A stretch of DNA of 53,586 nt, taken from assembly GCA_001724265.1 (NCBI GenBank), contig MEDY01000304.1:1-53586 (forward strand), read 5' to 3'. This stretch comes from Rhizaria sp. SCN 62-66 (taxonomy: Eukaryota). The notes beneath the pieces are model-generated. The model was given only the letters and a program-made list of their open reading frames with translations. It did not search any database and was not told where the DNA came from. Positions 1 through 53,586 of this stretch are shown here, one piece after another. The stretch's first letter is position 1. Each line of letters starts with the position of its first letter. The position numbers were made by a program, and so were the translations under genes.

Positions 1-942
1 GCCCTCGGCCGCGGTGCCCGCGTCGGCGCGGGCCTCGTCGGCGGCCGTGACGGCCTCGCGCGCGCGCGCCTCGGCGGCCGCGAGACGCACCTGCAGCTGC
101 GCGGCCTGCTCTCGCGCGGCCTCGGCCTCCGCGGCGGCCGCGCTGGCCGCGCCCGTCGCGGCGGCGGCGGCGGCGACGCCCTGCTCGCCGCGGCGGCGCT
201 CCTCGCCCGCAGCCGCGGCCAGCGAGCGCAGCTGTTCTTCGCGCAGCGCCAGCGTGGCCTCCAGCGCCTCCGCGCGGGCGCGGACCTCGGCAGCGTCGCT
301 CGCGGCGGCGGCGGCCGTTGCCGCGGCGGCCGTCGCAGTCTGCAGCTCCGCTCTGAGCTCGGCGGCGAGCCGGTCCTTAGCGTCGAAGGCGGCGCGGTCC
401 TCGCGCGCGTCGGCGGCTGCGGCGGCGCGTAGCGCGGTCAGCTCGGCCTCAGCGGCGGCGGCCGCGGCGGCAGCGGCATCACGCTCGCGCTGCAGTACGG
501 CGGCGCGCGCCTGCGCGTCGGCCAGCTCGGCCTCGACCGCCGCGGCCGCACTCTGCGCCGCGGCGCGCACGGTGGCCTCGTGATTGGCCAGCTGCTGCTG
601 CAGCGCCAGCTCGCGGCGGCGCGACTCCTCCTCGGCCGCGCGCGCCTGCAGCGCCTCGCCGCGCGCGGCCGCAAGCGCCTGGCGCACCGCAGCCTCTGAG
701 GCCCGCAGCGCGGCGAGCTGCTGCGCGGCGGCGGCGGCGGCGGCGTCGCGCTGCGCCAGGCCCGCGCGCGCCGAGGCGAGGTCTGCGTCGGCCTCGGATG
801 CGGCGCGCTTAGTGGCCTTGAGCGAATCAAGCGCGGAGGTAAGCGAGGACTCGAGCAGCGCGGCGCGGTCAGTCACCAGCTTGAGCTTGGTGGTCTTGAC
901 GGCTAGCTCGTTCTCCAGCTCCTGCATGCGGCGCTCGGACAT
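1..942 (-). CDS. Ala/Glu/Arg-rich coiled-coil protein, 5' part only (runs off the left edge)
   Basis: Not in the ORF track. From gccATG at 942 the frame reads MSERRMQELENELAVKTTKLKLVTDRAALLESSL..., stays open to position 1, and has heptad-like composition. Confidence 0.75.
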   Translation of the reverse strand, partial: MSERRMQELENELAVKTTKLKLVTDRAALLESSLTSALDSLKATKRAASEADADLASARAGLAQRDAAAAAAAQQLAALRASEAAVRQALAAARGEALQARAAEEESRRRELALQQQLANHEATVRAAAQSAAAAVEAELADAQARAAVLQRERDAAAAAAAAAEAELTALRAAAAADAREDRAAFDAKDRLAAELRAELQTATAAAATAAAAASDAAEVRARAEALEATLALREEQLRSLAAAAGEERRRGEQGVAAAAAATGAASAAAAEAEAAREQAAQLQVRLAAAEARAREAVTAADEARADAGTAAEG

Positions 943-1523
943 GGCGGGGCTGTGTTGGCAGCTGTGCCGGCAGCTGTGTGGTGTGTGTGTGGGGCTTTGT
1001 TGGTTAGTGCCCAGGCTGTCAGGCTAGAGGTATGCGTTGTGTCGTGTCGGATTAGTTGGGTGGAAGGGAGCTGAGCTCTGTGACACATAAAGAAGAAAGG
1101 AAGGAGCGCAAGAGAGGGATGGGTTTGGGGCCGGGACAATGGAGACAATATAGAGATGATTTTGAGCCTAGTGGCACTATGATTAAAATTTAATAAAGAA
1201 ACGTGATTATACAACTTTATGAACTGTGGTATAGTGACGAGGGCGGTGAGATGATGGAGAAATCGTCAGAAAAAGATACCCCAATTTCAAATTCGGCTAC
1301 GATGGTGTCCGTTGACAGGCGGTTCGCAAAAATTCGGAGACGACTGGTGACCCAAAAAGCGAAACGACATGTTCTGTCCTGACACATATGATCCGTTGCC
1401 TGTAATATAAACCTGAAGACTATTATATTGACAAGTATTAACTAACCCTACAAATCTGCATCTTGTTTCCAGTTCTGCAACAGTCTCTCAGGCCACTTTC
1501 CCACTCGTATTCTCATCACTCGC

Positions 1524-4500
1524 ATGGACACGGAGGAGGATATCGAGATCGAGGGCGACATTGTCGCGCCGCTGATGCCTGCGCGCCGCGCGGCCCCTGT
1601 TACGATGCGCATGGATGATCTGCTTGGCGACTTCCCGTTGCCGTCCGCGCCCTTGGGCCCGCCGTCGCCGCCGTCCTCGTCCCTGCAGCAGTCAAGACTG
1701 CCAGTGCGCTCGCTACCCCCGCGCCCCCCCGTTTCGTCATCGTCCTCCTTCTATTTTCCTTCATCGGCTGTTGCGGCCATCCCCGCGCCACGCTCGCCAC
1801 CCAGTGCGTTTACCACGCTGCCCCGCGGTCCCGTCAGCGCCGCCTCTGGTGACAACGACGCCGTCGAAATCGAAGTCGACTCCGCTCGTAACCACAACAG
1901 TGGCCATGGCAATCTTCTCAGCAACCCCTTCGGCTCCAGCAGCAGCGCCAACGGGCTCCCGACGCGCTCGCTAGCCGGCGCCGCTGCCCCCGCGGTGGCC
2001 GTGCTTGCACCCTCGCAGCCGCTGCAGCCGCCGCCGCCGCCGCAGTCCGCCGGCGCCTCGTCACTGCTGAGTAACGCTTTCATGTCGTCGTCAGCTCCGG
2101 CCCCCGCGTCGGCCGCGGCCGCGTTTATGGCGCCAGCGCCCTCCTCCAGCGCCGCCTTTCTAGCTCCCGGCCCCGCGTTGGCCCCCGCGCGCCGCCTGCT
2201 GCCCCCCTCAACGGTCGGCGCAAGCTCTAGCGCCAGCTCGAGCACCAATACCAACACGGCACACGCACCGAACACTGGCAGCGCTGCGTTTGGCGCCCCT
2301 GCTGCGTCCAGCACGGCCGCGCCCTCTGCTGTGAACGCCGCCGCTCTGGCCATGGTCGCGGACGGCGACTCGGACTCGTCCTACGACCTCAGCTTTGCCG
2401 ACGATGATCACAACCAAGACGGCAACAACAAGCCCGCGAACAGCACGAGCGCCAACGCGTTCGGCAGCATGGCCGGGGCGACGGAGGGCGTGCCCGGCGC
2501 CCCCGAGCAGCCGCACCGGCCGCTGCCGCACACGCCGCCGCACAGAGCGCTCCCGCATACACCGCCTCATAGAGCGCTGCCGCATACGCCGCCACACAGA
2601 GCGCTGCCACACACGCCGCCGCACGCCACGCCGCTGCCCGCGCTGCCCGCTACCGACGCCGCCGCACCCGGCCCCGGCTACAACGCACACGCAGGCTCTG
2701 CAAGCTCCAGCTCTAGCGCGAGCGCGACGTACGGCCCAGGCTCGGGCTTCGGTCCGCAGTCGGCCTCGGCCTCGGTGACGGCGCTGGCGTCCGCAGGCGC
2801 GGAGACCACGGCGGCGGACAAGTCGCTCGCGCCGTCGGGCGGCTCGGCGGCCAGCGCCGCGGGCGGCTTGCCAGGCTACGCGCACGCGCGATCGCTCGAC
2901 AGGCCCTCGTCCTCGGACTGGAACAACGGCAACAACAACATGCTCCACAGCGGCGGTAGCAACTACAACAGCAACAACGACTTCAACTCGCAGTTCAACT
3001 CATACAGCAGCAGGCCCGCGCTTGCGCCGACGCCCGCGACGCTTGTTGCGCCTGCGCCCGCTGCTGCTGCGCCTGCTGCTGCTGCGCCTGCGCCCGCGCT
3101 CATGGACCGGCCCATCGCCGCGTCCCTCTCTGCCGAGCCCTCATTCGCGACGCCCTCGCTCGGCGTCACGCCCTCTCTCGGCGTAACTCCCTCTCTGGGC
3201 GTTACGCCGTCGCTCGCCGCGGCCCCGTCGCTCGCCGCGGCTCCGCTGCTCTCGGCCGCGCCCTCACTCTCGGTCGCGGGCTCGCTCTCGATCGAGCCCG
3301 TGCTCACCGCTGCACCCTCGGCCGCGGTCTCAGCCGCGCCCTCAGTCACGACAGGGCCCGTGGCCACTGCGGGGCACTCGGCCGCTGCAGTCGCCGGGGC
3401 GCCGTTTGCGGCCGCGGACCGCTCTGTGGCTCTGGCGCCAGCGGTTGCGGCCCCGCCGACGCTGTCTGCCACGCCCTCGCAGCACCAGCCGCCGAGCGGA
3501 CCGCTGCCCTCGGTGCCGCCCTCTGCCGCTGCGTCTTTCTCATTCGCGCAACCGCAGCATCAACAGCAGCCGCTGGGACAGTTTGGACAGTTCGGCTCGC
3601 CGACGCGTCGTGCGTCGATCGACGCGCCGCTGCCAGCGCTGCCGCCGCAAACGCAGGCGGAGTTGCACTCGCTCTCGCACGCACAGCTGCAGCCGCAGAG
3701 CCATGGGCTGCTGCCGAAGCCGCATGTTCTCACGGTCACCGCTAGCGCTGCAAAAGACGCCGCTACTGCGGCTGCCGCCGACGAGTCGATCGTTGTCTCA
3801 GTGGCCAACACGCCGAGGGACAGCGTCCGCAAGTCCGAGCCTCAGCCCGCCGCAGCAGCAGCCCCCGCTGCCGCCCCGGTCGCGGCTGCTAATCCAGCTG
3901 CAGCAGCACCGTCAACAAGTACCGACAAAACGGGTGCGCGTCAGAACAGCGCCCGCAGCCAGAGTCAAGGCAAGCAGTCGCAGGGCCAAAGCCCGCGGCG
4001 GCCCAGCCCCAGCCCGCGCCGCCCGCCCTCCGCACACTCGCATTCGCAGCAGGCGCACTCCCCGGTCAAGCCCGGCGTGGGCTTCGGCTCCGGCGCGAGC
4101 TCCGGCCGCGGCGCGCTCAGCGCGCGCGACCGCGAAGCCGCGGAAGCTAAGCCGCCCCAGCCCAAGCCGGGCGTGTACCACCAGCCGCGGCCAGCGCCCA
4201 AGCCCGCCGAGGCGCCCGACAGCGCGAAGCGGGACGACCACGCGCGCGACAGTGAAGACGACCAAGACAAGAAGCACCTGCAGGAGCAGAGCGGCTTGGC
4301 CGAGCCCACCTCCGCGCCACCCGTGCTGCCGCCGTGCCCGTTTGCCGCCCCCGCCGACGCTGACGCCGACGGCAGCGACGGCGGCCACTGCCCGCTGTGT
4401 CTAGCGTGCACGTGCTCGCCCCCTGAGCTTTCCGCCGCGGCGGCGATCGCCCCGCCCTCGGCCGCCGCGGCGGCTGCGGCGGCTGCGGCGGCTGCGGGGT

Positions 4501-5350
4501 CACCTGGCGGCCGCCGCCACGGCTCCGGCTACGCGCTGCTCGCCAGCCCCCCGAAGCGCGGCGGCGGCGCCAAGAGCGCCTCTGGCTCCCGCGCGGGCCC
4601 CAGCCCCGGCGGCGTGAGCGAGAGTGAGGTGGTGGTGGTGCCGCCCCACCCGCGCGGCTTCGGCTCCAGCCACGGCCGCTGGCACGTAGCCGGGCTGCCC
4701 GTGGCGGCCGCGGACGACAAATGGAGCGCGGCCTGGCGCGAGCGCGAGGCGCTGCGGCTGCGCAGGGAGGCCACGCGCGCGCTCAAGGAGGAGCAGAAGC
4801 AGGCGCACGCGCGCAACGCGGCCGAGACCGAGGCGCTGGGTCGCAGCATCAGGGAGATGGGCGACCGCGCGCGCAGAGAGAACGGCGGCGGGCAGCGGCC
4901 GCAGCCCCAGTCGCAGGGGCAGGCGCGATGCCCGGTGCACGCCGCCGCGCTGCGCGGCTGCCAGACGCGCGCCGCGCTCGCCGCGCACTACGGCGGCAGG
5001 CACGCCCACGGCGCCAGCGGCGCCAGCGGCACCGGTGACAACGGCAAGCGCGGGAGCGCGTCCGATTGCGCCACTGCGGCGTCGCTGCGCCCGCAGACGG
5101 CGCCCGCGCAGTCGCCGCTGCAGCGCGAGCGCGACCGCCGGCGCGAGATCCTGCGCGAGTCCGCGCTGCGGCTCGCAGCCGCGGTTGCGGCCGGCGCGGC
5201 GCCGCACGTGCGGGCCGCGGCGGCCGCGGCGGAGGCCGACGCCGCGGTGGGGCGCGCCGCCGCGGAGGCTGAGGCCGCGGGCGCTGCCGCGCTGTCCGCG
5301 GCTGAGCGCGCGACCGCTGCTGCATACGCCTACAACAGCAACAACAACAA

Positions 5351-5394
<44 letters not shown>

Positions 5395-6007
5395 AGGACC
5401 CGCTGCGGCTGCCGACGACGCTGCCCCCCGAGGCCGCTGACCTGATGACGTGGCTGCGCGCGCACGCGCACGCCTACGCAGCGCCGGGGGCAGCGCCCGG
5501 CGCGCCGGCGACCGCGGCCGCGGCGGCTGCGGAGCGCGTGTCGGCCAACTCGGAGCCCTACTGGCCCTTCGACGCGACGCCGCGCCTCGCCGTCCCGCCG
5601 CCGCCGCCACCGCTGACCGCAGGCACCAGGGCGGATGCGGCGGGCGCGGGGCTCTTTTGCGCGCCGCCGCCCCCCGCCGCGGGCACCGCGGGCGCGTGGT
5701 CGGGGCTGCGTGGGGCCGCCGAGGCCGAGGCCGCCGAGGCCGCGCTGCGGGCGCTGCTCGGACTCAACCTGGGGCAGCAGCAGCAGGGACAGTATGGCCA
5801 GCCGCCGGCGGAGTTGAGACACAAGCAGCTGCGGGAAGTGGCCGATGCGGGCGCTGCTGCCGCTGCGTACAAACAGCAGCAGCAGCAGCAGCAGCAGCCG
5901 TATGAGCAAGAGCCGCCGCTGTCGCAGAGGCTGCAAAACCAGTTCGACTACGAGTATGAGCAGGAACAGCTCAACCAGTCGCATCAGTACCAGCAGCCCC
6001 CATACCC

Positions 6008-6045
<38 letters not shown>

Positions 6046-6230
6046 TCCAGCAGCCCGCGCTGGCGTCGGCGCCCGCGCAGTACGAGCTGCCGCCGGCGCT
6101 GGCGCAGCTGGTGCGCATGCCTGCGCCCTACGGCTCCAGCAACAACGGCGACGACGACAACCCGTACGACGGCTACGGCGGGTTCCGGAGCAGCGGCCCA
6201 TCTGGGGCACCGCAGGTTCCGCGCTTCTAA
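1524..6230 (+). CDS. Hypothetical low-complexity protein (1568 aa; Pro/Ala/Ser/Gln-rich, short Cys cluster, coiled coil)
   Basis: Long ORF from ATG to TAA, bounded by AT-richer spacers. No recognisable globular domain. Confidence 0.75.
2514..2624 (+). repeat. Coding tandem repeat, 27-nt unit x4 (HR[AP]LPHTPP)
   Basis: Translation HRPLPHTPP HRALPHTPP HRALPHTPP HRALPHTPP H, with synonymous differences between units. Confidence 0.9.
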
Positions 6231-6620
6231 CGGCGAGATTGCGACGAATGCGTCGTAATGATTATGACACTGATTTAATGAATTAAATTTGCTTTATGCG
6301 CACTGATAATTAGTGACCCTGTAACAGTCGTACGCAAGCCGCAATCGTATGACTGCGATTTGCATATTTTTATTTTGGGGCTGTCACTCATGCGTTGTCT
6401 TCAGTGCTTCAATGAAATTCCAAAAGCGCTCAATGATTACGATGAGAATTCTGAAGAACAATACATAGACATTTTTTTCACCTGCTTTAACAAACAAGGA
6501 TTTGTATTTAACAATTGACACTAGTATAAACGAAAAACATGGCCACAGATAGGCTCAATCGCACTAACAATCGACTCAAGGAAACTAATGCGCTCGCAGT
6601 CGCTCATGATGCTCAAGGGC

Positions 6621-8966
6621 TCAAGGGCGCCACATGTCGTGGTGCGGCAGCGGGGCCGCGTAGAGCTGCTGCTCCTGCTGCTGCAGCGCTGCCGCGACGG
6701 CCGCCTTGTCCGCCTCGGGGCTCCACCCCTGCCAGCCCTCGTTGTAGCCGTTGCTGTTGCTGTCGCCGATCGCGTTGCCGTGGCCGTTGCCGCTGCCGAG
6801 GCCGACGGGGCCAGTGAGCGCGGGCGCGCCCGAGAGATGCCTGGGCGGCAGGTGCGCCAGCAGCAGCGCCTGCGAGGCCACGACCTCGTCTCCGCGCACG
6901 CCCTCGCCCAGCACCGCGCCGCCGCTCACTGAGTCGCCGCCGGAGACGGCCTCACCGCCCGCCATCGCGCGCCCGCGCACGGCGCCCTCGGCCGCAGGCT
7001 CGTCGCCCGCCGCGGCCTCGGCCGGCAGCGCGGGCAGCGCCGCGGGCTCGGGGCCCTCGCCGGGCCGCAGCGTCTGCCGCTCCAGCTCGAAGCCGTACGC
7101 GCCGCCGGAAAAGCGCTGCACGAAGACGGCGTTGGCGTCGCCCGCCGCCGCCGCGCGCCGCCGCCGCGCCGCCGCCGTCGCCAACGCGTCCGCCGCAGCC
7201 TCCGCGCCAGTCTTGGCCCTGCCCTTGCCCCGAGCGCTGCCGCTGCCGTTGCCGCCGTTTTCGTCGTCGCTGCCGTCGCCGCGCTCGCGGATGCCGGCGC
7301 TGGCGCGCGCAAGCCGCTGCGTCGTCACCGCGTGGCTCGCCGCGACGGCGTACTTGCTCTCCACCCCGCTGCCCCCGCCCATCGCGAGGCCCATGGCGAG
7401 CACAGCGGCGGTGTCGGCCTCGGCGCCCGCGCCCGCGGCGGCGACGCCGTCTAGCAGCAGCGCGGCGGGCACCAGCTCCCCGCGCGCGCCGCGGGCAAAG
7501 CGCCCGTCGGGCTCGAGGCGCCAAACGTGGCCCGCGGCGTCGACGACGGTGCCTTTGTCGTCGACCACGCGCGCGCCCGTGGCCGTGACGGCGCCGCGCC
7601 GCAGCGCGCCCCCGCTACCCGTGCTGGCGCCCGTGGCGGAGAAGACGGCCGTCAGTCCGCGGCCCGCGCCCGCCGCCGCCTCGGCCGCGGCCAGCACGCC
7701 CGCGTCGGCGGGGCCCGGCGCGGGGTCACGCAGCGGCGCCGCCAGCGCGGCCGTCGCGGCGGGCAGCAAAGGGTGCGGCGCCCGCAGCGCGGCCGCGTCC
7801 ACCGGGTACGTCTGCCCGTTGAGTACGAAGAACTGCAGCCCCAGCGCGCGCGCGGATGCCAGCGCGGCGGCGCCCGCCTGCGTGGCCGCGGCGGGCGTCG
7901 CGGCGGCCGCGGCGGCGCGGCGGCGCTCCTCGGCGCCCAGCTGCGCGCGCAGACGTTGTGCGAAGGCCGCCGTCTCCTCCCGTGTGAAGTCCGCAGGGCT
8001 GACCGGGGAGGCCGCGCTCGCGTTCGCGCCAGCACTGCTGCTGTTAGCGCTGCTGGTGACGTTGTTGTAGCTAGGAGCAGTGGCCGAAGCGAAGGGATTC
8101 TGGCGGGCAGTCGTCGCCTGACCATGACTGTGACTTTGAGACTGCGGCTGAGGCTGAGGCTGAGTCTGCATCTGAATGGGAGCATATTCAGTCGCACTAG
8201 CGCTTGTGGCCGCGAAGTTGCGATCAGCGCGGGCAGCACTGTAGTTCTCGGCGCCAGAGACAGGACTCTGAGCGCCATTTGCGGCAGCGTGCTTTTGAGC
8301 AGCCACAGCAGCTTCAGTCGTGCGAGTGACAGTCACGCTGCTGGCATTACTATTGTAGTTCTGCGAGACTTGCAGCGGCTGCACCTGCCTTGCGCGCCTC
8401 GCGATGCGCGCGTCCGCGCCCGCGGCGAGGTTGTGGTACGCGTTCTGCGCATGCAGCGCCAATCGCAAAACCTCGGCCTCGAGCGCGCCCAGTCCGGCCT
8501 GCGCGACGGCCACGCGCGAGGCCGCCTGTAGCCCCGCGGCGAGCGTCTGCGCGCCCTCAGCGGCGCGCTGCTCGTCCAGCGCGCGCTGCGTCGCCGCGGC
8601 CACCTGCTGCGCGCGCGCGCTCGCTGCCTGGCGGTCCCCCGCGACGCGCGCGCGCACACGGGCGCGCACGCGTTGAGAAAAGGCCGCCACGCGCGCCTCC
8701 TCGGCGGCGCGCAGAGCCTGGTAGTTGTGCTCAACCACGGGCGCGTGCGCGTGGATTGCCGCGCCGCTCGTCACGGCCACTGCGCTCACTGTGGGAACTG
8801 CAGGCGCAGGGATGGGTGCAGCGCTGACGTTGTTCTGGTGATAGGCAGATGACGACAAAGGGGGCGCTGCGGCGGAGCTGTTGTATAAAGCTGGCGCAGC
8901 CGTGCGAACAACCTCGTACGCAGCGGGAGGCTGCGCGATGGGCAGTCGGTGCATCGACGTGCTCAT
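6621..8966 (-). CDS. Hypothetical Ala-rich protein with N-terminal coiled coil (~780 aa)
   Basis: Long ORF ending in TGA. The ATG at 8966 directly follows an acceptor-like ccccag, so an upstream exon is possible. Confidence 0.7.
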   Translation of the reverse strand: MSTSMHRLPIAQPPAAYEVVRTAAPALYNSSAAAPPLSSSAYHQNNVSAAPIPAPAVPTVSAVAVTSGAAIHAHAPVVEHNYQALRAAEEARVAAFSQRVRARVRARVAGDRQAASARAQQVAAATQRALDEQRAAEGAQTLAAGLQAASRVAVAQAGLGALEAEVLRLALHAQNAYHNLAAGADARIARRARQVQPLQVSQNYNSNASSVTVTRTTEAAVAAQKHAAANGAQSPVSGAENYSAARADRNFAATSASATEYAPIQMQTQPQPQPQSQSHSHGQATTARQNPFASATAPSYNNVTSSANSSSAGANASAASPVSPADFTREETAAFAQRLRAQLGAEERRRAAAAAATPAAATQAGAAALASARALGLQFFVLNGQTYPVDAAALRAPHPLLPAATAALAAPLRDPAPGPADAGVLAAAEAAAGAGRGLTAVFSATGASTGSGGALRRGAVTATGARVVDDKGTVVDAAGHVWRLEPDGRFARGARGELVPAALLLDGVAAAGAGAEADTAAVLAMGLAMGGGSGVESKYAVAASHAVTTQRLARASAGIRERGDGSDDENGGNGSGSARGKGRAKTGAEAAADALATAAARRRRAAAAGDANAVFVQRFSGGAYGFELERQTLRPGEGPEPAALPALPAEAAAGDEPAAEGAVRGRAMAGGEAVSGGDSVSGGAVLGEGVRGDEVVASQALLLAHLPPRHLSGAPALTGPVGLGSGNGHGNAIGDSNSNGYNEGWQGWSPEADKAAVAAALQQQEQQLYAAPLPHHDMWRP

Positions 8967-9449
8967 CTGGGGCACAGTGAGTTGACAAAGCACGATTTAC
9001 AGAGGTGTTAGTAGCGTGGTAATAAGTTTTCAGAGAAATAATACAGCAATTATAAATAGAACTATATGCTTTAAGTGCGATTCTTTTGCCGCATTTAAAA
9101 TCAACGAGTAATCTCGATGGAAATTGTTCTTCAAAGATAAGTTGCCGAACTAGCCGTTGAAAGAAAGTGTCCCGCCGTCTTGTCCTTGGTCAGTCAGCCA
9201 GAAAAAGCGTTTGTGGTGGAGGTTAAACCGAACTTTACGACGCAGATACTGCTATGACTACATCGGTACGTGGAATATCACCTCCATTATTCATTGTGAC
9301 TCAACAATTTAAATGTATTATACTTCACATACATTCTTAGAAATCGAATTACCATCCCTGTTGGCACGAAACTTAAGGACCCCGCTTGACCCCAAATCAC
9401 CTACTTTTCATTTCTCACTTGTACGCACAGTGGTAGACCGTGTTCCGTC

Positions 9450-12038
9450 ATGAGCGATAAAGATACTAGTACAGAAGATGCTGAAAGCAAAATCACCGCA
9501 ATCTTTGGCCGTGACCAATTCAACGCTTTTAACAGGCTGTCTGAGCTTGCTCTACGTCGCCTCCAGGCTGCGGTGGGCAGTGCAATGGCTTTATCTGCAA
9601 ATTGTGATGACTTGGTTGAGCTTGCGAAGGCGTTCTCCTCATATGGTCGCATTGACGTGATCCATGAGTGTGGAGTCCTCGAGCTGCTCTTGCAGTCAGT
9701 CGTATTCTCCGGCGACGTTGTCGGTGTCGCAACCAGCGACGCACGCAGTGCCGCAGCAGGCGCTGCTTTGGCGCGAATCCATATCATCATCCCACTGTGT
9801 CACGCGGTACTAGAATGCACGGGGGGCTCTGGCCTGCTTGCTGAGTACGGTGCTGTCGAGAAGCTCAGCTCTCTGTTCCCTTATCTCACTGCCGGCACTG
9901 CCAGGAACATGGTCGTCACACTGCTCAAGCTCGTCAATTCTGTTGCCGAAGCGTCGACCCTCAGTGCGCCTGCCCGGCGCGCCGCGCTGGCGCACCTGCT
10001 GTCGTACATGAGCCACGTCGAGCAGCAGGAGGAGGCCTACCCGCACCAGGGTGACATTAGCTACCACAACCTTGCGACGCAGCTGCTGGACACGCTGACC
10101 TCAAGCTCGGCGGCGGCAGACGCGGACGCGGAGCTCGAGCTTCCGTACTCTGCCGTGTCCGTCTTTGTCCCGTTGCTGCGCGGCATACTCCGGCGCCATC
10201 CAGAGGCCGCTATGACCCACCAGAACGTCCGCCTCTCCGCGTTTCACGTGCTGCGCCGTCTCTTTAGCAAGCGGGGCCGTGACGGCGAAACGGACGACGA
10301 CGCGCAACGCCGCAGTGACCTTGCAGACTTTGCGGGTAGTGACGAATTCGAGTTTTTGATCCTGGATTTCTTTAATTCGGGGCAGCTGAAGCAGTTCGTG
10401 GACATCTTTGACGACGATGCATTTGCGCGCGCTTTCACGAGCCGTCGCATTGAGCTCATTATTGCGAAACTTGACGCTAAACGTGGTCGCCCTCAGCAGC
10501 CAGGTAACTCACACATGAGTCTGCTTGAGGTCTTGGCGGCTCGTTCTCCTGCCTTTGCTCAGCGCCTCGCTTGCTTGCACGGGTTTGCGTTGACGCTCAA
10601 GGCCATGGATCATCAAAGTATGGGCGATCTTGCGATCGTCTGTCCTCTGCAGGGCAGCACACTTAACGTGTTTGAGAGCATTCTCGACTCGGCCAACGAC
10701 ATCTCGCGCGCAGCACAGCAGCTGCTTGCTAGCGGCGCCGTTAAGACTTGCTGCGCCTTCCTGATGCACTTTGTCATGCAGAACCCTGAGAAAGAAAAAT
10801 CGCCTGATGTCGCGTGGAGGTGCGCGGAGAACACCGCGCAGCTGCTGCGCCTGCTGCGCGTGATGATCTGCACCAGCGACACCGCGCCCGACCCCGCGGC
10901 GCGCGACGGCAGCGGCGTCACGGCGAGGAACCCCTTCGCGGCCCAGTTCGTCGCCGGGCGCGGGCCGCAGGCGCTCGCGCTGCTGCGCTACGACGGCTTC
11001 ATGCAGCAGCCCGACTTCGACTCGCTGCAGCGGGAGGCTGCGCAGCTGCGCGCACTGCTCGTGAAAATGGCCGTTGTCGCCCCTGACGCGCCCGCGGCGG
11101 CAGAGCTGCGCCAACAGGCGCTCGCGGGGCTGCGCGAGTTCACACAGGCCGAGGGTGACTGGCAGAAAGCGTTCAACGCGCACCTCGCATGCAGCCTGGA
11201 GGAGGCCGGCTACCCGCGGCGCATCTCGCACAACTTCTTCCTGGACAAGTTCGCCGCCCTGCCCGCGCCCGCGCGCGCCAGCGGCGCGCCGTCGGCCGCC
11301 GCGCTGCCGCTGCTGCAGGCCAAGGCGCGCGAGCGCCTGATAGCCTTCGCGCGGGAGAAACTGAGGCTGGGGCGCTGGGCGCCTGACGTGGTGCTGACGG
11401 CGCAGCTCCACGGCCCCGCGGAGGCGCAACGGGACGAGTACCGCATGGTCATCCGCCTCGATGACGCGCGCTTCCCCTGCAACGCCGCGCACTTCCGCGT
11501 CGCCGCGCTGGCGCAGGTGCTCGGCGACACGCTCCACACGTGCTTCGTGCCCCCCGGCGCCTCGGCCGCGGCGCTGCCGTTCGTCACGATGTACTGCAGT
11601 GACAACGAGGCGCCCACGTGCGTCACCGCGCCGCTGCTGCTGCCTGAGAGCGACATAGTCTACGGCGAGTACGCTGAGCCGACTGCGGCGGCGACGTACG
11701 CCGTAGGCACGGTGCTTACGTACCCGCGCACCATCGTCCCCGGCGAGATCATCAACCATGCTTGCTCATACGACGCGCCGTGGTTCATCGTCTTCAAGCC
11801 CTGTCCGGCGAGCCTGTTGCGCGGCGCCGTGCCCGTCGGCCGCGTGATGTCGTGCGTAGCGGGCGGGGAACCATCTGAGCACGACAGCGGGGACGCGCCC
11901 TTCGACGCCGCAGTGCTGGCGTGCTTTGAGACGCGCTGCCGGGCTGAGAGCTGCAGCGCGTGTCAGAACACGGTTGGGCTGACCGCGTCCTATAGGCCTT
12001 ATAAGCCCATGCAAGACGGAACAAACACGTCAATTTAA
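9450..12038 (+). CDS. 862-aa protein: helical (ARM-like) N-terminal region plus degenerate cyclophilin-like C-terminal domain
   Basis: Complex-sequence ORF ending in TAA. C-terminal blocks YRMVIRLDDARFPCNAAHFR, ESDIVYGE and PWFIVFKPCP..VPVGRV resemble the cyclophilin fold by eye. A probable 5'UTR intron spans 9266-9430 (GTACGT...GCACAG). Confidence 0.7.
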   Translation: MSDKDTSTEDAESKITAIFGRDQFNAFNRLSELALRRLQAAVGSAMALSANCDDLVELAKAFSSYGRIDVIHECGVLELLLQSVVFSGDVVGVATSDARSAAAGAALARIHIIIPLCHAVLECTGGSGLLAEYGAVEKLSSLFPYLTAGTARNMVVTLLKLVNSVAEASTLSAPARRAALAHLLSYMSHVEQQEEAYPHQGDISYHNLATQLLDTLTSSSAAADADAELELPYSAVSVFVPLLRGILRRHPEAAMTHQNVRLSAFHVLRRLFSKRGRDGETDDDAQRRSDLADFAGSDEFEFLILDFFNSGQLKQFVDIFDDDAFARAFTSRRIELIIAKLDAKRGRPQQPGNSHMSLLEVLAARSPAFAQRLACLHGFALTLKAMDHQSMGDLAIVCPLQGSTLNVFESILDSANDISRAAQQLLASGAVKTCCAFLMHFVMQNPEKEKSPDVAWRCAENTAQLLRLLRVMICTSDTAPDPAARDGSGVTARNPFAAQFVAGRGPQALALLRYDGFMQQPDFDSLQREAAQLRALLVKMAVVAPDAPAAAELRQQALAGLREFTQAEGDWQKAFNAHLACSLEEAGYPRRISHNFFLDKFAALPAPARASGAPSAAALPLLQAKARERLIAFAREKLRLGRWAPDVVLTAQLHGPAEAQRDEYRMVIRLDDARFPCNAAHFRVAALAQVLGDTLHTCFVPPGASAAALPFVTMYCSDNEAPTCVTAPLLLPESDIVYGEYAEPTAAATYAVGTVLTYPRTIVPGEIINHACSYDAPWFIVFKPCPASLLRGAVPVGRVMSCVAGGEPSEHDSGDAPFDAAVLACFETRCRAESCSACQNTVGLTASYRPYKPMQDGTNTSI

Positions 12039-12296
12039 TTTGAACTTAACCGGTAAGCTTATGATGAATTTCCAAGTGGCATCGCTCCTCGCTACCATGT
12101 TACGACAATATTGCTTACACAATGATGAAAGAATGATTTTTGAATGTATTTTTGTTAACAATATATTTGTGACACATAACTATAGAATAAAACAACAATG
12201 TAATAGATCAAAATGGCATACTAATCAACTTCATATCAGGGGACTAGTAAGCATCAGCTTGCAGCGGTCCGGCCAAGCACGCACGCGCTCTCTTGC

Positions 12297-14403
12297 TTAG
12301 CCGCGCCAGATCTTGAGGAGCTTGTCCTTGCCTCCGGAGGCGACGCGCTCTCCGTCGGGCGACCAGTCGACGGCGAAGACCTCGTCGGCGTGGCCCGGCA
12401 GGTCCTCGACCATCTTCTTCTTGGCCACGTTCCAGAGCTTGATGGTCGAGTCCTTGGAGGAGGACACGAGCAGGCGCGAGTCGGCGGACCAGGCAAGCTG
12501 GTACACGGCCTGCACGTGCCCGCGCAGTGCGGTGATGAACTTGCCCGTGGCGCCGGCCCACAGGCGCACGGACTTGTCGAAGGACGCCGATGCCAGGTGC
12601 ACGCCGTCGGGTGAGAAGGACACGAAGTTGACCGGCTGCTGGTGGCCCGTCAGCCGCGCCACGGGCTTGTCCGACGTCGCGGGCGACCAGAGGAAGATGG
12701 TGAAATCGTCCGAGCACGAGGCGAGCATCTCGTTGCCGCCGCTGGCCGCGGTCACCGTGGCGATCTTGCCCTCGCATAGAGCGCGGATCTGCGCGCGGTC
12801 CGCCGGCAGCTGGCCTTTGTAGTCGAACGGGCCCGTGCGCAGCGCGTACTCGGTGTTGGTCGTCAGTGAGTTGACCCAGTGCGCGTGCCCGTCGAGCTGG
12901 CGCAGCAGGCGCCGCTGGGCCACGTCCCAGACCTTGATGCCGCGGTCCTGGCCAGCGCTGTAGAGCAGCCCGGCCGCGCCCCACTTGAGCGCACGCAGCG
13001 GCTGCGTGTGGCCCGAAAAGGTGACGAGCTGCTGCGAGCGCGCCGTGTCCCAGAGCCGCACGGTGCCGTCCTTGGAGGCCGAGGCGAGGCGCATCTGCGC
13101 GCCCGCCACGAGCAGCGCCGCCGACTGCGTGGCCGGCAGCACGTGCGCGGCGCGCGCGCGCGCGGGCACCCAGGCCCCCGCGGCCACGGCGGCCTCGTGC
13201 GCCTCGGCGGCGGCCGCGGCGCGCTCCTCGGCGCCCTCGAGCGAGGAGCCGTCGGCGGAGACGCCCTCGCCCGCGCGCAGCGGCACCTTGGCGGCCTTGG
13301 AGCCCAGCTTGGGTGCGGCCACGGGCTCGGCACCGGCGGCGGCGGCGGAGCCCGCGGCGGCGGCGGCGGCGAAGGCAGGAACCTCGTCGCCGGCGAGCTG
13401 CAAGCGCGTGACGAGCGGCTCCCAGGCCAGCGCCGTGACGGGCTGGCGGTGGCCCTTCATGGGCTTGCCGACCATGCAGCCGCGCGCGACGTCCCACACG
13501 CGCACGTCGCCGTCCATGCCCGCCGAGGCCAGGTAGTGGCCGCACGGCGACCAGGCCACGGCCAACACCCAGTTAGTGTGGCCCTTGAGCGTGACCTTGG
13601 GCGTCTCGGTGTTGGTGTCCCAGAGGCGCACGGTGCCGTCGCCGCCGCCCGATGCGAGGTGCTGGCCGTCGGCCGAGAAGGACACGTGCAGGATGGCCTC
13701 GGTGTGACCCGGCAGCGACGACGTGCAGCGCGCGACCGAGTTGACGCGGAAGAGCGCCTGCGGGCGGTAGACGACGGGCAGCACGGCCTCGATGCTCTGC
13801 TCCTGCTTAAGCACGAGCGCCTGGAGCGAATCGACGATCTCCTCCTCGTTGAGGAAGAAGGCGTACGGCAGCGGGTCCTCGTTCTCCAGCAGCGCGTTGA
13901 TCAGGTTGTGCAGCTGCGCAGGCGTCACGTCCTTAGGGATCTCGAGGCTGCTGCCCAGCGGCTCACCCGTCTCGGAGCGGAACTGGATCAGCAGCGTAGC
14001 GTGGTCGTCCAGCGCCGCCGCGGTCCCGCGCTTCGGCACGCCGCCCTGGTCGAACGCCTTGCGCTTCACCTGCGTGTGCGTCGGCGGGATAAACTGAAAC
14101 TATGCGTGGCAAAGAAGCACGAGAAAGCAATGTGAAGCAGAGACAGCAACAGCAATCGGGGGCATCAGCGAGAACACGCAGAATGCATGAAAGGAAGTGA
14201 GGAAAAAGGGAGAGGAGTGTGAGAGAGGAATGAGTGACAGATTTGAGAATTAAGCTCAGATTCTGATGCAATATGTACGCGAATTCGTCAAACCGTGGCA
14301 TGCAGACGAAAATAAACGTGGTTGATGGACCTGTGACGGAAATGCGTCGGGGCGAGAAGGAACAAGGCAAGAGCGGGCGAGAGGGCAAAGGACGTACACT
14401 CAT
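12297..14403 (-). CDS. NLE1: Notchless/Rsa4 WD40 60S biogenesis factor (592 aa); exons 14403-14398 and 14069-12297
   Basis: NLE ubiquitin-like domain (QFRSETGE...LPYAFF...YRPQALFRV) followed by WD40 repeats with GHAHWVN, SDDFTIFLW and DLPGHADEVFAVDWSPDG. Phase-0 intron GTACGT...CGCAG joins MS to VKRK. Confidence 0.95.
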
Positions 14404-15067
14404 GGCGAGAAAGGGCTCGGCAAACGAACTTGTGGATTAAACGTTGATAAACAAACTGATAAAATGATGCTAAAGCTCCGAGTTCTGTGAAACCTGACGC
14501 TTCTGTTGGCACAAGAAACCGCTTTGCGAGTGGTCTTCACTTGCTCTCTCACTCGAGCCCAGAGCCGCTCGTCGGTCCTCGGGTTGACCGGCGGCCGGCC
14601 GGTCACTCTGACCACAAAAGAAATTTACTTTTGAATTGTCGATATGTCTTCGTATCTGCGCGCTTCGGAAAGAAAACAACTTGATCCTGGTGGCTCAAGC
14701 ATCGTTATTTGCTATGTCAAGTTATTGTAAGTTGTTGATGTTGAGTACGTAAATATTGCGAAATCCAATAGGTGAGATGCGTAATAAAATAGGAGCAACT
14801 TAGGAAGCATTTTGTATTCATTGTGACGTTAAAGATCAATTCATTGTCAAAAAACACATTCTCATCGCTTCGCTTGTGTGCAGTAGCAGCAGCCGCGGTG
14901 GCCCACGCCTCGCACGCGCAGACGCGGCGGCGACATCAGTCCCGGCGACGGCGCGAGCGCTGTTGAAGCGGTCGCGCCATCCAGCCGGACGTCGCCGTCC
15001 GTCGTCCCGGCGCTTACAGTGAAAACCAGAGCACGGCTCAGTCAGTAAGCGAGCATCAGCAAGACGC

Positions 15068-15472
15068 TTAGTGGTGGCCGGGCCCGTGGTGGCCGGGGCC
15101 GCCGTGGCCGGGGCCGTGACCGGGGCCGGGAAGGTGGGGCGCGTGATGGGGCGCCTGGTGGGGGGCCGGGTGCGGCGCGGGGTGGCCGTGGGGGTGGGGG
15201 TGGTGCACCGGCGGAGGGGGCGCATGGTGAACATGGGGAGCGGGGTGCGAAGAGCCGTGGTGGCCGGGGGGGCCGTGGTGATCTGAAAAAGCAAGGGAAC
15301 AAGCAGGAAACAAGTCAGAAGCGAGTCAGAGCAGGCACGTGGAAGGGGAAGGGAGGCAGGATTTGCTTAACATGTCGGAGATTAGCGCCAAGGAGAGCAG
15401 TGAACAGGGATTGAACTTAATATTCGTAGATGATCAGCTAAGGGACGTACGGGGGTTGTGACCGTGGTTCAT
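15068..15472 (-). CDS. 78-aa His/Pro/Gly-rich microprotein; exons 15472-15451 and 15282-15068
   Basis: ATG AAC CAC GGT CAC AAC CCC C|GTACGT...ttttcag|AT CAC CAC. The phase-1 join rebuilds a His codon, and both exons share the same His-rich composition. Ends in TAA. Confidence 0.75.
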
Positions 15473-16126
15473 TCTGAAAGTGTCTGTGAGGCAAAAAATA
15501 AGGAAATGCAAACCATTCAAAGGCATGAAACGGGTGAGCCGAGGCCGATCTCGTATCTTCTCGTTACCGCGAGCAAATCCCCATGAAGGCGCGTTTTGTG
15601 AATTGAAAAATAGATTTCATAAAGTTTACTACCAGAAAAACTATCCGAATACATCTTTCCACAGCTGCATGTTTCAACACAGACCTGGCTGAGCTGGGCT
15701 CGGCCCGCTCGCGCCGACCCATCCAGGCCCTCGTCGATGGCACGCAGACAACTCTGAGTGCCTGGCTGTGCCGTCAAAAAGTGATGGCTCACTGATAGTG
15801 ACAAGCACTGGCGAAAACAACGAAAATGACTGCACAACTGGGATATGAAACTGTATTGCGAATAGATTCAGCATATAACAAGTCCAATGACTAAGGGCAA
15901 TATCATTTTGACATTGTAGATCATGAAGACGTCTGTAATGTACTCATAAACTCGCGTAATCATACAATTGAACCAAGATGCAGCGTGACTTGAACAGCAG
16001 AGCAGATAGCTCAGAGCCTCAATTACATGTCGCGGACACCAAACACAGCTGACCACCAAGAGGAATACATAGTAGTAGGGCGAACACAAAGACATGGCAT
16101 CCATTATGTTATCAGCCGCTCTCTGC

Positions 16127-17401
16127 TCACTCAGCCGCCTTCGCAGCCGCCACCGCAGTCTCAGCCTTCTTGTCCTCAGCCTTGTCCTCGACCTTCGCCT
16201 CAGCCTCGGTCTTGGTGTCAGCCTTGTCTTCGGTCTTGGCGGCGTCCTCGGTCTTGTCCTCAGCCTTTGTCGTCTTCTCCGTCTTATCGTCGTCAGCCTT
16301 ACTGGCCTCGCTCTTATTGGCCTCGCTCTTGCTAGCCTCGCTCTTACTAGCCTCGCTTTTATTGGCCTCGCCGCCGCTCTCAGTCTGCGCGGCCTGCGCG
16401 CTCTGCGCGGCCACGGCCGTCTCGGGCAGCATCTTGACGGCCTTGCCGATGGCAGCGTCGAGCGCGGCGGCCTCGGCGGGCGTGCGCACCTTGAAGAGCC
16501 ACGTGACCGGCGCGCCCGTCTCCGGCGCCAGCGCAGACACGCGTACGAAGCGGTCGTTGGTCACGGCGTGCGCCGCGCGCGCGAAGAGCGGCTGATTGCA
16601 CGCGATGCGGTGCGTGCGCTCCAACCGCAGCAGCAGCCGCGCGCGCACCGCCGCGCCCGCGGGCAGCTCGGCGGCCGCGGGCTCAGTGGAGGGCTGCGGG
16701 GCGAGTGGGAGCCCGGTGTCGGCGGCGACGACGACGGTGTTGACGTGCAGCTCGCCGAGCCCGCGCTCCTTGTAATCGCCGCCCTCGAGCACGTAACAGC
16801 GCGCCGTGCACGCGTGCAGCACGCGGTCCGCCTCGTCGCCCGCCGCCGCCGACACCGCCACGAACGCGCTGGCCGCACTGGGCTCCTCCTCCGCAACAGC
16901 AGCAGCAGCGGCGGCGGCGGCAGCAGCGGCAGAGTCGGCGGTCTTTGCACCGGCGTCGTCGGCCTTGGACGCGGCACTGTCAGGGCGAGAGCTGGAGCCA
17001 GAGCTAGAGCTCGCAGTCTCAGTCTCAGCCGCAGCAGGCGCAGGAGCGGGGGCGGGGGCAGGGGCGAGAGCTGGAGCGGCGATGCCCTGGGCCTTGAGCG
17101 CAGCGGCGAAGGGGTTGCTCACGGCGCCAAAGCGGGCCGCGAAGCCCGCGCCCGACGCCGCGCTGCCGCCGAAACCGGAGCCAGGCACCGCGGTCACATT
17201 CGCACTCGCAGCGCCAGCGCCAGCGCCAGTCGCAGAAGAGGAGGAGTCTGAGGCCTTGAAAGAGGGCGCAGCGGTGGCGAAGCGGGAGAAGCCGCCGAAG
17301 CCAGCGCCAGAGCCACTGCCACTGCTGCTGCCGAACGCGCCGCTGCTGCTGAAGTTGCTGCCGAACGGCGCGGTCGAGCTGGGGACGGCAGACGCGCTGT
17401 C

Positions 17402-17440
<39 letters not shown>

Positions 17441-18085
17441 GGTGGCGGCCGTAGTGGTGGCGGCCGCAGCGGCGGCGGCGGCGGCGGCAGAGGCGGGCGC
17501 GGCGCCGAACAGCAAAGCGACGGTCGAGGACGCAGACAGCAGCTCAGTGCTGCTCTTGCTCGCACTCGCTGCAGGCGCAGCAGCTGCGGTCGCGGCGACG
17601 ACAGGATTGGGCGAGGCTGCGGCAGTCGTATTAGCCGCAGGCTTCGTGAGGCCGAAGGAAAAGACGGGGGCCTTGGGCTTGGGGGCGAGGGCCTTCTCGG
17701 CGGCGGCCGCGGCGGCCTCGGGGCCCGACAGGCCGGCGGTGGCCGCGGCGCGCGGCACCAGCACCTTGCGCGAGCCGTCGGCCACGAGCCCAGTCTTGAC
17801 GCCGGCAGCAGCGCCGGCGCCGGGGCGGGACACGGCGGAGCCCGCGGTCTCCTCGGCGTCCTCGCGGGCCAGGTCGGCCTCGAAGCTGTCCTTCGTCAGC
17901 GGTCTGCGCAAAAAAAAACGAAATAGAAGAAACAGAGTTCCAGAGAGGGCGGCGCAGGGGTGTCGCAGGGCAGTGTTAGCGAAGAGAGAGCAACTCGTGG
18001 GTCAATGGTAGGGGAGGAATTGGGAGGGAAGAAAGCATTTTCAAGAAAGAAAAATATCAACGTACTGTTCTGCGCGGCGTTTCAT
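16127..18085 (-). CDS. NUP50: Nup50/Nup2-like nucleoporin (598 aa); exons 18085-18066 and 17903-16127
   Basis: Spliced N-terminus MKRRAEQPLTKDSFEAD matches the Nup50/Nup2 importin-alpha-binding pattern. Central FG motifs (FSFG, PFG, AFG, GFGG). C-terminal RanBP1-like domain (YKERGLGELHVN...RLLLRLERTHRIACN...WLFKV). Confidence 0.8.
16301..16372 (-). repeat. Coding pentapeptide repeat SEA[S/N]K (~5 copies) in the Nup50-like tail
   Basis: Translation EANKSEASKSEASKSEANKSEASK. Confidence 0.8.
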
Positions 18086-18193
18086 GTCTCCAGTTTGAAG
18101 TTGATCGTCCCTGACGATGAACTCAACTCACAACACACTGCTCCCTGATAGCCCTCATCATTGTAGTGGAGGCGGGACCGGCATGGAACAGGC

Positions 18194-18218
18194 ACCGACC
18201 GACCGACCGACCGACCGA
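18194..18218. repeat. (ACCG)6 microsatellite in the 275-bp divergent NUP50/EEF1G promoter region
   Basis: accgaccgaccgaccgaccgaccga seen directly. Confidence 0.9.
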
Positions 18219-18360
18219 GTGTCTCGAAAAGTTGTTTGTGGCTGGAACGGGGGCGGCTTGACTTTGAGGTCCTCGGTCGGCGGACTTACCCCAGCGAGAA
18301 GATGAGCCGCAGGGCGTTGAGCGAATCGTGAGATTCAGGCTCAGTTTCGTCTTAATTAAG

Positions 18361-20042
18361 ATGTCTGTGGTACGTTTCCGCGCAAGCGCCTTTTTTCTAT
18401 TTATTTTATGATCCTACGCTGCGTTTCCGCGACGCGGGCGCGCACACTGGCCCGGCTGAAATAGCCCTCGGCCGACTCTTGTGGAGTGATAGGGGGGCCG
18501 CTCGCGACGCCTCGAGGCTCGGCAAAGCCCAGCTGCACCGCGCTCGGAGTTCTCGCTTTGGAGTTGACATGCACCACCTAGCTCTGGTCTTGCCGTATGT
18601 GTTCGCCGCATTGCGTCCGCGATCCTGGAGCGCCCCGGCAGACAGAGTCCGCTTTTACCTATTCCAGGTACCAGAGCAACCTCAGCCCATCAAAAGAGCA
18701 CCTCCTGCGCTTTCCTCCGGCGCCGGTTTTGCACCTCTTGAGGGCCTGCTGTCCTTACTATTGATATTGTACTCCCCGGCATATTGCTCACGTGCTATTT
18801 CCTTTTATTGTTTTTGCCATGGACATGATTGATCACCTACCCCCCGCTTTTGCGCCTTGACAGAAGATCCACACTTACCCCACCAACTTCCGTGCCTTCA
18901 AGGCGCTCATCGCCGCCCAGTACGCTGGCGTCGCCGAGCAGGTCGAGGTCGTCCCCGTCGTCATGGGCGAGACCAACAAGACCCCCGAGTTCCTCGCTAA
19001 GTTCCCCCTCGGCAAGGTCCCCGCCCTCGAGACCCCCCAGGGCCCCATCTACGAGTCCAACGCCATCATGGCCTACGTCGCCAACATGAACGGCGCCGTC
19101 AACCTCTACGGTGACAACCTCTACGAGAAGGCTCTCTGCGAGCAGTGGATCAACTTCTGCACTTGCGAGATCGAGCCCGCCGTGATCGCCCTCCTCCTCC
19201 CCCACTACAACATCACCACCTTCAACGAGGAGACCTACGCCGGCGCCAAGGCCAACGTCTTCAAGGCCTTCGCCGTCCTCGACGCCCACCTCAAGAAGAA
19301 CACCTTCATGCTCGGCTCCAAGATCTCCGTCGCCGACTTCGCCGTCTTCTGCTCGATCAAGTTCCTCTACTCGCACATCCTCAACTCCGTCGTCCAGGCC
19401 GAGTACCCCTCCGTCAAGCGCTTCTTCGTCACCATCGCCAACCAGCCCAACGTCCTCAAGGTCTGCGGCGCCTCCGCGATCGCCACCGACGAGAAGGCCG
19501 CCCCCGGCCAGAAGGTCGTCAAGCCCAAGGTCGTCGTCGCCGCCAAGGTCGTCGAGGAGAAGAAGAAGAACCCCCTCGACCTCCTCCCCCCCACCACCGT
19601 CCGCCTCGATGACGTCAAGCGCTCCTTCTTCTCCTCGCGCCCCTTCAACCCCGACTTCTTCCCCGGCTTCTTCGACACCTTCGACCATGAGGGCTACTCG
19701 TTCTGGAAGCTCGAGTACCTCTACCCTGAGGACTGGGACTACGACTACGTCGCCGACAACCTCGTCTCCGGTTTCCTCAACCGCTGCGAGGCCACCCGCA
19801 AGTACTCCTTCGGCGTCGTCAACGTCACTGGCGCCAAGGCCGGCGAGTTCCGCGGCTTCGGTGTCGTCATCTTCCGCGGCAAGGAGATCATCGCCGAGAT
19901 GAAGGACGTCACCGACTACGACGAGTACAAGTTCGAGCCCCTCGACGTCACCACCGAGGCCGGCAAGAAGTACTTCCAGTCCTGCTTCTGCGACACCGAG
20001 ATCGACGGCAAGGAGGTCACCGTCCGCCGCTGGCTTAAGTAA
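18361..20042 (+). CDS. EEF1G: Translation elongation factor eEF1B-gamma (395 aa); exons 18361-18369 and 18864-20042
   Basis: MSV|KIHTYPTNFRAFKALIAAQY, GST-like domain (FLAKFPLGKVPALET...IYESNAI), then KNPLDLLP and the C-terminal gamma domain (EGYSFW...NLVSGFLNR...KYSFG). Strong C-ending codon bias typical of high expression. Intron GTACGT...GACAG. Confidence 0.96.
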
Positions 20043-21366
20043 GTCGTTTGTCTCTCAATATCTCCGATGCAAGAACAAACGGCTCGTGGAGCAGCTCTGC
20101 TGCGAAACGGCCTGCGGTCGCGCCGTCCGTCGCGCGTGACCGCTGGTTGAGGGAAGGAGGTGTGTGTATGTGTGTGTACAACAACATTTGTGTGTCCGCG
20201 CTCGCTCACAAGGGCGAAACGCGGCGCGCTGACGCGGCTGGCGGCTGTCAAAAGGCGCTGGCTCGCGTGTAATCAGTTTTATTATATCCTCATAGTAATA
20301 CAAGATGAAGCCTGATCATCATTCACACCTAAAACTAGATTTTATTAATTGAAATGTCTCGATTTATCCCTGAAATACGCACTTTGATGTTAAAATTAAC
20401 TCGCACACTCTCTCTACGGCTCGGCGCGCAAACAAGTCCGACGAGATGATATGCGAGATATATTCACTGCTGCTCGTGCATTCGGTGAGATAAAAGTTTT
20501 ACTTTGTATTAGTAACGCTATTATTGAAATTGAAATGTACAATGGGGTTTCGGGTGCTTTCGATTGCTGTGTAACAGTGTGAGGAGCTCAACACAAAACC
20601 CATCGGTCACGTCAGTCATGCTGTCGCGGCCTGAGCAAGCCTTCGTCCCCGTCTGAGTCGGCTGAGACTGAAGGACTCGTGCAGGGGCGACTGCGTGACC
20701 GCGCGACTGACCGCCAGTCGGTCACAGCAACAAGAGCTGTGGCGGACAGGGCGGGGGCTGTGGCGGGCGCGTCGAGGGCTCCGCAAGTCGGTCACTGCAG
20801 CAGATGCTGCGCCAGTTTGTGAGAGAAAGGAGACGTGTCGTGTTGAGGCTGGCATTGAAAATAACAAGCACAAAAAACTGACGATAAAAAAAACACAATT
20901 GACAGTAGAGAACGGATAATTACGTTTGTACTTGTCAGAGTACCAAACAGCAAAACAAAAAAAAAAACAAGTCAGAGGCAAAACACAGAAAACAAAAACA
21001 GGTCACGTGGCCATTCCTATGAAAACTGTTCCTACAACCAGGATGAATAATCATTAAATAGAGAAGGATTGTGGGAATCACGACGCGTATAATACAACAC
21101 AGGTCCGTAATAGCGGAGACCGTGAAGAAGTGTGAAAGGGAAGGGGCTCGTGAGTGAGTGCGCTCGCATGTTGCCGGCACTGCAGACACTGCAGTCGGCG
21201 GCGAGCTGGTCTCCGAGCAATGTCGTCGTCGTCAATCGCAAGTCGGCGATAGAAACTCTCTTCACTATTATAAAGCGCGCATTGCAGCACTTCAGAAGTA
21301 ACTCACTGCACAGCAGGGCAGCACAGTTGTGCGTTGAATTGCACCGCAGTGCCCCGCAGCGCAAGC

Positions 21367-21616
21367 TCAACCCTGGGGAAGCTGCGGCTGCTGCGGCTGC
21401 GGCTGCGCGTTGCCACCGGCGCCTGCATTGGCGTTGGCGAGCGCAAGGCCTGCGAGTTCTGCCTCGAGGCGCGCCTGCTCCTGCTCCTGCTGCCGCTGCA
21501 GCGCCTGCAGCCGAGCCAGCGTGTCTTGTTGCGCCCTGATCTCAGCCTCCAGCTCTTCCCCAGTGCCCGTGCCAGCGCCAGCGCCAGCGGCGGCGGCGGC
21601 GGCGGCGTCTGCGGTG

Positions 21617-21691
<75 letters not shown>

Positions 21692-24420
21692 AGTTGCAGT
21701 TGTTGATGCTGCTGAAGCTGGAGCTGTTGCTGCTGCTGCTGGAGCAAGAGCTGGTACTGCTGTTGCTGTTGCAGCTGCAGCTGGTACTGCTGCATCTGCT
21801 GCTGCTGCTCGGGCGTCGCCGCGGCTGCAAACAGCTGCTGCAGCTGCTGCTCCTGGCCCTGCTGGCCTTGCTGCGCCTGCGCCTGCGCCTGCGCCTGCTG
21901 CTGCAGCTGGAGCTGGTACTGCAGCAGCTGCAGCTGCTGCAGCTGGTGCTGCTGCTGCAACAGCAGCTGCTGCTGTTGCGCCGCGGCAAGCTGCTGCTGC
22001 GCCGCCGCGGCCGCAGCCGCGTCCGCAGCCGCATCGACCGGCGCATCAGCCGCCGCACCAGAGCCCTGGGCAGCCTGGGCTTGAGCCTGGGCCTGCGCCT
22101 GGGCCTGGGCCAGAATGGCGGCCTGCTGCTGGGCCTGCGCCTGCTGCTGTTGCTGCAGCAGCTGCAACTGGAGCTGCAGCTGCAGCTGTTGTTGCTGCTG
22201 GGCCTGCGCCTGTGCTGCCGCCTGCTGTTGCTGCTGCTCGTGCGCCTGTTGTAGCTGCAGCTGCAACTGCTGCTGCTGTTGCTGCTGCTGTTGCTGCTCA
22301 TCGGTCGCGGCCGCAGCTGTCGCGCCCGCGCCCGGTGCACCAGCGGCGGAGCCGGCGGCCGCGGCCGCGGGCGCGAGCGGCACGGGCACGCCGTCGACCA
22401 TAAAGAGCACCGGCAGCGGCCCAGGGGCGGCCGCGGCGGCGCCGCCAGTCTCGGCGGCAGCGCCAGCAGCGCCAGCACCGGCGACAGAGCCATCAGCCTG
22501 CTGTTGTTGCTGCTGCGGGCCTTCCGCAGCGCCTGACGCGGCGTCCTGTTGCTGCAGCTGCTGTTGTTGCTGTTGCAGCTGTTGCTGCTGCTGCTGCTGC
22601 TGGATGGAGAGCCTGAAGTCGGTGAGCAGCACGCCAGCGACGTCGAGGAAGCTGAGCACGTGCCCGGCGGCGCGGCGCAGGTCGATGACGAGGTGCCCGC
22701 GCGGGGTCCGGAAGAGCGAGATGGCCACCTTGAGCCCCGCGCCCGCGGCGTAGGCCTGCTTGGCGCGCTCGCGGGCCGCCTCGGAGGGCGCGCGCTCCAC
22801 GGCCGGGAAGCGCGCCTTGAAGCGCCAGGCTGAGAGCTGACGCCACTCGAAGCCATGGCGGCGCAGCACGGCCAGCAGACACGTCAGCACCAAGTACGGC
22901 TCCTGCGCAGACCAGTGCCCCACGAACCACCGCCCCGCCGTGCTACCGCCGCCGCCGGCCGCCGCGTCGGCTGTTGCGGCTGTGGCGCTGGCCGCGGAGG
23001 CGGAGAGGCTGGGAACGAGCGAGGAGGGCGCGATGGGCGCGGCGGGGCCCGGCGCGGGCAGTGCAAGCGCGGCGAGCGCGGCCGCTGCGGACACGCGCTG
23101 GCCCAGCAGCTGCGCCGCGGCGCGCTCCTTGGCCGCCCGCAGCTTGTCCTTGCCAGTCGCGGCAGCAGGCGCAGCGGCAGGCGCAGCGACACCGCCGCCG
23201 TGGTCGTCACCCTTGTTGTCGTCGAGGTCGGCGGGGACCGCGGTCACGGCGGCGGCCGCGGCCTCCGTGATGAGCAGGTCGAGGCAGCGGTCGAGCCCGT
23301 CTGCGAAGACGCCCGGGCCCAGCTCGGCGGCCCGCCGCCGCGCCGCCGCCGCGCGCAGCGTCTCCCCGTCGGGGTCCGAGCCCAGCGCGCGCTGCTCGGC
23401 GATGCGCTCGTCGTCGGCCAGCAGCGCGTAGACAACGGCGTAGCGGCGCTCCTTGGTCAGGTGCGCGAGCTTGCGCGAGGTCGGCAGCTCAGGGCCCAGG
23501 CGCAGCGCGGCCAGCACTGCCTCGGGCGGGTAGCCCAGCTCGCGCCGCATCAGCTCCACCGTCGGCACATGCAGCTCGCGCGCGCGCGTGCTCAGCTGCG
23601 CGGGCGTCAGCGAGAGGTACACGGGCATGTTCTTGCGCGCCCAAGGGTGGAGTTGAACCTGCTCCATCGTCGCGCGCCGCGACGGGTCCGCGTCAAGCAT
23701 GCGCCGGATGAGGTCCGCCGCACCCGCGGGCACAAACGAGGGGATCTCGTACGAGGCCGACTTGATCTTGCGGAAGAGTGAGCGGATGTTCTCGTCATCG
23801 AAGGGCAGCGAGCCGCAGAGGCAGGCGTAGAGGATGACTCCGCAGGACCACACGTCGACCTCGGGCCCCGCGTAGAGGTGCCCCGAGATTACCTCGGGCG
23901 CCGCGTAGTTGGGCGAGCCGCACGAGGTCTTGAGGAAGAGTCCCTCGCGCATGACGTTGGAGAGCCCAAAGTCGGCGAGCTTGATGTGATTGTCGGCGTC
24001 GAGCAGCAGGTTCTCGGGTTTCAGGTCGCGGTGCACGACCAGGTGCGAGTGGCAGTAGGCGACGGCCGAAACCATTTCCTGGAAGAGTAGTCGCGCCTCG
24101 GCCTCGGGCAGCCGACCCTTGGAGACAATGTAGTCGAAGAGCTCGCCGCCGGGTACGTACTCCATGATGGTGAAGATGTCGGTGGGCGTGTCGATAACCT
24201 CGTAGATGCGGATGATGTGCGGGTGGTCGAACAGACGCAGGATGTGGATCTCAGTGCGCACCTTCTCGCCCATCTCCAGCTTGCGCAGCTTCTTCCTGTT
24301 CAGGATCTTAACGGCGACCTTCTTGCCCGTGACCTGGTGGTAGCCCAGGCGCACCTTGCAGAAGGTACCCGAGCCGATATGCCGGCCTAGCTTGTACTGG
24401 CCCACACGCTACAAGTTCAT
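21367..24420 (-). CDS. SNF1: SNF1/AMPK catalytic alpha subunit with polyQ tail; putative start ATG 24420 followed by in-frame TAG at codon 4
   Basis: Kinase motifs VAVK, HPHIIRIYEVIDTPTDIF, HRDLKPEN, DFG and KTSCGSPNYAAPEVISG. A KA1/CTD-like region follows (WFVG...LKVAISLFR...IDLRRAAG..LSFLD). The exact start is uncertain. Confidence 0.93.
21619..21690 (-). repeat. (CAG)~24 coding trinucleotide repeat (polyQ) in the SNF1 tail
   Basis: Uninterrupted ctg run on the + strand. Confidence 0.9.
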
Positions 24421-25409
24421 TGGTCAGGTCAGCTTCGAGAAGTCGGGGCTGTGTGTGTGTATGTGTGCGTGTAAGGGCAGATGCAACGCTGCGGCAAGTG
24501 TCGCTGTTGTTGTTGTTGGTGGTGGTGGTGGTGGTGGTTGCAACTCTAGGAGATTGTGGCGGCGCGCGGGCGGGCGGGCGCAGCGGTGTCTGCCGAGGAC
24601 TGGGGCTCGGCAGACGGGCTGAGAAGCGGGCGGGCGGGACGGCGGCGGCGGCGGGGGAGCGCCGAGAGCGGCCTGCGGCGGGCTGACTGCGGGACGGGCT
24701 CCGGCGCGGCGCGACGGGGACTCCAACTCCACTGGCGGGCTGAGCTGGGCTGCCACAATCGAGCGGACGGAAGCCTGTGGGGAAGCGAAGAGAAAGGCCG
24801 CTGAGACCTAAAACCAAGTGAAATCGAAATAAATGTTGGTAAGAAAGCAATAAAAACGTGTTGTGAGCGAAAGCAGACTGGAGCAGACGCGCTAACAAGG
24901 GTCAAAGTGAGTCGGGGAGACAGAGGGGGAACGGCTCACTGAGCAGGGATGGGTTCCGCCCGGAGGTCAAGCCGGCCGACAAATGAAACAGGGAAAATTA
25001 CAAAATGTAAAAATCGCGGTATATAGCGGTAGATACCCTGTCAAATTGAAGCTTGAAATCCACACGACCCACATATCGCAATTGCTTTCACCCCTTTGTC
25101 GCCCCCACCCTCCCCCGATTTTTTCGACCGAAGGTCCGACTGGCGACGCAGTCGGTGATTCTAGTTCGTAACATCCGGTCGGGCGTTTCGAGTGCGGCGC
25201 ACACATTGTCGCAACCAATTCAAAAATGACGAGGGCATTCAAGTATGTCTTTGTATTTTAAACATATCATAGGGATTATTACTACACCTGGCCCTATCAG
25301 GCCTGAGCAAGCGCAACTCAGGATGGTGAACAAACGCCCTTCTCTTCCCCTCAGTCTCTCGTCTCAACCTCTCTCTGTCTCCATGTCTCTCAGTCTCTCT
25401 CTCCGGCGA

Positions 25410-26461
25410 TCAGAAGACGGCGAGGAGCGCAAAGCAGGAGTATAGCAGCGCGACGGGGTAGGCGATGAGGTAGCGCTGCTCGCGCATGCCGAGCGAGGCC
25501 TCGAAGCAGCGCGTGGCCGTGGCCGTGGCCCAGCCCACCGCGGCGAGCGCAACCGCGTGGCCCAGTGAGCCCTTGAGCGAGACGGCCACGGCCAGCCCGG
25601 CCAGCGCGACGATGGGCGCGAGGCAGTAGCCCAGCACGTGCATCGTCTGGTCCAGCGTGAGCGCGGCGTCGCACATGAGGTTGAGCATAAGCCACAGCAG
25701 CGCGCAGCCGGTGATGCCGAAGCCGTAGATGTAGCCAAAGTGCACCTTGCCCGCCAGCAGCAGGAACGTGCCCAGCAGCAGGCAGAACACCAGCGGGCCC
25801 GCCAGGTCGGCGCCACCGCCGCCAGGACCGGTGCTGCCGTCTTGCTGCTGCTGCTGCTGGGGGTCCGCGTTGGCGGAGCCCGGGAGCGGCTCGGCGGGGA
25901 GCACAGTGAAGGTGCTCTTGCCCGCGGCGGCGGCCGAGAGCCGGAAGGGCAGCAGCATGGCCACGGTCTTGAGCGCGATCTCCCGGAAGTCGATGCCCAG
26001 CTCTTCGAGTAGAGGGATGTCGTCCTCGTCCACGACCGCCGCGGCGGCCTTGCCGGTGGCGCCGCTGCTGCCGAAGTTGCTGTTGCTGTTGTTGATGCTG
26101 CCGGTGGTGCTGGCGAGGCTGCCGGGACCCAGTCTGCCACCCGCCAGCTGCTGCTGCATTGGCTGCATCTGCTGGCCCATCTGGCCCATGATGCCCATGT
26201 TGCCCATGTGGCCCAGGTCATCGAGCTCCAAGCCCATGCCACCGCCCATACCACCGCCCATGCTGCCAGTCATGCCGCCCACGCCGCCGCCCATGCCGCC
26301 GAAGCTGGGGCCGGACACGCCGAGTCTGCTGCTCATGTTGCTGCTCATGCTCTGTAGCTGTTGCTGTTGCTGTTGTTGCTGAGAGTAGTCAGGCGCAGAC
26401 ACGGACGCGGGAGCGGCGGGAAACGCCGGAAAGGCGGGCACGGCCGAAGCAGCGGCAGCAA

Positions 26462-26530
<69 letters not shown>

Positions 26531-27047
26531 AAGTGGGGGCAGGAGCCGCCACGGCGGCGGTGGTGGCGGGGACCGACGGCATGAAGGTGGACGTGGGGAA
26601 CGTGCGGGATGTGCTGAAGGGCGTCGCTGCAGCTGCAGCCGGGGCGGGGGCTGCGGGAGCCGCGGAGGGTGTGGGTGCCGCGGCAGGGACGCGGCCGAAA
26701 GGGTTGGCCGGGGCGGAAAAGGCGGGGACCTGGGGCGCGGTGGGGAAGGCAGGCAGGGTGGGCGCCGACACAGGCGCGGGCGCGGAAAAGGCAGGAAACG
26801 CGGGGAACGGAGCAGGAGCAGCTGCGGGAGGAGCGCTGAAAGGTGCAGGCGCAGAGAACACAGGGAAAGAAGGAGCTGCGGGAGCAGCAGCGGGCACGGA
26901 AGGGAAGGTAGGCGCAGCAGGAAACGCGGGCTTGGTGTGGCTCGCGAACGGGTTGTCGGAAGCACCATAGCCCATGCTGGCATCTGCACCCATGTCAGGG
27001 ATGGAAAACCCAAAGTCGTCGTCTCCAAACGGTTGAGGAGCACTCAT
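25410..27047 (-). CDS. YIP1: Yip1-family ER-Golgi membrane protein (YIPF5/7-like) with long Pro/Ala/Phe-rich N-terminus
   Basis: DEDDIPLLEELGIDF, DLAGPLVFCLLLG, GKVHFGYIYG, VLGYCLAP and QRYLIAYPVALLY motifs. ATG at 27047 (MSAPQPF). Confidence 0.93.
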
Positions 27048-27379
27048 GACTGCAATAGGATATCGCACAAAGAGATTGAAAAGAAAGTCACGTTAGCCGA
27101 ACACGTCAGCAAAGCGACCGATCGCGAGGCAGTGAAATGATCCCACAAGCAAAATTGGTAAGAATTAAATTCTAATCTGATATTCACAAATTAAACGTCA
27201 GGCATAATACATTTGCCTCATAGCCAACCAACGACGTCTAGATAGAGAGATCCTGTGTCAAAGTTGGACCTTGAGTCCTGGGGACAGATTTTGCTCGAGC
27301 TCAACGGACAGGGTGACAATCTTTTCGATAAATCGCTTTGTTGTTTTGTGTCATGATGCTATTAACGTAAATTCTTTGC

Positions 27380-27960
27380 GCATTAAAGCTGCGTTAATGT
27401 ATTTTAAAGCTGCGTTAATGTATTTTAACTAGTATACTTTCCGAAACATGTCAAAACAATGACAGACGTTAAAAAAATGTATTTCCAAGTGCTACATTAA
27501 GCTAAAAGTAGGTTATTTAATAATTTAAACAAAAGAAAATATTATACATACATTTATAAAAAAGATATGATTTTTTTTGTTATTATTTTTTGCTCATTGA
27601 CTTTGTATTTTCAAAAATAACCTTTATTTACAAAAGAAATGCTAAATATATATTTGTTTACTTTATTACTATTATGAAGCGTTTTTTCTTTTCTGTCTTA
27701 GGAAAAGAATCCTTCGGGTAAATACTACAAACAAAACAGGCGGCAACTACAAGAGCTCACTAAATCAAAAGCCTAAATAAAATAATACTTTATTAATTAC
27801 TATTTGTTTAACACTTTTTACAACACCATTTATACGAAGGCCTTTCATTATTTTTTAAAATTGTTTCTATTTACAAAAGAAACATTACTGGTTTAATATA
27901 TCATTTTAACTTTTTAAAATATTTTTAATGCGTATAATACAGGTTTTACTTATATTTGTC
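27380..27960. other. Extremely AT-rich island (possible organellar insertion)
   Basis: Long A/T homopolymer runs. By eye far lower in GC than any other spacer in the window. Confidence 0.6.
27383..27428. repeat. 21-bp perfect tandem duplication (TTAAAGCTGCGTTAATGTATT x2.2)
   Basis: Seen directly at the left edge of the AT-rich island. Confidence 0.9.
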
Positions 27961-28536
27961 TACACTTTTCGGTTGACTTGCAAATGCACAGAATATTCAC
28001 CTCAGACAGCCGTATGTCTGTAAATTTCAAAGCAACTCCGACGACGATAAAATGTGAATTCAAAACAATAGTGCGCGGTCGGCAGAACAGTAGCGATGTT
28101 GCTGCGAGTTGGCGGAATGGATACAGATTGTATTAAAAGAGAGAGTGGTGGGTTGAATGAAGTGCATTAAGTTATTCCAGTATCACGGGGCAGTGTAATA
28201 TAATGAGTAACTGTACACTTCTTCGGACAGACAGCCAGTCGCTCAAGGTCACGCGAGAATTGCACAACACAGATTGGTATGCTACGTTTCGTACTTAACG
28301 TAATGCAACAACATACACAGAAACACAGGATGATAAGCGAGAGTTGGGATAATAGTCATAATAAGAAGACAATTAAGAAAAGCACTGGGATTCATCGGAC
28401 TTTCAAAAGACGGTCTACTCTTAAGGGATTAAAATGATCGTGATAATTTGGTTGATTGGACTAAGTAAACAATGTTGTTGATTTGTCGAGGGAAGACAAA
28501 TCGAGGGAATTACAATCACACACAGGTAGAGGTCAT

Positions 28537-31500
28537 TCAGTCGGCTTGCTGATCGAACAGTGACATGAGCCCAGCACCGCCCGCCTTGCGTAGCGGCAGA
28601 GTGCTCACCGGTTTGTTTTCGATCGAGGTCGGGCTCTTAGGCTGCAGATGCTGGGCCATCGCGGCGATGGACGCTGCCGCGCTCGAGCCGGCCAGCACAC
28701 GCACAGAAGGAGCGACGGTGCCGTCGCTCGCGACCACTTGCTGCTGCTGCAACAACTGCTGCTGCAGCGCTAGAGCTGACGTGAGCGTCGATGCCGAGAC
28801 AGCCGGGCCCACGTGCACCATTGCACCGTCCTCCACAACCGCAGCAACGGGATTGGTGAACATCGTGCGGTTGCTATTGACGGGCGAGTGAATCGGCGAG
28901 AGGCAGCTCAGCGGGTGGCCGCGGCGAGACTTGAGGTTGTAGGCGCTCTTGCCCGACTGCGCGTCCAGATTGACAATGAGAACAGTGATGTTGTCGGTGG
29001 AGCCCAGCCGGATCGCGCGCAGCGCCAGCTGCTCCGCGAGCCAGCTCCAGTCCGTCTCGTTCGGGTCGTCCCCGACCGACGCCGTCGACGACGACGACGC
29101 GGCACCAGCGCCAGCGCTCGTCCCAGCCACATCACTGTCTTTGCTGATTTGCGCAGCAGCGTTGCCGACAGCGGCGGCGGTGACGGCGTCCAGGTCCTCC
29201 AGCTCGATGCCCGTGCCTGCCTCGGAGTCTGAGCTCGAGCTCGAGTCCAGCACCAGCGACGAGAACCGGCCTCCGGGCGTCGTGCTTTGGCCCAGCTGCC
29301 CCGGCTGCGCCGTCGCTGCAACGCTGGTCGTCGCGGCCACGGTTTGGCGGCGCACCCTGGCCTTGCCGACGCCGGGCCTGCCGCTGCCCAGCGTCGTCCA
29401 CGAGCTCGCCTCGGCTGCTGCGGCGGCGGCCTCTGCCTCCGCGGCCTCTGCCTCGGCGTCGAGCGCCATGTCGCTGGCGGCGACCGAGGCCGCGACCGAG
29501 GCGGCGTCGTCGCCCGCGGCGGCGGTGAGCGCGTCGGGGACGCCGTAGAGGCGCGTGAAGCGCTCCTTGCCGATGCGGAGCAGGCGCAGCGCGTAGTCGC
29601 AGGCCTCCTGGTGGCTCATGACGTCCCAGAGCCCGTCGCAGGCGAGGATGAGGAACTGGTCCTCGTCCTCGAGCGCGACGACCTGCGTGTCGGGCACGGC
29701 AATGAGTCCGCTGGGCGCGCCGCCGGTGAACTCGGCGTCCTTGTACAGCACGTCACCCAGCGCGCGCGTGACGGCGATGGAGAAGCACGACGGCGTGTAG
29801 CGCGGGTGGCCCAGGCGGCCCTTGTAGGTCCGCGCGCCGCAGGCCTCGAGGCGCGCGCGCTCGGCGGGGTTGCGCAGCGTGTGCGGCACCGAGAGCGCGA
29901 CCGCACGGCCGGCGCGACACAGCACGCCCTCGCTGTCGCCAATGTTGCTCACGATGAGGTGGTTGTCGTGCAGCAGCGCGACCAGCGCCGTGGTGCCGCC
30001 GTCCAGGTCCAGCGCGCGCGCTAGCCCACACCACTCGCGCTCGAGCGTGGCGAAGGACTCGTGCAGCGCCGACACGACGTCCGAATTAAACGCGGGGTGC
30101 TTGAACAGGTAGTGCGCGATGCGGTCCGACACGTAGTCGGCGCACTCCGTCCCGCCGTGCCCGTCGCACACGCAGAAGAAGCCAGAGAGGTTGACCGCGC
30201 CGCCCGCGGTGCCCGACGCCGCGCCCGACGCGGCCGTCGCCGCGCCCGACGCGGCCGTCGCCGCTGCCGAGCCCGTGGCGGCGGTGCTAGTGGGCGAGGG
30301 CAGCGATGGCACGCCCGACGCAACGCTGCACGCGTCGCAGTTGAGCCCCAGCCCTGGCTGACCGAGGCCGTGGGCCTGCAAGCGCGCGTGCGCGTGGAGC
30401 GGGCAGGGCGCAGGACTGGGGCTGGGGCTGGCGCCGGGCAGCGGGCTCGCGCCGACGGTGACGCTGCTATTGTTCATGCCGCTGGCGCCGCCCATGCCGC
30501 TGGCGCCGCCCGCGCCGGCAAAGGCGAGCGCCGAGGGCGAGCGCGTCGACTGCGCCGACTGCAGCGCGGGCGACGCCGCGGCCTCGGCACCGTCGGCCAG
30601 CGACGCACTGGCGCTCGCCGCCGTCCCTGCGGGCGCCAGTGCCTGCGAGAAGGACGCCGCGCTGGGCGGCAGCCGGCCGAGGCCCGCGCCGCCCTGGCTC
30701 GAGCCGCCAACAGCAGCAGCGGAGGCTGCAGCGGCCGCGGCAGCAGCGGCAGCAGCGGCAGCGGCGGCTGATGAGCCGCCAACCACGCTGTTGCGCGCCG
30801 ACGCGTGCCTATAGCGCCCGTGTCCGTGGCCCGCGCCGCCGCCGCCGCCGCCGCTGCCCGCGATGGCGAGCGCGCGGGCGAAGGTGCGCGGCGTGGCCAG
30901 GATGGGCGCGTCCACGTCCACCTCGCCTGCGGTGCTCAGGCCAGCGCTCAGGCCAAAGCTCGCAGCAGCGCCGGCAGGAGTGCTCGCACCGGCGGCGGCG
31001 CCAGCGGAGGCGGTGACGCCCGTGAGCGGCGTGGGGGCGCGCGGCGGCGGCAGCAACGCGTGCGACTGCGAGAAGCTGGAGTTGGCGCTGTTAGCCGCAG
31101 TCGAGGACGCCGACACACTACTGTTGGCGTTGGCATTGCTGCTGTTGCTGTTAAAACCGCCGAAGTTGCAGACGCCGCTGAAGCTCTTGCGGCCGCGCGA
31201 GCCCGCCGCGGCGGCGGCCGCTGCGGCTGCAGCCGCCACGGCCGAGGCCGGCGCGGGCGCGGGCGCGGGCGCAGGGGAGGGCGAGGCAGAGCCTGCCGCA
31301 GAGGCGAGCGTCGAGGTCGAGCCCGAGGCGGAGGCCGAGGCGCCGAAGGTCGGGTACGGCAGCGGCGACGGCGACGGCGAGGGCGCCATGAAGACCTGCT
31401 GCAGCGCGCTCTGCAGCAACGCGCTCTTCTGCGGCTGTTGCGACTTGTTCTGCGCCTGTGTCTGCGTCAGCGCCTGCGCTTGCGCTTGGGCGCGGAGCCC

Positions 31501-34500
31501 GCGGCGCAGCGCGGCGACGGGCGTCACGGCGCTCGACGACGGCTCGGGCTCGGGCCCGCTGTCCGCCTCCGTCCTGGCGTCCAGGTCGGCAGCAGCGTCC
31601 ACGCCCGCGCCTCTGGCCTGCTGCTGCTGCTGCTGCAGGTCGAGACCCCAGAGCGAGGCCAGCGGCGACATCCCGCCGCGCGCGCCTACACCCGCCCCAG
31701 CGGCAGCAGTCATACCGCCAGCAGCGCTCATACCGCCAGCAGCGCCGGCAGCAGCGGCGCCGGCGGCAGTGATGCTGGGGTTCGAGACGGCGCGCGCGGG
31801 CGGCGCGGGGGCCGCGGCGACAGCGACGGCGGGCGCGGCCCTGCTGCTGGCCCTGAAGCGGCCCGCGCCCGCCGCGGCCGCTGCGGCCGCGGCGACGATG
31901 GCCGAGTCCGTGTCGGTGTCGGCGACCGAGTGCGCGGCCGAATAGGCGGCGACTGAGTGCGCGGCCGAGGACGCAGCGTCGGGCTCGGAGCCCGTCGCGC
32001 CGCCGGGGCCCGCGGCCTCGCTGTCAGCCTCGCTCGCGGCCGCGCGCGCCGCGCGGCACGACTGCAAGTACTTGGCGAAGTCGAGGTTCTCGTTCTCGCT
32101 TTCGCCGTGGCCGTGGCCGTGGCCGTGGCCGTGGCCGTGGCCGTGGCGGGGGTCGGGGCCGTCCGCGTCGCTGTCGCTGCCGCCGTTGCCGTCACTGTCG
32201 CTGCCGCCGCCATCGCCGTCGCCGTCGTGCAGGCGCGGGTCCTGGCGCCGCGGCTGCTGCGGCCGGCCCGGGCCGCCGCCCGCGGAGCCGGTCGTGCCCG
32301 TGGTCGTCGCCGCGCGCAGCCCCCGCATCGGCGCGGCGCCAGCGCTCGGGCCGGTGCCGGCGCCGGCGCCGGCGCCGGGGCCGGGGCCCTGGAGCGCATT
32401 GCCACGGCCCACGCCGGGCGGGCTACTGCCGCCACCGAAGCCGTAGCTGTAGCCGTTGCTGGCGGTCGGCGTCGGCGCGCCGGCCTCGGCCCCAGAGCCC
32501 CCTGCTGCTCCCGCGGCGGCTGCGGCTGCGGCGACAGCGCGGAGGCTGCTGTCGCCCGCGGCGGCTGCGGCGGCGAGCCCTGTGCCGAGCCCCAGCCCCA
32601 GGCCGCGGACCCAGCGGCCCTGCGACAGGCTCGCGCTCAGAGATGTCGAGCTGAGAGACGTCGCGCTGAGCGAGGCCGCGCTGAGCCCGGAGCTGGACAG
32701 GGGGGTGGCCGGGCTCGCGTGACCCGCGCCCGCGCCCGCGCCCGGGCCGCCGCTGCTACCGAAGCTGCTGCCGCTGGCGCTGGCGCTGTTGACAATAGCA
32801 GCGCCCGCCGCCGCGTCAGAGGCGCCGCCACCGAACAGACTGGCGAGGCTGTTGTTCATGTTGTTCGCGCCGGTGACGCCGCTGCCGAGGCCGCGGCCCG
32901 CCGCCGCTGCCGCCGCCGCCGCCGAAGCCGAGGCCGAGGACGAGGTCTTAAACGTGCAGAGCGGCGACCCGCCGGCCCAGTTGTTGCCGGGCGCCGCAGC
33001 CGGGCCGCCGGTGGTGCTAACGCTCAGCGCGGAGACCGGGACGGGGGCCGGGCTCTGCAAACTGCTCGCCACGCCGCCCTGCTGCTGTTGCTGCTGCTGC
33101 TTGGAGCCGATCTGCTTGGCGAGGCCCAGTCTACCCTGCTGCTTCGGCAGCCCGTGTCCCTGCCCCTGCGCCAGTGTCTGCCCCTGTCCGCCCGCGGCTG
33201 CGGCGGCTGCGGCTGCGGCGGGTTCGGTGTCCTGGAGCCGCGCCTGGGGCCTGATGCAGGGCAGCGCGCGGTGCGCGTCTTCCATGGTCCCGCGGCGGCC
33301 CTGGAGCGCGAAGACGCCGAACTGCGCGCGGCCCAGCCGCCGCAGGTGCGCGCTGTGAGGGTGCGAAGCCCACGCGCGCGCCACCGCGCCCGCGTTGCCG
33401 CCGGAGCCGGCGTTGCCAGAGCCAGAGGCAGAGCCCTGCTGCGCGGACGCCGACGTGGACGCCAGAGCCGGGGCCGGAGCCGGGGAGGGCGCTGGGGAGG
33501 GCGACGGCGACGGCGAGAGCGCGGGCGACAGACAGTGCGACTGCGACAGCGAGTGCGCGTGCGACTGCGCGGCGCAGGGCCCGTCCGCGCAGTGGCTGTG
33601 CGCGGGGTGGCCGTGCGCGCACACGAGCCCGAGCCCGCGCGACGGCGGCCGCGACAGACCCAGGCCCAGGCCCAGGCCCGGGCCCGGTCCGGTCGCAGCC
33701 GCTGCCGCTGCCGCAGCGGCGCCGGTGGCGGCGGGCGCTGGCGCGGCGACGGACGGGGTGAACGCTGCCGTGACGCCAGCGGGGGCCGTGGGGGCCGTGG
33801 TCATGGTGGGGGCCGCGGACGAGGGCCGGACAGCCGTCGCGCCCGCGCCGCTGGAGCCCGTGAACCCAGCGCCATTGGTGTAGGCGCCACCGCCGCCGCT
33901 GCCGTGGGCGGCGCGCGCGTGGGCGTGGGCAGTCATCGCCGCGGTGGGCGTGGCGGCCACGGGCATCGCAGGCCGGGCCACGAGGCTCACGCCAGGGACG
34001 GCGCTGCCGGTGCCGTTGGCGCTACTGGCGGAGGTGGCAGCGGTCGTCGCGGCGGCGGCGGCGGCCGCTCTCGGGCCGAAGCCTCCCGACGCAGCGGCGG
34101 CCGCAGCGGGCCCCGAGGCCGGCGCGTGCGGCGCGTGGGGGCCGTGGGGTGACAGCTGCGAGAGCGTCTGCGAAAGCGTCTGCGAGAGAGAGGACGGGGA
34201 TAGCGGCGCCAGCAGCGGCGGCGGCGGCGGGCCCGCTGGCGGGTGGGGCACCACGAGCACGCTGCTCGCGCCGCTGCTGCTCGTGGCGCCGGCGCCCGCG
34301 CCCGCGCCGCTGCTGACGCTCGTGGTCAGCGGGAAGTTGGCGTAGGTGAAGGTGGCGCTGGCTGCCTTGGGGCTGCTCGCGCGGAACCCAGACACGCTCA
34401 GCGCGGGCGCGGGCGCGGGCGTCGGGTTTGGGGTGGGCGCAGCGCCCGGCGCGCTGAGCGCGGACGTCGAGCCCGCGGCGCTAAGCGCAGGCGTAGGCGC

Positions 34501-36003
34501 ACTCGCGGCGCTGGCGGCGTTCGCAGCGCCGGGACCGGCCTGCGGCTGCGGCTGCGCTAGGGTGACGGCGTGGTTGGCCGCGCTGGAGCTGGTCCGCGAG
34601 CTCGAGTTGGAGCTGGTGGCAGAGCCAGAGTTGCCGCTGCTGCCGCTGCTGCTGCTGTGGCCGCTCGTGCTGCGGCGCGCCTGCGCGATTGCGGCTGCAA
34701 GCGACGCGGGCGAAAACGGTGAGCCGGGACCCGTTCCAGCGCCAGCGCCAGCGCCGGTGCCCGAGCTGGTGCCGGCGTCAGCGCTCGCGATTCTAGCGCT
34801 GCCGGAGGCGCCGGCAATGCCGAGCGTGGCAGCAGCGGCGCTGAAGCCGCCGCCGGCCATGATGGCTCGTCCGAGCGGCACGCTGCCGCCTGCGCCCGTG
34901 TGGCCCACCCCCGTGGCGCTGGTGCTGCTGGTGCTGGTGCTGGTGCTGGTGCTGGTGCTGGTGCTGGTGCTGGTGCTGGTGCTGTTGAGGTGGCTTGTGG
35001 CGGCGGGCGGGCTGGCGCTGTGTGCGCGCAGCGGCGCCCGGGGGCTGGCGCTAGAGCTTACGCCGCCGCCGCCGCCGCCGCTGCTGCCGCCGCCGCCGCC
35101 GCTGCCGCCGCCGCCGCCGCTGGCGCTGCTGCCATTGGTGCTGGTGACCGAGGCCGCGGCCGAGGGGGAGCGCGCGAGCAGCGCGGGCAGCAGCGGGCCG
35201 TGCTGCGGGGGCTGCTGCTGCTGCTGCTGTTGGTGGGTCTGGGTCTGATGCACGTGGGCGTGCTGCTGGGTGGGCGACAGCGGCGACAGCGGCAGCGGCA
35301 GCGGCGGCGAGAGCGCCGCCAGCGGCGACGCGCGGCCGCCCAGCAGCCCCAGGCTCGCTCCCGCCGCCGCCGTGGCCGCGTAAGAAGGCGAAAGCGAGCG
35401 CTGCAGACCCAGACTCAGACGGAGGCCAGGCCCCGCAGGCTGCTGCTGCTGTGCGCCGCCCTCGTAGCCGTAGCCGTAGCCATAGCCATACGCATGACTA
35501 CTACTGCTGCAGCTGCTGGGGCCGGAGCTGTTTTCGCGGTAGAGCGCGGGAGGCAGCGCGGCCGAGGACGAAGACGCGGGCGAAAGTGCCGCGGCGTGGG
35601 TCAGGCCTCCGTAGGCGGCAGCGGTGGCGACGGCGGGCAGTGGCGGCGCGGGCGCGGGCGCGTGGACCGAAGACATCAACATCAAGTGGGGGGCCGGAAT
35701 GGGGGCCGGGGCGGAGCCGGAGAACGAGACGGGGGCCGGGGCGAGGGCAAGAGGGCGGGACGCAAGGCTACCAGTGTGCGAGGCAGTCGCGGCCGCGGCT
35801 CTGGAGGGCCCCGTGTCGGCGAAGCTGTCCCTGACGTCGCCAGGCCCCCTGCCGTCGGCCACCGCGGCCGAGGAGACTTTGGGGGCGCAGAACATGACGC
35901 TCGCGGGGGCGTTGGTGAAGGAAAAGGAGCTAAGCAGGTCCACAAGTTGACAAAAGTTGAGCAAGGTGGGGTTGTGAAGAGGTTTACATACGGTGACAAA
36001 CAT
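28537..36003 (-). CDS. Giant PPM/PP2C Ser/Thr phosphatase (up to 2488 aa) with very large low-complexity insertions
   Basis: PP2C motifs in canonical order: QGRRGTMEDAH, FCVCDGHGG, GGTTA, NIGDS, AVTRALGD, FLILACDGLWDV, GSTDNITV. The start may instead be ATG 35895 (MFCAPK). Confidence 0.9.
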   Translation of the reverse strand: MFVTVCKPLHNPTLLNFCQLVDLLSSFSFTNAPASVMFCAPKVSSAAVADGRGPGDVRDSFADTGPSRAAAATASHTGSLASRPLALAPAPVSFSGSAPAPIPAPHLMLMSSVHAPAPAPPLPAVATAAAYGGLTHAAALSPASSSSAALPPALYRENSSGPSSCSSSSHAYGYGYGYGYEGGAQQQQPAGPGLRLSLGLQRSLSPSYAATAAAGASLGLLGGRASPLAALSPPLPLPLSPLSPTQQHAHVHQTQTHQQQQQQQPPQHGPLLPALLARSPSAAASVTSTNGSSASGGGGGSGGGGGSSGGGGGGVSSSASPRAPLRAHSASPPAATSHLNSTSTSTSTSTSTSTSTSTSSTSATGVGHTGAGGSVPLGRAIMAGGGFSAAAATLGIAGASGSARIASADAGTSSGTGAGAGAGTGPGSPFSPASLAAAIAQARRSTSGHSSSSGSSGNSGSATSSNSSSRTSSSAANHAVTLAQPQPQAGPGAANAASAASAPTPALSAAGSTSALSAPGAAPTPNPTPAPAPALSVSGFRASSPKAASATFTYANFPLTTSVSSGAGAGAGATSSSGASSVLVVPHPPAGPPPPPLLAPLSPSSLSQTLSQTLSQLSPHGPHAPHAPASGPAAAAAASGGFGPRAAAAAAATTAATSASSANGTGSAVPGVSLVARPAMPVAATPTAAMTAHAHARAAHGSGGGGAYTNGAGFTGSSGAGATAVRPSSAAPTMTTAPTAPAGVTAAFTPSVAAPAPAATGAAAAAAAAATGPGPGLGLGLGLSRPPSRGLGLVCAHGHPAHSHCADGPCAAQSHAHSLSQSHCLSPALSPSPSPSPAPSPAPAPALASTSASAQQGSASGSGNAGSGGNAGAVARAWASHPHSAHLRRLGRAQFGVFALQGRRGTMEDAHRALPCIRPQARLQDTEPAAAAAAAAAGGQGQTLAQGQGHGLPKQQGRLGLAKQIGSKQQQQQQQGGVASSLQSPAPVPVSALSVSTTGGPAAAPGNNWAGGSPLCTFKTSSSASASAAAAAAAAGRGLGSGVTGANNMNNSLASLFGGGASDAAAGAAIVNSASASGSSFGSSGGPGAGAGAGHASPATPLSSSGLSAASLSATSLSSTSLSASLSQGRWVRGLGLGLGTGLAAAAAAGDSSLRAVAAAAAAAGAAGGSGAEAGAPTPTASNGYSYGFGGGSSPPGVGRGNALQGPGPGAGAGAGTGPSAGAAPMRGLRAATTTGTTGSAGGGPGRPQQPRRQDPRLHDGDGDGGGSDSDGNGGSDSDADGPDPRHGHGHGHGHGHGHGESENENLDFAKYLQSCRAARAAASEADSEAAGPGGATGSEPDAASSAAHSVAAYSAAHSVADTDTDSAIVAAAAAAAAGAGRFRASSRAAPAVAVAAAPAPPARAVSNPSITAAGAAAAGAAGGMSAAGGMTAAAGAGVGARGGMSPLASLWGLDLQQQQQQARGAGVDAAADLDARTEADSGPEPEPSSSAVTPVAALRRGLRAQAQAQALTQTQAQNKSQQPQKSALLQSALQQVFMAPSPSPSPLPYPTFGASASASGSTSTLASAAGSASPSPAPAPAPAPASAVAAAAAAAAAAAGSRGRKSFSGVCNFGGFNSNSSNANANSSVSASSTAANSANSSFSQSHALLPPPRAPTPLTGVTASAGAAAGASTPAGAAASFGLSAGLSTAGEVDVDAPILATPRTFARALAIAGSGGGGGGAGHGHGRYRHASARNSVVGGSSAAAAAAAAAAAAAAASAAAVGGSSQGGAGLGRLPPSAASFSQALAPAGTAASASASLADGAEAAASPALQSAQSTRSPSALAFAGAGGASGMGGASGMNNSSVTVGASPLPGASPSPSPAPCPLHAHARLQAHGLGQPGLGLNCDACSVASGVPSLPSPTSTAATGSAAATAASGAATAASGAASGTAGGAVNLSGFFCVCDGHGGTECADYVSDRIAHYLFKHPAFNSDVVSALHESFATLEREWCGLARALDLDGGTTALVALLHDNHLIVSNIGDSEGVLCRAGRAVALSVPHTLRNPAERARLEACGARTYKGRLGHPRYTPSCFSIAVTRALGDVLYKDAEFTGGAPSGLIAVPDTQVVALEDEDQFLILACDGLWDVMSHQEACDYALRLLRIGKERFTRLYGVPDALTAAAGDDAASVAASVAASDMALDAEAEAAEAEAAAAAAEASSWTTLGSGRPGVGKARVRRQTVAATTSVAATAQPGQLGQSTTPGGRFSSLVLDSSSSSDSEAGTGIELEDLDAVTAAAVGNAAAQISKDSDVAGTSAGAGAASSSSTASVGDDPNETDWSWLAEQLALRAIRLGSTDNITVLIVNLDAQSGKSAYNLKSRRGHPLSCLSPIHSPVNSNRTMFTNPVAAVVEDGAMVHVGPAVSASTLTSALALQQQLLQQQQVVASDGTVAPSVRVLAGSSAAASIAAMAQHLQPKSPTSIENKPVSTLPLRKAGGAGLMSLFDQQAD

Positions 36004-37753
36004 GGCGTAGCTTGATAGGGACGAGAAGTCCTTCTAAACGAGGGAGACTTGAGGGAGCAGTGTCAAGGCAATAGGGCACGCTAGACATCACAAGCAGCGA
36101 TTCAATTCAATCATAAACACAAATAAGATTAAATGTTCCAACACATTTTCAAAACATTGTTTTACACAAGGACGGATGAGCGCAAACGCTGCGTCTGTTT
36201 GTTCCAGACGCTGCTCTTCTCGGTCAAGATCCTTCTCGCTGACTGTAGTGGAGAATGAAGAACTTGAGGCTAGAACGCTTTGACCGCGGCAAGGGTGTGG
36301 TGACGCTTTCTGATGAAGATCATACTGAATGCACAACATGGTCGAAACTTGATTTATTTAGTTTTGTTAGTTTAACTTCAATATCAGCTCGATATCATTT
36401 TGTCTCGCGACCATAATATCATTGATCAACCCTGGACTGCTTATAGTCCGCTTCATTCAGCACCACAGACGTTTAACATCCACACTCAATACAATGGCAG
36501 TGTTCACTAAGTACCTACAGTTGCATTAAAGCTCCACAATGCTCTTATCGCCGCTTCACTGCACGCAGCAGCGCACACTCTCCCCCCATCTATCCCAGCG
36601 CTGCACAGGCTCTGAGTGACAGCGCTCACTTGCGAGGCCCTACAGCGCGTGGCACACTCGCGCGCCCGATGTACCGCCTCATCAGCACTCACTGTCATAG
36701 CCCCATCTGCAGCCCACCAAGGGAGTCGCCGCGTCTCAGCCTGAGCCCGCAGTCGCACTACTTACAGTGGAATGATGAGTGCACAGAGTGGCAAGCAAGA
36801 GCAGGAACGGACGGCGAAGGAAGCCGAGTCCTGCAACAGGAGCAGCACAAACAAAGACATCGCACACAGGCAACAACATACAGCGATGGGCAGACGCGCG
36901 CGCCACCGTCTGTGGCGAGCACAGATGGAAGATTAGCTTGTCAGAAGCCTTCCATTGGCATGGGTGCTCGTAGCAGTCCCGGGCCATGTAAGCACATTTG
37001 CACACAGCAACACTGCCTCATCACATATCACACACACGTCTCGTATTCAGTTTGGCCATCAAAACACGCTCATGGCTCCATCAAGCTTCAGTGCAGGTAT
37101 ATGGAAGACGATTGGCCACCTTAGAGCGAACTTGGAACAACCATTTTGGCATGACGCCAAGCGTTACAGCCATCGTCAACAGGACTTTTAAAAGCAAAGA
37201 CGGTATGAAAAGTCAGTAACAGACCTCACCCGACCATTACACACTTGCTTGGGTCGGTCAGCATATGCAGGGACACAAATTCGATAGTTTGCCGACTGGT
37301 TGGCTGGCGAGCTCGGGGCCGAAAAAAGATTAAGTCCAGCCGGCGACCGGAGCAGCCCGGCTTAACTTCGAGCTATGCGCGGTCCCAGAGCCGACCCATC
37401 TTCGGCCGCCGCCTTGATTGTTCTCGCGTCGCGCCAGGTCTTAGTCTTGAGCTTTTGGAGTGGTATGCTAGAATAGTATTGATGTTTATCTCCTTGCTGT
37501 TAGGTATCATGTTGCTATGCGCGCTTTGTTTGCGTCATGGGAGGTGCTTGGGAGAGCTCGCTGTGCCCCCAGCCCCACAGCCCAAGTGCTAAGAGAGAGC
37601 CCAGGAACGCTCTTTCGACGCGGCCGCTCTTGTGCCCGCGGGCTTTGCGTGTTTTGTAATTTTGCGTGGTTGTAGTATCCGAGCTTCTCTCTCACATGCT
37701 TTCGTGTGTTCCCTTTTGTTTTTCGTTTCTGCCTTCGTACGCCCACAGACAGG

Positions 37754-38404
37754 ATGGCCATTCCCGTGAGCAAGCCTAAGATCGTCAAGAAGCACACCAA
37801 GGCGTTCCTCCGCCACGACGGTGACAAGTACAAGCGCATCGGCTGGGCCACCGTCAAGATCGGTTTCGGTACTGCCAAGGCTCACCGTCACCTTCTCCCC
37901 AACGGCCTCAAGGCGTTCAACATCAACAACGTCAGTGTACGTAGCGCTTCCCTTCCCATTCCTCACTTGCTCTACCCTCTCAGCTTTCTTATGCCCCATC
38001 CACACGACGCGCGCATCGCGTTTGAGGTCTGCGCACCCTTCTAAAGCAGTGCTACAACATAGCTCTGCTCTCGTCTGACGCTCCGTTTCCGCGTCGTCTG
38101 GCGTGCTTGTGTGTCGTTCATTTGCCCTGCCAACATTCTTTTCGACTTCATTAACATCTATTCTCACTTTTCCACTTTTGTTTTTCCTCGTTCTTCTTCT
38201 CTTGCCTCCCCGCACACCCTTGAACATCACCTCGCACCCGCACAGGACCTCAACATGCTCCTCCTCAACAACCGCGAGTACGCCGCCGTCATCAACCACA
38301 GCGTCTCTGCCCGCACCCGCAAGGAGATCGTCCAGCGCGCTGACCAGCTCGACATCCGCGTCATGAACCGCACTGCTCGCCTCCAGACTGCCGAGTCTCA
38401 GTAA
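37754..38404 (+). CDS. RPL32: 60S ribosomal protein eL32 (113 aa, ~20-aa internal deletion); exons 37754-37936 and 38246-38404
   Basis: KPKIVKKHTKAFLRH...KIGFG...HLLPNG...NNVS|DLNMLLLNNREYAAVINHSVSARTRKEIVQRADQLDIRVMN. Phase-0 intron GTACGT...CACAG. Confidence 0.93.
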
Positions 38405-39753
38405 GTTGCTTGCCCCCAATACACCATCTTGGCCTCCTAATTCAACCCCAGCTTCATGCTTTATTCATGTTTTCGCGATGCACTCGACATACTCTTGTCT
38501 TAATAATGTGAATTTTTGGATACTCTGACTGCAGCTGTCTCTCAAATTCATCGTAACTTTTTCGTTAGCATGTTATATCTCCTGAGCATGAGAGATTCAC
38601 CTTGCGCAATTGTCGTCCGCGTTGACTCTTGAGGCACCGTAGCGTCTTTCTGGTAGCATGGCTGTGACGCTATGCAATAAATGCTCCATCATGAGTTAGT
38701 GGATTTGCGTTTCGTGTATATTTGTGCTCATTTGATCGTCCTGTCACTCATTTCAGGCAGGATGCACTGAACGCAAGGTGGCCTTTCAGCGTGCTTAGAT
38801 GATGCAGTTATCTAGAACATACACAGAGCAGCAACACACGCAGGCATAATCTATCAGCTGAGTGTGGCATGACATCCATGCAGATAGCGACGACGGAGCA
38901 CAGTGCACAATCGCAGCGCCAACACGAGACTGCGGCAGCGCGGAGCGGCGTCGCTCCCTGCACCTTGCTGTCGCGCTGATCAAGAGATTGGGGGTGTTGC
39001 GTCGCATGAAGGGCCACAAAAATGCTGCCTTAGTGCAGACACCGACCTTGCACCTGCATTGGCAGCCACATTGTTGCAGATGGATGCGTTGTGCGCGTCA
39101 GCAAGAGCTCTAGACTGGCGCGTGCGGTCTTGCTGACAACCAATCCGACAGCAATAATGAGCGAACCCCAACGCAGCACGCTTACACAACATAACATATA
39201 CACTGCAAATATCATACACAGTGCGCGCAACTGACAGCAGCATGACTATGCGCATCAGAGGTGATGCGGGATGACGAGGAGGCAGCGTCATTCGGCACAG
39301 AGGTTCGATCAGAGCGACAACAGAGCTCTACAACGTAGTAATTTAGATTCTGATAATAAAACATCATATTTTATCTTAATCCACACGGCGCATTGCCAGT
39401 GACGGCTTTTTGTGAAGCGTATCTGAATTTTGTTGTCGCGTTCGTGCTCCTTCGAGGACCCGTTTTACTTGACTGTCATCTTGAGAAAGCCCCTCTATTC
39501 AAAGTGTGATATATTTGTTCACATTCGTAGAGAACTGATGCCACGCCGCACCCAGATATACAACTACTTAATTAACGCTTAATGTGTTTTGAATGGCGTG
39601 ATGGCGCTCGTTATGCTTCATATTTTATCTTTGCTTTACTCACCCGTTTCTCTGATGTCATACTATGATACACCCTTTCGTCAATCTACTTCGCCCTCTC
39701 TGCATCGCATCCCCACTCGCTCCTGCCTGGCCCTCTTTTGCGCACACCCAGCT

Positions 39754-42700
39754 ATGGGTTGCGGCGCGTCAACCGCGGCCCCACAGCCCCTGGGCGCCGC
39801 CTCGGCCGCGACTGCCCCCACCTCGGCTGCCGCTGACACAGCGCACGGCGCGGGCGCGGGCGGCACGCGCGCGGGACCCGGCGGCCACGACGACGGCGGC
39901 GACACCGACGCGGGCCCCGGTGGTCGCCGCGCGCGGCGTCCCGACCTGATCACCTCCGTCTCGATGGTACTGGAGGCCTACTTCAAGCCTTTGGCCGCGG
40001 ACGGCTCCGAGTACGATTCTGACTCGCACCTCCGCATCCCGCTCGCAAACTACCTCGCGTACGCCTTTCCGCGCGCCAAGGTCGAGTTCGAGTTCAAGCG
40101 CCTCAAAACGCACGAGTTCCGCGTGCGAGTGCGCTCGTTGAACGGGCGCGCGCTCAACGTCTCGCTCATCGACGAGGACGCGCCCGCCAACGTCGTGGCT
40201 TACGACCGCAACTTCGTCTTCGGCGTCGGTCACTCGTTGCGCGCGCTCGCCCGCCGCGGCGCGCACTGGACGCCCGACATCGCGCCCGCCGCACTGCTGC
40301 GCCTGTTTGTCGAGTCGGTGCGCCTGTGCCTACTGGGCGGGCTGGACGCGCCCGCGGTCGCGACGGCCGTCACGCACGCCGTCCACGGCGACGCCGCCGC
40401 GCTCGCGTCGCGCAAGGGCGTCTCCGGTGCCGGCGCCGGCGCGGGCTCCGGCCTTGCCTCAGTTAAAGGCAGCAGCAGCAGTAGCAGCAGCGGCCTTGCG
40501 TCGGGCAAGGGCGGCCTAACTTCCGGCAAGAGCGGCAGCGGCCTCAGCTCCACGACGGGCCTCGCCAGCACCGGGGGCACCAGCAGCACCAGCGCCGGAC
40601 TGGCCTCCTTCTCCGGCACCGCCGCCTTCGCCTCCGCGCTCTCTGCCGGCGGTTCTGGCGCTGGCGGCGGCGGCGGCGGCGGGGGCGAGGATTCGCCGAT
40701 GATCCGCGACCCGACTGTGAAGCGGCGCGCGCTGAAGGAGCGGCAGGACCGCGAGCGGCAGGACAAGGCGCTCGAGGAGGCCACGCCGCGCCGCCGCCTG
40801 CTGGCGCTGCTTGCGGCCGCGGGCTTTGCGGTCGAGGACAAGGGCGACAAGTTCCTCTCGCAGCTGCAGCGCGCGCTCGAGACGGTGCAGGACGCCGTGC
40901 TGTGCTACGCCTTCGGGCCCGGCGCGCACCCCGGGCCCGTCACGCTGCGCGCGCGCTACCCTGTGGCCGCCGCGGACGCCGAGGACGCCGCGCGCACCAA
41001 GGCCGCGCTGCGCGACGCCGCCGCGCGCGACGCCGCCGCGGCCGCCAAGCCCGGCGCCGGGCGCGCCCGCGAGAGGGACCCGGCCGAGGCGCCCTGGGTG
41101 CGCGGCAAGCCCGTGCTGCCGGCGGGCGTGTCCACCGCGCCCGGCGCCGGCGCGGCGACGGCCTCGGCGACGGCGGCCGCGGCGGCGACGGCGACCGTGG
41201 GCGTGATGGGCAAGCAGCGCGTGCTGGTGACGGCGGCCACGGCGCTGCCACCCGCGCTGCGCGGCGCCGTGCGCTACGCCGACGGCATCACACACCTACC
41301 CGCCGCGCCCATCCCCGGCGCGCCGCTGCCGCCACCCCCCGCGCCCGCGGCGGGCAAGCAGCCCGCCAAGCCCGCTGCGGCTGCCGCCAATGCCGCCTCA
41401 GCCGCCACTGCCTCAGGGCCTGAAAGCGACTCAGCAGCGGCGGCCGCTGCCGCTGCTGACGGAGAGACGCCCGCGTCCGAGGCCGAGCCCGAGGCCGACA
41501 CCGCGACCGCGACCGGCGACGCCGACTCTGCCGCGAGTCCCAGTGCCAGCGCCGCGTCGACGGCCGAGATCGCCGAGACGCCGCCGTGGTGGTTCGCCGT
41601 GGGCTCGCGCTCGCGCCCCTCGGCGACCGTGTCGGGCCGCGACCTGCTGGGCTGGTACCTCAGCTTCCTCGTCTGCGCTTCGGGCCACCTGCCCGTGCCC
41701 ACGCTACCGCAGGCGCTTTACGGCGCGCGCGCGGGCGACACGGTCGCGGCGGCCGCGCTCTTCCGCTTCCTGGCCACGGGCGACCGCGCGGCGCTGCGCC
41801 CCGACGCCGCACTCGCCGACACGGGCCTCTGCGGCGACGCGCCCCGTCGCGGCCCCAACGCCAGCGTCGACCCCGTCGCAGCGGCGGCTGCGCTGCGCGC
41901 ACTGCGGCTGCCGGGCGCGAAGCTGACCGCGCTGGCGACCACCTCGGCGCTCGTCGCGGACCAGAGCCCCGAGGCGCGCGCCGCCATTGCCGCGGCCGCC
42001 GCGCGCGCGGTGGCGCAGAGCTCGGGCGGCGCGGCGGGCACGTCCACGCGCAGCGGCGCGGGCGGCGGCAGCGTCGGCGCCGAGGGCTTCCGCGCCTTCT
42101 GGGCCGAGCTGCTATCGCACGTTGACGTGGGCAAGTGGAGCCCCGCGGCGCTGGAGTCGGCGCTGGGACTGAGTCCACGCGAGGGCTGGCGCGCGCTGCT
42201 GGCGCACTGGTCCTGGGTGGCCTACCACCACGCCTGCTGGCAGCACGAGGCGCTGGCCGCCGGCGACGAGGACCTGCACTGCACGCCCGAGGGCGCGGGT
42301 AACGCCTCGCTGGCCGCGGCCGCGGGCGGCGCCGGCGGGCCCGAGGCCGACCTGGCGGCCGTGGCGTCGGAGGCGTCGCTGGCTGCGCTGGCCGAGATGC
42401 TGGCCTTCAGCTCGACGCGCGAGCTGCGCGTGGCGGCCGAGGAGCTCTTCTCACACGACCGCCAGCGGCCCTACCTGCACACGCGCCTGCTGCACCTTGA
42501 CACCGCGCCGCACAACACCGACAACGGGCCCCTTGCCGCCGGGGCGGGCGCGCCTGCGAGTACTCCCAGCGCGCAGAGCTGCGGGCCCGTGGTGGCGCGC
42601 GAGCTGCGGCGCGACATGTTTCTGTGCTTCTTCGCGCTCAACTGCCGGCACCGCGCGGAGAACGTGCTCGTGGTGGCGCGCGACCTGCTGCATCTGTACG

Positions 42701-43182
42701 ACCTGCCCGGGCACCTCGCCACGGTGGCGCCGACGCTGCACACGCCGCGCACGCGCCGCGTGGCCGCGCTCTTCCGCCGCTTCGCCACACCGCCGCGCAC
42801 GACGCTGGGCGTCTCGCTGGCGGTGCCCTCGGCCGTGCCCAACCAGGTGGTGCCGCGCGCGACGCTTATCATGGAGACGGAGAAGTGCGTGCTCGGCCGC
42901 AAGCGTGCCATCGTGGCGCACGTGCACTCGGTCAAGCTCAAGCCTTCGGGCGCGATTGACACGGCCGGCGTGAGCGACGAGGAGGCCAGCGCCGAGGTCA
43001 AGGCCGCGCGCGCCGCGGTTGAGGCCGTGAAGCTGGACAAGACGGACCGCTCCGAGCGCGGCGAGATCCTCATCAATGCCGACGACTTCGCCAAGGCCAT
43101 GCGCCGCAGCGGCGTGCTTGAGAGCGGCGGCAGGGGCGTCGAGCGCTTCTGGTACCTCATGCTCGCAAAGTACTACTGCTGA
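39754..43182 (+). CDS. Hypothetical ~1140-aa protein with N-terminal dual-acylation motif MGCGAS
   Basis: Long ORF ending in TGA. ATG 39754 gives MGCGAST, a myristoylation/palmitoylation consensus. The upstream TTG extension in the ORF track looks non-coding. Confidence 0.75.
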   Translation: MGCGASTAAPQPLGAASAATAPTSAAADTAHGAGAGGTRAGPGGHDDGGDTDAGPGGRRARRPDLITSVSMVLEAYFKPLAADGSEYDSDSHLRIPLANYLAYAFPRAKVEFEFKRLKTHEFRVRVRSLNGRALNVSLIDEDAPANVVAYDRNFVFGVGHSLRALARRGAHWTPDIAPAALLRLFVESVRLCLLGGLDAPAVATAVTHAVHGDAAALASRKGVSGAGAGAGSGLASVKGSSSSSSSGLASGKGGLTSGKSGSGLSSTTGLASTGGTSSTSAGLASFSGTAAFASALSAGGSGAGGGGGGGGEDSPMIRDPTVKRRALKERQDRERQDKALEEATPRRRLLALLAAAGFAVEDKGDKFLSQLQRALETVQDAVLCYAFGPGAHPGPVTLRARYPVAAADAEDAARTKAALRDAAARDAAAAAKPGAGRARERDPAEAPWVRGKPVLPAGVSTAPGAGAATASATAAAAATATVGVMGKQRVLVTAATALPPALRGAVRYADGITHLPAAPIPGAPLPPPPAPAAGKQPAKPAAAAANAASAATASGPESDSAAAAAAAADGETPASEAEPEADTATATGDADSAASPSASAASTAEIAETPPWWFAVGSRSRPSATVSGRDLLGWYLSFLVCASGHLPVPTLPQALYGARAGDTVAAAALFRFLATGDRAALRPDAALADTGLCGDAPRRGPNASVDPVAAAAALRALRLPGAKLTALATTSALVADQSPEARAAIAAAAARAVAQSSGGAAGTSTRSGAGGGSVGAEGFRAFWAELLSHVDVGKWSPAALESALGLSPREGWRALLAHWSWVAYHHACWQHEALAAGDEDLHCTPEGAGNASLAAAAGGAGGPEADLAAVASEASLAALAEMLAFSSTRELRVAAEELFSHDRQRPYLHTRLLHLDTAPHNTDNGPLAAGAGAPASTPSAQSCGPVVARELRRDMFLCFFALNCRHRAENVLVVARDLLHLYDLPGHLATVAPTLHTPRTRRVAALFRRFATPPRTTLGVSLAVPSAVPNQVVPRATLIMETEKCVLGRKRAIVAHVHSVKLKPSGAIDTAGVSDEEASAEVKAARAAVEAVKLDKTDRSERGEILINADDFAKAMRRSGVLESGGRGVERFWYLMLAKYYC

Positions 43183-43942
43183 GCGCGCTTTCTGAACAGT
43201 TTCCGTTGACTGTTTGCGTTATATGTGCTGTTTGACGAAGCAAGGCTGGAACCCCAAACGACTAGTTTGGCTTTGTCTCTAATTTCCGATGATAGATGAT
43301 GTTTAGTTTTTGAAGCATCGCGCGCTATCGTCTTTTTGCTATATACTTTTACATTTTTTTGGCTGCTCTTGTTTTTGTGTTGTTTATTTTCTTCCACAAA
43401 ACGCGCATGCGTTGCCCCTGTTGGTTGCACACGCCACTCACGACAGCGTGATGTGTGATTCTGACAATGTTTAAAGCATGTCACTGGGCTTGCAACACAG
43501 CGTCATCACAGTTTGAAGCTGCCCTGTTTGTTGCCGCTCGACACAGACACCCCGCGCTGCGCACGCGCAGTGCTGTCAATTTACCCCTCCCGACCTTCGT
43601 TTACTTGTTCAGTTCCCTCTGCAGCTTCCCTTATTATAATCGCGAATGTGCGCTTTATCGTCGTATTAATTACTAATTGCCGCGTATAGATATCACCCTT
43701 TTCACACCCCTGCACGACATTTGTCGTCGACATATTTCAATACATGACACTCTTAAAAGAATCCGAAGGCAACAACAGCCTATGCATAAACATTCATTGT
43801 GTATTAAGCTTACTTGTCATTGATAACGTTTGTTTCTAGGTATCACACACACACGTCGTTGTTTCCACCCGTATACATGTACATTTGCGTCTGATTGCAT
43901 AGTAGCACCCCGAAGTGGGTAGACCAACTTGTGCTAGTTTGT

Positions 43943-45610
43943 TTACTTCGCCTCAGCGTCCGCACCAGAGCCCGAGCTCGAGCTTGTGGGCGCGGCCGGG
44001 CACGGTAGTTGCACGTCGGCCTCCGCCGAGCCGCCGCTGCCGCTGCCCTGCGGCTGCGGCGGCTGCCTCTGCTGCTGCTGTTGCTGTTGTTGGCTGCGCT
44101 CGCGCTGCTGCTGCGTGACGACGCAGGCGGGCGGAACCGGCAGCGCGGGGTCGGCCCAGAGCCCCAGCGTGCGCAGCGTCGTCACCAGCGCGCCGACAAT
44201 GTCCGTGAAGTCGCCCGTGTTGCCCGCGCGCGCGCGGTCCATCGCGGCGCGCAGGCGCGGGAGCTGCTCGGGGACCACCTCGACCTCGACCTCGTGCGAG
44301 ACGGCGCGCTCCGAGGGCCGCGAGGCCGTGTAGGCCGTGACCGTGGTAAGGTCCACCGACCAAAGACCAGTGCGGTACGAGCGGCGCTCCTTCTCCCTGC
44401 GCAGAGCAAAGAAAAGAGCAGAGAAAAGTGCATTCGAGTCAATCGGACAACAGAGATGAGCCTTGGGTTGTAAACGAAGCATATTAACGAGCTATACAAT
44501 AATTTGAGAGGATATCGAGTAATATCACGGACTGCTATTCACGTAGCGCTCACACGCGCAAACGTACCTGGTCTCGATGGCCTCGGTGGGCGGCATGGGC
44601 ACCTTGTCCTCATAGCAGGCGCTGATGCGGAAGGTGACCTGCGCGCCGGGGCAGTAGAAGTCGACGTTGGCCAGCGCCGGCTTGCGTTTAATGATGCAGG
44701 CCAGCACGGCCCCCGTCGCGGGGTCGCGTGTCACGCGCACGCGCTCGCCGTTGACGTGATGGAACGTGTCCCTGCGCACGCACAAACGAACACGGCGACG
44801 CAGCAGCAGCGCAGCAGCGACACAGCAGCGACACAGCAGCGCAGCGAACACAGGAAGTGAGATGAAACAAGTGAGACACAGATAGAACAATCAAAGCATA
44901 ATATCAGACATGAAGAGATACACCGCAGCAACTCAGCAGCTCTGCAGCGACGTACTTGGTGACGGTCTTGGAGTACTCGACGGGCAGTCCCTGGCGCGTG
45001 ACGCGCGAGTGCTCGACGCGCCCGTTGAGCACCTTGGTCTGCAGGTGCGTGAACAGCGCCGGCGGCAGCGCCGACTCAAAGCGCCACGGCGGGCGCTGCT
45101 GCGGCGTGAGCGCGACAATAGAGCTGACGAGCGGCACCTCGAAGACGTTGCCGGCGCGGCCCTCGGCGGGGCGCAGGATGCCCAGCTTGCCCTCGATCTC
45201 GAGCCCCTCGGTGCGCTGCTGCACGAGTGGGGCCAGGAACTTGGCCACGCTGATCGCCAGCGGGTCGGTCATGTTCACGCACAGCTGCGGCCGCGGGACG
45301 GCACGAGTTGGAAACAAGGGAGCGCAAGGGTGTGTGTGCGCGTGAGCGTGACAGAGAGATCAAGATGCGGGAGTGTGCCAATGATTGATAGAGGGGTAGC
45401 AAGAGAGGATCGACGTTGTAAGCAAGCGTAGTACGAGCACGAGAACAAACATAACAATCTACGCAAAAATGCACATGGACACAAGGGCAGTTTGTAGCGA
45501 GTCTGCGAGGGCTTGGAGAGAGAGTGACATGAAGATGAAGCGCGCTAACGTACGATGTTGCTGAGGAGGTCTTGTTGGCCTCCACCAGAACCGCCACTAG
45601 GCGCAGACAT
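43943..45610 (-). CDS. CET1: Cet1-type mRNA 5'-triphosphatase (triphosphate tunnel metalloenzyme, 347 aa); exons 45610-45554, 45284-44956, 44771-44568, 44396-43943
   Basis: Three GTACGT...CAG introns splice in frame. TTM motifs LEIEGKLG, RVRVT, FRIS, RxKxRxSY (REKERRSY), VDLT and HEVEVE. Confidence 0.85.
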
Positions 45611-45901
45611 TGTCTAGATAGCAGAGCGGGAAACAAAAAAAGTAAATTAACTGGAATAAGTTGATATTTGCTCAAGAGTACACGTATTGAGGTCGTATTT
45701 ACGTAGATAAGTAGTATGACATCTTACTCAGAGGATGCGATGAAAAAGTACACAACTAGGATATAGTGGACGCGGTGCAGGTTCCGTCAAGAAGACTATG
45801 GCAAATATATAGTAGTTAAAACTCATAAATTAGCATTCCCATTATTTCTTTCATTGCCACAACACGATATTCACGTCCAACACGGTGTAGTCGACTCGCG
45901 A

Positions 45902-46546
45902 ATGAGTGGACTCGTCAGCGCTGATGACCTCGCGGCCGCCTTCGTCGCCACCTTCCCCAACCCGGCGCACCTGATTGTGGAGGAGATCCCCACGTGCGGC
46001 TGCGGCCAGAAGTTTAACATCTACGCTGCGTCGGCTTCGTTTGACGGCGTCAAGACGCTAGAGCGCCACAAGAAGGTCCAGGCTGCGCTCGCCGCCGGTA
46101 CGTTTCTGTGTTCGGTGTTTCTTTCATCGCAGTGTTACATCATATCATGAACTCAGTAGGCAAAGTCTGGATGATTTTGACTAAATTCACTCAGTTTTCT
46201 TCCCATGTCAAATGCTTATTTTCATATAACCTCACGATATCCCATCCTGAACTTTCTCTGTTTCCTACCACAAATCCCCCCTCCTTCGCGATTACTCTGC
46301 CCCGCCGCCCCGTTCGCTCGCCGCGCGCTGCCCCCTCGCTGGGCAGAGATTGCGCGCCTGCACGCGCTGAGCTTGAAGCTGTGGACGCCCGAGGAGTGGG
46401 CCAAGCGCAGCGCCGAGGTCCCCGCCGCCCTCCTCGCCACCGACCGCGGCTCTGCCGCCACCACCGCTGCTGCTGCCGAGCCCGCCGCTGTCATCGAGGC
46501 TGCGCCCGCGGCCGCGGCCGAGGAGGCGGCCAAGGCGGATGCGTAA
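45902..46546 (+). CDS. BOLA2: BolA-family protein (BolA2/Fra2-like, 131 aa); exons 45902-46097 and 46347-46546
   Basis: GCGQKF, SASFDG..TLERHKKV and EIARLHALSLK motifs. Phase-1 intron GTACGT...GGCAG. Confidence 0.85.
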
Positions 46547-46972
46547 GTGAGAGACGCGCTGTGCTGCCGTGTTGCTGTAGGCGTGTGACTGTGCGTCGTC
46601 GGCCTCTGCGCGTGAGGCCGAGGGCGTGGCGCTGGGGAGCGTGGTGCTGGGAGTGCCGCGGTGTTGCGGGGGCTTTGATGAATTTTGTAGCGGTATAAGA
46701 GTCGAATCATACCTTTGTTGTATTTTAGTGATTAAATATACAAATGAACTCAGAATTAGTGTGTGAGATATACATTAAGTCTATGTATTGCAGTGTTCCA
46801 CGCTTTGTTCGATAACGGTGCGCGTCAAGAAGTACGTTCTGCTGAAACTAAAGTAGCGTTGAAATGTTAAAATATATAATTTAATCAAAACTTCAGCCAT
46901 ATTGAGTATGATAACGTTGATTAATGTCTTCAAAGTATAACCACAAGTGGTGATATGCATCGTCTCCGACGC

Positions 46973-49900
46973 TTAGCCCCACTGCGAGTCGCCGTAGCTG
47001 TCGTAGCCGAACCCGCCAAACCCGCCATCGCCGCCGCCGCCAAAGGCGCTGAGCGCAGCTACCGCAGCAGCACCCTCGGCGTCGTCATCTTCGGCCTCTG
47101 CTGCTGCTGCTGCTGCTGCTGCTGCGGCGGCGGCCGTACGAGACTTTGTCTTGTTCTTGCGGGCGCTGGCAGCGGCTACGGCGGCGGTTGCGTCCACGAC
47201 AGGGGCCGCAGTTGCAGCCAGTGGTAGGGCTGTCGGAGCAGAAACGGCTACAGGGGCTGGTGCCGCGATGGCAGCGACAGCGGCGGCAGCGGCGGTGGTG
47301 GCGAAGGCTGCGACGGCGGGCGCGGCAGGCGCGACACGGATGGGCGCAGCAGACTTGGCGGCCTTCGCGCTGGCAGCACGCGCCGCTGCTGCCGCCGCCG
47401 CTGCGGCCTCCGCTGCGGCCTCCGCCGCCCTGGCCTTGGCCCTTTGCTGCGCAACAGCTGCGGCAGCCGCCTGCGCCTGCGCCTGTGCCTGTGCCCGCGC
47501 CTCCGCTTGCGCCCGCGCCTGCGCTTGCTGCGCCTGCGCCTCGGCCTCCGCCTGCGCCTGCGCCTCGGCCTCCGCCCGGGCCCCGGCTTCGGCCCGCGCG
47601 CGCGCCCGGTTGGCCTTGGCGCGGGCCCGGACCTCGGCCTCGGCGCGGGCCAGCGCGCCAGCCTCGGTCGCAGCCTTGGCGGCGGACTGGGTCTCCGCCT
47701 CGGCCTCGGCCTCCGCCTCGGCCTCAGCTTCCGCCTCGGCTTCGGCGGCCGCTGCCGCCGCTGCCGCCGCTGCCGCCGCTGCAGCCGCCGCAGCAGCCGC
47801 GGCCGCGGCGGTCGCTGCAGCCACGGAGCTCGCCGCTGAGTCCGCAGTGTCCCAGTCGTTGTGCAGCGCGCCCCCGGTGCCCAGGGCCACGGCGACGGCG
47901 CTTGCGTCGGCGTCAGCGCCAGCGCCAGATCCAACAGCAGCGTCGTCGGGCGCATCATCATCGGCAGCTGCAGCAGCGGTGGCGGTAGCGGCGGCGGCGC
48001 GCGCCTCGGCGCGGGCCTCCCGGGCCTCGCGCCTGCGCCGGAGAGGCGCCAGTGCTGGGGCTGAGGCCGGGCCTGTGTCTGCGTCAGACACAGTTACAGC
48101 AAGAGTCAGCTCGGGGGCCGGGACAGTGGCTTGCGCCGTTGCATTCGCAGCAGCTTCTGCAGCGGCAACAGCAGCTGCTGAAGTCTCAACCTCGGCCTCA
48201 GTCTTGGCGGCGACCTCGGCCCGGGCGGCAATGCGTGCCGCGCGTGCGGCGGCGCGTGCGGCCTTAGCCGCGGCGGCCTCGGCCCTGGCCGCGCTGTGGC
48301 CGAGGTCACCATGAGCAAGCGCGCCGTCGGAGTCGGCGTGGCTGGCCCAGTCCCACAGCACGCCCGCGGTAGCGTCGCCCGCAGCGCTCGCAGCAGCGCC
48401 GGCTTTGGCCCTGCTGCGGCTGCTCGTGCCCGTGCTCGTGTCGTTGCCGGCGAGCGACTTATCGTTACCATCGTCGTCGTCGTCGTCGCCGCTATCGGAG
48501 GTCGAGGGCGAGGGCTCAGGCAGCGTGACCGTGAGGGAGACTGGGGACAGAGACAGACGGGGCGCCGCATCAGCGTCGATGGCGCCAACATCCACAGTGA
48601 GAGCTGTCTTGTCACACACACTCGCATCCGCCGTTGCTGTCACAGTCGCTGCCGCTGCAGTCTTGGCCTCAGCGGCAGCCCTTTCGCGGCGCCGCTGCTG
48701 CCTGCGCTCAGCCTCAGCGGCCTTCGCTGCAACGCGGGCAGCTTTGGCGGCGGCTTTGGCGGCGGCATCGGCCTCTGCAGCGGCCGCGGCCTCGGCATCT
48801 GCATCAGAAGCGTCGCGCTGGGTGGCGGCGTCGGTGGTCGCGCCCGCGTCAGAATCAGACTGCAAATGCCCGCGCTCACGCTCGCTACTGCGAGCGCCAT
48901 CGTCGTCGCGGCTCTTGATTTGACTCTTGCCCTCGCTTGCATCGTTGTCCGAGTCCGAGTCGGAGTCCTTCATGACTGCGGCGCCCTCGACGACAACGAA
49001 GACGAGCGCGACGTTGGCGATGGCGTGAATCACTTCTTCGAAGAAGGCACGCACACTCACCAATCCGCCTCCGCCCACGCGAGCGCGCGGAGCGGTGACA
49101 GCCGTCGCCGGCGCCGCGGCAGCGCTCCCCGCAGCGCTGCCGCTGAGGTACGCGGGGCATGGCAGGGCGCGCGCAGTCGCGAGCGCGCGGCGGCGGCGGC
49201 GGCGCTGGCGGCGCAGCTTGAGCCGCAGCCGGTGGCGCTCGCGGTCGCTGCTGCACGCAGCCAGCGCCGCCGCGGTCGCCGCAGCCGCCGCGGGCAACGC
49301 CAACGACATCACGGAGGCAGCCGGGCTCGATGCAGCGCCGGCAGCAACGACAGCGTTAGTTGCTGACGCTGAAGCGGCGGCTGAGACTGACGAGGGCTGG
49401 CCGAGGACCCAGGTCTTGTAGAGCCAGCGCAGCGCGGGCACGGCGTTGTACAGCGCCAGCACAAAGCGCCGGTCCACGCGCACCTCGCAGTCCAGCGAGG
49501 GCTCCTCGTCTGCGGGCTCCTCTTCCTCCTCCCCGTCCTCGGACTCGGCGCCGTCGTCAGTGTCGCTGTCGTCGGCTGCGCTCCGACCGCCCTTCTTGGG
49601 TTTCGCCGGTTTCGCCTTCGCCCTGCTGGCTGGCGCGGTCACGAGCGCGGCCTCGGAGCACGCGGGGCTGAAGTCCCGCGGCGTCGTGCCGAAGGGCCGC
49701 GTCAGCAGCGGGCGCCGCAGATCCGCCGACGCCGCCAGCACATCCGTCGCGCCCGCGCCCGCGCCGACGCCGCGGTGCCTGGCCGCGGCGCTGGCCACGG
49801 GGCGCGGCGCTGCGGCCGTGGCCGTCGCGGCCGTGTCCGCACTCCTCCTCCCGGAGCCAGCACCAGCGCCGTCAGCGCCAGCGTCGGCGTCGGCGTCAGA

Positions 49901-52900
49901 CTCTGAGCCCGAGTCCCCGCCGCGGCTCATGCCGCCGTCGGCGTCCCTGTTGGCGCGCGCGAAGGCGGCCTCCGCGGCGACGGCGGCCCGCACGCGCGCC
50001 TGCTCCTCCTCGCGCGCGCGGCGGGCCAGAGCCAGGTGCAGGTCCGAGTTGCGGCGCAGCAGGCGGGCCACGCGCGCCGCAACTTGATTCGGGTCCCAGT
50101 ACAGGATGCACCCGACGGGCAGCCGCGGCTCCACCAGAGACACCAGGTCGAACCACAGGTCGGAGGTGAAGGCCTCGCCGCTGCCGGGGACGCCGCACAC
50201 CACGCCGGAGCCAGAGCTAGATCCGGTCGCAGCGGCCGAGCCGCCGTCGACGCCAGCGTCTGTCTCGGCGTCAGTGTCGTCATCGTGGCTTGAGACGGAG
50301 ACGTTGTCGGCGTCATCGTCATCGTCCTCGTACATCCACACGACTTCACCGTGCTTCTGCATCAGCGCCCGCTCACGGTCGCCCTGCGCTGCGCCGTCCC
50401 GCTGCGGTTCACCGAAGCAGGGCGCCGGCGCGGGCCCAAAGCCCGCACTGGCGCTGGCGCGGCCGCGGCGGCGGAGCGCGGCGGCCCACTGCCGCGGCAG
50501 CACCGCCACAGGCACCGACCGCGCCTGCTGTTGCAAGCCCGCGGCGGCAGCGGCTGCGGCGGCAGCGGCCGTACGCGCCGCCTCAGCCTCCGCGGCGGCG
50601 ACAGCAGCAGCGGCGGCGCGCGGCCCGTCGGCCCTATTGTCGCCGTCGCTGTCGTCGCTGCCAGCATCGTCATCGTCATTGTCGTCACTGTCGCCGTAGC
50701 CATAGGCGCCGTCACTGAGCCGCGCCAGCTGCGCTGCGGCCCGCGCGGCCGCGGCCGCCGCCTCAGCGTCGCGCGCGTCTGCAAGAGCGCGCGCAGCGGC
50801 ATCCGCCTCGGCCGCCTTGTCAGCCGCCAGCGCATCATAGATGATCTGCTCGGACAGCCACGGGCACAGCGCCAGACGGCGCCGCGCGCGCGCGGCGGCT
50901 GCAACGGCTTCGGCCTGGGCAGCGCGCGCGCGGGCCGCGGCGGCGACGGCGGCGCGCGCGGCGGGCGTGGCGGCCGCCAGCGACGCCTGCACCGATGTAT
51001 CAAGATCGTGGCCGTGACCAACAATCATGAGAGTTGCTGCTGACTTTCCGGCACCAGTACTGCTTGCGCTGGAGCTGCTGCTGCAGCGAGCAGGGGTGTT
51101 CGAGTCGGCAGATGGAGACAGGGCTTGGCGAGCGCGGGCCAGTGCGAGTGCCCGGACCCGCGCCTCAGACATCGAGCCGACCGCGCCGCTGTTCCCAGAG
51201 CTACTGCTGCCGACAGTGTTGTCAGCGGGTACAAGCACTGCGGTGTTGAGCTGCAACGGGCCCTGAAAGTGGGACGGTGCCAACCATAGCGGTGCTGCGC
51301 GGCCCGGGCTCGCAGCGGCCGCAGCGATTACGGCAGCCGTGGACATGAGCGTCGACCCGACTGTCTGACCGCGCGCACCCTGATCGTGCGCACCGGGGTG
51401 ACCGTGCGCAGGCAGGGCGAAGCGGTGGCGACTAAGCCCTGTGCCGTCGGTGACAGCCGTGAGCAGCGCTGCGGCCACAATCGCCGCCAGAGAAACCGAG
51501 AGCGTCAGGACACTGGTGTGCGGCGCCACGGTGTGAGCGCCATCGATGGCCGCGTGAGGCGGCGGGGACGGCGCGAGCAGAGGCGCGATTTGCGGCACGA
51601 GCAGCACCGCGACGCTTTCGGACAGCAGCGTGCGCGACAGCGCCAGCCCCAGCTCGCGCTCGCTCTCTGCGCCAGCCGTGCTCGTGCTTGCGGGGGCATG
51701 GGCGCCGGTTGTGGCGGTCGCGAGGAGCGCGGCGGCCTCCGCGCGCGCCCAGTGCCAGGCCGCCGCGGAGGGCACGGAGGCAAGCGCGGCGGTAAGCGCG
51801 GCGCGCCGCAGCCACGCCGCCGCTGCAGCGACCGCGGCCGCGTTTTCAGGGCCAGTGTCCGCGTGAGAAGCGCCATCGGCGTCAACGGTGTCAGTGTCGT
51901 CGATATTGCAGTTGTCGCTTTTGGCAGCGGCGTCCGCATCCACATTGGTGTCGTCGGCGTGCCCCGTGTTCGCGTCGTTCCCGTCGCTGTCGTCGTCACC
52001 GCTGCCCTTGTCATGGTGACCGCGAGCCGCAGAAATAGAGCCCACCAAGAGCCCGTGCGCGGCTGCAACCGCGCGCACCGCCACTGCGGACGACGCTGGA
52101 GCCGACGCCGGCTGCGAGCCTGCGCCGGCGCCACGAGTCGCCGTAGCGTCAGCGGCGGTGGCCGTGGAGGGTGGCAGCCGGACCTGCAGCGCGGCGGCAA
52201 GGTCTTGCGCCGTGCAGAGCGCCGCAGAGTCGCCACCGACGCGCCCGACAGCGTTGGGCGCGGCCACGGCCCTCGCGCCACCACCACTGGTGACAGCGGG
52301 CGCGCGCGTGGCAGCCACCGCCCTGTTCACGCTGCTGCTCGAACGGGCGCCAACTGCAGTGACAGCAGGCGCAGTGGCCGTGGGCGCCGAGTCGCGCGCG
52401 CGCAGGCCCCGCGCGGCGCCGACACCAGTGCCCGGGTCCAGGCAGCGGGCCAGCGCGCGCTGCTGCAGCTGCCGCAGCCACATCCGCGCGCGCGCACGCG
52501 TTTGCACCGCAGCTGCGGGACTACAGGTAGTTGCGCTCGACAAGGCAGCGGTGGGCGCTGCAACCGAAGCGGCTGCGATCGAGAGCATCGAGCGCAGAAG
52601 CGGGCCCCGCAGAGACATCACAGCTGCAACAGTACCCGAGCTCGCGTCAGAGCCGGATCCGTGGGCCGCGGGCGCAGCCGCGGCAGCGAGCATTGCAGCG
52701 CGCAGCAGCAGAGGCAGCGGCAGCAGTGGAGGCGCCGGCCCGGACGCCCGCGCCCCGGGAGCGGCCACTGCAGCAACTGCGGCTGCTGCTGCCTCTGCCG
52801 CGGCGGCGGCGCCTCGGTCCGCGACCGCGGCCATGACGCTCCGCGTCGGTAGTGGCAGCCCCGCGCCCGCGACGTACGCGCGCTCCCACGCAGCAGCGCG

Positions 52901-53586
52901 CCCTAAGGGGGTACTTACATCCAGCGACGAGCTTGCGCTGCCGGCGATGTCGGTCTTGCGGCCATTGCCCGCGGAGACAGCAGGGCCGCGGCCAGCCTCA
53001 GGACCGAAACTGGCCTCAGGACCCAGGCGGGCCGCGGTGGCGACCGAGAGCGGCGCGGTGAGCGTGAGCAGCACGTCCAGCCCGTCCCGCGCCACAGAGC
53101 GCAGCGCCGCGCCGTCGCGCCCGCGTCCCGCCGCCGCAGCCACAGCGGCAATCGCGCCAGCGCCGGCGTCAGTCACCGGGTCGAGCGCAGTTGGAGAAGC
53201 ACCAGCGGTCGCGGCTGCTCCTGCGCGCGCGTGCTGCTGCTGCTGTTGTTGTTCCCAGCGGCGCCTCTCGTCTGCGATCTCAACGGCGAGCTGCACGAGC
53301 GCAGACGACAAGCCACCCGCAACGCCCCGCGCCACGAGCGCGCCTGCGCGCCGCAGCAGCCGCTCGCTCGCACCCGCAGCCTCCGCCGCGGCCGCAGCTG
53401 CCGCAGCCGCCGCGCGCCCCTGCGGCGGCCAGCTCCCCGCGCCGGCGGCGGCCACGGGCGTCGCGGTGCTGAGCGTGTGGATGAGGGCGAGTGCCTCGCG
53501 CCGCCGCTGCCGCGCCTGCCAGCCCCGCATGCGCGCCGCGCCCGCGGCGGCCTCGGCGCCTGCCAGCGCGCGCGCGAGCGCGGCCG
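46973..53586 (-). CDS. Very large Ala-rich hypothetical protein, 3' part (more than 2200 aa; the frame is open beyond the right edge)
   Basis: The ORF stays open upstream of the ATG at 53530 to the window end and ends in TAA. Short complex islands (LWFDLVSLVEPRL..ILYWDP, FVLALYNAVPALRWLYK) lie among low-complexity tracts. Confidence 0.7.
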   Translation of the reverse strand, partial: AALARALAGAEAAAGAARMRGWQARQRRREALALIHTLSTATPVAAAGAGSWPPQGRAAAAAAAAAAEAAGASERLLRRAGALVARGVAGGLSSALVQLAVEIADERRRWEQQQQQQHARAGAAATAGASPTALDPVTDAGAGAIAAVAAAAGRGRDGAALRSVARDGLDVLLTLTAPLSVATAARLGPEASFGPEAGRGPAVSAGNGRKTDIAGSASSSLDVSTPLGRAAAWERAYVAGAGLPLPTRSVMAAVADRGAAAAAEAAAAAVAAVAAPGARASGPAPPLLPLPLLLRAAMLAAAAAPAAHGSGSDASSGTVAAVMSLRGPLLRSMLSIAAASVAAPTAALSSATTCSPAAAVQTRARARMWLRQLQQRALARCLDPGTGVGAARGLRARDSAPTATAPAVTAVGARSSSSVNRAVAATRAPAVTSGGGARAVAAPNAVGRVGGDSAALCTAQDLAAALQVRLPPSTATAADATATRGAGAGSQPASAPASSAVAVRAVAAAHGLLVGSISAARGHHDKGSGDDDSDGNDANTGHADDTNVDADAAAKSDNCNIDDTDTVDADGASHADTGPENAAAVAAAAAWLRRAALTAALASVPSAAAWHWARAEAAALLATATTGAHAPASTSTAGAESERELGLALSRTLLSESVAVLLVPQIAPLLAPSPPPHAAIDGAHTVAPHTSVLTLSVSLAAIVAAALLTAVTDGTGLSRHRFALPAHGHPGAHDQGARGQTVGSTLMSTAAVIAAAAASPGRAAPLWLAPSHFQGPLQLNTAVLVPADNTVGSSSSGNSGAVGSMSEARVRALALARARQALSPSADSNTPARCSSSSSASSTGAGKSAATLMIVGHGHDLDTSVQASLAAATPAARAAVAAAARARAAQAEAVAAAARARRRLALCPWLSEQIIYDALAADKAAEADAAARALADARDAEAAAAAARAAAQLARLSDGAYGYGDSDDNDDDDAGSDDSDGDNRADGPRAAAAAVAAAEAEAARTAAAAAAAAAAGLQQQARSVPVAVLPRQWAAALRRRGRASASAGFGPAPAPCFGEPQRDGAAQGDRERALMQKHGEVVWMYEDDDDDADNVSVSSHDDDTDAETDAGVDGGSAAATGSSSGSGVVCGVPGSGEAFTSDLWFDLVSLVEPRLPVGCILYWDPNQVAARVARLLRRNSDLHLALARRAREEEQARVRAAVAAEAAFARANRDADGGMSRGGDSGSESDADADAGADGAGAGSGRRSADTAATATAAAPRPVASAAARHRGVGAGAGATDVLAASADLRRPLLTRPFGTTPRDFSPACSEAALVTAPASRAKAKPAKPKKGGRSAADDSDTDDGAESEDGEEEEEPADEEPSLDCEVRVDRRFVLALYNAVPALRWLYKTWVLGQPSSVSAAASASATNAVVAAGAASSPAASVMSLALPAAAAATAAALAACSSDRERHRLRLKLRRQRRRRRRALATARALPCPAYLSGSAAGSAAAAPATAVTAPRARVGGGGLVSVRAFFEEVIHAIANVALVFVVVEGAAVMKDSDSDSDNDASEGKSQIKSRDDDGARSSERERGHLQSDSDAGATTDAATQRDASDADAEAAAAAEADAAAKAAAKAARVAAKAAEAERRQQRRRERAAAEAKTAAAATVTATADASVCDKTALTVDVGAIDADAAPRLSLSPVSLTVTLPEPSPSTSDSGDDDDDDGNDKSLAGNDTSTGTSSRSRAKAGAAASAAGDATAGVLWDWASHADSDGALAHGDLGHSAARAEAAAAKAARAAARAARIAARAEVAAKTEAEVETSAAAVAAAEAAANATAQATVPAPELTLAVTVSDADTGPASAPALAPLRRRREAREARAEARAAAATATAAAAADDDAPDDAAVGSGAGADADASAVAVALGTGGALHNDWDTADSAASSVAAATAAAAAAAAAAAAAAAAAAAAAAEAEAEAEAEAEAEAEAETQSAAKAATEAGALARAEAEVRARAKANRARARAEAGARAEAEAQAQAEAEAQAQQAQARAQAEARAQAQAQAQAAAAAVAQQRAKARAAEAAAEAAAAAAAAARAASAKAAKSAAPIRVAPAAPAVAAFATTAAAAAVAAIAAPAPVAVSAPTALPLAATAAPVVDATAAVAAASARKNKTKSRTAAAAAAAAAAAAEAEDDDAEGAAAVAALSAFGGGGDGGFGGFGYDSYGDSQWG

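Follow-up and report, generated by a model that had tools for sequence, protein, structure and literature searches.

An in-frame TAG at codon 4 of an intact SNF1 kinase gene in Rhizaria sp. SCN 62-66

Programmed readthrough, whether of viral gag-pol and replicase genes or of cellular ones, extends a complete protein at its C terminus, and passage of ribosomes through the stop codon is favoured by a downstream context of the CAR-YYA type. Short upstream open reading frames (uORFs) are passed by leaky scanning or followed by re-initiation, and some main ORFs are initiated at GUG or CUG; re-initiation only 3 nt past a stop should be inefficient. We know of no described case in which an in-frame mini-ORF abuts a main ORF lacking an AUG. 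Phase 0 introns are reportedly overabundant immediately after the start codon, and further UAG-only reassignments of the genetic code are said to occur in phyllopharyngean ciliates. In Rhizaria sp. exLh, UAG encodes leucine, with 384 in-frame UAG codons across 71 genes at conserved Leu positions and gene ends comprising 56 UAA, 15 UGA and no UAG (PMC5304391). In Iotanema spirale UAG encodes glutamine, and UAA and UGA still terminate (Panek et al. 2017, PMC5304391).

The window analysed here is a stretch of 53,586 nt from Rhizaria sp. SCN 62-66 (contig MEDY01000304.1). Its minus strand holds an ORF for the catalytic subunit of SNF1/AMPK, the central energy sensor of eukaryotes, with 1013 codons, a Gln/Ala-rich tail and a terminal TGA (21369–21367), spanning 24408–21367 from stop to stop. 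A preliminary description of this DNA had reported an in-frame TAG at codon 4. This and all its other statements of fact are reproduced: the minus strand reads ATG (24420–24418), AAC, TTG, TAG (24411–24409), CGT (24408–24406) and GTG (24405–24403), giving MNL*RVGQYKLGRHIGSGTFCKV, with ATG AAC TTG TAG in frame with the ORF.

The kinase is intact and its ORF is under purifying selection. Residues 5–256 match the Pfam Pkinase domain (E 8e-76), which begins at the Y of YKLG and is the only domain recognized by Pfam in the 1013-aa ORF, and all catalytic motifs are present (Gly-rich loop, VAVK lysine, HRDLKPEN and DFG), as is the activation-loop Thr, in (L)KTSCGSPNYAAPE. The best homologues are 59–65% identical, several of them named at source as AMPK alpha or SNF1-related KIN10, and run X4 contains a second lineage, ~9% diverged, against which 27 of the 28 changed codons of this ORF are synonymous. 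By eye, the stretch GRWFVGHW...LRRHGFEWR...FKARFP also resembles the RW.LG...FEWK...KAR block of the homologues. Coding windows here have a GC content of ~0.7–0.8, which does not agree with Rosculus as the source, whose genome GC is 37.7% (PMC10770858).

The SNF1 tree places the organism with neither Rhizaria nor any other named group, and the one relation it resolves is that of sister to a metagenome protein, P0004 (SH-aLRT 99). A metagenome scan for further DNA of the organism or a close relative returned one unrelated kinase (23% identity), and the genome-contig and viral-contig collections searched for the same gave no match. The closest matches in protein searches were at 65% (SNF1), 84% over a partial fragment and 71% (EF1-gamma), with none above these.

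The TAG is genuine DNA, found in contigs of two studies. DNA contigs X2 record 6 (24220–24493) and X4 record 23 (24217–24460) show 0 differences from the window, TAG included; the X3 table is identical to that of X2, and the two were treated as one data set. An RNA contig from a polyA library, X5 record 31, is colinear through the TAG on the minus strand over 24418–24129, with 290 of 290 letters identical and 0 differences; its depth is 3.7, contigs rather than raw reads were compared, and DNA or unspliced RNA may be present in the library. The contig extends 10 nt upstream of the CGT with no junction or loose end and stops at the G of the ATG. A read error or allele (CAG, AAG or TTG in place of TAG), which the preliminary description had named as fatal to its reading, is ruled out by these independent contigs: sequencing or assembly error is excluded by the identity of the X2/X3, X4 and X5 contigs at the site, and RNA editing of the TAG by the RNA contig, which itself reads TAG. 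The DNA contigs of X2 and X3 (runs of 2016/2017) and X4 (2025) are identical to the window over 244–741 nt, non-coding sequence included, which fits a near-clonal lineage in which a single mutation can be fixed.

The ATG at 24420–24418 is the sole plausible SNF1 start and probably the ancestral one: it falls in the alignment column of the start Met of three of ten homologues (P0012, P0013 and P0025). Its context, ccaATGa, is weak, with C at −3. In the column of the TAG (24411–24409) the ten aligned homologues carry I, T, V, V, S, V, V, A, L and I. The next in-frame ATG, Met 50 of MNL*... (24273–24271), lies after GSGTFCKV and VAVK, and a product begun there would lack both the Gly-rich loop and the VAVK lysine, as had been pointed out at the outset. 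The GTG at 24405–24403, a putative near-cognate start giving MGQYKLG..., is the only near-cognate start downstream of the TAG that keeps the entire kinase domain.

The explanation we put first, while giving it somewhat less than an even chance, is that the TAG is a real AUG-proximal UAG in an SNF1 mRNA that is unspliced, colinear with the DNA and read with the standard set of stops, the kinase being made only by leaky readthrough or by initiation or re-initiation at GUG, or else lost. Ribosomes initiating at ATG 24420 would make Met-Asn-Leu and then mostly terminate, and full-length kinase would be a minority product. It could arise by near-cognate readthrough of the UAG, yielding MNLxRVGQY..., or from ribosomes that initiate or re-initiate at GUG 24405, two codons past the TAG, yielding MGQYKLG.... 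The TAG would thus strongly attenuate the translation of SNF1, or mark a null allele. We infer every one of these translation steps from sequence; readthrough, or re-initiation after a three-codon ORF, was already raised in the preliminary description and is a component of this explanation. The TAG is one base change from CAG, TCG, TTG, AAG, GAG, TGG or TAC and, because the sampled populations are nearly clonal, may owe its presence to a nonsense mutation that was fixed recently, and not to the evolution of a control element. Two considerations go beyond the preliminary description, namely that the TAG may simply be a nonsense allele of a near-clonal lineage and that the organism habitually has an intron right after the start codon.

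Termination at codon 4 is favoured by what is observed at the locus: a TAG present in DNA and RNA-library contigs alike, an ATG placed as in homologues with no alternative start, an intact kinase under selection, and an upstream region with neither a GTAYGT donor nor a phase-compatible ATG exon with a consensus donor. Other features count against it. Of nonsense mutations scattered at random over 1018 codons, only ~0.5% would hit the first 5. The stop stands in an RNA-library contig (depth 3.7; DNA or pre-mRNA possible) and is followed in frame by a conserved ORF, as readthrough would have it, but the fold of 24310–24430, where a stimulatory structure was sought, gave z −1.3, with 22 of 200 shuffles folding equally well, and no Rfam family matched at E up to 1. 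The 3′ context, UAG CGU GUG, is without a readthrough hexanucleotide of the CAR-YYA type, and use of GUG 24405 is disfavoured by a C at −3. An early stop also leaves unexplained that none of the 15 gene ends in the window is TAG. The RNA support is a single contig of depth 3.7, from a library in which DNA or pre-mRNA is possible, and CTGACCTGAC followed by TTGTAG resembles a branch point and acceptor.

The region upstream bears on both initiation and splicing. Between 25409 and 24409 the minus strand has ATGs only at 25384, 25270, 25265, 25238, 25206, 25174, 25074 and 24420, leaving an ATG-free stretch of 652 nt (25072–24421; about 650 nt in the preliminary description) that could be leader, promoter or intron. 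Dinucleotide shuffles predict 3.43 ATGs there, and a fraction of 0.022 of 3000 shuffles is ATG-free; the lack of ATGs is as expected for a scanned leader. A (CCA)7(ACA)4 repeat at ~24494–24546 lies inside this stretch and was skipped in the contig comparison. The reported absence of an upstream GTACGT donor extends to GTAYGT, which has no minus-strand match from 24421 to 25409; the search gave 31 matches across the entire window, the nearest at 24160, inside the kinase ORF.

Several other routes to an upstream start were rejected. Tiny introns of 16, 22 or 26 nt beginning at the GT of TTGTAG each lead to a frameshift or stop. A start codon split by an intron (A/TG or AT/G) would need an AG in the right phase before TG or G, and none occurs near 24409–24388. 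An exon running from ATG 25074 to ACAGG/GTATCT would be of phase 2, with no phase-2 acceptor to join, and one from ATG 25238 to TGT/GTGCGC is contradicted by RNA contig X5 record 32 (25118–25339), which is colinear across the site. An N-terminal extension through the open frame 24807–24424 has no ATG and no coding score, and is closed by an in-frame TGA at 24426–24424.

Introns directly after the start codon are common in this organism: at least 5 of ~15 genes begin with an ATG plus 2–7 codons followed by GTACGT and an intron of ~160–500 nt, among them EF1-gamma, Notchless and the genes with donors at 18065 and 15450. Internal introns of RPL32 and of the mRNA triphosphatase gene were confirmed through Pfam continuity. 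All 11 putative donors listed read GTACGT, a count biased by the use of GTACGT as the search motif. Acceptors are CAG in four unambiguous, homology-checked cases and three provisional ones; that of Notchless is ambiguous between TAG and CAG, with an in-frame TAG (14102–14100) in the 3′ end of the intron that could itself be the acceptor.

Given this habit, TTGTAG might be the 3′ splice site of a start-proximal intron in SNF1, with the true ATG in a short upstream exon and ATG AAC TTG fortuitous, an arrangement we hold to be unlikely although the strongest competitor to an early stop. The TAG sits precisely at the onset of homology, and CTGACCTGAC (24432–24423), which contains CTGAC twice and an in-frame TGA (24426–24424), lies 12–23 nt upstream of it; by eye, YYGAC-like motifs precede ~4 of 8 acceptors in the window. 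One phase-0 exon is available, and it is the only phase-compatible candidate: ATG TGG GTC followed by GTGTGG (25074–25060), which would give MWV joined to RVGQY across an intron of 657 nt. This candidate has no read support, and its donor departs from the GTACGT of the confirmed donors in the window; nor does the minus strand carry any GTAYGT over the 1 kb reaching to the stop of the neighbouring gene. An acceptor reading TAG would stand against the four unambiguous and three provisional CAG acceptors, a 652-nt intron without ATG has P 0.02 (two known introns contain 5 and 3 ATGs), and an in-frame ATG in the start column of the homologues would arise by chance in a few percent of cases. X5 record 31 enters the supposed intron by 10 nt without a junction, and a spliced joint at 24408/24409 was sought among the RNA-contig joints and loose ends listed and not found, a single RNA contig covering the site. 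Splicing at this TAG had been named beforehand as what would overturn the reading of an in-frame stop; with no exon 1 found, unambiguous acceptors of CAG and a colinear RNA contig, that objection is weakened.

The end of the RNA contig admits a further construction, in which the SNF1 transcript starts at or just past the ATG, AUG-UAG is untranslated, and the product begins at GUG 24405 or, kinase-dead, at Met 50. X5 record 31 stops at 24418, with 24419–25117 free of X5 RNA contigs, which is not evidence of absence; RNA cover is patchy within the SNF1 ORF too. Leaders also seem short in two other genes, whose ATGs are preceded, at 20 and 56 nt, by an initiator-like TCAGTTT. We consider such a short transcript improbable: the point where a contig of depth 3.7 stops does not amount to a mapped 5′ end, the good placement of the ATG and the 652 ATG-free nucleotides would become coincidences, and a product from Met 50 would be without the ATP-binding loop and lysine, both of which are nonetheless conserved.

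Whether UAG is an ordinary stop in this organism is addressed by its gene ends and coding sequence. The 15 gene ends comprise 9 TAA, 6 TGA and 0 TAG, the same counts as first reported, with two of the 15 (ending at 15068 and 46546) being provisional small-gene models. Likewise, no second in-frame TAG occurs in ~13,000 codons of the window (11,582 in 10 trusted ORFs plus 1,467 further stop-free codons). Off frame, TAG is 2.8 times as frequent as TAA (3.75 vs 1.33 per 1000). The probability of 0 TAG among 15 stops is 0.013 at a TAG share of 25%, 0.035 at 20% and 0.21 at 10%, and 15 stops being a small sample, the zero is weak evidence for reassignment. A scan of the window for a tRNA(CUA) gave none, its sole call being a doubtful tRNA-Pro, and the eRF1 gene is absent from the window.

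The UAG reassignment floated in the preliminary description does not survive in its known form: a code of the exLh type, and more widely one with UAG as Leu or Gln, is excluded by a count of one TAG in ~13,000 codons, against 384 in 71 exLh genes (PMC5304391). In weaker form, UAG would be an inefficient terminator, either an almost unused sense codon or nearly unassigned, and SNF1 would start MNLxRVGQY. This gains little from the stop counts (P ~0.01–0.2 for 0 of 15), and we give it scant weight. The absence of TAG from all 15 gene ends although off-frame TAG is commoner than TAA would speak for it, as would the ATG position shared with homologues, a homologue column aliphatic or small in 10 of 10 cases, which would suit Leu, and the precedents in PMC5304391 of UAG-only codes with UAA and UGA still stops. 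Its cost is that UAG would need to be used over 100-fold less often than in any described case, and that the lone TAG in ~13,000 codons would have to hit codon 4; at a TAG share of 10%, moreover, 0 of 15 is expected with P 0.21. The boldest version, equally doubtful, is that a deep-branching wastewater eukaryote has dropped UAG as a terminator, leaving it nearly unassigned and in early codon capture, with SNF1 codon 4 among its first sense uses; were that so, the homologue column would predict, as a similarly long shot, an aliphatic residue such as Leu at codon 4. If true, such capture would put a UAG-only change in a lineage other than the ciliates, the fornicates and the single rhizarian known so far, at a stage never before observed. 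With TAA and TGA as ordinary stops and no other TAG in ~13,000 codons, the rest of the window needs no code change, and an early stop that throttles or disables SNF1 is more likely than a new genetic code.

An intact, selected SNF1 whose only AUG is followed by a stop at codon 4 points to a possible natural loss or strong attenuation of this pathway in a cosmopolitan sludge protist or, alternatively, to an unusual translational gate in which an in-frame mini-ORF directly adjoins a main ORF lacking an AUG. There is also a slim chance that UAG is seen here, for the first time, on its way out of the stop set. For annotation, intron-aware models that allow first exons of 2–7 codons are needed, and automatic callers will mis-start SNF1.

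Set beside the UAG-only codes of exLh and Iotanema, this organism is alike in ending genes with TAA and TGA and none with TAG (here 9, 6 and 0) and in that a conserved protein contains an in-frame TAG where its homologues are aliphatic; it differs from exLh in that the TAG is single in ~13,000 codons and lies at a non-conserved N-terminal position. The organism has many start-proximal introns, and in SNF1 the TAG sits where one of these would end, with a branch-point-like motif before it; unlike the genes that have them, SNF1 has no consensus donor or ATG exon, its acceptor would be TAG rather than CAG, and the sole RNA contig is unspliced. Programmed readthrough offers the same order of an in-frame UAG and a long conserved ORF in one frame, but in SNF1 the stop is at codon 4, all functional parts lie behind it, and neither a stimulatory hexanucleotide nor a structure accompanies it. 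In contrast to known uORF systems, the SNF1 mini-ORF is in frame and abuts a main ORF with no AUG of its own until residue 50, and re-initiation would need a GUG 3 nt past the stop; as in short-uORF and AUG-proximal-stop systems, however, a three-codon ORF lies just before the conserved ORF, with a near-cognate GUG and a weak ATG context.

The SNF1 gene (AMPK catalytic subunit; 21367..24408, minus strand) has 1013 open codons from CGT 24408 to a TGA at 21367-21369, and its 5′ end reads ...CTGACCTGACC A ATG (24420-24418) AAC TTG TAG (24411-24409) CGT GTG GGC CAG TAC AAG CTA GGC on the minus strand, giving MNL*RVGQYKLG in frame with the kinase, as the preliminary description had it. A Pfam kinase domain runs from the Y of YKLG (ORF residue 5) to ORF residue 256 (E 8e-76), and a search of 5.8 billion proteins returned 7989 matches, the best at 59–65% identity, several of which are annotated at source as AMPK alpha or SNF1-related kinase. 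In an alignment of ten homologues, the R-V-G-x-Y-K-L-G immediately 3′ of the TAG follows the family pattern, so coding must start at or before CGT 24408; the TAG column itself holds I, T, V, V, S, V, V, A, L and I. Three of the ten proteins (P0012, P0013 and P0025) start MTAIRIGPYRLG, MSVTKIGGYRLG and MSVVQIGPYRLG, respectively, their initiator Met sharing a column with ATG 24420. A TGA (24426-24424) lies in the SNF1 frame two codons 5′ of this ATG, and the next in-frame ATG (24273-24271, residue 50) lies 3′ of the GSGTFCKV loop and the VAVK lysine, so that starting there would indeed cost both.

Further upstream, a (CCA)7(ACA)4 trinucleotide repeat (24494-24546, minus strand), at which contigs of other runs end, shares the kinase frame and is separated from the kinase by the TGA and TAG. 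Outside the window, the metagenomic homologues P0011 and P0015 each have a large insert that separates ...RLGK from TLGIGSF, in the Gly-rich loop region, with precomputed Pfam matches to PF05204 and PF05203, which we take to be intein domains of the homing-endonuclease and Hint types; to our knowledge, it would be uncommon for a nuclear AMPK-type kinase to contain an intein.

The TAG at codon 4 is genuine. Bioreactor and wastewater metagenomes are the source of the window, parts of which occur in 12 runs of 10 studies, and it was compared with contigs from four runs, of which X3 gave a table identical to that of X2 and was counted as the same data. No differences from the window were seen in DNA contigs X2 record 6 (24220-24493) and X4 record 23 (24217-24460; a separate study, dated 2025) or in X5 record 31 (24129-24418), from a polyA RNA-seq library, which disposes of a read error or another allele. 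The X5 contig extends 10 nt 5′ of CGT in genomic order, a single contig at a depth of about 3.7 from a library that may contain DNA or pre-mRNA. Among the entries listed for it, no junction or loose end lies near CGT 24408, the contig tables holding 52 pieces and 46 loose ends beyond those listed; no X5 contig was placed on 24419-25117, which is not evidence of absence. Run X4 also contains a second lineage, about 9% diverged over window positions 23839-24259, a stretch that does not span the TAG; none was seen in the X2/X3 contigs. It differs at 28 codons, of which 27 are synonymous and one is Ile to Val, indicating that the kinase is under purifying selection.

We tentatively favour a true AUG-proximal stop, in a colinear mRNA read with the standard code, that would throttle or abolish SNF1, any kinase being made through readthrough or GUG (re)initiation. 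The earlier suggestion of readthrough or re-initiation is part of this reading; neither the UAG-CGU-GUG context nor the downstream fold (z −1.3) resembles known readthrough signals, and an Rfam search gave no match. Among near-cognate codons, only GUG 24405, with C at −3, would leave the kinase intact. C likewise occupies −3 at ATG 24420 and at the starts of two other window genes, most starts having a purine there. It is improbable that the transcript instead begins at about 24418, leaving out the AUG. The stop may be either an evolved gate or a lesion of recent origin. A single substitution in any of seven common sense codons yields TAG, and the populations sampled show no difference from the window over stretches of 244–741 nt, non-coding DNA included, making a recently fixed nonsense mutation plausible; against this, a random hit has only about a 0.5% chance of landing in the first five codons.

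Many genes here have start-proximal introns, in which ATG and 2–7 codons precede GTACGT. In EF1-gamma (18361-18863, plus strand), ATG TCT GTG is followed by GTACGT ... gacag and AAG ATC CAC (494 nt); in Notchless (14403-14070, minus strand), ATG AGT precedes GTACGT (298–328 nt), with an ambiguous acceptor, TAG or either of two CAGs. Further start-proximal GTACGT donors occur in two genes (18065 and 15450, minus strand), and others at 45553, 44955 and 44567 (minus) and 37937, 46098, 46832 and 9266 (plus). All 11 putative donors are GTACGT, a count biased by the use of that motif in the search. Acceptors, mostly GCAG/CAG, are CAG in four unambiguous homology-checked and three provisional cases. 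Internal introns of RPL32 and the Cet1-type mRNA triphosphatase gene (43943-45600, minus strand; at least four exons) are confirmed by Pfam profiles continuous across exons. Prokaryote-style or ATG-to-stop gene calling will place many starts in this organism wrongly.

It is thus natural to read the TAG as the 3′ splice site of a start-proximal SNF1 intron: homology begins precisely there, and CTGACCTGAC, 12–23 nt 5′ of it, is branch-point-like. Such an intron would, however, run for 652 nt without an ATG (3.43 expected, P 0.022), unlike the two known introns with 5 and 3, and would end in TAG where the organism's unambiguous acceptors are CAG. No GTAYGT occurs on the minus strand from the TAG to the neighbour's stop (25410), upholding the earlier report of no donor and no ATG for about 650 nt. 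Beyond 24420, the only minus-strand ATGs in that interval are at 25384, 25270, 25265, 25238, 25206, 25174 and 25074. The sole phase-0 candidate free of RNA conflict, ATG 25074 TGG GTC, leads into a non-consensus donor, GTGTGG; a candidate exon at ATG 25238 was rejected because RNA contig X5 record 32 runs through it in genomic order. With no upstream exon bearing a consensus donor, and given the ATG-free 652 nt, the RNA contig colinear through the TAG and the TAG-for-CAG acceptor, we consider splicing here unlikely.

Other features describe the organism. GC is mostly about 0.7–0.8 across gene-rich 1-kb windows, with its sharpest drop, to 0.31, in a spacer (27001-28000) flanked by genes above 0.7. 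One EF1-gamma relative has 71% identity and all others 46% or less; in the SNF1 tree, metagenome protein P0004 is sister (SH-aLRT 99), the gene being otherwise unplaced. A metagenome scan matched only one unrelated kinase, and the other sequence collections searched gave nothing further of the organism. TCAGTTT, which may be an initiator-like element, occurs at 18341, 37047, 46191 and 20273 (plus) and 14459 and 20881 (minus). The ATGs of EF1-gamma and Notchless follow it at 20 and 56 nt, and it also occurs close to other probable gene starts, with no copy 5′ of SNF1. At RPL32 (37040-37760, plus), a pyrimidine tract and cacag 5′ of the ATG (37754) and a possible upstream first exon with TCAGTTT, an in-frame ATG and a terminal GTATAT suggest a 5′-UTR intron with a non-GTACGT donor. 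A PP2C-domain gene (28537-36003, minus) encodes a 2488-residue low-complexity protein with PP2C near its C terminus (E 6e-48). The ARAGORN tRNA-Pro (CGG) call (7019-7106, plus; 88 nt), inside and antisense to a 781-codon ORF (6621-8966), is probably false, in GC-rich coding DNA.

That UAG does not act as a terminator here is, in our judgement, a long shot. As first counted, 15 gene ends (six homology-anchored, seven from long biased ORFs and two provisional) comprise nine TAA (6230, 12038, 12297, 15068, 20042, 38404, 43943, 46546 and 46973), six TGA (6621, 16127, 21367, 25410, 28537 and 43182) and no TAG. TAG outnumbers TAA off-frame (3.75 versus 1.33 per 1000), so this lack is not compositional; its probability would be 0.013, 0.035 or 0.21 if TAG made up 25, 20 or 10% of stops, and in a sample of 15 genes it is no more than suggestive. 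Re-reading the window with only TAA and TGA as stops lengthens no gene at its 3′ end; TAG-containing additions arise only at the 5′ flanks of SNF1, Notchless (at the end of the intron) and the PP2C-domain gene (in the leader). The absence of any other in-frame TAG also holds: there is none in 11,582 codons of ten trusted ORFs, and 1,467 further codons are translated without interruption. In Rhizaria sp. exLh, which reads UAG as Leu, 384 in-frame UAGs are reported across 71 genes (PMC5304391), whereas the trusted ORFs of the window have none; on those figures TAG is far too rare here for a code like that of exLh, and the sense-codon reading is excluded in that form.

Follow-up and report, generated by a model that had tools for sequence, protein, structure and literature searches.

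Does the ribosomal protein eL32 of this organism lack a conserved segment of its family, or is the segment missing only from the sequence in which the gene was found? The question arises from a window of 53,586 nucleotides (by the window we mean the whole stretch of DNA that was analysed), in which a two-exon eL32 gene lies on the + strand (37754-37936 and 38246-38404) and encodes a product of 113 aa. The features of the gene are as follows; L003 is a metagenome contig and X5 a sequencing run, both described below.

37754 to 37936, + strand: eL32 exon 1, 61 aa in the window and 85 aa in the full-length locus (from the translation and Pfam PF01655).
37849 to 37850, + strand: junction of a window-private, in-frame gap of 72 nt, between whose sides L003 bases 1270-1341 fit.
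37937 to 38245, + strand: eL32 intron of 309 nt, GT..AG, phase 0 (from a spliced X5 contig; identical in L003).
38246 to 38404, + strand: eL32 exon 2, 52 aa plus stop (from the translation and PF01655, 44 bits).

The translation of exon 1 (61 aa) includes ...RHDGDKYKRIGWATVKIGFGT..., in which RI is separated from IGFG by six residues. The conserved W-R-R-P-R-G-I-D...R-R-R-F-K segment, which is expected between KRIGWA and TVKIGFG, is absent from the eL32 of the window. This segment would contact rRNA, as the earlier note on this DNA also stated. Pfam PF01655 (Ribosomal_L32e, gathering score 25 bits) exceeded its gathering score in both exons, matching exon 1 with 30.6 bits at profile positions 39-66 and exon 2 with 44 bits at positions 68-108. 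When exon 1 was aligned with eL32 chains from the PDB, query residues 4-30 and 35-60 corresponded to chain residues 6-32 and 57-82, leaving about 20 chain residues without a counterpart. The absence of the basic segment claimed in the earlier note is real in the window, since the translation of exon 1 and the PDB and Pfam alignments agree on it; the coordinates, the intact frame and the normal downstream intron that it reported are also correct for the window as given.

The same locus is present in a JGI metagenome contig, L003, which by blastn is identical to window positions 36581-39818 over all 3,239 aligned bases. L003 bases 1-1269 correspond to window 36581-37849 (1269/1269 identical) and bases 1341-3327 to window 37849-39818 (1970/1970 aligned bases identical, with one 17-nt gap); the promoter region, the intron and the 3' flank are all identical. 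Two pieces of L003 are absent from the window, one of 72 nt (1270-1341) and one of 17 nt (about 2784-2800); these 72 + 17 bases are the only differences over 3.2 kb, with 0 substitutions. The 72 extra bases encode exactly the 24 residues that are missing from the window, and the placement of the junction is ambiguous by one base (C). The shorter gap has 3 nt of microhomology, lies about 300 nt upstream of the ORF starting at 39601, and is located as follows.

39291 to 39292, no strand assigned: second window-private gap, 17 nt (L003 about 2784-2800), intergenic (from blastn of L003 against the window).

A search for longer proteins with exon 1 as the query returned three proteins from 24 candidates. 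P0004 (137 aa, JGI and ENA, 5 contigs) is a spliced or intronless full-length product, equal to the spliced product of the window plus 24 residues, HKPTWRRPRGIDSRVRRRFKSNTR, between GWA and TVK. P0003 (120 aa, ENA, 5 contigs) is an unspliced, prokaryote-style read-through ORF; it contains the same 24 residues and ends in a tail identical to the translated intron of the window. Comparison with L003 and P0004 gives a gap of 72 nt, i.e. 24 aa, the absent residues being 33-56 of P0004. The earlier note had placed the gap correctly but underestimated its size at ~60 nt, and it was right that there is no intron at this point. An origin of the missing 72 nt in an intron or in alternative splicing was likewise rejected, as the piece is coding and lacks GT..AG ends.

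P0004 matched PF01655 with 131.5 bits over profile positions 1-108 of 108. Full coverage of the profile, including the basic segment W-R-x-P-[RK]-G-I-D ... R-R-[RK]-F-K, was not found in the window sequence as given, and was found in the L003 locus, in the paralogs L001 and L002 and in the RNA contigs described below. As the locus and its paralogs are full-length elsewhere, the failure to cover the full profile belongs to the record and not to the gene.

When JGI metagenome contigs were scanned with P0004, three loci were obtained (L001, L002 and L003). There are three eL32 copies, i.e. that of the window (37754-38404, with an intron), L001 644-1057 (complete, intronless) and L002 3-302 (partial, intronless). 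The flanks of L001 and L002 are unrelated, and on either side their similarity to the window stops 3 nt beyond the CDS. All three copies encode an identical full-length protein of 137 aa, and their nucleotide differences are all silent: with the copies labelled A to C, 9/9 differences between A and B are silent, and the 14 silent differences between A and C comprise 13 synonymous codon changes and a change of stop codon from TAA to TGA. L001 and L002 thus differ from the window locus in having no intron while making the same protein, and they provide the full-length copies for which the earlier note had advised a search. In runs X1, X3, X4 and X5 the flanks of L001 and L002 were also seen as loose ends, and their depth resembled that of the window locus (in X1 the three copies are of similar depth); the organism therefore probably has three eL32 genes making one protein.

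The full-length protein is that of an ordinary, plain member of the eL32 family. P0004 aligns end to end with solved eL32 chains (E about 1e-37), a family that includes 9v1i_lg, 4v3p_Lh and 22tu_Le; for 4v3p_Lh, residues 1-136 of P0004 align with chain residues 1-132 at E 1e-37, and 53 distinct PDB chains matched P0004 at E <= 1e-20. Compared with the solved chains, this lineage has a 4-residue insertion immediately preceding the conserved W (P0004 residues 29-32, window 37838-37849), opposite which both printed P0004 alignments have a gap in the chain. The insertion reads G-W-A-H here and S-W-N-T or S-W-D-R in relatives. Judged from these alignments, the insertion is the only genuine lineage trait seen. 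The earlier note had also drawn attention to a change from HQSD to HDGD. The change is present, but it is not exceptional: close relatives have HQGD, against the HQSD quoted for human and printed for the unlabelled chain 7oyc_e1, and the solved chains vary here too.

Three related proteins, P0005, P0006 and P0015, are 51-53% identical to the query (best local alignment), and the conserved segment is kept in 3/3 of them. P0015 (Logan, 92 aa) is a read-through ORF whose eL32 match ends where the window's intron lies, which suggests that the intron may be common to P0015 and the eL32 gene of the window. There may be a reason why such an intron has been kept. To see whether an intron-hosted snoRNA could account for the intron in this copy, 36000-40000 was scanned with Rfam. 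No family matched the window's intron; the sole match in that region was at chance level (E 0.36; 25 bits, with a gathering score of 86) and lay outside the gene.

Evidence on the locus in other samples came from the Logan contigs of runs X1, X3, X4 and X5, which belong to four studies. The stretch 37500-38500 was present in bioreactor, wastewater and sludge metagenome runs, and the best match was X1, a DNA run containing 0.94 of 92 sampled words. The Logan data are contigs, not raw reads, and contigs drop rare variants; among the 30 pieces listed, of 83 in the four runs, none bridged 37849 and 37850 as they are joined in the window.

In X5 the pieces on either side of the junction ran into the missing segment instead. 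Record 25 (depth 591) covers 37747-37849 and continues with 20 letters equal to L003 1270-1289, the start of the segment. In record 26 (depth 455), 49 letters precede 37849, of which the last 30, those shown, are the end of the segment; the record then covers 37849-37936 and is joined directly to 38246-38332 with 0 other letters between (GT..AG). The X5 depth of 508 in the bin 37840-37873 equals 590.6 x 10/34 + 454.7 x 25/34, i.e. the contributions of records 25 and 26. Only the exons are covered in this run and the depth is zero in the intron and upstream, so that X5 behaves as RNA here despite its label of 'probably DNA'. The intron-bearing eL32 paralog is transcribed and correctly spliced, and its RNA contains the segment. 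The X5 evidence consists of contigs, which give no expression level.

A contig of X4 runs 11 letters into the missing segment beyond 37849. Both X1 and X3 contain a 432-nt contig of this paralog, at depths of 36.5 and 6.8 respectively, which are the depths of the unique flanks; the contig matches the window at 37849 from its seventh letter, and its first six letters differ from the window. After these pieces had been accounted for, bin depths of 79.3 and 77.0 (X1) and of 19.8 and 19.2 (X3) were left over. These would fit one contig over 37799-37872 carrying the full-length form in two blocks, and such a contig would have to precede the X1 and X3 contigs whose first six letters differ; we did not count it as evidence. 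The earlier note had pointed to reads with the missing bases as the sign of an assembly error, and L003 and the contigs of the four runs do contain the 72 nt.

The short form itself was found nowhere else. The window's 96-aa read-through ORF had no match among about 15 billion proteins, and a search for proteins of near length gave 4 matches among 5 candidates, none of them short. Of 10 neighbouring window ORFs, the same protein collection has exact copies of 4, on 3-7 contigs; at 47,635 nt, the longest contig carrying these four is also the longest for P0003. Public contigs of 47.6 kb and 80.9 kb carry P0003 and P0004. The remaining 6/10 without an exact match may have different start calls or introns, and where cluster members were of unequal length their sequence was identical, with only the start or end differing. 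The other assemblies thus match the window in its neighbouring genes, and this gap is the one place where they differ from it. The 32-mer spanning the window junction had 0 exact matches in genome_contigs and viral_contigs, a result that would count against a real deletion; however, a 40-mer from the intron also had 0, and because these collections are without this organism the k-mer counts say nothing either way.

Very long uninterrupted ORFs (1,193-2,488 aa) lie in the window at 28537-36003 (-), 46973-53530 (-), 1524-6230 (+) and 39601-43182 (+); their content of Ala, Gly and Ser is extremely high, and simple repeats are numerous in them. The GC content is 72-79% in coding regions compared with about 52% between genes, and this pattern together with the long ORFs points to an intron-poor, GC-rich protist. 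The window also encodes elongation factor 1-gamma (18963-20042 (+), PF00647 plus GST domains). The ORF at 43943-44482 (-) weakly matches PF02940, the beta chain of the mRNA capping enzyme (25.9 bits).

The gap is present in the window, the locus is full-length elsewhere, spliced RNA carries the segment and full-length paralogs exist. The gap is probably an error of the assembly or of the source record and not a trait of the organism's ribosome; that it is an artefact, rather than a rare allele, is the part that we infer. On this reading the gene is an ordinary, expressed eL32 gene, of which a GC-rich, uncultured eukaryote of bioreactor and wastewater metagenomes has three copies. At this locus the organism has a real gene for a normal 137-aa eL32 including the conserved basic segment, and the window sequence would have lost 72 bases between 37849 and 37850 during assembly or record handling. 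An artefact is favoured because the gap was missing from all independent data, the main-depth path of X1 among them, and because two deletions with zero substitutions in 3.2 kb are unlike natural divergence; such a combination would not be the usual pattern in which natural strains diverge.

We looked for a mechanism of such an artefact at the junction and found none there: the microhomology is 1 nt, there is no flanking repeat, and the junction does not coincide with the ends of Logan contigs. A short-cut of the de Bruijn graph through a repeat was rejected, as the microhomology is only 1 nt. It also counts against an artefact that the gap is in frame and codon-aligned, as it would be in a tolerated real allele, and that the long ORFs of the window (up to 2,488 aa) are intact, which indicates that random deletions are not widespread in the assembly.

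A real, very recent deletion allele of one paralog, carried by the strain or sample behind the window, is unlikely, and it is as this minor alternative to an assembly or record artefact that the very recent deletion proposed in the earlier note survives. The allele would be tolerated, since two intronless paralogs still make identical full-length eL32, and the short protein made from it would most likely be null or assemble poorly. Besides this redundancy, the codon-aligned, in-frame position of the gap and the failure to identify an artefact mechanism are in its favour, as are the microhomologies of 1 nt (72-nt gap) and 3 nt (17-nt gap), which resemble those of end-joining or slippage deletions; the CDS outside the gap is unchanged, which fits a very recent event. 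However, among the pieces listed the gap was seen in 0 of 4 runs, and it occurred neither in the 3 JGI contigs nor in the protein calls of ENA, JGI and Logan; at the junction, the main-depth X1 contig for this paralog has the full-length form, and no substitutions accompany the gap over 3.2 kb. With 30 of 83 pieces listed, and with contigs dropping rare variants, a minor deletion allele could still exist in some sample. That some population of this eukaryote truly carries the 72-nt gap as a recent allele is rather improbable; such an allele would be a natural in-frame knockout, seen before further decay, that removes the rRNA-binding core from one of the three identical eL32 genes.

A remodelled ribosome of the lineage, or a specialised short eL32 paralog functional without the basic segment, both put forward in the earlier note, is refuted. 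In its favour the window offers nothing beyond an intact frame and a normal intron; against it, L003 and the spliced RNA contigs have this locus in full length, the three paralogs encode one 137-aa protein with silent differences alone (9/9 and 14), and P0005, P0006 and P0015 keep the segment. We conclude that the short eL32 does not reflect the organism's real biology.

Returning to an error of the assembly or source record as the preferred explanation, the locus carries a caution: a striking apparent loss of a universally conserved segment was explained in full once a second assembly and read-derived contigs were consulted. If the short form were the organism's only eL32, it would imply a remodelled 60S subunit; other forms exist. 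What remains, i.e. three eL32 genes that are identical at the protein level and of which one has an intron, is ordinary biology.
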